64,000 nt of DNA from Chrysomallon squamiferum (GCA_012295275.1 CM022671.1:33108001-33172000), one strand, 5' to 3'; positions 1-64,000 are shown, counted from the stretch's first letter. Translations and numbers: made by a program. Notes: generated from the letters alone by a model not told the origin.

Positions 1-1259
1 CGTAAACCTTTTCTCACAGAGGTCGCAGCTGTATGGCTTTTCGCCGCTGTGAGATCGCTTGTGAAGCTTGAGATGCTGAGCTTGTGAGCACTGCTTTCCG
101 CATACGTCACAAGTGTAGGGCCTCTCTCCTGTGTGAAGTCTTTTGTGGACAGTTAGGTAGCCTGTTTGTGCAAAACTTCTTCCACAGATGTCGCATTTGT
201 AAGGTTTTTCTCCTGTGTGCGTTCTCATGTGATCTCTGAGATATGCCTTCAGAGCGAACTGACGTCCACATTCGTTACAAGTAAACTGTTTTACGTCGCC
301 ATGACAAATCATGTGTCTCTTTAACGTCGGTGCATCTGACAAGGCTTTCTTACAAATGCTGCAAATAAAGCTCTTTCCTGAATGACTTTTATCGATATGC
401 AGCCACAGTCCAGAATGCGAGTTAAATGACCGCGGACACTTTTGACATTTAAACGAATCTGCCATGCTTGATTTCACTTTATCGGTATGGAATTTCGTTT
501 CGATTGACAACGTTTTGTCGTAATCACTACACTCTATTTTCTGTTTGTTGATATCTTCAGATATTGCTGTTTGACTGTGGTGTGTGTTTTCATGAGTTTT
601 TAGTTTCATATCAGAGCCAGAAGTTTCTGAAGATGCGTTACCGCGGTTCATTTCAGCGGAACTGGAAATATTCTCCCTTTCGTCGTTATGTTGTGCTCTA
701 ACGTGCACAGAAAGTCGTGACTTGGAGTTGAAGGATTTGATACACAACTGACATTTGTAGTGTTTTACAGCATAAAGAGGCGTCTTCTCTATATCCGCGT
801 CTTCGTTGGACTGCGTATCCATGGAGGGTTTAATAGCATCGCTTTTTTCTGAAACTATTTTTTTTAAAATACTTCTTATTGTAATAAAAATGAAAATTCT
901 TTTATTTACGCTCAAATAAAAATTAATACAACTTATATTTTCCATCATCTTAAACAAAAATCAATAATTAAAGTTCTGCTTAGTGCAACGTTTACAAGCT
1001 TGATCAGGGGAGATAAATCCAGCGAACTAAACATAGAAACAGTAGAGTTCAGTTTCTGAATTTAAAGAAATTTACGTAATCATTTGTTTGGGGGGTTTTT
1101 ATGTTTCATTTCGCAATATAATTATCATCATTATTAGTTTGCAAAACATAAAATACTGTTTACTTGTGTGTACATTAAAACATGCTGTTTTATAGCCACT
1201 TATCAAAAGATAATTGTAAATACATTTTTAGTAAATGGACATTAACTGACTTTATCAAG

Positions 1260-1356
<97 letters not shown>

Positions 1357-1998
1357 ACATAAACACAAACACACATATATAGTCATACAGTTATATATAT
1401 GCACGAATAGCCATATATGTCCACGCAAATACATATACTGAAAAATATTTACAAAAGTTTTATTACCTGTTTCTTTGTCCAGAACACATGCTCTGGAAAT
1501 ATTATCTTCATTTTTGGATACTTTCTCTGAAGATGAATTACCAGTCACTTTACTATCTGTCTTTGTGTCCTCCGCATTCATACTGTCATTACTCCGAGAC
1601 ATCACAGTGTTTCTAATTTTTATCCATGCACCGTCTTCCCTGCGCTTCACCAGCACAGACGTTTTTCTTTTACTAACTAATGTTTTCAGTGAGCCTCCAT
1701 TCAACAGAACGCATTTCCTTATTTCAGATGGACAAGAAAAGCATCTGCCCATAGTCTCAGTATGTTTTCTCGTGTCCTTATCCTGTGAAACAGATGAAAC
1801 ACCGGTGCTGATAAAATTTTGATGACGATTTGTTATTCCTGTTAAATTCGAATTTATCTCCCCTGAACTTGAGTCGGTGTTAGAAGAGCAACTATTTCCG
1901 GTGACCACTTCCAGATCTGGATTCAGTGAATTTTCCATGATATTTTTCAAGGAATTTACTAAAATTGTTTCACTGGCGTTTGATGTAAAAAACTCCAT
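1..1998 (-). CDS. C2H2 zinc-finger protein (3' part runs off window start)
   Basis: Coding exon 1998-1467 (tttttag|caccATGG start, donor ACAG|GTAATA) splices in frame to exon 848-<1 (tttcag acceptor). This gives [24 protein letters not shown] and then tandem fingers with TGEKPY/TGERPY/SGEKPY linkers (e.g. [38 protein letters not shown]). Confidence 0.9.
1263..1348. repeat. Compound (CT)n(CA)n microsatellite, representative of dozens of GA, CA, ATT, ATG and TACA tracts across the window
   Basis: Directly visible; others lie at ~10980, 11238, 13050-13135, 14798, 28430, 30857, 36480, 42730, 44455, 47940, 49860 and 60134. Confidence 0.95.
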
Positions 1999-2002
1999 GG
2001 TG

Positions 2003-2188
2003 CTAAAAATTAATTAATTAAACAGTTATATTTTTTTAACTTACTAAATACGTTTTTCACTGTGAATAGAGCGTGAACTTTAAGACAGAAATGAGGTAAG
2101 TATAAAGAAGAAGATGAAGAAGAAGAGTGATTGAAATAAATAATGCTAATAATAATCGATTTTAATTTTTTTTTTTTTTTTTTTTCTT

Positions 2189-2229
<41 letters not shown>

Positions 2230-3423
2230 GTGTAATTTTTTGTACGACCTACCAGTTAAAAATCAGAAAAAACTGTTCCATCTGAGCGTTTGTATCTAAC
2301 TTCGTCTTAGCTTGTATTTGCTGAAAGGTCGTCAGAACATCCAACCGAACTTTGATAACAGCCATACTAATCACAACTTAATCTATAAAGATAATAGAAG
2401 CAACTTTACCATGATTACTATTACTACGACTACTACTAATAATAATTGTTGTTGTTGTTGATGATGTAATGGTAAATATATTAATTAATAGCATATAATT
2501 CTAATCAGAAAGTGTGAAATATAAAGCAAATAATCTCTCTCTCTCTATCTCTTTCTCTCTCTCTCTCATTCTGTCTCTCTCTCTCACACACACAGACACA
2601 CACACACATTTTATATTACAGATTCATTTTACAAAAAAATAATTTATAGAAAGCTATATAATTTTTATACAAATTAAATTTAAATCTTTCTTAAAGGGTT
2701 TAATTTTAAGTTATTTCACAATATTATATTAAACGTATAAATTATTATTTTATTTTTTAAATAGTATATCTGAAGCAATAACGATATCGATCAAGTTAGT
2801 TACAATATAGAGATAGTTTTAATATCAAACAATAAATATTTAGAAAAACTATTTTCAACATGGGAAACAATTTGGCACTTCACCGGAAAAATATTTTTAG
2901 AAAATTGTTTGAAATTGTTATGGAAATACTCAAAACAATATAAATAAATAACAAATTTTAGGCATTATTTTAGAATGCTAAGTCTAAAATCAAAGTACCT
3001 AATTATGCTTTTCACTTAGAATTATGAGATGAAATGATTTTCGATCCGCTGGTCATTATCTTCCCCGATACCAATGATAATCGAGGTTGCTTGGCTTTTT
3101 TTTTTTTTTTTTTCAGTCTCGATCATCATAGTTTTATAAAATTAAGCAATACCCAGTAAGTTATGCTTTGTTTTGTTTTTTCTTATTATTTTTATTTTTT
3201 TGACTGTTGTGTTGTTTTATTTTATTTTTTTTTTTTTTTTTTTATTTTTTTTCTAAGGGCTAATGTTTTTTTTGTTTTGTTTTTTGGGGGGTTGTTGTTT
3301 AAAACATAAATATACAGGTTTCGTAACCATTGTATTAATATGGTTCTCGGAACAGTTCGTATTAACTGTGTTAGTGTTAATCTAAAGGGAGACAATGTTT
3401 CTAACAGAAAAATCCTAAACAAT
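2003..3423. promoter_or_regulatory. Probable bidirectional promoter/5' UTR region between ZF gene and AIP
   Basis: The divergent start codons are only ~1.4 kb apart. The ZF ATG is preceded by an acceptor (2003-2004), implying an upstream non-coding exon; a candidate minus-strand donor lies near 2997. Confidence 0.4.
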
Positions 3424-6400
3424 ATGGCTGACATCCTAGCAAATCTACAAAAAGAAGGCATTCACAAGAAGATTATTTATCCTGGAGTTGGAGAAATTCC
3501 CGACTACAAGGATGGAACAAGAGTATTATTAGATCTATTTTCTGAGATTGTTAACTCTCTTTATATTCATAATATTTTTAGAATTTATGTTAAAAAAAAC
3601 ATTAAAATAAATTATTATTATTATTATTATTATTATTGCAAAGTTTAAAAATAATTTTATAAATTTATTATGCAGACCGTATAATGTTTATAATTATTAA
3701 TATTTGCCATTTAAACTAATTTAGTGGGAGTAGTAGTAGTAGTAGTAGTAGTGTAAAAATGAAATAAATTCAAACATGTTTATAACGTTTAAACAATTAA
3801 AACATTTTTTTAATTCCTATTACAGATAACATTCCATTATCGTACCACCAAAACAGACGAAGAGAAGACTATACTTGATGACAGCCGAAACCACAGTAAA
3901 CCAATGGAACTAATAGTGGGCAAGAAATTTAAGCTTGAAGTTTGGGAAATTTGCCTTAAAACAATGAAAGTTAAAGAAGTTGCTGAATTTCTTTGTGATA
4001 CTAAAGTAAGATTATTTAAGTTATTTTTTTAAAAATGTTTGAATCAGGAATTACCAATTTTTTTATTATTAATTTAATTTTATTATTGTGCAGTTATTAT
4101 TATTATTTATCATTTTTGTCAAAATAATTTTTGTTTTAAATCATTTTATTTTTAATTTTTTATATATTATTATTATATTTTATATTATTTTTAAGAAATA
4201 ATTTACATTTTTCAGCAAACAGCTATTTATCCTCTTGTAGCTAAGAGTTTAAGAAAAATCCATAGTGGAAAGAAAGATGATGACCATCATGAGGAACAGC
4301 ACTGTTGTGGTATGATGGCTCTGTCAGAACACGGCCTCGGCCATGATGACCTCAATGAACTGATGAAACATCCACAACCACTCATTTTCACTCTAGGTAT
4401 TGTATTTTTATTTTATTTTTAAATTATAATAATATAAAAATCTGTTTCATTGCTATTTAAAGAAACTAATATTTTATTTATATTTTTAATTAAAAATAAC
4501 AAAATTAATATGCTTGTTATTAGAAATCTTAAAAATGGGAATCTTGTTGGTGATAATTATTTCACTCAAGCTATTTTTCTATAAGAAACATAATTAAAAT
4601 ATTTTTCTTAAAGTTGTTTAAGTATAAAAATCATACATCTAGCATTTCAAACAGGATGTTTTGACCTTCTCTTGATAAGTGCATTTTAAAAATCTCTTGA
4701 TGCTAACAAGGTAAAATATTATTTCCACTGAAAATTATATATCAAGAATCACAAAATATGTGAAATCAACAAATTGAGCTGCTTGCTATATTGGTAACAA
4801 AAACTGTTTATTTTAATGACACATTACTATTGATAGGTGTTATATGTCAAATAAGTTTATATATATTGAACAATTATGTGGGATAATACAGACCTTAGTA
4901 ATTTGAATACTGATATATCGATATACTAGTTACAGTTTATTTTTGTTTTTTTGTTCAGATGTATTAAAAGTTGAAAATCCAGGAGAATTTGACAAAGAGG
5001 TTTGGACAATGGATGAGGATGAAAAACTATCTCAGGTTCCTGTCATAAGGCAAGAAGGAAATCAGCTGTACTCACAAAAAAAGTATGATGAAGCTGCCAA
5101 AAAATATGCCACTGCCATAGGAATGATAGAACAACTTCTACTTAAGTAAGAGTTTTCTTATATTTAGTTAAATGTTAATGGTACATAACACATTTTATTG
5201 CTATACATTTTTATTAGTAGAAACTCATCACCAAAAACTAATAAACCAATAACTTGCAATTATACAAAATATATTTAGATCATTGATATAGTTCACCAAA
5301 GGTACTGACGGTAGCTAAATTATCTTAAGTTACTTCACTTGATTTGCATTCAGTGTGCTGTCTGATGTATATGTTTCCCATCCCAGACATTGCTTTATAA
5401 ATATAAAAAAAATATTCTATTTGTCTTTTTTTTCACAGAGTTTATGCATATGAATGAATTCTTGAAAGATACTAAATTCAACTATCAAACAGACCATGAT
5501 ACTTTATCTTGATATACAGTTACTTTTTATCTTACCATTTATGAACAGTGTTAAACAACTTGCTTGTTGTCATTTATTTACTGTCCAAAATATTTGCAGC
5601 TTTTTCACCTGACTCTCAAATTATGACACATTCATGTCACTATTCAGTACTAAAACAACAATGAATCATTTCAACATAGTTTATTAAAAGAAAATGAGCA
5701 TGTTTCCATTAAGCTGTATTAAAATAAAAATTTCAGTATTGTTTGAAAAGAAAGCAACACAGAAACATTTTTGTAAAGTTAAACGACTTCAGTAATAAAC
5801 AGCCAAATATCTTGTTCATAGCAAATCTCCAATGGTAGCAATAATTTGATGAAAATAACAAGCAAATTAAGATATCAAACGATGATGAAAAAATAATTGT
5901 TTTCACATGTCATTATTCTCAGTTCAGGCAAGTACATACGATAAGATGTAATCTGCTTGTTCTTCACACAAATCAATTTGTCTTGCACAAAAACATTTGT
6001 CTTGATGTTATGCTTTGGATACTTTTAATTGTATTAACAAGCCACATTTAATTACACTAAATTCTAATTACAGGTATCTTGAAACATACTAAATTAAAAC
6101 CTTAACTAGAAAAGGCTTAGTCATTCTATATTCAAACTTTAACCATATTTCATATCCTGAAACAATACATAGTTTTTTTATCTGGCAGTTCTCTGATTAG
6201 CAATTCAGCAACTTTTTTCTTTTTCTTTTTCTTTTTTAACAGAGAGAAGCCAGGAGATGAGGATTACATTAATCTGGAGAAAATGAAGATTCCACTCTTA
6301 CTGAATTACTCCCAGTGTAAACTTCTACAGAATGAGTACTACCCAGTAATAGAACACACAACAGAAGTCCTTAAACTTGACCCTAGTGAGTTGCAATAAT

Positions 6401-6874
6401 ACTTTCAAGTAAATTTTGAAAAATATTCACATTTGTCAACAGTTTCATTCTAAAAAATTTACATAGCAAAATGTTTGATTATTTTTATTATTTTTATTTT
6501 TTATTTTTTTGTAAATAATAATTATTAACATACAGCATTATTAACAAAGATTGCTCTTAAATACAAAATAATCAATTTAAAGTAAATATAAAATCTGTTA
6601 AACTTATTGTTAACACCATACAAAATTATTCCAAAACAAATTATATACATGAAATGATGATTTAATTTCAGACAATATCAAAGCATTGTTTCGTAGAGCT
6701 AAAGCTTACGTTGGTGCTTGGGATATAGATGAAGCAAAAGCTGATTTTAACAGAGTTATGGAACTTGATCCAAAATTGTGTTCCACAGTAAAACATGAAT
6801 TGAAAAACGTGGAAGATATTTTGAAGGAAAAGGAGAAACAAGAAAAACAGTCATTCAAAGGCATGTTTAGCTGA
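3424..6874 (+). CDS. AIP: AH receptor-interacting protein (FKBP-type domain + TPRs), 330 aa
   Basis: Six GT-AG exons 3424-3522, 3826-4005, 4216-4396, 4959-5145, 6243-6385 and 6672-6874 total 993 nt in one frame. Translation [40 protein letters not shown]...[17 protein letters not shown]...HCCG...[11 protein letters not shown]...[14 protein letters not shown]...FKGMFS closely matches recalled AIP/XAP2. Confidence 0.95.
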
Positions 6875-8147
6875 CTCTAAAGAATTTTAAACATTTATTA
6901 TTTATTTATTGTTGTTACTGTTGTTGTTGTTTGTTGTATATTGTTTTGTTAATAAACGTGAGCAAGATGTTGACAGACAGTTTGTTCTGTTTTTATTTAA
7001 TGAGTGGGCTTTGTACCAGTATATAAATAAAAACGATGAAGATGAGGTGGACATTTTTAAAGTTTTTTAATGCTCAGTTTCTGTACTAAAGAAGAATTTA
7101 TTTTTGTTTGTTTTCTGCCAGTTGTAAACTAACTTTTATGCTGCTTAATAGTTATACTTGCATATTTATTCTTTTATTATTATTATTATCATGTAACCAT
7201 AACATACAGATATTTGTAACATTCTGGAAAGAGAACATTTTGTGTGACTGTGTTAAGCAAAGTAGAAGTTGTGACATTACTCTAAATTTTTGTTTTGTTT
7301 TTTTTAGAGATTTTAGCTGTGTTTTTTTTTTTTTAGGAAATAATGTTTTTATTTATTTATCTATTATTATTATTATTTTTCTTTTCTTTAAATGATTTTC
7401 TTTATGGAGAAAGTGATATTTATTTATTTATTTATTTTTAATAATTAAATTAATGATGTAGATAAAAACTGCTTCTTTTGCTTATGACTATTGTTAATAT
7501 ATTTATATTAGTCTTTTTATAAAATGTCTTTCTTAAACCATCCTGATTGTTTAGTTATTGATCCTACATCCATGTTATTTACAACCAACCATTTTACAAT
7601 GTCAAAAGAAATTCGGATTATTCAATAAAACCAGTATCGTGTTATTTTATGTTTTGTTTTGTTTTGTGTTTTTTTTTTCTTTTTAAATTAATTATTGTCA
7701 TTGTTATTGTTGTTATTTATTTAGCCACTGACATATGAAATTATCATACATGCAACCAAACAATCAACTGAATGATTTATATTTACCGAAAATTCGATGA
7801 TATCAATCTTAGGCCGGAATAACTTACATATTCACACAAATCACATACATCAACACACAAACATGCCTGCACTCAATTTTATACACATTTACATTCACAC
7901 AGATATATAGATATTGACCAAAGTACATTTTGCACGAGTCGGTGAAACATTCGCTAATTTTACATTAACAGTTACAAGCTTATGCGCGAACGTAAACCGA
8001 CACATATACCAAATTTCTTTAAAAGGCTACAGAAAAACAACCAACATAAAGACTGTCATAGTTGTATAAATAGTTTAATTTGTGACAAAATCCATGGGTG
8101 TGCGATGACAACAACAAGCGATAGACATTATGACAGCGTGACAACAC

Positions 8148-10976
8148 TTAAATGCATTTCTTCTTGCGTTTCTCTGTAGCACCAAGTTGTACCGTGTTAA
8201 TCTCAGCCTGAAGCTGAAGTTCGGCCTCTTCCATCTGAATTTTTCTCTTTCTCACCATGTCCTTGGCAAGAGTCAAGAATAGCTGCAATAATAAAAGGCT
8301 AATAAGATATATTACATTTAACGATGGAAGACTGAAAGAAACGTAATAATATATTATTATCAAGTCTAAATAACTTAATTTTAGATCTGTCTGTGTGTGT
8401 GTGTTTATATTTAAATATATACACACGTACATACTAGTACATTACAATGGACAGGAAAAACAACCTAAATAAAAGAGGTTTATCACCTTTAGTTTACTCA
8501 AACGAAGTTTCAAGATTACAAAATTGGACTAAGCAGTACACATATGATCAGTGTTTCTAAACTATCCTAAGGATAATATGCAAAAACCTGATTCTTAAAA
8601 ATGTTACAGCATATGAAAATCTAAGTATGTTGGCATAAAAAAGATGAGGAAAGAAATAAATAAATAAAAGAGAGAGAAAAGAAAAGAAGAAGAAAGAAAA
8701 TATACAAGAAAAATCTGGAATAAATCGATTTGTGAAATAGGGACAGCTTGTATTCTTATTATCCAAATCTTCATGGAGGTAGTAGTAAACTCTAATCCTA
8801 TTTTCAATGATTATTTTTCTATATGATGTTTTCAGAAAATGTTGCTATTTTCAAGACTGTTTTACAATCGGCTGCTAATTTTTCATCAATAAAATATAAA
8901 GCTTATAATACGCTGAAATAACCATTATTGTTATAGAACATTCTCCAAGTAATTTAATACAGCTTAGAAATGTTTTAATCAAAGGTTTTTGTCTGAACCA
9001 AAAGTATGAATAATTAATAGCACAGAGTTTATAATCTCTGTTAACTTATTTTATAAAAATGTGTCCGACGACAGCTCTACCCCAAGCAGAAAGAGTAATA
9101 TTTATAGGGTTTTATTTATTTATTATAATTATTCATTCGTTTTCTTTATTTATTCTTTTATTTTGTATTTTTGTATTTTTTTATTTATTTTTTTTATTTT
9201 TCACTTTTTGGCATGGTATCAGAAGGGATTCATTACCGTTATCCCATAAATTTAGAATTTACACTGACTCATTCTGTCACTTACGACATGTCATTTCTGC
9301 TTTCTAATCAATAGCCTACAGACCACTCTAATTGTAAGCAAAGAGTAATCTGCAATGATAAACTTGGAAATATATGAAATATATTTAGGTTATCTGTTAT
9401 AACTACAGGTAATGCAAATGATTTGGCTGTTTGGAGAAACAAGGGGAATTTCCAACGTACTTCTTCCACGTCTGCCTTTTCTTGCAGTCGCGTTTCGTAA
9501 AATTTCAGATTCATCTCATCAGCAAAAGACTCAGCTTCCTCAGTCGACACTTGTCTTTGTTCCTCGGACGGACCCTGGGCTCCAACTGCCAGTATTAAAT
9601 TGAAAAATATATAAATATATAAACAGTGGTCTAACAGGATGGGATGTAGAAGTCTTCATAATACGTGACTGTTATTTAAATAATAGGGTTTTTTTTATTG
9701 GTTTTATTTTATTTTATGTATATATAATATTTGACTAACAAAAACAAAAAAAATAAAATAAAATAAAATAAAATAAAATAAAAATAATAATTAGGATGTA
9801 TATAGTTTCTCTCCTCCCGGATTCACATGCCATCAGAAAAATTAAATCCCTTTTTGAATAATTTAGGCCATAAAGCTGTTATCTTATTACATGTGTTTGA
9901 TTTTTTTTTCGGTTCTGAGAAAGCCAGTTAAAAAAGGATATGGAAAAAAACTTTTTAAAAGAAAGGACTTACCAAGTATTTTGATTACGGAGCTGTCACA
10001 ATTTTGATTAATTTCGTAAAGCCAGTTTGGAATGTGTGTGAAAGTGGTTTTGTCGCAGAATTCGTACATTATTATTATTCCACTAGTGCCTCTATAGTAC
10101 CTGGAAATATTTAGTCAGTCTAATTACAACTTATTCGTATCTGATAAGATTATTATTATTATTATTAGTTTAAATTATCTGTCTGTCTGTATATCTGTCA
10201 ATCTGTCTATTAATTTTTTTGTTCACTCTATATTTTATTTTAACCTTTTTATATTTATTGGCAGTAACATTAGAAATGTAATGTCTTTATGGTCATTATC
10301 ATTATTACTATAATTATCTTACTAGTATTTATATTTCTATAGCATATTATCTACAAGTCTGTGTGTTTCTGCCTATCTGTCTATCTATATTTATCCATCT
10401 ATCTACTTATCTTATTTATTTATCTATCTACCTAACGATTTATTCATAACATAAATGATAATGCAAATCTAGATTTCTTTCTTTATAACTCCCTATTTTC
10501 TGTAAGGTCAACACTTATGTTGACAGCTCAGTCCGAAGTAAACAGACGTACGTTGAAACGATTTTAAAAGGGTGCATTTCTGCTGTGTCCCATATCTGAA
10601 GTTTAATTTTCTCTCCGTCGATCACAAGATTCCGAATTGTGAAATCACAGCCAACTTTCGTTTTCTCTGGGAAAAAATAAATAAATGAAGCAAATACCTG
10701 CCTTATTTAAGAACAGTTATAATTTATTCAGTTAAATGCTGGAAAGGAGACTTACATAATTTTTATTTTTATTAACTTTATTAGTTACTTTTGTCTTTCT
10801 TTCTTTTTTATAATGGAAAATATTTTTAAAATATGTAAAAAAAAAAATGTATCGAACTTTTTGATAAAGATAACATCATAATGTTTTAATATATGGGTAT
10901 GAATGCATGAATTCTAAATTCTGATTTATTCATTCATTCATTTATATATTTATTTATTTATTTATTTATTTATTTA

Positions 10977-11055
<79 letters not shown>

Positions 11056-11234
11056 TTGTTATATAATATATTATAAATACTTTTTAATAAAATTAATATT
11101 TGACTTACCAGTTGTAGTGCTGTCAGCAAGGTGAACCAGTTTGGTTTTTGGAACACCTATTTGAACAGAATATGATTAGAGACATCAAAGATGTTAAATA
11201 ATGTACTGATAGAGCAAGAATAATAATAGAGAGT

Positions 11235-11305
<71 letters not shown>

Positions 11306-12078
11306 TTGTTAAAGAATGTCAATTAGATGAAAGAATATGGACATAACATTAACAGTAAACAGCGCCATTTGCATGAAACTGTATTTATCAATCTATCTGT
11401 CTATCTGTTTGTTTATTTCTTTGTTTGATTTAAATATTTAGAAAATGTTGTAGGATGGCAAAACATCTTATAAGCATTAAATAAATCATCATTGTTCGGT
11501 GAAAATTATAATTGCCTAAGCGAGTCCATTTTCGAACTACCGTGATAGAGAATGTATTTTGACAATGCCATGTTCCTTCATTTGTGCTATCATCATTTTC
11601 TTTGCAATAAACGTCTGTGATAGGTGTTTATTATTATTATTGTTGTTGTTGTTGTTGTTATTGTTATTTATTTATTTATTTATTTTTTTTTTTTTATGTT
11701 ATTGTTGCTGGTTGTGGAATAATAATAGTGGTAGCAGAGGTAATAAAACGTATCATCATCATCATAATAAGCAAAAATAATAGAAGCTGTAGCAACAGCA
11801 GCAGAAGTAGCAGTAGTAGCAGTAGTAGTAGTAAGAGTAGGAGGAATGTTGTTTTTAATGATTTATTTCCTGTGACTGCTTTGAAAACATTCCTTTATGT
11901 TAAATTCTGCATGCACGTCGTTTATATGAAGTCTTTGTGTGTGTCAGTATATGCTGGTACAAGAGTATGTATCTATATAATATATATTATTTTGACTCTT
12001 AAATTAAGTGGTTAGCCCAGTATTTCTATTTAGTGTATTTTCTGTACTCATCTCTAATATATACTGGTTTTATTTAAA

Positions 12079-12121
<43 letters not shown>

Positions 12122-12674
12122 GAAAATAAAAATAGATGAATCACGGATGAAAGAGTATGAAATAAATTTTGATATATTCATTTGTATGCTCATTCTTTAA
12201 TTAATGAAAACGTTTTTATTACGAAATATTCTTTTACGTTAGAGTACACACACACATATCTATATAGTTCATGTATTTATTTAATATTTCCTGTGTTGTC
12301 AATATTATTTTCCTTTTTGGGGTTGAGGGAAGGTTTTGATGCCATAACAATGACATAATGTATAAAAATACATGTCTAATATTAAGGAACAAAGAACATA
12401 TGAGTCATGTTTTGGCAATCGATATTTTCGAACAAAAGTAGGTCGGCGTAAAAAGATGCAAATTTAAACTATTAAATACGATAATATATCGCAGAGCAAT
12501 CACTAAATAACTATATTTACTGTATTAGGCAATCAGATGACATCACAAAATTAATGAGAATTAAAATAACTTCTCTAACTGCTATTTACTGACTATTTAC
12601 CAGCTATGAAGCTTACACTTACCACTGTCGCCGACAACAATCACTTTAAACAGATGATCGAAATGTTTGGACAT
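8148..12674 (-). CDS. Divergent Rab35-like small GTPase-fold protein with degenerate G motifs, 200 aa
   Basis: Six GT-AG exons 12674-12623, 11156-11109, 10666-10552, 10100-9973, 9585-9461 and 8282-8148 total 603 nt, in frame and without stops. Rab35 hallmarks are present: [37 protein letters not shown] and a polybasic tail KRKKKCI. Confidence 0.88.
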
Positions 12675-13046
12675 CGTAACATAACTGACGTTCTGGTTTG
12701 TCACTGCGCTTCGTCTCGATATCGTTACGTAATGCGCGTCGACTGCATTTTTAACATACACGTAATGCTTTCCTAAGGACCGCTGACAAGGGTGCAGCAC
12801 TAGGCAGGATCGTCAGTAACAGTATAGATCAGTGCTCGCCACACCTTTACGTCTGCTCATCCGCGACTCTTGAACTGACAGGCTATAAACCGCGACTGGT
12901 CGACTTTAGCCTAATTAAAGTTTGCTTTCACCAAGAGTCTAAGAGAGGTCACTTATTGGGTAAAAATAGAAATACACTTTGTTTTTTTATCTTGCTATCT
13001 CAGCTATATTTTAATAGTGTCGAATGTAATACATATATAAATCGTG

Positions 13047-13083
<37 letters not shown>

Positions 13084-13093
13084 TGAACAGAAA

Positions 13094-13137
<44 letters not shown>

Positions 13138-14792
13138 TTTGCTTCTTCCTACTTTAGAGATGGTAAATATTAATGACTCCTTGCTGCTAATAAATACATT
13201 CACTAACACACAATACCATATGGTATTATAACATTTATTTTAATTTCATGTCAGGTACAAGGAAATCACCTGTGGCATTTTACAAAAAAAAGCAAATATT
13301 CAAAATAAGACCAAAGTCCATTAGAATATTTCCTATTCAGTCTCCAAACCCATGTTAGGAACATCAAAACATTATTTAACTGATGTTCTGTCTAAAGAAA
13401 CCTATAACATAAGTTACATGTAACAGCAGCAAAATTAATTACAAAGAACCAATAACATGGCAAATATTTTATTTTCCACAAAACATACATGGTAATTATA
13501 GTGATAGTACTTTTACATAATTTTAGACACTTTTTCTCTCACATCTATACACAAGGTGTTCTCGGCAGATTGCTTTGTGTGTACCAACCTCAGCAAACCA
13601 TCGCAAGTTCCATTCATTAATTTTAATGGTCTGCACTGGCAATACAAAATACTAACCAATATAATAATGAGAAAAACCCCAAAGAAATTAAATGTTAGCT
13701 TATGGCATTATTATTATGTTTTAAACATTATCACTAACATATTATATGATCATGTTATGTTATCACTGCATTATAAATGTTAAAATATCACATTACTGCA
13801 TAGATACGTGTAATTATCACTACAATAATTATAAACATGTTAAAGCATTACATAATCATAGATACAGGCCTACAGGTAATTGATTATCATATCTTTAACT
13901 ATCATGCTGTAATGTACATATTCATTTTAATTATAAGATGTCAGTTATCACTTTATCTAATCTGTATGTGCTCACTCTTTACAAATATTTTCAATGAATA
14001 AACAGTGCATAATTAATATTCTTATGTACCCACTCTTAGAGACATACAGATATATAAAGCATTTACATAATTATAAATATTAATAGCACACTTGCAGTAA
14101 AACCAATATTTCAAAACACAAATATGATAACTACTGAAATGATCATCACACACCACTGGACAAATGGGAATGCTGCATCACACGCTGAAAAAGATAAATA
14201 TTATTTTTATCAGTTCAGCTGAAATTTTATAATATATTCCATATTTATCACACCAGAAGCTGAAATTATATCTAAAAAAAACAAAATAAAAAACAATCAT
14301 TTTAAACATCTGTAATCCTCTCATTGTCTTATGCTGTATCTTTTTATATCCCTCTCTTTGGGTTAGTTGTTCTGTCTCATTTTTTCCCTGTATTTTATTT
14401 TTAATTACTGTTACACTCTACTCACAATGGCTCTTACATTCTTTCTCTAATTTCCTCTCTCCAAGTCTCTTTCTGTTTAACTAATTAATATTTGAAAATA
14501 AATTATTTTTAAAAAAGACCAAAGACAAGAACACAGAAAAAGATACTTACTTGGATCTGTTAGATCTTCTTGCCATGATTTTGTTTCACCACAAATGTCA
14601 CACACCAAACAATTACTGTACGGGAATCTTCCACCTTTCTGAATGCACTAACCACGCACTGTACAGTAATCCTCCTGCAAATATTCAAACACTAATTACA
14701 TAATTTATACACATTTATTATTCACACCTTTTAAAGTAAGTAATTATCATTGAATAAATTATGAAAAATAAATCAATATAAGTGATTAAATA

Positions 14793-14855
<63 letters not shown>

Positions 14856-16229
14856 CTCTCAGATTTGTATTGTAAAAGATATACTTTAATAATCTGCTGC
14901 TATGTAAAAATATGAAGTACTAACTGCCACTGTGCACTGTACAGCACTGTTGACAATTTTACACGTTTGACAAGTGGAGTTGTAGATAACAACAACGCTC
15001 TCCTCACTGTACACAACGCCGTTGTTGGACACAGAAACAAGGTAAGCAAGAGGATCATCCACTGCTGGGGCTCCAAGTACTGATCTCTTGTTTCGAAGAA
15101 CTGGGAAGCCACAGTTGATTTGGAAAATATTTTCTACATGAGCAGTTACAGAGTGTGTGTTGGAAACGCATCAGAAACTTCATCCTCCTTTTCCTGTGGT
15201 AAACAAAAGGTTTTTAATTGTTTTGTACGAATGCACCAATAATTTGATCTATATTTAAACTATACCTGATTTAAAAAAAAAAAAATACTGAAAATATAAT
15301 TCTTAGACTGATAAATGACAAAATTATTATATGAAAACTTTCCACTTTTCTGACAAACACTGATCACAATATGTGCATTACCTTGCAATAATTCAAACAA
15401 AGTGAGCATTAAAGATAGAAACCTTAACACCTCAAAATCTGCAAACAGCACTAGGATTGTCAACAAAAGTCTCTCCAAACAAAATTATTTCAGTGCAGGA
15501 GTCTTCATTGAGATCACAAAGACCTCCAAAATCTACTTCACTTATCACTGGAGGAGACAACAGATCAACAGAACAATCTGGTCCTGAGAAGTTTTCATTA
15601 CACTTACAAGAGCCTGTTGTAGAAAAAACAGCAACACAAAAAAAAAAACAAGTTATAATACCCAAGCAGATAGAAAAATAAATAGATTTAATGCTATTTT
15701 TAATCAAAGTTTCAATCTATAAAACACACACACTCACACACACATATCCATAATTTGAAAAACACTAACACTTGGTTACTGTGACAACATTCATAAAATA
15801 CCTTTCATTTAAAAAACTGAATAAAAATATATTGAAATATTGATGCACTTTTATTTATCTGCTTGGATAAAACAAATAAATATAATGTATAAATTCTACC
15901 ATTGATACAGACTCCATGTCCAGAACAACCACTTGGACAGGTGACTTTGAAAACTTTGTCAAGCAGTGATTTCCCATCTTCTTCTTTCTGCTGGTAAGTG
16001 GAGTTCATGACCACCATTTCCCGAGTAAATGTTTCAATAGCATCAACAGCAGCATAGACAAAAGTGGTGTTACCAGTTGCCTTAAAATAAAATATGTAAA
16101 CAATTAATAATATAAATCTAGAAAAATACCACTGTTAATTTTCAGTAGAAAATCAGTTTGTCAGCCTTCTAATTTTAATAACAATCGTAAGTTTAAAACA
16201 GTCTGAAATATATATTACTAGTAGTTGAT

Positions 16230-16520
16230 AGGAGACTTATTTCCAGCTCCATAATTATCATATATAATGATTTGTACTAGACCAATACAGACTTACCCAA
16301 ATAACAAGGTTGTATCAGATAATTTTTTTTTTTTAAAAGCCACCTGGATGTCAAACACTATCCTAGTTAGTAAAACAGACTTATTCAGATGTCAAGGTTT
16401 GTATTAGTTACTAAAAAAACATAGACTAACTCAGCTGCCAAAGTCTGTACTAACAAACACTTATACAGATTTCATAATGTGTACCAGCTACTAACACACA
16501 CAGACTTACCCAGATGTCAA
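16230..16520. repeat. Degenerate ~40-bp tandem repeats of the exon-13 donor region
   Basis: Several decayed copies of CAGACTTACCCAGATGTCAA (reverse complement of the exon end plus GTAAGT). A homologous array lies at ~46070-46280. Confidence 0.55.
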
Positions 16521-17251
16521 ATACACAGTCTCTAATGCTGTTGATGACATTAACCTCTGGGATGTTTTTAGACAGTTGTACAGAAGGAAGAGAATTCAAG
16601 TGTTTTTCACAGTATTCAGTTGCAGACTCATTGGTCCATCCATTTAGCCAAGCCTCTGCCTCCTGTTAAGTACAGTTATAATAATATAGAAAAATAAACC
16701 AAAACATCTTTAATACATAATTATTATAATAATAATTATATTATAGAAAATTAATGATATACAAACAAAACAATTCTGAATGCTGTATAAGTTATAAATA
16801 TTAATTTTATTATTGGAGTTTTTGTGCATCTACTACTGTATTTAAATGATATAAATAAAATTAAAGGATATGCACATATAAACATCTTACTTTATTAATA
16901 TTATTATTACTGATATGTATGTACACTTGAGTTCTCCATGTCTATTAGTGTTGCACTGTTACTGAACTTTATATACTTGCCCTCTTTTCCACTGTCAATG
17001 AATTTAGGTCTGGAGTATATTTTGGTCTCCTGGCTGATCTTTTCTTTATGGCATGAACATTACATCGTTTTTGATGTGGTACAACTACATTAATCGGCTG
17101 ATCTTCTCTGCAGTTTGTTACTTCCTGCTTTGGAGTACAAAGAATTTCTGTACATGGTGGATTTTTACAGTTTCTGCAGTTGCAGTATGATTTAGCCTGA
17201 TCCCAGTTCTCCAACTGTCCATAGTTGTCAGATTCAAACAGGTTGTTTTCA

Positions 17252-17825
17252 CTGTCCACTCTACAATACACAAAATTTCAACATTGCTTTAACTGTCCAC
17301 TCTACAATACACAAATGTTCAACACTGCTTTAACTGTCCACTCTACAATACACAAAATTTCAACACTGCTTTAACTGTCCACTCTACAAAACACAAAACT
17401 TCAACACTGCTTTAACTGTCCACTCTACAAGACACAAAATTTCAACACTGCTTTAACTGTCCACTCTACAAAACACAAAACTTCAACACTGCTTTAACTG
17501 TCCACTCTACAAGACACAAGTATTCAACACTGCTTTAACTGTCCACTCTACAATACACAAGTATTCAACATTGCTTTGACTGTCCACTCTACAATACACA
17601 AGTATTCAACACTGCTTTCACTTTCCACTCTACAATACACAAAACTTCAACACTGCTTTAACTGTCCACTCTACAATACACAAATGTTCAACACAGCTTT
17701 AACTGTCCACTCTACAAGACACAAGTGTTCAACATTGCTTTAACTGTCCAATCTACAAGACACAAATGTTCAACATTGCGTTAACTTTCCACTCTACTAT
17801 GCATAAGTGTTCAGTATTGCTTTAA
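17252..17825. repeat. 41-bp minisatellite, 14 units, built from the exon-12 splice acceptor
   Basis: Unit CTGTCCACTCTACAA(T/G/A)ACACAA..TTCAACA(C/T)TGCTTTAA starts at 17252, 17293, 17334 ... 17826. On the minus strand each unit reads ...ttgtag|agtggacag. Confidence 0.93.
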
Positions 17826-18772
17826 CTGTCTGCTATACAAAACTCTAGTATTCTTTTCATCTATTACAAGTATTCAGTATTATAAAAAGTTTTTGAAGAT
17901 GGACTGATGCAGACATTTAACTTTTTAACATACCATTTCATATATAAAAATGTAAAAAGAAAGAAAGAAAGAGAAAATAAGAAATATAAAGATTCCTGAA
18001 AATGAAAATATAGCAGCAACTTGGCAATAATTTATAAGGTTTCTTTTATTATTTAATTCTTCAAACAAAAATGTGATGAAAATATGAGAAGTGTCATCCT
18101 CTACGTTTCCTGTGTACTTGTTATTTTATAGCTATATTTTATTAATATTAAAAACAGAAACAATCCCTAAGAGAAATGTATCGGTATCTTGGGTAAAAAA
18201 GATCATATTCTACCTAACAATTTATGCATCCTTATAAATGTATTCTTTAAGACATTTTCAAGAATAGCAAACTTCAGTCAGAGAACAACAACAAATGATA
18301 ATTTCCAAAATCTACAATAAAACTTATGTTTATATGTCACACGTCAGTAATAATCAGTCAAACACAATCGTACAATCTCTAATGATTCACACACATTATA
18401 TAATACACCAGCATTCATTTTCAACATGATCTGTGATTATTAACAATATAAAGAAAAGATTTATTTTTATAATGATGCAATAGAATAGCAACACTACTGT
18501 GATTATACCTCCATGAGTTGGAAAATTCATGACCCCAGGTTGACTGTGTTTCATCTCTTAATACAAAATCATCATCTGTTCTATTGGAAAATTTGCCACA
18601 AAGTCCTCAACTGTTTTCAATGTCATGAACTGATGGGCTTATATAGACGTTGAAAAATTTGCTCAAATGAAAATGTACAAGTGTTCCAGTGGGAATCAAA
18701 ACCTGTTAAACAAAAATATTTTTATTTTATTTTACTGAAAACAACTATAGAGACATTATTATTATTATTATT

Positions 18773-18807
<35 letters not shown>

Positions 18808-19280
18808 CAGTTATTATTACTATTATGATTACAATTATTATTATTATTGTTGTTGTTGTTGTTGTTGTTGTTATTATTATTACCAGCAATAAATGCTTTA
18901 ATAAACTTTTGTAATCAGATTATGTACTTGTAAATGTATTTCTAAAAAAGACATTTGATTTATTTTCATGTAATTGTTTTATTTTAGATACCTGCTTCTG
19001 CTAGTAATAAAGTATTGCTATATAATAATAAGACTAAATATTATTATGTTAGAAACCATTTTCATTTCACATTCAACTCAAAATAAAAATTCTAAATAAA
19101 TTATTATAGCTGCCACATCATTACTCTCTAAAAGATAATTACTATATTTTATTGTCATGCATTATTTTGTATTACCAAGCATAATGTCCAGATCTACATA
19201 ATGAATGTATGCAGCATTCCATTTTTAGCAGATTAAATATTTTTAATAATAATGATGATGATGATATTATAATAATAATA

Positions 19281-19315
<35 letters not shown>

Positions 19316-21739
19316 AATAATAATAACAACAATAACAACAATATATTGTTATTATTATTATTATTATTACTTGATAATCTGCATCATTTTTCTTCCTGAC
19401 ATCCAAGACATCATCAACATCATCACACAGAGTGAATTCCAGTCTTCTGTGACCATGACATCATTGAACCACAAACACAGATTTTCCTGCTCGTATAGCA
19501 ATACCACACACGCAGAAAGCACGGTTATTGTTACAAGGTGTGGTTTCTATCTGCACCTGTAAAGTGTTAAGCAGTTAGTGAAATTCTAAAGTCACCATCG
19601 GTAAATGTCAACAAAGAAATATTAATTTATTAACATTTGTTTATGAGACTTTATTTTTTAATTTATTTATTTAAATTATGTCAAGTGTTAAAAGAAATAT
19701 GGATTTATTAATGGATTTATTAATGTTTGTTTGTGAGACTTTATTTTTTAATTAATAAATCAATTTTTGTTTATGATTAAAACATATATAACTGACTTTT
19801 TAATTAGGAATATGTACAGTAGATAATAACACTTCTTAGATATTTCAGTAAAGTTTTCTTACAAGATCATCAGATCAATACTTGATATTTTAATTATTTT
19901 TTTAATCTCATTATATCAACTTCTGATTACAGATCAGCTTTTATAACAACATTTTTCAGTGCATATTTGTAGTAATACTGAGATATCTCACAGTATTTGG
20001 TTAACAAATCCATGATAATTAACTATGACCAAACAATCACTTGTAAGCAAACAGAATATTTCTTCTCATATTGAAATTAAATACAATTTTATGAATGTCT
20101 TCTGCTGGTTGTATGTTTGTCATTGTCTATAAATGAATTTTCTTTACCTCAGCTTGGTGTTTTATGTTGAAATAGAGAGTGAAATTTCCCATGTACTGGT
20201 GTTCATAATATCTGAAAATTAAAAAATACTGTGAAAATATAAAAATAAAAAAGATTAAAAATATTTTTTTAAATTTATTCATAATATTTACAGTATTAAA
20301 ATACTACTTTTATTTTGGCATTCTTATGAAATGAATCTTTTAAACTCTCCACTTCCATTTATTTCTTTATAACAGTCTTTGCTGATTCAAAAATGTCAAA
20401 TGAAAATAGCAACCCACAAAGAAAGATTATGTTTGTCCTCTTATCTTTAGTGACATCAGAAAAACACCTATGTTTATTATATTGAAATATTTTATTGTTA
20501 ACAAGGGTTGCCTCTCATACATTAAAAACAACTATTTGGATAGTATAATAAAAAAATTACCCAGTGTAAATTGTAAACTTATAAATTTATTAATTTTTAC
20601 CTAATATGAACTTCATTAAAATAATATCTTTATTTACTTTCACTGAGTTCTCATACAGTAACAAAAATATACACTAAAATGTGTAACTAATTGACTTTGG
20701 TTAAGATTAATTTAGGGACCATTAATTTGTGATATTACTGTAAATGAAATCTGTTGGTAATAAAGTAAATATTATGCACAGAAATAATAAGAAGAAGAAG
20801 AAAAAGAAGAAAAAAGAAGAAAAAGAAGAATATTAACTGTCAGAATTATTTGTTGTAACATTTATGTACTTACATGCCATCAAATGTCAACATATGTGTA
20901 CCACTGACTGCATGGCATATTTTCCCTTCTAACATCCATGTGTCCTTGTGGGTTTCAACCTAAAACATTTAAAATATATCTTTACTGTAACTACGATATA
21001 ACTTTTGTACATTTCCAAGTGATATTTATTTCTCAACAACAATCTTTGATAATAACAAAATATAACTATACTGTAACAAATTCAAGAGATGCATATTTTT
21101 TTTCTCTTTTTCTTTGATGTTATTTTGTTACACAGAAATGTAAAAATCAAAATCTGATAAACAAAGAATTTTTTACTGATATACTTTTATTGTTGAGTTT
21201 GTTTACTTTTGCATTTTTTTACATTTTTATGAAAACATGAAATGATGCATTAAAATAAAAAAATAATAATAAATTTAAAAAAAATTATAAAGCATATTTA
21301 AAATAAAAAAATATAATTAAAAAAAAATAGAAACTATCAAAAAATAAAAGGTGTCCAAGGTTTCTTAGTTTACTGCTGTATTTCAGATTTAACAGAGATT
21401 TTTAATGTGTAACAAAAAACAGTAACATGGATATGTAACATAACCAAGACTATTAATTCATACTGTGATCATTTGCACAGAACAAAACACTGAGTTGGAA
21501 ATGTATAACAGTAATTTGGCTATGTGTTCAGAAAATATATTACAGAATCAAGATACCTTACCACAAATCAAAGGTTTTTGGAATATCAGGAATGGGTTTT
21601 CTTTTCTAGTCATAATATTTACAGTGTACAGTTATGTGAACAGAACTAGACTGATATTGAGTATTTCATTTAAAATCACATTAAATAGTTGCTGTAAGAG
21701 AGAAAGAACTGAAAAAGAAATAATGATGATAATACAAAC

Positions 21740-21832
21740 CAAGTTCTTACAGGGACATAATCCAATTGGACAAAACACACTGAATTCACTAGCTTAACAA
21801 AAAAACCTGGAAGATGTTATCCTCAAACCCTG
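21740..21832. mobile_element. Small decayed MITE-like remnant shared by both duplicates
   Basis: GGACATAATCCAATTGGACAAAACAC ... GATGTTATCCT motif; an orthologous remnant lies at ~50420-50540. Confidence 0.35.
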
Positions 21833-22795
21833 AGCCATCCTATTGTTTAAAAAAAATACTAACCAACAGTTATCCTTTGATAAGTTTTAAATAATAATAC
21901 CAATAAAAAAACAAAAATTGAAAATTAAAATTTTAAAAAAATGAAAGGAAAAAGTAATATTAGAAATACATTTTCAAAGAATAATTAAAAAGTATTGCAT
22001 CATACTGTAACACTTCCGAATGAATTATAGTTGGACCAGATCTTGTGTTGTAGAAATGTTCCTGTTCCAAGTTTTAATGTCATTGTTGATGTGGTTCTTT
22101 CAGTTGACTTCACATTATTTTTCATCCTGACAGTGAAATTGTATATTTTCTCCCAATCTCTGCTGTTCACGTTTTGTATACATTTAGATATTTTGAGAGT
22201 TTCTCCTTCACATACATTAATCTGAGTATTTTCTAGAAGAGTCACTCCCAGTGAGCATGGTCTGTTATGAAAACAACCAAAAGGGGCAGTCAGTTGGAAC
22301 TTGACCTCACCAGTATCACCAGGTTTCAAACTTATTCTTGTTGTTAGAAGCTGGAAATAAAAAATTGTATCAAACTGTTTTCCTGAATAATATAAGGAAA
22401 TGTAAATTCATATATTTATCATTTATAATAAACTATTTATCACATGTGAAATAATTATCAATTTTAAAAAAATATTTTGCAGTTATTTCTAAATAAACAA
22501 GATTAAGAAATAATTAAACAGTCAAACTGCATGTTATTTTTGTGTCTACTTACCTTTATTCCTACATAGCGAGACTTGCTCAGTCAGTTTACTGCCTGCA
22601 GAGTCTTCTTTGTAGCTTGCTCTCACACAACAACTTACCTGAAAACATATTAAAATATACAAAATAAATACATTATAAATACATTACATAAAAACATATC
22701 AATTCACTCATATATACTCATTGTTTATAACAGAATATTTGAATTTTACATTAATACATATAAATTATGATTTCAACCATACACTGAGTTACATT

Positions 22796-22846
<51 letters not shown>

Positions 22847-24339
22847 GCAACACATAAATGTACATGTAACATATATAATTATGCAGAAATAAACAACATA
22901 ACATGTTAAATGCACATATCCATACACACAGAACATACCAAGACATAACATTATCATCATCATTATTATAGCAAGTTAGTTAAACAGTAAGTACAAATGA
23001 TTCAAAGCAGCAAATGAATTATATACAAAAATGGTGATGATGATAATGATGGTAACAATAAAAATGTTGGAATAATACAAACATTATGATATGTATTATA
23101 ATAATAATCATCATCATCATCATAATTATTATTATTGTTATTATTAATATTATTATAATATAAATATTTAGCAGTGTAATAAATTCTGCTATCATTATTA
23201 AACAAAACAAAATGAACCAAAATACCAACACAAAAAAACACCACAAAAATCAAAACCAAACAACAATACAGAAATAGTTTATATATTACTCACATAAAAA
23301 CCAACCCTGGTTATGCCATTTTCAGTCAGATTTCTCTCATCTAATTTGTTATTCTGATCATGGTTCTGTCAGAGATATGATTTAGAAATGGAGAAGAATT
23401 TGTTATCAATATACCAATAAATCTTGTAGAACAGATTTTCAGGAGATTTTTCAAAGTTACAGGAAAAACTGAATTTTGGAAGTATTCCATCTTTAACCAA
23501 ATCCAAAGCAATGGTAGGTATGCTGGAGAACTCAGGAACTATATAATCAAAAACGATACTATGAATAGTAATAATAAGAACAAAAACAAGAGAAATAATT
23601 GAATATGCAGCATTTATTAAGTTTAAAGAGCATGAAAAATAGCTTTATATATTTCAGCATGATTTTGGTTTTTTACTGTTATTTTAATATGATTTATCTG
23701 CAGAAGAAAAATGCATACATAACTTCTATATACATTCAGATGATCTTTTATTCACTGATACCAACATTTGGATTAAAATTAAAAACAATGAAGCATGACT
23801 ACATTTCTGCTTAATCTCAGGCTGTTTTTTCTACTGGTCCTTCTCATTAGCATAGGTTAATGGTAGAAACAAATGAAACAGTACATTAATTTTATTTACA
23901 ATAAGAACATTTTAATGGCTACTAGAATTTGAAAATACTATTACTTTCAACTCAAAATACAAATCTTTCACTAGAATGATAATACATAGCAAAAATGTTA
24001 CAACTTACCTTTGGCTGCTGAACCTACAAAATAAAATCATTTGGGTACAGAATATGTAAACAGTGAATGCCTGATTAGTAGGTGAAATCAGTGTCATTAA
24101 TTCAATAGTTAAATAAAATGTTTCAAAGCAGAATAATTAATTCACATTACTGAACCTAACAAATCTAATCCATCTATCTATCTAACTATTTATTTATTTA
24201 TTTATTATCATTATAATCATTATTATAAATGTGTTTGTTTTTATGCTTACTCAGATAATAGCCAGAATATGATGGAGTTTGTTTGAGATAGTCCACTTTG
24301 GGTGTTTTTATAGTTTGTGGCTTGCATACAAAACAGATT

Positions 24340-24725
24340 GTATATATATTTGTAAGTGTGTGCTTGTAAATATGATAGTGTGAGTCTGTGTGTGTGTGTG
24401 TGTTTAAAAGTCACTCATGATATTTATTAGACAGTAATCTTTAAAATAAAGAAAATATTTGAGTAATATGTAAATTGTTCTTAGGCAAACCCTGTGGAAA
24501 CTATTCTCCATTTCCTAATAATGAAAGATGTTATGTCAATTATGAAGTGGGAGAATCAGATTCACCAATTAATGATCGATATATCACTGAAGGATAGTAT
24601 GGAAGTAACTTAGAAATAGCATCAGCTCCCCTGAGTCCTTACAAGTGTGGGACATTTTTTTCCATATGTGCAAGAAAAAAAAGTACTATTCAACCAAACT
24701 ATGATGCATCTTTCAGAGGCATGAA
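24340..24725 (+). pseudogene. Inverted exon 2 of VWDE-like copy A
   Basis: The + strand reads ttag|GKPCGNYSPFPNNERCYVNYEVGESDSPINDRYITEG*YGSNLEIASAPLSPYKCGTFF, homologous to minus-strand exon 54837-54643. It is flanked by inverted repeats at ~24390-24470 and ~24726-24790. Confidence 0.9.
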
Positions 24726-25374
24726 CAAATATTTTCTTTATTTTTAAAGATTACTGTCAAATATCATGTGTTGCCTTTAAACACACACACACGAATTATT
24801 CTGTATTTATGTATAATATATATATATATATTTATGTAGGCCTATATATGTATATTCCGTTTTTTATTTAGTTAATTATAATTTTATTAGGAATACAAGT
24901 GTAATTAAAGTAACAACTGTTTTGTCTATTGTTTGTCATTGTTTTAATTACAGAAATGATATTTCTGACTTATTTACCAGTTTCGGATTTGTACAGTATA
25001 ATAGTATTAACGGGGTGGACATAAATGCTTGGATTTTTGTTTGGTTGGTTTAATTTTTTTTTTTTATTTTTTTTTTTTTTTTTTTTTCTGTTAATTTATT
25101 ATTATTATTATTAATTATTTTAAATACAACCTTATACACATAATACAGCATATCGAATTGTAACGAGCTGCTACAAATACCTTGAACCTTGAAAAACATT
25201 AACGTGCTAATCAGAGCAAGCTGTTGTGAAGCACGTCTACGACAGGCACGCTTTCTGACAGGTCAGCGGGCATGTCTGTCGCAGAAAAGAGTTTTGGGTA
25301 AGGAAAGAGAGTGGGTTCTCGTTACGATTGCAGGACACATTCTAAAAATATAAGAAAAGGTACTTAAATAGCAT

Positions 25375-27890
25375 GGACCAACAGGAACGATAACTCGTAA
25401 CGGCACAAATTATGTCACTGAAAAAAGCCCCCAGACATTTAGCCGATTTAATGGGTACAAAGAACCCCTAAATGTTCTTTTCTGCTGGGTTCGGATAAAG
25501 GGAACATTGACAATTACAAAAGTTAATACATTAATCTTCTTCCGCATTATAATTTCAGTTTATCATGCACGCATTTACATAAAAATAATCCAGTTTGAAA
25601 AGTTTGATTTAGATTGAAAAAGTAGTTAGAAAAGGCGCATGACATCATGGTTTGGTAATATGGACAACCATCCTTACCTTTATCAGTGTAAATCATAAAA
25701 AGTTCTGAAAAATGGAGGCAAAATAATTTAATTTGGAAGTTTAAAAATTTCCGCGAGCTCATGGAAACTTCCTATGGAAATCGAAGATGGCAGCGTCGAA
25801 CGCCGAACAGTGTTTACAAACTTTTCATAATGCAGTCAATTCTACATGGTTTATTAAAAGTAATTTGATAAAATATGTCATTTAATTAATGCCTCGTATA
25901 CATAGATGTTTATTGTTGAGTACATAGATGTCTGTTATTAAGTTGAAATCGCTGCAAAGGTGGAAACCTTTTTCTTTCTTTTTGTTTTTTGTAACTGTTA
26001 TGTCATACCATCTCGTACACGTTTCGTATTATATATATTTTTTTCAGATATTATTACAACTTCGCCAGCCCAAAATTAATAAAATAAATGAAATAATAAT
26101 AAAATAAAATAAAATTAAAATGTTCACGGACACTGGCGCATGATATATATATATATATTTCCATTTTTAATACGTTGGATGTCGTATTTACATGCAAAAA
26201 ACAAACTGGTCACGTGTTATTTGAATGATTGCCTTGATAAATTCATTATAACGCTTGAATCAGTTTTACAACAGAAAATTTAAAGAAAAAATTGAAGGGC
26301 CGTCAACCGGCCTTATGAAAAAATAAATGATTAACTTTTCACTCATTTTCGTTAAAACAAAAAGCATTCAACTTCTAAAACATGTACTATTATGTATACA
26401 AACAATGTGTTTCTTATTTTTATTTTAAAAAAATCATTGGTCCATGCTACATTAAATGGCATAAGTAACCAACTTCCCTCTTATTAATAGAATTTGGCTT
26501 CTACGCATGCGTTTTGTAATTGATAGAACTTGGACGTTAATGTTGGACAGTATTCGGTTTGGTGAGTAGAATATTTATCAAATTATTCATTTTTTTATTT
26601 ATAGAAAACTGAAATGCACGACCCGTAAAATGTAAACTGATTTATTAATACTATATTGTTAATGCTTCTAAATATAGACATACACCCCAAATTATTAGCA
26701 TAATCAGAAAAAAAAAAATTAATAATAATAATAATTAATAAATAAATAATAAACTGAAGAAGAAGATTTCTGATTGATTGGATTCGACGATTCGGACCAG
26801 GAACCTTACTGATACAGTGCTGTAAGCTGTAGCTGTTTGATTGTTACTCTGATTGCCAGTTCACAACACTGAATATGTAAAACCTATAATAAATTTTAGG
26901 CTGGACCAACAGGAACGATAACTCATAACGGCACAAATTACGTCACCGAAAAAATGCCACCAGAATTTAATTGAATGTTCTTTTCTGTTTGGTTCTGACA
27001 CGGAGCATATTGCCAATTAGAAAAGTTAATACATTAATATTATGCCGAATTATATTTTTAGTTTATTATGCACGCATTCGCACAAAAATAATCCAGTTTG
27101 AAAAGTGATTAAGTTGAAAAAGTAGTTACGAAAGGCGCAGGACATCATGGTTTGGTAATATGAGCAACCATCCTTATCTTTATCAGTGTAAAATCATAAA
27201 AAGTTAAGAAAATATACGTAAAATAATTTAATTTGGAAGTTTAAAAACTTCCGTGAGCTCGTGAAACTTCCGATCGAAATCGAAAATGCCAGCGTCGAAC
27301 ACCGATCAGTGTTTACAAACTTTTCATAATGCAGTCAATTCTACATGGTTTATTAAAAGTTATTTGGGGAAATATGTCTTTAATCAATACCTCGTATACA
27401 CAGATGTCTATTATTGAGCAGAAATTGCTGCAAAGGTCGAAATTATTATTATTATTTTTTTTTTGATAACTTTGACGTCATATCATCTCGTACCCGTTTC
27501 GTACTTCTTTTCTTTTTTTTTCTTTTTTTCCAGATATTACGACGTAGCCAGCCAAAATAAAAATAATGAAATAAATAAATAAAAACATAATAATAATAAA
27601 ATAAAACATAATAAATATAAATAATGTTCACAGACACTGGCGCGTGAATATGAAGATGGCTATTCTCAATAGGTACCATAATGTGGACACGTTACTCTGC
27701 TAAAACAAAATAGCTGACAGTTCTGATTACGTAGTTGTAAAACGATCCTTGAAACCATTATAATGTGAGTTTTTTTAAAGTTTTTCTTTCAATAATATCA
27801 ATGCATTACAGGTGGTATTCACACGTAAAAATCAAACTGATCGCATGTTACTTGAGTGATTGCCTTGATAAATTCAATATAATGCTTGAT
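25375..27890. repeat. Two direct copies (~25375-26260 and ~26901-27890) of a ~0.9-kb element in intron 1 of copy A
   Basis: Both copies begin GGACCAACAGGAACGATAACTC.TAACGGCACAAATTA and share GACATCATGGTTTGGTAATATG and GCGTCGAAC..CAGTGTTTACAAACTTTTCATAATGCAG. Neither is present in copy B intron 1. Probably a non-autonomous DNA element. Confidence 0.8.
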
Positions 27891-28425
27891 ACCAGTTAAG
27901 AGAAAATTATATATAAGAAAAACAACAAACAAACAAACAAACAAAAAAAACTATAAAGGTCCGTCAGCCTGCTACTGTCTCAGTTACTACTTGGTTATAA
28001 AATCCAACCAATCAAGAATCGTCAACACTACTAAACACTATGTAAACACTACTATAATGCCACGGAAATATTTTGGTCTTTCGCGATGTTGTGGTTTATT
28101 TTTAATCAAAAGGTTATCTAGCAGTTTTGATGTATTATTATTAATTTAGTTCATAATGTTTGCCCTGATAGAATACAGTTAGAATAATTTAAATATCGGG
28201 GACTTTGTTTATACTGTGTGTGTGTGTGTGTGTGTCTCTTTGTATATATATATATATATATTAACAAATTTGAAGAAAATAAAACGATAAAATCACTTTA
28301 TGTTAAAAAAGTTCATGCTATAGTCTCTTTTTTTTTTTTTTTTTTTTGGTTACTTTGGTTCTTTATTTTATAACTATTATACGGTAGAGTATAGTTAGAC
28401 GATCCCCTTTTTTTTTTTTTTTTTT

Positions 28426-28485
<60 letters not shown>

Positions 28486-29243
28486 ATTCACGGAGATAAT
28501 GTTTTTTTGTTGTTGTTGTTTTTTTGTTTTGTTTTTTTTTTTTTTTTTAATACAGCCATAATTAAAAGTAAAATTAAAATTAATAAATAATATAAAATAT
28601 TTGGTTTGATTAAGACCTAAGACCTAAGACCTATGTTATAATAAAAGGAGAGTTTTGACTACGAAATTATAATGAATCGAGAACAGAAAATGTCTAAACT
28701 CTGTTCTCTCGAGCGTGCCAAGCGTGATTCTTATACATACTAAATTCTCCTTCCTAAAAGCCACAATTATAATGATACGAAAGACATTTTTTTTTTTTTT
28801 TACGTAACAATCGTTTATAATAATGTCAGAACAGAACTTACTGATATAATACTCGAAAATAAAGTAGTGTTGAAATATTTATGTATAAGGTGGATGGAAG
28901 TAATTATTTTAATGGAATAGCTTAAAACAAATGTTTTCTTCGAAATAAATGTATTTTTTAATTATACCTTATTAATTTTTTCTTTAATATAACGATGTGT
29001 CTGTGTTTCGAGGTGACTAAATACCAAAATTAGTTACGTTACCTTGAATATAGACGATACTAAGAAGAATGATAAAAACACCGAACGCCATTGACAGGTA
29101 TGTGATTATATATGTCTTTTATAAGTGACTCTTGTATATAACTTCCCGGTCCCTTTACTAATTCATGTTCCCACAGGTGTCAATCACTTCGGAACTTCAA
29201 CCAATCAAAACGCTCTATTTCCACACGCTCATAATGTTTTATT

Positions 29244-30460
29244 TTCGGCCGCCATGTTGTCCCACAAACGGTGTGTTTATGTAAATCATTGTTAGGTTCA
29301 ATTGTTCAGCAAGCGTTAACACGTCCTATGTTAGAAGGCAATATGTATTGGCACAATGGTGAAGCGATGGGCTTGGGGGACATGCAAATCGGTTGAACGG
29401 AACGAAAGTGGACAGCATTTGACATTTATACCGTTTCCGAAGCCGAAAACGCAACAAGAAATTGTTTAAAATGGATTCGACTATGCGGACGACCACATTC
29501 TCAAAAAGAAAGTCACTTATAAACATGAACATGTTTTCAAATAATAATAATACACACCGTTGATATTTAGCTAGATACGAATTACCAAATATAAAGAATA
29601 TACACACACAGCCATTGAACAGAAAAAAAGAAGAAAGAAATGTTTTATTTCATGACACATTCAACACATTTTATTTACGGTTATATGGTATGGTTAAGTA
29701 CTACACTGTATTGAGAGAGAAACCCGATGTTGCCACTTCATGAACTACTATTTTTTACTAGTAGTACCGTCCCACAGAAAGGGTAGCATATACCATTCAT
29801 GGTGCACCGGTTGGATCAAGAAATGGCCCAGTAGACCCACAGTGTGAAAAAATAAATAAAAACTGTATGTTGTGTGTAAAATGCCAATGACAAAATTTGA
29901 CTGTGAGGTAATTCAATCTAAACATTTGGGCGATCTATTGTAAATGTTTAACTATTATAAATAGTCTTGACAATGCAGCTTTACGACACGCTTGTCATTT
30001 GTTATATTCTGGTTTGTTACTTTGTTTCTTCATTGCACTAAACCATTCTAATATCAGTTTAATACCAAAATATGCCCCTCCAGCCTTACAGGAGCAGTTA
30101 GTCTCTGATGGCCGTTTCGTTCCCAAGAAAATGCGGTTTGTGTGCCGAGTAGTTTTTCCTCATGGAACGCCTGCATCTCGCATTCACTATCGGTTGATTT
30201 TCGACGGAAATTTGTATATCGTGGATGTAGCCTTGCGCAAAATAATTTAAACCTTTCTCTTGTGCTTTTCTGGAAAGGCCCGAGCTCTCAGGAAGATATA
30301 AAACCGAAACATCATTTGGAATACTTTTTAGATTTCCATCGCCGTCTGCTACTGATTCCGCCATTTTGGAATGAGCTTGTGTGACGTAGTAACAGTAACT
30401 AAGGGGGCGTGGCTTTTAATAATAATAATAATAACCCACTAAGGGGGCGTGGCTTATAAT
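29244..30460. mobile_element. Internally deleted THAP-transposase + SWIM-protein DNA transposon (ISL2EU/Harbinger-like)
   Basis: From 29356 the + strand reads MVKRWAWGTCKS...FIPFPKPKTQQE-(frameshift)-CLKWIRLCGRPHSQ (THAP-like). A convergent minus ORF from 30364 reads ...KGLNYFAQGYIHDI...ARCRRSMRK then, after a frameshift, NCSCKAG (SWIM-like). Absent from copy B. Ends are approximate. Confidence 0.65.
29630..29842 (-). mobile_element. Degenerate SINE-like interspersed repeat nested in the THAP element
   Basis: AAGAAAGAAATGTTTTATTT..GACACATTCAACACATTTTATTTACGGTTATATGG...GAGAGAAACCCG..GCCACTTCATG...CCCACAGA..GGTAGCATATACCA resembles an abundant gastropod SINE tail and body I recall; not verified by search. 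Confidence 0.55.
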
Positions 30461-30474
30461 AATAATTACAATAA

Positions 30475-30513
<39 letters not shown>

Positions 30514-30854
30514 AATAACAAAATCAATTAATAAAAAGAAAAAAGAACAACAACAAAAAAAAAAAAAAAAAAAAAAAAATAAAATAAAATAAAAACACCA
30601 AAAAACAAAACAACAGAAAACAAGAAAAAAAAAAAAAAAAAAAAATTGCTAATTTGGTTAAAGATGCTCATTTAAAATCATTGTATGTGCTGTGGTTGCA
30701 GAACTGGCTACGTTTAAATGCAACCTTTACCCAGTTTCAATCAGTAATCATATATGTCAAATGTAGACTTCGGTTTTAAAGACAGATATCGATATTTATT
30801 TGTTGTCACATTCACCAATATTCCGCCCACCTTTTACACACACACACACACGGG

Positions 30855-30932
<78 letters not shown>

Positions 30933-30936
<4 letters not shown>

Positions 30937-31680
30937 CATTAAAATTATTTCCAAGCTGCGGACCTTTGTCCATGAAAAGATGGAGAAACCGTAACCTTAC
31001 CTTGTCTTACGAGTTTAATTCGTTCGTGCCCGAGGTCGTAACTCAATTTGCTCGTATATCAAATCAATTTCCCAAATGAAATTAACTGAAATACCATTAA
31101 CCCGTCAAAGCCCCCAAAAACCACCCCAATTTTTTGTAACGTGTTTTTAAATAAGAAAACAATGTTTTTATAAATAACAAATATTGTATAAAAACAACAT
31201 AAAAGAGAATGTAAAGAAATAAATTGGTTTTGTAAAGTGTACTTAGCTTGCAGATCAGACAAATTATTTTAACGCCTTTGGCTGAAGTTACAGCCTTTAT
31301 CGACTTTTTCTGCTTCAGTATGGTACATATCTTAAAAGTACTACGCTTGTACTGCCTAGCCAAGTCGACTACATGCGCACCTTGATCATGTTTTTCTAGG
31401 ATTTCATACTTTAATTCAATGGACACCATACGCTTCTTCTCAGCACTGTCGTTCGCACTCACTTTTTGAGGATCCATGATCAGAAAAAAGAAATTTGGCA
31501 AACATTCTGCACAAAATATGAGCACAACACAACAGAGATGCTTCAACGGCGAGAAAACCACGTGATGTAAACGAGTGAGACGCGGGATGCTGGGCGGATG
31601 TTGTGTTGTTTGTTGCGCCAACTAGCGGCGGCGTATCTGAAGCTCGTTCATGACTGAAGTTTGGCTCGTAACTCAATATT
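30933..31680 (-). mobile_element. Tigger/pogo (CENP-B-type HTH) transposon fragments, rearranged
   Basis: Minus strand reads MDPQKVSANDSAEKKRMVSIELKYEILEKHDQGAHVVDLARQYKRSTFKICTILKQKKSIKAVTSAKGVKII (HTH-psq-like). Its continuation GIKIISKLRTFVHEKMEKP lies on the + strand at 30934-30992. A terminal-type sequence CTTACGAGTTTAATTCGTTC sits at ~31005. Confidence 0.8.
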
Positions 31681-32658
31681 TGTATATAGTCAGTATTCGG
31701 AATCGTACTAGCTGTAAGTGACACAGTAATGTTAATACATAACAGTCTTATAAAGTAGAATAGGTTGTTAGAATCAATGTTTTCTTATGCTGTTTAAATA
31801 TAAAAAATTAAATAAAAACATTTTAGTTTATTAAGACATTAGCCCTGCATATTTCATTCACCTCTAAAATAAATTAATTCACCAGTTTAAGAAGCATTTG
31901 TTTAACTTTTTATAATATCAATGGTTACTGGATGTAATATATATATTAAATAAATAAATAATGAAAAGGATTGATGTTGCTACTTACCAAACATTTAGGT
32001 ACAGTCCAGTCATATATGAGTCTATGTATGTGTTTTATTCAGTCCATTTCATTAACCAATGAACTGTAACCAAATCCACATCTGAAATTTATGCATAATC
32101 ATTAAAAACTGCGTTAGATAATTGGGCACGAGTATTTATAGAAGGATAATATAATAACAGATGTTATCTAATTTGTTTTTAATATAAAGTTTGTCATGTC
32201 TGAGTTATACACCATATGCTTGATTTTTTTTTTTTTTTTTTATGTATGTGTATTGTGTTATACAGATAACATTAATAATGAAAAAAACACCAGGTACATG
32301 CATATTGTATCTTGACCTTTTGAATTAATGAACTCTTTTCCTGATTGTCAATTTCGAATATCGCAGTAATCAAAAGGATATTTACATTAACTGGTTTTCA
32401 ATAGAAAAAATAAAAATAAAAAAAAGAAGAAGAAGAAGAAGAAAATAAACTAGCAGTTTTACTCGTCGCTAAAGAGTTGTTTGCTAAAATCTGTCGTTTA
32501 GGTCTTTTAAAGCAGGAAGAGTATAATTTGAAAATTGGGTCCATGTATTTTTTTAATTTTTTTTTTATTTTTATATATTTTCTTAATTTTTTTTTTTTTT
32601 TTTTAGCGACAGTGAGGAACAGATATTATTGAAGTAAGATTCGGGATTTCATCCGTCC

Positions 32659-35600
32659 ATGGCGTTCTCAGTTTTTATCTTCTTTCTTGTTAGCATCGTC
32701 TTCACTGAAGGTAATGTAGCTAACATCTTTATTTACGTTTTTGAAAACACAGATCCAGTCATTATTTATGTTTTATGAAAGGTAATGTACATAATTTATT
32801 TTGAAATAAGATATAAATATATTAATTTTATCTATATCTAATATTGTTGTTTTGTTTGTTTTTAACTATGCATTCAATTATTATTTATGACTATGTCAAA
32901 GAATATGTACCTAATAATGTGCTTTTATTTATGTGGTTTATTTTGACATATTTATATATTCAATAATTATTTTATTTTAAGGATGTGAAAATAGCTGATG
33001 TTTTCTTATCATTTCTTTGAGGTAGTTACTTTACAGTTGAGTTACAGGTATACAAAAAAAATTCAAATTGAAATAATGGAATCACTTTATCAAAATTATT
33101 AATTAATTAATTAAATGGGTTTTTGTCTTGTTATGATTTTATGTTAGTAAAGGTTAATATGTTATGTAATACTGTTTTTTTTTTTTTATTTTTTTTATTT
33201 CTCTTTATTTATTAATTTTTAAAGACATTTTTTTTATATATATACTTTTAGTTGCCATACATGTGTAAGTAAAGTTGCAATTAATACGTATAAGACTGTT
33301 TCTTAAAATTTTGTTTACAGTTATTATTTAAAAAATACACTACTTGAGACAAAGGGATGTTAAATTAATCATTTACTGTAGGAGATCCCTGCAAGGACTA
33401 CACTAAGTTTCCCAACGAAGAAAGACGGGATACAAATTACCCCCTCAGAACTGATCAGTCTCGTTTTTCTGACAGATACTTGGACGAAACATGGTATGGA
33501 AGTAAATTAAACATTACCTCAGTAATGCCTCCACGTTTTGTGTGTGGTACCTATTTTCCTATCTGGGCAAAAGAAGGTAAGCAGATTGAAACTAACACCG
33601 TTAATAATTATTCAGTAGCATTAAAAAAAAATTAATAATAATAACGTAATAATAATAATAATAATAATATATAAAATATCATAAATAGATAAAAGAACAA
33701 AAATAAATAAATAAATTAAAAATGTTTTGGCCAAAAAATCGTTACAGGTAATATTTCCATTATCCATAATTTAAAAATTCGATAATAATTAGTATATGTA
33801 TAATATAAAATATCAGTTCCATACGTTCATACATAAATACATACATGTGCTTACATATCCACTTAAATTGTTTACATACATACATAAATTCGTACATAAA
33901 TACAAAAGGATACACACACACATACACACGCACAAACACACATACACATACATACATGTATATATACATAAACACAAAAATAATAATAATAATAATAACA
34001 ACAATAAATAAATAAATAAATGAAACACAAAAAAGCAAGAAATATTTACATACAAGTAACCACAGCCATAAACGCAAAATGATTTCGTACAAAAGAAAAA
34101 TGACAACCGTTTCCTTACTCAGTTTCAGATGTAACCAACGATGATGGAACAGTGGACGTAACAATGTGTATACATGTTTTAGAAAACTGTTCTTCGACGT
34201 TTGTGGTGAAAGCAAAATACTGCGATTCTCACGTTGTTTATTTTCTCACAAGAACACCCCTTGATTCTGTCTACTGTCTCGGTAAGAGATTAAGTAAATG
34301 TAAATATGCTCGTCACAGGAATAGAGACACAAATAGTCAGATAGATACATTAAGAGAGAATTAAATAGAAAGAAATACGGATATATTTCAAATTACTTAT
34401 TGTTGATATTATTATTATTGTTATATCAAACGTGTAAGTTTTGTTAACTTTTTTTTTTAGTTTATTATATTTTATTTAATGATTATGTTAAAATAGTTTA
34501 TTCTTGCTTTTATTCAGGTGCTCAGATAAACGGTAAGTTGAAACAGTTTTCCGCATTAAAATAGATAATATACAATATATTCATATACATATACAGTGGT
34601 ACCTCGATTTATGAGTGCACCAGCTTACGAGTTTTCCGAGTTACGGTCGATTTTTTTGAGTTGCGAGCTTCGGATACGCCGCCACTAGTTGGCGAAACGA
34701 ACAACACAACATCCGCCCAGCATTCCGCGTCTCACTCGTTTGCTTCACATGGTTACCACGCCACGGTTTCTCCATCTTTTCATGGACAGAGGTCCGCAGC
34801 TTGGGAATTATTTTAACGCCTTTGGCTGGAGTTATAGCCTTTATCGACTCCTTCTACTTCAGTATGGTACATATCGCAAAAGTTCTACTTTCATGTTGAC
34901 TACATGCAAACTTCATTCATGTTTTTCTGTGATTTCATGCTTTAATTCAACGGACATCATCACTTCTTCTCCTCAACACTGCCCTTTGCACTCACTTTCT
35001 CAGGATCCATGGAAATTTGGCAAAATACTGCACAAAACGCAAGCACAACACAACAGAGATGCTTCCACGGCTAGGTAACCACGTAGAGCAAATAAGTGCG
35101 ACGCGGGATGCTGGGCGGATGTTGTTTTGTTCGTTGCGCCAATTAGCGTCGGCGTTTCTGAAGCTTGCTCGCAACTCAAAGCAAAAATCCATAGTAACTC
35201 GGAAAACTCGTAAGTTGGAGTAGTCGTAACTCCAGTTACCACTGTATATATGTAATGTTTTTTTTTTTTTTTTATACAGAATTATGTTATTCGGAACATT
35301 TTCTTTCTTTCTTTCTTTACTTATTTATTTACAGTGCCCAATTTCACAAAAGCTCCAGTTATCGAAGCCTATCTGAAAAAAGTTAACAAATTGTCAAATG
35401 TTTTATGTAATTATGAAAAGCATGACAGCGGCAACGTCTATTATACTGTATATTGGTACATCAACGACACATACTGTTATGCTTCTAGCTCACACCAGTG
35501 GAAGAAGCGAGAGAAAAATATCAAACTGGTCGAAGCAACAGCGATGAATGAATGCATCACAACAACAAGTTTTAACGTGAGTAACTATCAATACTTTTCA

Positions 35601-36485
35601 ATAAATATAAATATATTTTATTTGTCAAAACAATTATTATTATATATTATGTTTATTGTTATGATAATAATTGATTTATTAACTATATTATTATCATCAT
35701 CATCATTATTATTATTGTGCATGCAGGTATGCGTATATTATATTTCATTTGAAAATTATATGAATCACTTAGACTAGTTACATTTTGCTACCAGAGAAAT
35801 GAATTGGTAGTGGATAGACAAAGTTGTTACATATGCATGCCTATTGGTGCATTTTACAGTCTAACGGCTTTATCCGCTGTTGGAAACGATATATTCTCGG
35901 AAAATATTTTTACCATGGCATTAAATTATAAAATAAACCACACATACACAAAAAATACAAAATAAAAGATATGTCTGGATTTTTCAGATTTCTGGAAGCC
36001 GGATAAATGGTTCGGTACTTCTTTAGTATCTAGGGTTTCAAGTTACTAAGACGTATTGGACAAAATTACGTCTTTTCGCACGTGTTTCCTCAGCCTCTAT
36101 AATATATATATGCAGGGGTCCTCGAGTTACGTCGGAGATCCATTACTACAGACCGACATAAGGCGATTTTTGATGCAAATCGGAATTACCATAGCCCAAG
36201 TCACATACCTAACCTAAAACACCCTAACGTCATAAGTATATCAAGAAATAGAACTAAGCCGTAGGAAAATGACAGGGAGATCTTAATTATAGTACAGAAA
36301 AATGACAAAACTGAAACAAAACAAAACAAACACAAAAGTGGGAGAGCGGATGTAAAACAGAGTACCCAAATAGCTCATGTTGGGACCCAAGTTCTGCTTC
36401 AAGTCGAAATTTTGTTTTTTAAATTATTTATGGGATTACTCCCGTAATGTCGAAACGGCGCATGTCGAGAAACCCCTCTGTGTGT

Positions 36486-36555
<70 letters not shown>

Positions 36556-37489
36556 ATAAGGTGGTCTGAGTGTATTATATGACGTTGTTTTCAAGGGTTT
36601 TTTTTGTGTTTTTTTTTAAATTCAAAAAATAAATTAAAAAATTCATGTAAAATTATCTTTTAAGATAACGTGTGGCGTACGAATAAGCTATGAAGACCTG
36701 CCAGGTGGAAGTGTGCCAGTTTTCGGACAACCAGTGTTCTTTGACATCAAGGCAAATGTTTCCGTAATCTCTTTGTATTTTCTCTTAAGTACATATCACA
36801 ATTCTGTTGAACTGTTGTTGGGCCCTTTTTTTTTTTTTGGTTTTTTTTTGTGGTTTTGTGGGGTTTTTCTTTCTTTCTTTCCTTAATTTTTATTTTGACA
36901 AACAACAACACCAAAATATGTATTATTGTTAATTTTGAAAGAAGAGAAAGTGACAGAATCCAGAAATCTACTACCATTAGTAATACTATAGTATTTTATT
37001 GTTAGTAAAGCTTGGTGTTTAGTTAACAAAAATAAACAAAATTAGGAAGTATTACAAATTTTATATGTATGCTGCTCTTTAGTTCGCTGTTTTTCATGCA
37101 GGATTACTGTGTTCCTAATGGAGAATGTAATGAGATTGGTTCTAAATGTCTGGAAGACGCATGTTTGGTGTGTTCAGCCTCTGAAAAGGCAAAACCTGGC
37201 AAACAGATCCAAGTAAGATCCTTCCTTCTTCTTCTTCTTATTATTATTTTACGACTGTGATTGTCAAAATGTGTACTCACCACAAACGTACGCACAATAC
37301 ACCCTGCACACACAAATACTAATATAATACAAATACAGACTCACATACATACATACATACTGTCGACTCCTATGATACAGAGACATTTCTTATGGTGCAG
37401 AATCTGTAAATTAAAAAAAAACCAACATAATTTAGTCATCAATAAGACAGGTTTTAACACAGAAACGAACTTTATCTATCAAGTTATAA

Positions 37490-37543
<54 letters not shown>

Positions 37544-37735
37544 GGTGCGCCATAGTAATACATTAAAATGTATATACTTTTGTCTATCTGTATGTGTGTA
37601 TGTATTTAAAATGTTTTAATTATTGTTGTTGTTGATGTTATTAATATTACTATTCTTTTAGCATGTGGAGCGGCTGTTGTGTTCGTCCAGTGGTGCGTGA
37701 TGATGATGTCGGTGTTAATCATCTCTGTCTTGTGA
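32659..37735 (+). CDS. Short VWDE-paralog (signal peptide, D8C-like, Ig-like, Cys-rich, GPI-like tail), copy 1
   Basis: Exons 32659-32710, 33382-33576, 34129-34281, 34518-34532, 35335-35576, 36665-36751 (GC donor), 37102-37212 and 37662-37735. Sizes 195/153/15/87/74 equal exons 2/3/4/6/18 of the long gene. D8C-like motifs DPC..Y..F, WY, CGTYFPIW and YCL are present. An apparent 1-nt deletion at 37191-37194 shifts the last exon (stop at 37698-37700 as assembled). Confidence 0.8.
34594..35244. mobile_element. Tigger-derived non-autonomous element with long inverted arms
   Basis: TA|CAGTGGTACCTCG ... CCAGTTACCACTG|TA. The ~165-bp arms (34594-34760 vs 35073-35244) are inverted. A decayed transposase N-terminus on the minus strand is homologous to 31260-31480. 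Confidence 0.85.
36113..36480. mobile_element. Tc1/mariner (Tigger-type) MITE
   Basis: Imperfect terminal inverted repeats CAGGGGTCCTCGAGTTACG ... CATGTCGAGAAACCCCTCTG, flanked by TA/TG microsatellite. Confidence 0.6.
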
Positions 37736-38134
37736 AAGAGTTTAACATGAGATAAACGACAGCCATCCATACCGAAACTATCGAGTTAACTGTCAAAATA
37801 TTTGTGTTTGAAAACTGGAATGATTAGCTGATTATGTCTGTTTCCACTTTGATGGCATAAAATAAAATTAAAATAATCGAAGAAGCAAACGTAATTAGTT
37901 GCACCAATAATTCTTGACTTCTGTGCCTTTTTTTAGAATCTACTCATATATTACATCATAGATTTATGATACTGTTATTTTATAGACTTTCAAATTTAAT
38001 CATTTTTTCCATTATATTTATAATTTTATGCGTTCGTTATGCTGCTTCTTTTTGCTTTTTTTTTTTTTTTTTTTGAAATGTATATATGTCTAAATTGTCA
38101 TTTGTTTCTGATAACAGAAATAAGTTAATTACAT

Positions 38135-38170
<36 letters not shown>

Positions 38171-39153
38171 TAAATAAAAAATATTTGAGACAGATCGGGA
38201 ATTTTTTTTTTTTTTTTTTTAATGTTACCAAGTATACTAAGAAATGGTATTAATTAAAACCTAAATATTTATTATTTCATGCCATTTATTAATTTATTAT
38301 TTCTTACAGTTTAAATTTTAATGAACAAAATACAAATTAATACAAATTAGAATTAATTTCGATTAGATTAATTTAATTTGAAATCTAATTTGTAAGTAAA
38401 GTTTTATTACAAATTAAATAAAGAAAGTAAATTGGAATGTAAAACAGACAACTCAGATTTAAATATTTATTATGAAGTCTGACACTAACATACATATTTT
38501 ACCTGACAATAAACTAATATTTAAGTAACAATTTGGGAAATCCATGTTACAGGTTTATGAAGCTGAACAAAGTAATGCATAATATTAATATCTAAGCAAA
38601 ACAGATCTGAACACTTAAAACAAACATCAAAACAAAAATAGTGATGTGTTAACAAATAACCTTGATACATTTTGTATACATTTATAAATGTTTTATTTCA
38701 CATTGGTTACTTTGTTTCTTTGTTTTGTTTGTGGAAGCCATCTTTTTTTATTAACTAAAATATAATAATATAACATGACATTTTCCTTTTTTTCTAATTT
38801 CTTCATTCTGTTATGTATTGCAGATTTAATCTTTTTTAAGTATATGAAACTAGTAAATATCAGTTATTTATAGAGTATCAGCTGTCTTTTCAAATCAATT
38901 TTCAATTTTGGATTTACTTTTAAGAATATAACTGGCTTTATATTTTGCATTATAAAAACGAAAATAAAACTTGATTTAAAAACATTCTGTTACATTTGAA
39001 TGATTTTATTTATTTTATCCTATTCAACAAAACCACTGTTTAGACAGCTATTTGATTCTGCAAAAACTGAAATCATACATATACATATGTATATGTATAT
39101 ATATTTAAAAAATAATTTAAATCTTTCTCTTGTAGTTTTTTGTAAATGCCAAA

Positions 39154-39285
39154 CCTCTCAGGAACATATATATAACATCATCTGGAATACTTTTTAGATC
39201 AGCTATGTTTTCTGCTAACGTTTCTGCCATTTTGAATGTTAGCTTCTGGTACATAGTAACAGTAACTAAGGGGGCGGCATGGTTT
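39154..39285 (-). mobile_element. Second fragment of the SWIM-protein element end
   Basis: CTCTCAGGAA..AACATCAT.TGGAATACTTTTTAGAT...GCCATTTTG..TAGTAACAGTAACTAAGGGGGCG matches 30285-30412. Confidence 0.7.
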
Positions 39286-39427
39286 ATGTAGTAATTGTGG
39301 AAACATGAATTGTATGCAGTATACTAAATTATAAAATTTAAAATAAACAATAAAAATTTTAAAAATGATAAAATGGTGGTAATAATAATAATAATAAAAA
39401 CAGCAATAATGAAAAAAATATGTTAAC

Positions 39428-40198
39428 CTGATGTTAGCAAAACTTCATTCAGCATGGTTCAAGCTGTTTTAAATTATCTCCCCTCTCAGACATTCTTGTG
39501 TCAATTTTTTATGGAATAAAAACTAATAATAAATAAATACACAATAAAATAAAATAAAATAAAATAAAATATAATTTTTGAAATCTGTTTCAGTCACAAA
39601 TATAAAGTGAAGAAGTCAACTTTTACTTTATAAATTTTATTAGTTCAGTTTTTGCTCTATTCATTTCTGTCCTGTTATCTCAACATGAAAGAAAAGTAAA
39701 TCAATCAATTAAAAAAATAACCGTAGATTTTTTTTTTTAAATACTGATCATCTTACAAATAATGTTATAAACATCACAAAAAACTAACATTAGGTGAGTA
39801 ATTCAAAAATTTTAAATTTTACTCACATCAAATGATTTCACCATCTCAGTATACACCATTAAATCTTTCTCATTCTGCTGAAGTTGTTTGTTTTGCTGGA
39901 AAGAGAAAACAGTAGCAGATTAAAGCAAAACAACATTAAATGTTAAATCAGCAAAGACAAAAATGTTATCCAGATATGTGCTGCTTTATGTTAATTGTAT
40001 GTGTGTACCTGTATACATTCTTGTTTTTGCATGAACTGCCTGCATATATATGTGTCTGCCTGTTTGAATTAAAGAAGTTTATTGTCATCTATTAAATATT
40101 TTCATAATCATTATTGTATCCTCTTTTATATGAGGAAAAAAATTTAATAAAAATATATAAATAAATAAATAAATAGTAAAAAAATAATAATGATTTGA

Positions 40199-40259
<61 letters not shown>

Positions 40260-41473
40260 ATTAAAATAAAAATTAAAATAAAATAGAATTCAAAATAATG
40301 AATAAATAAATGCAACATGCATGAAGGATTAATTTTAATGTACAGTGATGCAACTATGTAATTACATATTTTAAATATAAGATCATGCTTCTACCTATTC
40401 TGAAAATACAACTATCTGATAAATAAAATAAATAAAATAAAATAAAAAAATAAAACAATAGTTCGTTACCAGAAATAACACCAGATTTCTGAAACTGTGT
40501 GCCATCCAAAGCAGCATACTGGTGAAAAAAATAATACATATATATATATAATAAAAATATTAATTTAATATTCAACATTACAAAAAACACTCTCAAAGTT
40601 GAAGTAAGCAAAGGTAAACAGTGATCACGAAAGATTCAAAAACAGTAACATAAACACATGGTTGAACAGTTGCCAATTCTGGTCATATCTAGGTTCAATT
40701 CTCGACAAAGATTCCTGAATTTTCTGAAGACTACCTTGTGAAAATTATTAATACAGTTTGATTTCAATAGCCAGTTATTAAAAATAATCAATAAAACATG
40801 AAACTTTCACCAAAATCTAAACCACTAAAATATCACAAAGACAATGATTTTGATTAATAATCAGGCCTTGATTCCCTTGTGTCTTACCATGCTGCCAAAA
40901 GCAACTCTTCAAGCATCTTCCACAGGTTCTGAAACAAGAGCATTATAAAATATCATTAATCTTTGTATTAAAACTACTGTTACTATTTACATGTAGTCTG
41001 AAAATTCTAAATTCTAAAAATCTTATTATTTCTGTTTATTTCATTTCAATTTAAAAATATTTTTAAAATTTCCTAAATTATTTAACTTATATCTATTTAT
41101 GTTTTCTAACAGTATTTAATAATTAAATTTTAATTGAAAGATTAATTAGATTTCAAATGTAATTTAAACAGCATAATGATGCTGAGAGAAATTCTTATTA
41201 CAGCAGCTGGTATTAATCAACATCACTGTATCTGTAGAAAAATTAAAATCAATATTGTTTACCTCAGTTTTTCATTACAGGGTTGCACATCAGGTAGTCA
41301 AGAGGGGGAAAAGTTTCAGGTTCTATGCGCTGCTCTTTCATGTACTGAATACAGTCCTTGGCTGTTTTCTCAGAGTCACACACAATGGCATCCATGTACT
41401 TGCCAAGAACTTTGGTGATGGCCACCTGGTACTTTTTGTGACTGGGTTCACAAAGATCAATGAGACGACCATG
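39428..41473 (-). pseudogene. SMC1: SMC1 (cohesin) hinge-region pseudogene fragment
   Basis: Exon 41473-41263 reads [60 protein letters not shown] then a 1-nt frameshift. Remnant ~40944-40876 reads NALVSEPVEDA*RVAFGSMVRHK. Exon 40518-40470 reads ALDGTQFQKSGVISG. Further exons lie at 39895-39827 and ~39510-39428 (ending ANIR). These match the recalled SMC1A hinge. Confidence 0.9.
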
Positions 41474-42181
41474 CTAAAACAAAACAGTAACATTTATATA
41501 CTTACCCTAAAAATATTAATTTGATTCGCAATATTAATATAAAATTATTTATCATTAACTGAAAGAAGGTCTTTTCTTCCTGTATTATTTAATTTTTTAT
41601 CTTTTATTTTTTGTCTGTCTTATCAAAGAAGAAAATAAAAGAATGGTATTTAAACAATTATTTATGTATATTAATCTTTATAATACTGTTTATAATATTT
41701 GTAATAAAAAATTAACATTATTAAAATTTCCATACCAGGCTTTAACAAATAAACATTTAAATAAAAACAGAAACATTTTGAAGTATTTTAAAATATATCA
41801 TACTCCAACTCCACAACAAGAAAACAAGAGTAACTATTTCAAAGATTTAAGAATAAAATAAATACTTGAACATCATTAATTCAACATATACAATTAAAAT
41901 GCTGAAGAATCAAACCTAATCTGACCAAGATGTATGTAATTAAAATATAAATGACAGTTGTCTCTCCACTTGGTGTTGTTCTGTCACTGACTGCGTACTT
42001 GTCATGGGAAACATAATGAATGGATGAATAAACTAGTCAATAATATATTGTATTGTAATAACAAAATAACTTTAAGGACTGTATTAGGCAATCAGATGAC
42101 ATCATAAAATTAACGAAAATTAAAATAACTTCTCTAACTGCTATTTACTCACTACTTACCAGCTATGAAGCTTACACTTAC

Positions 42182-42233
42182 CACTGTCGCCGACAACAAT
42201 CACTTTAAACAGATGATCGAAATGTTTGGACAT
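42182..42233 (-). pseudogene. Orphan duplicate of Rab35-like exon 1 with partial promoter
   Basis: Identical 52-nt coding exon [17 protein letters not shown]|GTAAGT. No downstream Rab exons follow, and ~80 bp of the upstream CpG-rich region (12786-12865) is deleted. Confidence 0.9.
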
Positions 42234-42725
42234 CGTAACATAACTGACGTTCTGGTTTGACACTACGCTTCGTCTTGATATCGTTACGTAATGTGCGTCG
42301 ACTGCATTTTTAACATACAAGTGATGCTTTCCTAAGGACCGCTGACTCTTGAACTGACAGGCTATAAACCGCTTTTAGTCTTTAGCCTAATTTAAGTTTC
42401 CTTTCACCAAGAGTCTAACTGAGGTCACTTATTGGATTATAAAATTTATTTTTCCATTTTGCTATCTCAGCTATATTTTAATACATATGTAATACATAAA
42501 TCTGCTTATGATGACTAATATTTATTTATACATGTATGAATCTACGTGTTCACACATATGTAGACGTTTATATAGGCATGTAAAATTTAATTTGGAGGGT
42601 CATTTTTTGGGAGGGGCTTCAATTATTTTATAATTTAACATTCATATGTTCATATTTATATATATGTTTTTGTTTTTTTGCAAAACACCCGCACACACAT
42701 ACACATACACAATCTGAACAGTAAC

Positions 42726-42791
<66 letters not shown>

Positions 42792-43797
42792 TGCTTTTTC
42801 CTACTTTAGAGATGTTGAATGTGAATGACTCCTTGCTGCTAATAAATACGTGTCACTAACACACAATACCATATGTTATTATAACATTTATTTCAAATTT
42901 ATGTCAGGTACAAGGAAATCATTTGTTGCCTTTTACCCCAAAAGAAAGTATTCAAAATGAGATCAAAGCCCATTGAAATATTTCCTATTCAACCTCCAAG
43001 CCCATGTTACTTGATAGGTACATCAGTTTTATTTAACTGATGTTCTGTCTAAAGAAACCTGTAATATAAATTACATTTAACAGCTACAATAATTAATTAC
43101 AGAGAAACAACAACATGGTGAATATTTTATTTTCCACAAAACATACATGGTAATTATAGTGATAGTACTTTTACATAATTTTAGACACTTTTTCTCTCAC
43201 ATCTATACACAAGGCGTTCTCGGCAGATTGCTTTGAATGCACAAACCTCAACAAACTATCACAAGTTTGATTCATTAATTTTAATGGTCTGCATTGTCAG
43301 TACAAAATACTCACCAATATAATAATGAGAAAAAACCCAAAGAAATTAAATGTTTGCTCATAACATTATTGTGCATATGTTAAACATTATCACTAACATA
43401 TTATATGATCGTGCTATGTTATCACTGCATTATGAAAATTTTAAAATACCACATTACTGCATAGATACGTGTAATTATCACTACAATAATTATAAACAAG
43501 TTAAAGCATCACATAATCACAGATACAGGCCTACAGGTAATTGATTATCATATGTTTACTTGTCACTCTGTAATGTACATATTCATTTTTATTATAAGAT
43601 GTTAATTATCATTTTATCACATCAGTATGTACTTATTCTTTACAGATATTTTCAATGAATAAAGAGTGCATAAGTAATTTAGTTATGTACCCACTCCCTA
43701 GTCAGCCTGAGAGCTTTAAACTGTAGCAAAATTAAAGTGAAAGATACGCACAGACATATAAGCCAGTTATATAATTATAAAGATTAAAACCAGTATT

Positions 43798-44447
43798 TCA
43801 AAACACAAATATGATAACTACTGAAATGATCATCACACACCACTGGACAAACGGGAATGCTGCACCACACGCTGAAAAAGATAAATAGTATTTTTACTTG
43901 TGACAAGAGTTCAGCTGAAATTTTATAATATATTCCATATTTATCACACTAGAAGCTGAAATTACATTTTTAAAAAAATATATAAAAAAAAACATTTTAA
44001 AAATCTGTAATCCTGTCATCGTCTTACGCTGTATCTTTATATAAAACTTTCTGTGTTATTTTTTCTCTTTTTTTCCCCCTTTATTTTATTTTCTATTACT
44101 GTTATTAGTCACATGTACTCACTATGGCTCTTACACTCGTTAACTATTTTCTAATTAATAGTAGAGAATAAAATATTTAAAAAAAGAAGTAAACAAATAC
44201 CTACTTGGATCTGTTACACCTTCTTGCCATGATTTTGTTTCACCACGAATGTCACAAACCAAACAGTTACTGTATGGGAATCTTCCACCTTTCTGAATGC
44301 ACTGACCACGCACTGTACAGTAATCCTCCTGCAAATATTCAAACAATAATTACATAATTTATACACATTTATTATTCACATTTTTAAACATTTTAAAATA
44401 GATATCACTGAATAAAATTCAAAATAAATAAATATAAGCGATTAAAT

Positions 44448-44532
<85 letters not shown>

Positions 44533-47500
44533 TGTGGTGTGTGTATGAGTATCTCTCAGATTTGTAATGTAACAGATAAACTTTCATACTGTGCTGCTAT
44601 GTAAAAATATGAAGTACTAACTGCCACTGTACACTGTACAGCACTGTTGACAATTTTACACGTTTGACAAGTGGAGTTGTAGATAACAACAACGCTCTCC
44701 TCACTGTACACAACACCGTTGTTGGACACAGATACATGGTAAGCAAGAGGATCATCCACTGCTGGGGCTCCAAGTACTGATCTCTTGTTTCGAAGAACTG
44801 GGAAGCCACAGTTAATTTGGAAAATATTTTCTACATGAGCAGTTACAGAGTGTGTGTTGAACATATCAGCAACTTCATCCTCCTTTTCCTGTAGTAAAGA
44901 AAACGTTTTTTTTTTTTTTTTTTTGTAAAACAGTATGAATGCATCAATAATTTGATCTATATTTAAACTATATCTGAACTGCTTAAAAAAAAAAAAAAAA
45001 ACCCATTGAAAATGTACATTTTAGACAGATAAATGAAAGAAATATTATATGAAAACCTTCCACTGTTCTGGAATCCATTGATCATGCAGTATACAATAAC
45101 GTGCAATAATTCAAAATTAGCATTAAAAATAGATTTTAATATAATTTATCTACCTTGACACCTCGAAATCTGCAAACAGCACTAGGACTGTCAATAAAAG
45201 TGTCCCCAAACAAAGTTATTTCAGTGCAGGAGTCTTCATTGAGATCACAAAGACCTCCCAAATCCACTTCACTTATCACTGGAGGAGACAACAGATCAAC
45301 AGAACAATCTGGTCCTGAGAAGTTTTCATTACACTTACAAGAGCCTGTTGTAGAAAAAACAACAACACAAAAACAAAAACAAGTTATAATACCCAAGCAG
45401 ATAGAAAAATAAATAGATTTAATGCTATTTTTAATCAAAGTTACATCCTATAAAACACACATACACACACACGCACGCATATACAAACACAAACAATATA
45501 CACATATACATACAATGTAAAATTGATTACAATAAACATTATAACGTTTGCTCTTCTTTTTAAAACACTGGCATTTGATTACTGCGGTATCACTCATAAT
45601 AAACACTTTCGTATAAAAAGAATCAAAGGACAAAAATATTTAGAAATACTGATACACTTCTATTTATCTGCTTGTACAACACGTAAAATATAATGTATAA
45701 AATCTACCATTGATACAGACGCCATGTCCTGAACAACCACTTGGACAGGTAACTTTGAAAACTTTGTCAAGCAGTGATTCCCCATCTTCTTCTTTCTGCT
45801 GATAAGTGGAGTTCATGACCACCATTTCCCGAGTGAATGCTTCAATAGCATCAACAGCAGCATAGAAAAAAGTTGTGTTACCAGTTGCCTTAAAGTAAAA
45901 TATGAAAACAATTAATAATAGAAATTTAGAAGAAACAAATCACTGGGCTTTTTTTTTAATAGAAAAGCAGTTTGTAAACTTTCTAATTTTAATAACAGTC
46001 AGAAGTTTAAAATAGTTTGAAATATGTTACCAGTTTATTTCCAGATCCATAATTATCATATGTAGTGATACCAGTATAGACTTACCCAAATATGAAGGTT
46101 ATATTATATAACAATAAGAAAATCAGATATAGTTATTAACTAACATAGATTAACCCAGCTGCCAAAATCTGTACTAGGAAACACTTATCCAGATTTCATA
46201 ATGATTTCAGATACTGACAAACAACAGACTTCCCAGGTTTGTAATAGTTACTAACAAATACAGACTTACCCAGATGTCAAAGACACAGTCTCTAATGCTG
46301 TTGATGACGTTAATCTCTAGGATGTTTTTAGACAGTTGTACAGAAGGAAGAGAATTTAAGTGTTTTTCACAGTATTCAGTTGCAGTCTCATTGGTCCATC
46401 CATTTAGCCATATGTCTGCCTCCTGTTAAGTACAGTTATAATAATATAGAAAAATAAACCCAAACATCTTTAATACATAATTATTATAATAATAATTATA
46501 TTATAGGAAATAAATGATATACAAACAAAATTATCTTTAAACAACTCTGAATCCCATGTAGTTAAAAATATTAGTTTTACTACTGGAGTTAGTGTGCATC
46601 TATTATTTATATTTAAATGATATAAATACAATTAACATCATAAAGGATATGCATATATAAAAAGTTTATATAATTAATAATATTATTACTGATTTTTATG
46701 GGCACTTGAGTTCTCTATGTCTGTTAGTGTCACACTGGTACTGAACTTCACATACTTACCCTCTTTTCCACTGTCACAGTATTTAGGTTTGGAGTATACT
46801 TTGAATGCCTGACTGATCTTTTCTTTATGGCATGAATGTTACATCGTTTTTGATTTGGTACAACTACATCATTGGGCTGATCTTTTCTGCAGTTTGTGAC
46901 TTCCTGCTTTGGACCACAAAGAATTTCTGTACATGGTGGATTTTTACAGTTGTTGCAGTTGCAGTATGATTTAGCCTGATCCCAATTATCCAACTGTCCA
47001 TAGTTGTTAGATTCAAACAGGTTGTTTTCAGTGTCTACTCTACAAGACACAAATGTTAAATATTGCTTTATCTGTCCACTCTACAATATACAGATGTTCA
47101 ATATTGCTTTAACTCTTTATTAATGGTGGACTGACGTTTAACTTTTTATTATAACATTTCATACATAAAAATGTAAAAAGAAAGAAAGAAAAACAATTTC
47201 CTCAAAACTAAAATATAGCAACTTGATTTGTAAGGCTTCTTTCATTATGTAACTCTTAAAAAAAAAAAAATAATAATAATATAAAAAATAATAAAAAAAG
47301 TGGTGAAAATATAACAATTGTCATCCTGTCTGTTTCCTATGTACTTGCTATTTTATTATTATTTAAAACAGAAACAATCCCTAAGAGAAATGTATCAGTA
47401 TCTTGAGTTGAAAATTTATTCTTTAAGTCATTTTTATAAATACCAAATGTTAATCAGAAAACCTCCACAAATGACAATGGCAAAAACTTACAAGAAAAAT

Positions 47501-47940
47501 TATATTTATATGTCACATGTCATAATAATCAGTCAAATGTAATCATATCATCTGTTATAATTCACACACATTATTCAATATGCTAACATGCATTTTCAAC
47601 ACGATCTATAATTATTAACAATATTACGGAAAGATTTATTTTCATAATGATGCAGTATTATAAAACACAAATGTGATTATACCTCCATGAGTTGGAAAAC
47701 TGAGGACCCCAGGTTGACTGTGTTTCATCTCTTAATACAAAATCATCAGCCTGTGTTTTGGAAAATTTGCCACAGAGTCCTCGACTGTTTTCATTGTCAT
47801 GAACTGATGGTGTTATATAGACATTAAATAAATAGCTTCCATGGAAATGTACAAGTGTTCCAGTGGGAATCAAAACCTGTTAAACACAAATATTATAGAG
47901 ATTTTATTTTATTGAAAACAATGTTATTATTTTGTTTTAC

Positions 47941-48002
<62 letters not shown>

Positions 48003-48982
48003 ACAATAAATGCTTTAATAAACGTTTGTAATTAGAGGACGATGTTTTACAAAGAATTAATTATGCTCTTGTGAATGTATTTTTAAAAAAGGACTTAGCA
48101 TGTTTGATTTATTTTAATGTAATTATTTTATTTAGACACCTACTTCTGCTAGTAATAAACAAATAATAAGACTAAATTTTATTATGTTAGAAACCATTTT
48201 CACATCAGTTACAACTGAAATAAAAAAATTCCACCTAAATTACTGTAGCTGCTACATCATTAATTTCTAATAGATAATTATTGTCATATATTTTGGCACT
48301 GTTTTGCTATATTTTGTCATGCGTTGTTATTTATTATCAAGCATAATGTCCAGATTTACATAATGTCTGTATTTCTCCATTCCATTTTTAGCAGATTAAA
48401 TATTTTTAATAATAATGATGATGTCGATGATGATGATAATGATGATGGTGATGATGATGATGGTATATATGTTTATGGTGATGATGATAATAATGATTAT
48501 CGTGATGATAATGGTAATAATAACAATAAAATATTATTGTTATTATTATTATTATTACTTGATAATCTGCATCATTTTTCTTCCTGACATCCAAGACATC
48601 ATCAACATCATCACACAAAGTGAATTCCAGTCTTCTGTGACCGTGACATCGTTGAACCACAAAGACAGATCTTCCTGCTCGTATAGCAATACCACACACA
48701 CAGAAAGCACGGTTATTGTTACAAGGTGTGGTTTCTATCTGCACCTGTAAATGATAAAGGAGTTATTGAAATTGTAAAACCACCATTTATAAGTGCCAAG
48801 AAATAAATTTAGATTTGTTTTACATTTGTTTTTGAGAGGGTTTTGTTTGTTTTGTTTTTGTTGTTGTTTTTTTCCTACACATATATAACCGAATTGTTTA
48901 TTAGGAATATGTAAGGCAGATAATAACACTTCTACGATATTTCACAGAAGTTTTCTTACAAGGACATCAGATATTTCGTATG

Positions 48983-49018
<36 letters not shown>

Positions 49019-49860
49019 ATCATTATATCAACTTCTGATGCCTGATCAGCTTTTATAACATTTTTCAGTGCATATTTGTAGAGATACAGAGATATCTCAC
49101 AGTATTTGATTAACAAATCTAAGATAATTAACTATGACTGAACAATAACTTGTAAGCAAACAGAATATTTTTAGGATACTTCTTCTCGTTAAAATTAAAT
49201 ATATCTTTATGAATGTTTTCTGTGGGTTGTATGTATTTTCTTTACCTCAACTTGATGTTTTGTGTTTTTATAGAGAGTGAACGTTCCCAGGTACTGGTGT
49301 TCATAATGTCTGAAAATTTAAGCAGTATGAAAATTAAAAAAATAAAACAAAAAGATAACATAAAAGAAATTTAATCTGATTATTTACAGCATTAAAATAC
49401 TACTTTTATGTCACCATTTTGTATAAAGTGAATTTTTTAAATTATCCACTTCGATCGAACTGTTATTTATTTCTTCATAGAAGTCTTTGCTGATTATAAA
49501 ATGTCAAATGAAAATAGCAAGCAAAAAGAAAGACTTTGCTCATCCTCCTATCTTTAGTGACATTAAGTAAAAAGAAATAATATGTTGTCTTTAATACATA
49601 AAAAAAAAACTACTTAAATATTGTAATAAAAATTACCGAATACGTAAATTGTAAACTTGAAAATTTATTCATTTTTATCTGATACAAACTGCATTAAAAC
49701 ATTATCTTTATCTACTTTTAATGAGTTCTCATACAATCACAAAATATAGACTAAAATATATAACAAAATGGCTTTGGCTAAGGAAAATTTCACTGGCCAG
49801 TAATTTGTGATTTTACTGTAAATGAAATCTGATAGCAATAAAGTAAATATTATGCACAGA

Positions 49861-49913
<53 letters not shown>

Positions 49914-51906
49914 CAATAACAATAACAATAACAATAATAATAACAACAACAACAAAGAAGAAGAACATTAACTGTAAGAATTATTTATTACAACATTTAT
50001 GTACTTACACGCCATCAAATGTCAGCATATGTGGATCACTGACTGCATGACATATTTTCCCTCCTAACATCGTTGTGTCCACATGTATTTCAACCTAAAA
50101 CATTTAAAACATATCTTTACTCAAATTACTGTAACTAACATATAACCTCTGTATATTTCCAAGTTATATTTGTTTCTTAACAATAATCTTTGATAATAAC
50201 AAAATATAACTATAGGGTAACAAGTTCATTTGCCATTATTTTGTACACAGAAGTGTAAAAATAAAAATCTGACAAACGAAGGGAATGACAACTAATTTTG
50301 CGTAGATTTAATTTGATTGTTAAGTATGTTCACATTTTTAAAATTCAATATTTGTATGAAAACATGAAATGATGCATTTAAAAAAACGGAAATAAAAAAA
50401 ATACCAATAATAATACAAACCTAGTTCTTAGGGGGCACATAATCCAGTTGGACCAAACACGATAAATTCACTAGCTTAACAAAAAAAAAAAAAAAAAAAA
50501 AAAAACAACAACAACAACAGCAAGATGTTATCCTGAGACCTTCAGCCATCCTATTGTTTAAAATAAATGCTAAACAAGTTATCCTTTGACGTAAGTTTTT
50601 AAATAATAATAATACTAATAATATTCAAAAATACATACTTAAAAAAAGGAAAAGGAAGAAAATGGTAGATAGCACAGTAATATTGGAAACAACTTTTCAA
50701 AGAATAATTTTAAAATATTGCATCATACTGTAACACTTCCGAATGAATTATAGTTGGACCAGATCTTGTGGTGTAGAAACCTTCCTGTTCCAAGTTTTAA
50801 TGTCATTGTTAAAGTTGTTTTTTCAGTTGATTTCACATTATTTTTCATCTTGACTGTAAAACTGTGTATTTTTTCCCAATCGGTGTTTTCTACTTCTTGT
50901 ACACAGTTAGATGGTTTGAGAATTTCTCCTTCACATACATTAATCTGAGTATTTTCTAGAAGAGTCACTCCTAGTTGACATGGTCTGTTACTAAAACAAC
51001 CAAAAGGGGCAGTCAGTTGGAACTTGACCTCACCAGTATCACCAGGTTTCAAACTTATTCTTGTTGTTAGAAGCTGGAAATATAAAATTGAAATAAGTTG
51101 TTTTCCTGAGTTATATATGGAAATGTAAATTCATATATTTATCATTTATAATAAACTATTTCACGCATGTTAAATAACTATCAATTTTTTTAAATTTCAT
51201 TGGAGTTATTTCTAAATAAATAAGATTAAGAAATAAAAAACATGTTATTTTTGAGTCTACGTACCTTTATTCCTACATAGCGAGACTTGCTCAGAGTCAG
51301 TTTACTGCCTGCAGAGTCTTCTTTGTAGCTTGCTCTCACACCACAACTTACCTGAAAATTTACAAAAATATACATTATAGTTAGTTCAGTAGTATGTACA
51401 AATGATTCAAAGCAACAAATGAATGGTATACATAATAATAATAATAATAATAATAATGATCATTATTAGTATTAGTAGTAGTAGCATGCAAATATTACTT
51501 TAAAAAGCACAAAAATAACAAAAGAAAAAAGAAAAAGAAAAAACAACAACAAACAAAAACGCAACAACAACAAATAAATAGCACAAAAAAGCAATGCAGA
51601 TATAGTTTATAAATTACTCACATAGAAACCCACAGTAGTTATGCCTTTTTCAGACAGAGTTGTCTCACTTAGTTTGTTGTTCTGATCTTGTTTCTGCCAG
51701 AGATATGGATCAGAAGTAGAGAAGAATTTGTTATCAATATACCAATAAATCTTGTAGAACACTTCTTCAGCGGATTTTTCAAAGTTACAAGAAAAACTGA
51801 ATTTCGAATGTTTTCCCTCTTTAACCAAATCCAAACCAATCGTAGGTGTGCGGGAGAACTGAGGAACTATATAATTAAAAACAACAACAACAACAACAAC
51901 AACAAC

Positions 51907-51951
<45 letters not shown>

Positions 51952-54900
51952 CAGAAGAATAGAAACAACAACAAGAGAATTAATTGAATATGTAGCATTT
52001 ATTAAGCTTAAAGAGCATGAAAAATAGCTTTGTATATTCCAGCTTTGTATATTTCCCTTATTTTAGTATGATTTATCCGTGCAAACAAAATGCATACTAA
52101 CTTTTGTATACTTTCACATGATATTTTGTTCACTGATACCAACATTTAAATTAAAGTTTAACAACAATTAAGCATGACTAAATTAAATACCCTCAAAGAT
52201 GGATTGAAATTAGGCAGTTTCCTTTCTATGATATATTTTCATTCAAGAAAAGTAAAAAGATCGACACCATTACTGACAAAAAAAAAAAAAAAAAAAAAAA
52301 AAAAACATCCCATCCCGAACGAGATACCAACTTTGGAATGACTGATTCCATCCATTAGAATTTTTCTTTTTTAACTGTCGTTTTGGTTTTGGTTTTTAAA
52401 AATATTATTACTGTCATTCTGTCTAAAACCTAGTATGATGAAAACACCCACATAATATAACCCTGTTTCTGTTTAAGCTCGGTGTTTTTTTTTTCTATTG
52501 TACTTTTCTTATTACCATAGGTTAATGGTTTAAACAAATGAAACTGAACATTATTTTTATTTACAATAAGAACATTTTAATGGCAACAAACATTTGCAAA
52601 TTTTCAACACAGAATAAAAAAAATTCAGTACTTTAGAGAAAGATAATGAATAACAAAAATGTTACAACTTACCATTAGCTGCAGAATCTACAAAATAAAA
52701 TCAGTTGTGTATAGAATTTTAAAAAAAAACTGAATGCCTGTTTACTTAGTGAAATCCGGGTATCATTAATTTAAAAGATAAACAGATGGTTCCAAAGTAG
52801 AAATATTAATAACCAAGTGTTAAATTTAGTCAGCTTACTGAAACTGGCCAATTTATATTTGTTTGTTTGTTTCTTTTTTTGCTTTTTTGTTTATTTATTT
52901 ATTTATTTATTTACTTATTATCATTATTATAATTATGTCTGTGTTTTCATGCTTACTCAAACAATAGCCAGAATCTGATGGAGTTTGTTTGAGATAGTAC
53001 ACTTTGTGTGTTTCACAGTTTATGGCTTGCACTGTAAATGGATCATCACACTCATTCTGCTCCTGTATGCACATAGTCACATTCAATGTTCCTTCTGCAT
53101 TTGTCACCTCTGAAATTTACATTGCTATTATTTTACAAGAAATATACTGAATATACACACTCACAAAACAATACAATTTATTAAGTAATGAAATTTTAAT
53201 TCTTTCTAAAAACAGTATGGTTAAAGACACCATGACACTAGTTAACATTAAATATATATGGGAAAATTCTTTATTATTTAAACCGAATAGCAATATATTG
53301 GGTGGACCAAACCAAACACAATAAGATAAATATAACATCTCTATCTCAAAAACCACATTACATGATTAAAGTCATCCTAAAATTTCAAGCTAATATCTCT
53401 GATAGTAGTTTTTGGATACTCCAGCATCATGTCACTCGCTGCATTGCAATGGCACCTGTCAATCAAGTGTCATCTGACAAAGTGTCAGGCTGGACTATTT
53501 ATAGACAGAGATACTGACATAAATCCCCCAGACAAAAAAGCCCAGTGAAAAATTAAAGTAGGACAAAAACTGCCAGAAACAAAATAATAATAATTGACCA
53601 TTCTTTTATATTTTCACTGATATTTAATTATCAAAATAATGCATGTATGTAGTTACATTGGGTGTGATCAGTTTTAATAACTGACGAACTTTAAAAGTAA
53701 TCCCATAATTAGCATACAAGTGACTTAGCATAGCTTAGAAAATAATTTTGTCATTAAGTATTAGTATCCAATGACATTTAAAAAAAAAATACATTCAGTT
53801 TACAAAATGGTGAAATTCCCAATATATATTAAGGTATGTTATCTCATTTTGTTAATGCGAATGTCTGCTGATTTTATCTGGAGATTCTTATGTCCTACCT
53901 TGTTTTTTCACTGGGTGGCTTTTGTCCTTCCTTGCAAATACACTGGAGGGGGTTTGTCTGCCTGGGCATTTTTTGACTGGGGGAGGGCTTTTATTCTGAG
54001 GACTTATGTCCTACATTCAGTCAAAAGTATTGGGATTGGAATAAATAAATAAATAAATAATTTAAAAAATAATTTTAGTTCTTTTAGTCTTTGTTTTCTT
54101 AACATTATATCCAAGATGGTATTCTTGAGTTTGCATAAAGACTTAGTGGTCATTTCGTTTCATAGAGAAAGTTTCTTGCAGTGCTAGAATCATGAAAGAA
54201 TCATAAACAAATCTCGTTTGACTAATATGGTTCAAGTATATTTTCCCTGCTGGCTTTATTATTGATTTAAATGTAATTTCAAATCCTACAGCATCATAAT
54301 TTCCAAATGAAATATTTCCATATGATCTGATAATAATAATATAATTTGTGACTTTGCGAATGGGCAGGCATTTTCCATTTTTAATTTTTACAAAAAATAA
54401 TAATAATTTTTTAAAAAGCACTGGTACTTTTGCAGTGATTTACCGAGATTAACAACATTTCATTTACATTTAACTGCATGAAGTGACATTCATAAAATAA
54501 TGTGTACCTCCTAAGGCTTTATACTTTACTATTCTTTAAATAGCAAAGGCTAAATAAACGAGAAAAGCACTATATTCTGGTCATTCCTTTATGCCTGTGA
54601 ATTTTTAAAGATGCATCTTACTTTTGGTTGAATAGTACTTACCTTCCTTTGCCCAAATGGGAAAAAATGTCCCACATTTGTAAGGACCCGGTGGAGCTGA
54701 TGCTATGTCTAAGGTACTTCCATACCACCCTTCTGTGATATATCGATCATTAATTGGCGAATCTGATTCTCCCACTTCATAATTGACATCACGTCTTTCT
54801 TCGTTTGGAAACGGAGAATAGTTGTCACAGGGTTCGCCTAAGATAACGTTATATATTACTCAAATATTTTCTTTATTTTTAAAGATTACTGCCTAATATC

Positions 54901-55807
54901 ATTTGTGGCTTTTAAACACAACCACAGTATTATATTAGTGTATGTGTGTGTGCGTACGTGTGTGTGTGTGTGTGTTCCGTTTTTTATTTATTTTAATTAT
55001 AATTTTATTAGGAATACAAATGTAAATTAAAATAACAACTGTTTTGTATATTGTTTGTCACTGTTCTAGTAGCGGTAATTATAGTAATGATATTTCTGAC
55101 GTATTTACCATTTTCGGATTTGTATGGTACAATAGTGTTTTAGTATATTGGTTGGTTTCACTTTGTTTTTCTTTCTTTTTTTCTGTTCTTTATTTTTTAT
55201 ATTATTTATTTATTATTAATTTTTACTGCAATCTATATCTATAATTTTGTAAGTAATAGTTCATTTTTAACTTACTTTTTTCTTTTTTCTTTATTTTAAT
55301 ATATTAAGCAATAATATGCTTTAAATATAATAAAAGATCCTCAGATTACATAAGCAACCAACTCCCGCCTTATTAATGCGTTTTGTTATTCATGAATATT
55401 CTAGAACATTTTCCTTATTTATTTATTTATTTTTATGAAAATTGATATTAATGAAACATAAATTTTAAACTGATATATGCATAGGGTTCTGTCTGCTCAC
55501 TACTGTCTCAGTTACAAGGTTGTTATAAAATACAACCAATCAAGAATCGCGGATTAAAGGATATAATCAAAACAATAGCATGCACTTCTTTATAGACGGA
55601 TGGAGAGAGAAAATAATCTATCTAAACAAGTTGACGCCAAGGACCTAATATTTGCTCGGTTTACTTTTTAGAGGTCATATTTTAGGCAACTTTAAATTAT
55701 TTTCTTTGGTTTGCAATGTTTTGTTTGATTACATATGTTTAGGTGCAAAAATAAACAAAAAATATTTTTAATTCGTTTTTTGGCTTCTTAACTTTTCTTT
55801 TATTATA

Positions 55808-55841
<34 letters not shown>

Positions 55842-56628
55842 TGTGTGTGTCATAACATATTGACTTTTGTTATGGCGATGTCCGATATTTGCTGAACTAA
55901 TCTGAAACGGAAGCGTTGATAAAAATCGGAGGATTCCAATATTATTATTATTTATTTAATTTTTTTCGCATATTCTTTTCTGTTTTCTTTTTTAATGGTT
56001 TTTTTTTAAAAATATATTTGTAAATCTGATTTGATTTTGACCAAATATTTAATGTATTTTAATGTTAACGATAATCTGTGACGCCTTAACTTAACCTATC
56101 CGCATCTCTATTTGGAAAAAAAATAAAAAAATAAAAAAATAGAAAAAATAAAAATAAATAAATTCTACTACTGTTACTACTACTACTAATAATAATAATA
56201 AATAAATAAATAAACAAACAAAAAATAAAAATTAAATAAAAAAAAAGATACAACAAGTACAAATAAATACTTTTGTTACCTATATTTAATACTTTATATT
56301 TAAATTGAAGAAAACGTATGGTCGGATTTAAGATTAGACTCACCTACGAACGCACGCACATGTTTATAATTTCTGTTTTGCCTGTTTTGCTGTGAATCAT
56401 AATTATACTGCTCTGGCTTAATCACGTCTGTTCGTATGTAAACGCTACTAAAGCGCCGCGGAAATATTTTGGTCTCGCGAATCGTGTTCTTTGATGTTTT
56501 GTTTTAATATTAATTAAAAAAGTAATCAAGGAATTTGATGCAATATTATTAATTTAGTTGATACCTTTTTTATCCCTTACAAAATGAATACAGTTTTAGA
56601 AATTTAAATATCGAGAACATTGTTTGTA

Positions 56629-56659
<31 letters not shown>

Positions 56660-58933
56660 CATACATACACACACACAGTGGACTCTCAGAACCGGATTCA
56701 CTTGGGACCATCGAGATAGGCCGTTTTTGACAGAGGGCCGCTTTATAAAAATTAAAATAACATAAAATTGGAATATGTTTTATTACAAAATTTACAGTTA
56801 AACGTCTATCAAGTGTCAACGGATAAACAATATGTTACTGGCATTTTTTTGTTTTCTTTTCGTATTTCTCTCCAACGCAAACTCCACTGTCATGTCCTCC
56901 ATGATTAACATCGGTTGCAAACGTCTGCTTTCGGTAGCAGCAACAGTTTTATCTTGTTTTAACATTTTTAAGAACGTCAGTGTATGAAACTGTGTATGTA
57001 TCGCCAATCCATTCAGATTTTTTAATTTGTCGGTCGTTGCTCGTTTTCTCTCTGCCGAAATGTTGGTTTCGTACGCTAGTCAGTAATGGTCACTACGTTT
57101 TAAATTGCATAACTAAATCTTTCTGTTTACACAGTGCATTTGATGAAAACTATTATATTAATTTTACTTTAATCTGCATTGACGCTGCCGTTTTTTTTAA
57201 ACAGCTCCGCCATTACGACGAATTCTGTAAGAAACTAAAAGAGTGAATTCACTAGCTATCAGTACACATTAATAATAATCTTGTTCATCTAGCTGCATAC
57301 GGTAAATACACATATAGGATAGAGTTGGGTAAAAGGCGCCCTTGGGGTAAAAAGCCCACTTGCTTTGTCGCAATGTTTGCATAAGGACTGAAACCAGAAG
57401 CTACGTCATAAGATTCGACTGATATTCCTCTTATAACTCGAGGCTTTACCTTGAACATATGTAAGTATTTTATGAAATTTCCTAGTTTTGATAAATTCTT
57501 ATAAGATTTTGCAATTATTAGTATTCAGGTTTTAGGTTAAAGAATGAACATATATTGATAAACTAACTATGGCGAAGTTATGAAGGGATCTATTGGTTTT
57601 ATATTTAGAATTGTTTCACTGGAATGAACTTTTGCGAAAAGAATTCAAAATGGCTTCCTCTTAGTTTAAGAGGCCCCCACCATCTTGGGGATAAAACGCT
57701 CCAGGAGGGCCATTTAACGCAATATAATAGTCTTTTAATCATATTTGTATGGATATTGTTTTAGTATTTTTCTTTTGTTTGTGCACAATAAGAAAGCCAT
57801 TAGAAAAAATAGGCCTAGATAAGTGTATGTATGGACTTACCTAATATTTTGTTTTGCACATTTATATTTTAAAATTCAACAAGAATGTAGGTTAACATTA
57901 AATTAGAAGAGAAAGTAATGGAGTGCCTGTCACGGTCTGACATGCAGAACAAAAGTATTTTGGTTTAAACCAGTCAGTGATTTTGGCCTTTAAACTATAG
58001 CATCTTTATGGATGAAAACTTCATAGCTGCACAGTTAACCGATAAGCCAGAACCACAGCCACAACAACTAAAAGGAACAGATTCAAATCCGCAACGAGAT
58101 AGGCAAGAATCAACATCTGTTGAAACTGCAGCTGTATCCTCATCTGCCATCTCAACTGTCACCTCAGACTTGGCTGAGTTATGCCAGCCTGTCAAGGTAG
58201 TAAAACGTACTGGAAAACGTAAAAGAGAAAAGGCGGAAAAAAAGGCCATCTTCACCATATACAAAATTTAGAAGGAAAGGAAAATGTCAAAGCAAAGGAA
58301 AGAATAAAAGCAAGATCAAATTTTCTATTGAAGACCAAAGTTCTGGTAAGCAAGTCTGGTCTTGTTTAGTATGTGGTAAACCTTTTAGTAACAGCAAACC
58401 CAGAGAAAACTGGATCCAGTGTTTGACTTATCACGAAGCATGTACAACAGGAGAATACTTTTGTCAAGTTACTTTTGTCAAATCTGTGACTCTGATGAAG
58501 ATGAAGACGAGTAACTAAGAAGTTTATGACTTTACCTGGACGTGTTTAACTTCCCTGATTCATTGTTATTTGAAGTGTTATTTTATATCTTACTACATCT
58601 ATAACTGAATAATTAAGTTTTCATATAACTTGTAGTTTGCAATAACAAGTTGATAGTTCATACATTATAGTTGTACATGGGGTAAAAGTTCCCATCGTAG
58701 GCCTTTTGTCCCAGCTTTGGGGTAAAAGGCCTCATTACTAGATATTATTCTTTAATAAATATGAGTCTTTTATTATTTTGTTTTAATATGACAAATATAC
58801 AAATTCGATGCCTCTTTGTATAAATTATATTTATTGCTCAAAACGGTGAAAAGCTGCTGAATGTGGTATGAAATAATAATATCAATTTCGATATGAGGCA
58901 TATGCCTCATTTGCCTCAGTGTAGTTACGCCAA

Positions 58934-58984
<51 letters not shown>

Positions 58985-59123
58985 ATTTTAAGAGAATGAA
59001 ACGTGAAAATCACTTGAGGTGAACAAAACGTTTATGCTATATTCGCTCTTTCTTTCTTTCTTTATTATTGCTGTACCCAGAGTATAATTTAGATTTTCTC
59101 TTTTTAGTGACTGATAGACAAAC

Positions 59124-59170
<47 letters not shown>

Positions 59171-59710
59171 GGTAGAGAGATTGATGAATGGAGAGACAAC
59201 CATTTTTTTATTATTTATTTTATGCAGACATAATTTTAAGTAAATATGTATTAAAATTAGTAAACAAGTTAAATAATTAATAACTAAGAAATAATAATGA
59301 ATAGAATGAAGATAATGATTGTGCATGGAGTTTTGAATGCGAAATTATAAAGAATTGCTAACAGAAAATGTCTAAATGATGTTCTCCCGATCTTGGCACG
59401 TGTGTGAGTGTATGTGTTAAAATTCTCCTTCCTAAAAGCATAAATTACATAGCAATCATATATAATAATGTCAAAACAGAATTTATTTATATAATATTCG
59501 AAAACAAAGTAGGACGTTGGTATTTATTTTAATGGAATAGCTCAAAATTAATATTTTATTCGCATAAATGTATTTTTTAATTACACCTATTAATTTTTTC
59601 TTTAATATAACAATGTTTTTTGTGCTTTGAGGCAACTAAATAAAAACAGTCGTTACGTTACCTTGAGTGTAGAACACACTAACAAGAATGATAAAAACAC
59701 CGAACTCCAT
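43798..59710 (-). CDS. von Willebrand factor D and EGF domain-containing (VWDE-like) protein, putatively GPI-anchored, 962 aa
   Basis: 18 GT-AG exons 59710-59662, 54837-54643, 53109-52957, 52687-52673, 51866-51622, 51351-51265, 51073-50729, 50094-50009, 49309-49246, 48744-48559, 47876-47683, 47039-46760, 46422-46270, 45888-45708, 45344-45154, 44888-44622, 44328-44205 and 43871-43798 total 2889 nt in one open frame. Motifs: signal peptide; D8C-like [64 protein letters not shown]; IPT-like VSVSNNG; hydrophobic C-terminus. Confidence 0.92.
53515..54018. mobile_element. MITE with iterated GGACAAAA/TTTGTCC subterminal motifs
   Basis: Left end GACATAAATCCCCCAGACAAAAAAGCCCAGTGAAAAA..TAGGACAAAA is mirrored by right end TGTCCTAC..TTTTTTCACTGGGTGGCTTTTGTCC..TTATGTCCTAC. 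Confidence 0.65.
56674..57300 (-). mobile_element. Possible Tigger-type element 3' fragment
   Basis: Begins CAGTGGACTCTC (Tc1/Tigger-like terminus) after a TACA microsatellite, has decayed coding-like composition and is absent from copy A. Confidence 0.35.
57317..58745 (+). mobile_element. Decayed pogo/Fot1-like transposon with C-terminal PHD-type finger
   Basis: Repeated GGGGTAAAAG(G/C)C subterminal motifs occur at both ends. Remnant peptides are IFMDENFIAAQLTDKPE...KRTGKRKREK and WSCLVCGKPFSNSKPRENWIQC..HEACT..CQICDSDEDED. Absent from copy A. Confidence 0.65.
58890..58934 (-). mobile_element. hAT-type terminal fragment
   Basis: The reverse complement CATTGGCGTAACTACACTGAGGCAAATGAGGCATATGCCTCAT resembles CAGTGGCGTA-type hAT/MITE termini. 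Confidence 0.35.
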
Positions 59711-60129
59711 TGACGGATAAGTTCAGTATCTTCTTTCAGTATGTATGTGATTGTATACGTCTCTTATAAGTGACGCTCACATAAAACATCCTGGTTACCT
59801 TTTCCAATCATGTGATTTTATCAGCCCTTCAACAGATCCTAGTTACCACCTTTGTTTTCTTTGGTGGTATAAACTGTTTTCAAAATGAGATTGTGTTCCT
59901 GAAGTCAGATTATATAAAACGAACCACGAATGGTTGGAAAATATTCCCATACCAAAACAAGTTTTCTCCTTCAGGCAAAAGAATGATTTTTTTATTTTAT
60001 CATCATAATCATCATTATTAGGTGTCAGTTATGATTTTAATATAATGATTTTTCAGAGAGGAAACCAATCTTTCATTTGTCTATTCATATCGATTTATAT
60101 CAAGAATCTTTTATAAGCACCATACCAGT

Positions 60130-60221
<92 letters not shown>

Positions 60222-60609
60222 GATATATATGTATCAGCATCATAACGTAAACTACGTTAATTAATTAGATGAAAAAGAAAGGGAAATACCTGTTTTATTT
60301 ATTATAGAAACCACCGTGGAATAATCTCACTCTAGATGAGACATTTACTAATGAAATACTTTGATGAAATACAGTTGACGAGTTTTATTTATTTATTTAT
60401 TTATTATTATTAGTTGTAGTAGTAGTAGTAGTATTACTTTACCGTAATTCAATAAAGCCAAAAACAATAAAGTAAAAATAATATATATATATTGTGTTTG
60501 TTTGTGTATGTGTGTGGTATGTATGTATGTATGTAAGTGTGTGGTATGTACGTATGTATGTATGTATGTATGTATGTATGTACACAACAATAATCATATT
60601 AAAATACAA

Positions 60610-60935
60610 ATATCGGAAACTGTATACTTTAAGTGTCGTCTTCGATCAGCTTATTTACATAGTCGCTGACTGAATTTGTATCTTTTATGTGATATTTTCA
60701 GTAAATTTATTTGGTCATTGACTGAAATTGATTACTTTATGTAATATTTTAATTAAAATTATTTAGTCAGGGTCATATTTTGATTAGTGTTTGTGACATT
60801 TTCAGTATATTTTTAAAATCATTAACTGAAACTCAGTGTATAGTATACAGAAGTCATACTTAGTCACTGACTGAAAATATTAGAATCAGTTTAAACTGTA
60901 TACTGGCTGAAACTGTATACTGCATTTTCTTCGGT
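60610..60935. mobile_element. MITE-like element with iterated (TG)ACTGAAA / ACTGTATAC motifs
   Basis: Multiple ACTGACTGAA and AACTGTATACT copies occur in both orientations, ending TTTTCTTCGGTG (CACCGAAGAAAA terminus). Absent from copy A. Confidence 0.45.
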
Positions 60936-62167
60936 GATTAGTTTACTTAGTAACTGAATGAAAGATGCAAACAAAACTATGAGAGACATAGTAATGTTAA
61001 TAAGTAACAGGTTTATAAAATAGAATAGATTGTTAGAAACAATGTTTTCTTATGCTGTTATTTTTCTTTCTTTTTTGGAACAAAAAAAACCCCAAATCTT
61101 AGTTAATTAAGACATTCACCCTGCATATTTCATTCCCATCTAATATAAATTAATTCACCAGGTTAAGAAGCACTTATAACACGTTATAATATTAATGGTT
61201 ACTGGATGTAAAATATTTACGTTATGTATCATGGTGATATGAAAATATGTAAAAAATAAATAAAGATTCTGACTACGGCCACTTCAAGAATAACTCTTTG
61301 TAAATAAATTATTTATCTGTAATATTGAAAGCAAGTTAAGTAGATGTGTATTATTATACAAGCTATATTTATATGTATATAAATTATTACATGGATCTTT
61401 CCACAGTCAGAAATGGTACACATTATAATATTTGCCTTAGGGATAACCATGTTATCTAATTATGTGCAGCTCATCTAACCAATCAACTCATTCTACAGAG
61501 TTAGTGAAAAAGTACTTATATTGCTACCTTCCATATATGAGTTTTAAATACAAAAGTATCATTGTTGAGAATTGTTCTTGCTGTGTTGTGTTTCAGTCTA
61601 TCACATTAACTAATGAAATGTCATCAAATCCACATTTCAAGTTAATGCATAATCAATAAAAAATGCAGGGTCAGATAATTGGACACGAGTATTTATAGAA
61701 GAAGGATAATGATATAATAACTCATTCTATCTATCTAATTTGTTTTTATTTTAAAGTTCGTAACTTCTGAATTAGTATGTGTAGGGGAGTGTCTGTGCGT
61801 GTTTGCTGCTATATAAATAGCATTAATAATATGAACAAACAGGCAGATACAGGCACATAGGCACATTGTACTTGACCCTTTGTATTAAACAACTCTACAA
61901 TTTCCTGGTTGTCAGTTTCAGATTACTAGGCAAACACAAGGAGCTTTATATTGACTGTTTTTCAATGAAAAAGGAAGGTAACGTGTCAGAATTTGATCGA
62001 TGAATTTACTCGTCGCTATGGAGTTGTTTAATTTTAGATTATATAATTTGAAAACTGGATCCATGCAGTTTTTTAATATTTTTTTATTTTTATATATTTT
62101 AATTTTTTTTATTAGCGACAGTGAGGAACAGATATTATTGAAGTAAGATTCGGGATTTCATCCGTCC

Positions 62168-63809
62168 ATGGCGTTCCCAGTTTTTATCTTCTTTCTTGTT
62201 AGCATCGTCTTCACTGAAGGTAATGTAGCTAACATCTTTATTTACGTTTTTCAAAACACAGATCCAGTCATTATTTATGTTTTATGAAAGGTAATGTACA
62301 TAATTTATTTTGAAATAAGATATAAATATATTAATTTTATCTATACCTAATATTGTTGTTTTGTTTGCTTTTAACTATGCATTCAATTATTATTTATGAC
62401 TATGTCAAAGAATATGTATCTAATAATGTGCTTTTATTTATTTATTTATTTATGTGGTTTATTTTGACATATTTATATATTCAATAACCTTCACTGAAGG
62501 TAACGTAGCTAACATTTGTTATTTTTGTTGTTATTGTTATTGTTGTTGTTGTTGTTATTGTTATTGTTATTAATTAATTAATTTATTTATTTATTTAACT
62601 TTTTCTTTTTTGTTTTCTTAAGTTTACTCTTCTTTATGATTTTATGTTACGTAAAGGTTAATTTGTTATGTAATACTGTTTTTGTCTGTGCTTTCTATTT
62701 ATTAATATTTAAAGACTTATTAAATTCGTTATGATTTCATCGTTTTTTCGTATCTTTGTTTTTTGGGTTTTTTTCCCATAAAGATATATTTAAAGCTGCA
62801 GTTGATACTTATATGACTGTTTCTTATAATTTTGCTTACAGTTGTTATTTAAAAAATATACTCTTGAGACAAAGTGATGTTAATTTAATCATTTACTGTA
62901 GGAGATCCCTGCGAGGACTACACTAAGTTTCCCAACGAAGAAAGACGGGATACAAATTACCCCCTCAGAACTGACCAGTCTCGCTTTTCTGACAGATACT
63001 TGGACGAAACATGGTATGGAAGTAAATTAAACATTACCTCAGTAATGCCTCCACGTTTTGTGTGTGGTACCTATTTTCCTATCTGGGCAAAAGAAGGTAA
63101 GCAGATTGACACTAACACCGTTAATAATTATTCAGTAGCATTAAAAGTTCCGATATTAAATAATAAAAAAAAAAAAATAATAATAATAATAAATATAATT
63201 ATAATAAAATAAAAAAATTTAAATTAAATCAAAAAAAATATTTTAGCCAAAATTCGTTAGAGGTCATATATCCATTATCCAAAATTTAAAAATTCGATAA
63301 TCAATTTGTTAATTTATTAATTTATTATAATTTCTTTATTAGTATATGCATTTTATAAAATATCAGTTTCAAACATTCATACATACATACATACATCCTC
63401 CTCCTTACATAGATACAAAAGGGATACAAAAACACACGCACAAACAAACACACATACACATTCATTCATACATACATGCATATATACATAAACACATACA
63501 ACCCCCCCAAAAATAAAACAATAATAATAATAAATAAATAAAACACAAAAAAAGCAAATTAATACGCACATATTTACATACAAGTAACCACAGCCATAAA
63601 CGCAAAATGATTTCGTACAAAAGAAAAATGACAGCCGTTTCCTTACTCAGTTTCAGATGTAACCAACGATGATGGAACAGTGGACGTAACAATGTGTATA
63701 CATGTTTTAGAAAACTGTTCTTCGTCGTTTGTGGTGAAAGCAAAATACTGCGACTCTCACGTTGTTTATTTTCTCACAAGAACACCCCTTGATTCTGTCT
63801 ACTGTCTCG
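62168..63809 (+). CDS. Short VWDE-paralog copy 2 (first three exons; continues past window)
   Basis: Exons 62168-62219, 62902-63096 and 63657-63809 are nearly identical to 32659-34281 (3 differences in 195 nt and 2 in 153 nt). Confidence 0.88.
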
Positions 63810-64000
63810 GTAAGAGATTAAGTAAATGTAAATATGCTCGTCACAGGAATAGAGACACAAATAGTCAGATAGATACATTAACAGAGAGATAAACAGAGAG
63901 AAATATAGATTGATAAATTGAAAGAAAGATATACGGATATATTTCAAATTACTTATTGTTAATATTATTATTATATTAAACGTTTCTGTTTTGTTAACTT

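Follow-up and report, generated by a model that had tools for sequence, protein, structure and literature searches.

CENP-M and AAGAB, the closest described parallels to the gene reported here, are proven pseudoGTPases, and EhRabX10 of Entamoeba and microsporidian ArlEM are sequence-based ones. According to the consulted part of PMC4080450, CENP-M has a small-GTPase fold nearest to that of the Rabs, has lost its G motifs and serves as a fixed assembly module; it is ancient, is without switch I and strand 2, has a kinetochore role and does not bind MANT nucleotides. In AAGAB a nucleotide-free G domain is a protein-binding module in membrane traffic, situated within a larger conserved chaperone and binding through loops outside the switches (excerpts of PMC12490416). 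EhRabX10 is a free-standing small GTPase called a pseudoGTPase from its degenerate G motifs, and is less damaged than the protein described below, keeping G1 plus the Lys and Asp of G4 (PMC8514894, in part). ArlEM is likewise a free-standing pseudoGTPase by its degenerate G motifs and belongs to the Arf family (PMC13393502, in part). Both come from parasitic unicellular lineages, and in the excerpts of these two papers neither is presented as an animal gene that arose by recent duplication and coexists with its parent.

Here we describe a Rab35-derived gene in a 64,000-nucleotide stretch of the genome of the snail Chrysomallon squamiferum (CM022671.1:33108001-33172000; the window), which encodes a candidate pseudoGTPase that appears restricted to one snail lineage so far. 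Judged from its sequence, the protein is a Rab35 by descent and by motif lies outside the canonical Rab switches. Rab35 (PDB 6IF2, 3TW8, 6EKK) is its best match among solved structures and falls in the same clade, and the snail protein keeps RabF2, RabF4, T76, T81, the loop-7 motif and the polybasic tail; it differs in being about 45% identical, with 12/15 nucleotide-site residues changed, both switches shortened and the CC tail cut to one Cys. Unlike CENP-M it is apparently young, is traceable to one named Rab and has all strands and a lipidation-type tail. In contrast to AAGAB, its switch block is the part least changed between species. With a predicted GTPase fold and degenerate G motifs, it is on sequence and model a candidate class-i pseudoGTPase. 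PseudoGTPases are known as a class, and the snail Rab35-derived one is apparently undescribed: we found no description of such a gene in the literature, and databases label its ortholog Rab35-like. The word Rab is absent from the main text of PMC7895826 and PMC7736800, and Rab35 from the four readable supplements of PMC11871041.

Gene structure, transcripts and ancestry

The gene has six exons on the minus strand (window 8148..12674; Table 1). As the initial annotation had it, the exons are canonical and the frame is open: 5/5 introns are GT-AG, and the 603 nt open reading frame encodes 200 aa and ends in a single terminal stop. The intron positions presumably agree with those of RAB35. The gene row of the window comprises a C2H2 zinc-finger gene, AIP and the Rab35-derived gene. 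An orphan copy of exon 1 includes some 110-140 nt of intron 1 as well as DNA from upstream of the exon, and exons 2-6 have no duplicate within the window. The 54/54 identity of this copy was considered as a special feature and rejected, the exon-rich blocks of the duplicated neighbours being mostly 90-98% identical.

Table 1. Positions in the window of the Rab35-derived gene, its motifs and associated features.
Feature	Position	Strand	Remarks
Exon 1, coding part (start codon to first half of G1)	12623..12674	-	52 nt; matches start of ortholog P0001
Exon 2 (remaining P-loop, shortened helix 1, F33 replaced)	11109..11156	-	48 nt; RNA contig ends
G1 core (G20 to Pro, K21 kept, S22 to Thr)	11143..11151	-	Alignment to Rab35
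Exon 3 (switch I, interswitch, G3, start of switch II)	10552..10666	-	115 nt; RNA contig cover
G3 box (D63 kept, G66 to Glu, Q67 to Met)	10575..10589	-	Alignment to Rab35
Exon 4 (YYRGT motif, strand 4, helix 3, loop 7)	9973..10100	-	128 nt; best PDB sequence matches are Rab35; joined to exon 3 in RNA
Exon 5 (contains G4 and G5)	9461..9585	-	125 nt; collinear with P0001
G4 box (NKxD to AQGP; AEGP in G. aegis)	9569..9580	-	Comparison with Rab35 and P0001
G5 box (SAK to RLQ; SLQ in G. aegis)	9482..9490	-	Comparison with Rab35 and P0001
Exon 6 (helix 5, polybasic tail, single Cys, stop codon)	8148..8282	-	135 nt including stop
Orphan exon 1 copy	42182..42233	-	Part of ~29.5 kb tandem duplication
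AIP gene (six exons, 330 aa)	3424..6866	+	Synteny marker, rate yardstick

A spliced mRNA, which the initial annotation proposed to confirm, is seen in RNA contigs that cross the junctions of exons 2-3 and 3-4 with zero mismatches. Exon 3 is covered whole by contigs of RNA runs X1 and X3, with 0 mismatches, and mostly by those of X2, and its flanking intron bins have no RNA contig cover in X1, X2, X3 and X5; the contigs mapped on exon 3 and its flanks come from X5 and from three of the four RNA runs. Loose contig ends match exon 2 (window 11110-11139, in X1 and X3) and exon 4 (in X1, X2 and X3). Because the contigs run from exon 2 through exon 3 to exon 4 and the introns are bare, the shortened switch I is a real spliced product and there is no missed exon. 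Of the five junctions, letter-level RNA reading covers 2-3 and 3-4, and junction 1-2 fits the length of contig 5 of X3 (767 nt), which is that expected for six exons plus a 47-nt leader and a 117-nt trailer. Across window 7900-10760, 17-31% of sampled words are present in the four RNA runs, and the share predicted from exons 3-6 and a short 3' UTR is about 18%. All four runs belong to one study, and the contigs carry no level or strand information. Extra Rab contigs in X2 and X3 were considered as Rab35 and rejected, their motif reading Rab2, which we take to be their identity.

The Rab35 origin put forward in the initial annotation is upheld by both similarity and phylogeny. In a sequence search on solved structures P0001, the ortholog from the vent snail Gigantopelta aegis, scores 164 bits on Rab35 versus 140 on Rab1, and exons 3 and 4 of the window gene each match Rab35 first. 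In a tree of 48 rows (24 named Rab35, the snail pair, and 22 unnamed rows that we take from their motifs to be outgroups) the snail pair groups with Rab35 with support of 99/95, apart from Rab1 and Rab8. The pair is placed at the base of the Rab35 clade, as is typical of long branches, and the AU test does not reject a tree that nests it among the spiralian Rab35 sequences (p 0.51, 22 rows). The stem measures 1.93 changes per column and the tip distance between the two species is 0.093, such that the tempo is one of a burst of change followed by near-stasis. Published split dates for two sequenced peltospirid genera, in the part of the source consulted, are 66 and 116 million years, which are relevant here only if the window species is equally distant.

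Losses and retentions at the nucleotide site

The G-box, switch and tail motifs quoted in the initial annotation are present as written (G1 GDSGVPKT, switch I TKVGCDF, G3 DTAEMH, G4 AQGP, G5 ETRLQ, tail KRKKKCI), and the indels relative to Rab35 are all in frame, as it claimed. L24, Y37-I38 and T72 are deleted, one residue is added after D111 and the tail is longer, with exact gap positions that vary with the alignment; exon 3 thus encodes a switch I that is two residues shorter, a Lys in place of the G2 Thr, and a switch II without T72. Compared with the intact G1-G5 set (GxxxxGK[S/T], Thr, DxxGQ, NKxD, SAK), each box is broken. The claim that all G boxes are substituted therefore stands insofar as no box matches its consensus in full, but G15, K21, Ser/Thr22 and D63 survive in the window protein and in G. 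aegis, and S22T stays within the G1 consensus. Similarly, the loss of SAK from G5 is common to both species, but its Ser-to-Arg change is limited to the window species. The kept Lys, Thr and Asp, which bind phosphate or Mg, leave room for some ligand.

Twelve of the 15 nucleotide-site residues are changed (G20P, S22T, F33T, T40K, G66E, Q67M, N120A, K121Q, D123P, S150R, A151L, K152Q) versus 41/97 other invariant sites (Fisher p 0.007), and radical changes affect 9/15 versus 20/97 (p 0.003); relative to invariant polar sites outside the switches the enrichment is modest, at p 0.03 for the window protein and 0.08 when the G. aegis protein is scored, all of these p values being optimistic in that the 15-residue set is a textbook consensus chosen after the alignment had been seen and the finding was selected for G-box loss itself. 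Conservation was scored on 107/119 canonical Rab35 hits, 12 being left out for length. Among the other invariant sites, changes in the core are mostly conservative, with 3/39 hydrophobic sites radically changed. Damage is therefore enriched at nucleotide contacts, as initially proposed, but it is not confined to them, with 10/25 other invariant switch positions changed or deleted.

The backbone NH of the P-loop Gly contacts phosphate, and a Pro at the G20 position occurs in 0/107 canonical Rab35 sequences. The guanine-recognising residues F33, N120, K121, D123, A151 and K152 are all lost. In the consulted part of PMC5902221, guanine contacts are made by G4 and G5, nucleotide release driven by a GEF involves displacement of the switch I aromatic residue, and prenylation requires recognition of the G domain by REP. 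From the pattern of substitutions we infer a loss of nucleotide binding. Among other positions F45, W62, Y77, T76 and T81 are kept, and of the RabF motifs, through which REP and GDI recognise Rabs, RabF2 and RabF4 are kept and RabF1, RabF3 and RabF5 altered, with motif boundaries as we assume them. The C-terminal tail has a polybasic run and one Cys at position -2 in both species, the second Cys being lost; among the 119 canonical hits CC is the ending in most, and YC or FC in some. The calculated pI is 5.2-5.8 versus 8.3 for a chiton Rab35, and the Pfam Ras match has an E value of 5.7e-38.

Modelling of the structure, suggested in the initial annotation, predicts a Ras-type G-domain fold. The AlphaFold2 model of the G. 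aegis ortholog is a Ras fold with pLDDT 71 that matches Rabs at Z 20-21.5, and the ESM Atlas model (pTM 0.79) agrees, with Atlas clusters that are generic Ras/Rab. Helix 1 and the switch II helix are shorter than in a control model of canonical Rab35, which is a weak hint. The rmsd of the ortholog model is also lower against GEF-bound Rabs (about 3) than against Rabs with bound GTP (about 4.2); this likeness was discarded as an artefact of shallow alignments because the canonical Rab35 control behaves likewise, down to the low confidence in switch I.

The Gigantopelta ortholog and probable constraint on the gene

A search with exon 4 retrieved P0001, a 200-aa 'Rab-35-like' protein of Gigantopelta aegis, together with P0002, an exon-4 fragment one residue from the G. 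aegis sequence. P0001 differs from the window protein at 16/200 positions without gaps (92% identity), ends in the same 15 residues at the close of exon 6 and carries the same broken G boxes, apart from the retained G5 Ser and a Glu instead of Gln in G4, so that an ortholog of the kind that the initial annotation proposed to look for is at hand. There are no further full-length relatives of >50% identity among the best 120 of 807 hits, and no further relatives above this identity among the best 150 of 41,082 representatives. The range of the gene may be wider, transcript-only data of other gastropods being poorly covered.

The consulted parts of PMC7895826 place a zinc-finger gene, AIP and a Rab35 without a KEGG number in one block of G. 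aegis contig 369, and a second Rab35, with KEGG number K07876, on contig 1702. The contig 1702 Rab35 is found in the proteome table of that paper at 22,675 Da, and the synteny table links it to a gene from another peltospirid; the computed mass of P0001 is 22,932 Da. From position, labels and mass we infer that the contig 369 Rab35 is P0001 and that the contig 1702 Rab35 is the canonical one. Because G. aegis has this second, KEGG-assigned Rab35 elsewhere, the Rab35-derived gene is apparently an extra paralog whose parent copy is still present; the initial annotation had proposed to look for a canonical Rab35 elsewhere in the genome. The Rab35 beside AIP is absent from both the proteome table and the differential-expression table of PMC7895826, in the parts consulted. 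A link to symbiosis was considered and is unsupported, the gene being absent from the latter table; an expansion of the Rab35 family is reported in a symbiotic clam (PMC9993606, in part).

Ortholog DNA for a codon-based dN/dS was not found in metagenome contigs or prokaryote genomes, and the rate argument therefore uses the neighbouring AIP gene as its yardstick. Between the same two species AIP has 41/330 differences (88% identical) versus 16/200 for the Rab (Fisher p 0.15), such that the Rab35-derived protein is no faster than AIP. In a neutral simulation of substitutions only, scaled to AIP as the one yardstick gene with an approximate conversion, 16 differences or fewer arose in 0/1000 runs at each assumed AIP dN/dS of 0.5, 0.3, 0.2 and 0.1, and in 5% of runs with AIP itself neutral. 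The implied dN/dS ratio of the Rab35-derived gene is about 0.06-0.3, again by approximate conversion. Because the Rab is 92% identical and its neighbour AIP only 88%, purifying selection on the gene is very likely. At invariant Rab35 columns, 46/48 derived residues are identical in both species. Residues 15-78, from the P-loop to switch II, contain just 1/16 of the interspecies differences (p 0.018), and in this region 30/68 positions differ from the Rab35 consensus. The marks of a pseudogene (frame or splice damage, transcript absence, a neutral rate) are not seen.

Possible roles of an altered Rab35

We favour, with moderate confidence and from the pattern of sequence change, a neofunctionalised class-i pseudoGTPase that would act as a nucleotide-free, non-switching, membrane-tethered adaptor through its remodelled switch face. 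Rab35 would have been duplicated in the lineage of these snails with the parent copy retained, and a burst of change would have abolished GTP and GDP binding and reshaped both switches. The new surface would then have been fixed by purifying selection, binding a partner in any nucleotide state, and output would be set by the amount of expression instead of GEF/GAP cycling. The polybasic tail and single Cys would still target Rab35-type membranes. In the DENND1-Rab35 complex K21 pairs with D63 and Q67 (PMC3919270, in part), and the kept K21-D63 pair of the snail protein may hold the empty P-loop much as in nucleotide-free Rab35 on DENND1. A first guess for the partner would be an endosomal recycling component still using the kept F45/W62/Y77 patch. 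The remodelled block is little changed between species, which is an indirect hint that the protein may be a nucleotide-independent protein-binding module. Counting against the adaptor are the kept Lys, Thr and Asp, the absence of the Rab35 beside AIP from the G. aegis proteome table, the frequent instability of nucleotide-free GTPases (PMC4905258, in part), the altered RabF1, RabF3 and RabF5, and the dependence of prenylation on REP.

The initial annotation suggested a sponge for a GEF or effector. As a natural dominant-negative decoy, the empty protein would trap the GEF of Rab35 (DENND1 family) or an effector and so damp canonical Rab35, which we consider unlikely. Precedent for it is good in mutants of Ras, RhoA and Sec4, whose positions we take from the motif register to correspond to G20 and D123 here. 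GEFs grip nucleotide-free GTPases tightly, such that Ras G15A-type mutants serve as GEF baits in pull-downs and the D136N mutant of Sec4 associates with the GEFs of Sec4 (excerpts of PMC4905258), and RhoA G17V is a better GEF binder and a dominant negative (excerpts of PMC5927519). K21, D63, F45, W62, Y77, T76 and T81 are all kept, and a second Rab35 gene for the decoy to act on exists in G. aegis. A decoy would be expected to leave the docking surface of its parent intact, yet 10/25 other invariant switch positions are altered; Q67, required by DENND1 for the exchange that it catalyses (PMC3919270, in part), is Met, T72, an ACAP2 contact (PMC7322127, in part), is deleted, and two residues are missing from switch I. 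These losses make the decoy less likely than the adaptor and weaken the sponge proposal; to judge from the sequence, a partner that is new or narrowed accounts for the changes better than imitation of the parent does. A more specific proposal is doubtful, namely that a lipid-anchored, permanently empty Rab35 paralog sequesters a DENND1-type GEF, or else an effector of Rab35, and adjusts the recycling of endosomes or phagosomes purely through its expression level.

It is improbable that the protein is an atypical binder that keeps a P-loop ligand (phosphate, another nucleotide or weakly held guanine nucleotide) and is hydrolysis-dead or fast-exchanging. The retention of G15, K21, Ser/Thr22 and D63 in both species would suit such a protein, as would a Pfam Ras score that is still 130 bits versus 200 for canonical Rab35, but the whole guanine-recognising set is gone, Pro replaces the P-loop Gly and the G2 Thr is Lys. 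A relaxed duplicate heading to pseudogenisation, or a transcript with an irrelevant protein, is very unlikely, in agreement with the earlier view of the gene as selected rather than decaying. The stem branch is very long, the gene is detected only in close relatives and the G. aegis proteome table has no peptide of it, but the protein is conserved at least as well as AIP, both species have an unbroken frame and the splice sites in the window are canonical throughout. Nearly all derived residues are common to both species, and in the simulation no more than 8% of runs left both lineages with an intact frame at an AIP dN/dS of 0.5 or below, with indels ignored.

The pseudoGTPases consulted for comparison are ancient or lie inside larger proteins, and the route from switch to scaffold is consequently hard to trace. 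In the snail case the parent is a known and much-studied protein, Rab35, which apparently persists, and two species have the derived residues fixed. Although its function is deduced from sequence, the gene offers a compact system for testing how a nucleotide-free G domain keeps its fold and what use can be made of a dead Rab. Were the decoy true, it would be a genetically encoded form of Rab regulation besides GEF, GAP and GDI; a dominant-negative Rab35 would mean that an animal has a free-standing decoy Rab together with the gene it came from, with a possible tie to the handling of intracellular bacteria.

Tandem duplication and the orphan first exon

Positions 12481-34450 and 42040-64000 of the window are the two copies of a tandem duplication of about 29.5 kb, and the first intron of the Rab gene, the Rab35-derived candidate pseudoGTPase, contains its boundary. 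The duplication left behind a second copy of exon 1 of this gene together with its upstream DNA, in which one 80-nt piece is missing from the copy. The two copies are 70-83% identical across long blocks and mostly 90-98% identical in exon-rich blocks.

The duplicated unit contains multi-exon genes on both strands that are similar to VWDE-like proteins, and none of the seven Gigantopelta aegis ctg369-3 annotation rows names a VWDE-like gene. At 17243-17853 a sequence of about 41 nt is repeated in tandem roughly 15 times; near 47022-47114 the duplicated unit has no more than about two units of this array. Short frames in the dispersed repeats resemble the helix-turn-helix of DNA transposons.

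Features located in the window
Feature	Coordinates	Strand	Remark
AIP gene	3424-6866		intact; six exons, 330 aa
VWDE-like multi-exon genes	14000-25000 and 44500-55000	minus	
VWDE-like multi-exon genes	33300-38000 and 62800-64000	plus	
EGF	15435-15716		weak Pfam match
VWD domain	47661-47879		Pfam match
Orphan exon 1 and upstream DNA	42182-42340		left by the tandem duplication
Dispersed repeats	31262-31646, 34589-35249, 30239-30409, 39109-39276		some inverted

The AIP side and its counterpart in G. aegis

AIP and the Rab gene are arranged tail to tail, and the AIP of the vent snail G. aegis is 88% identical to that in the window. The stretches 1-789 and 1321-2013 hold a C2H2 zinc-finger reading frame that is cut off by the window start and, upstream of it on the same strand, another long open frame, which is Ser/Thr-rich. 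The AIP-adjacent Rab35 of G. aegis carries GO terms for protein depalmitoylation (PMC7895826, supplement 6, row ctg369-3.1-1), which are probably an error of annotation transfer.
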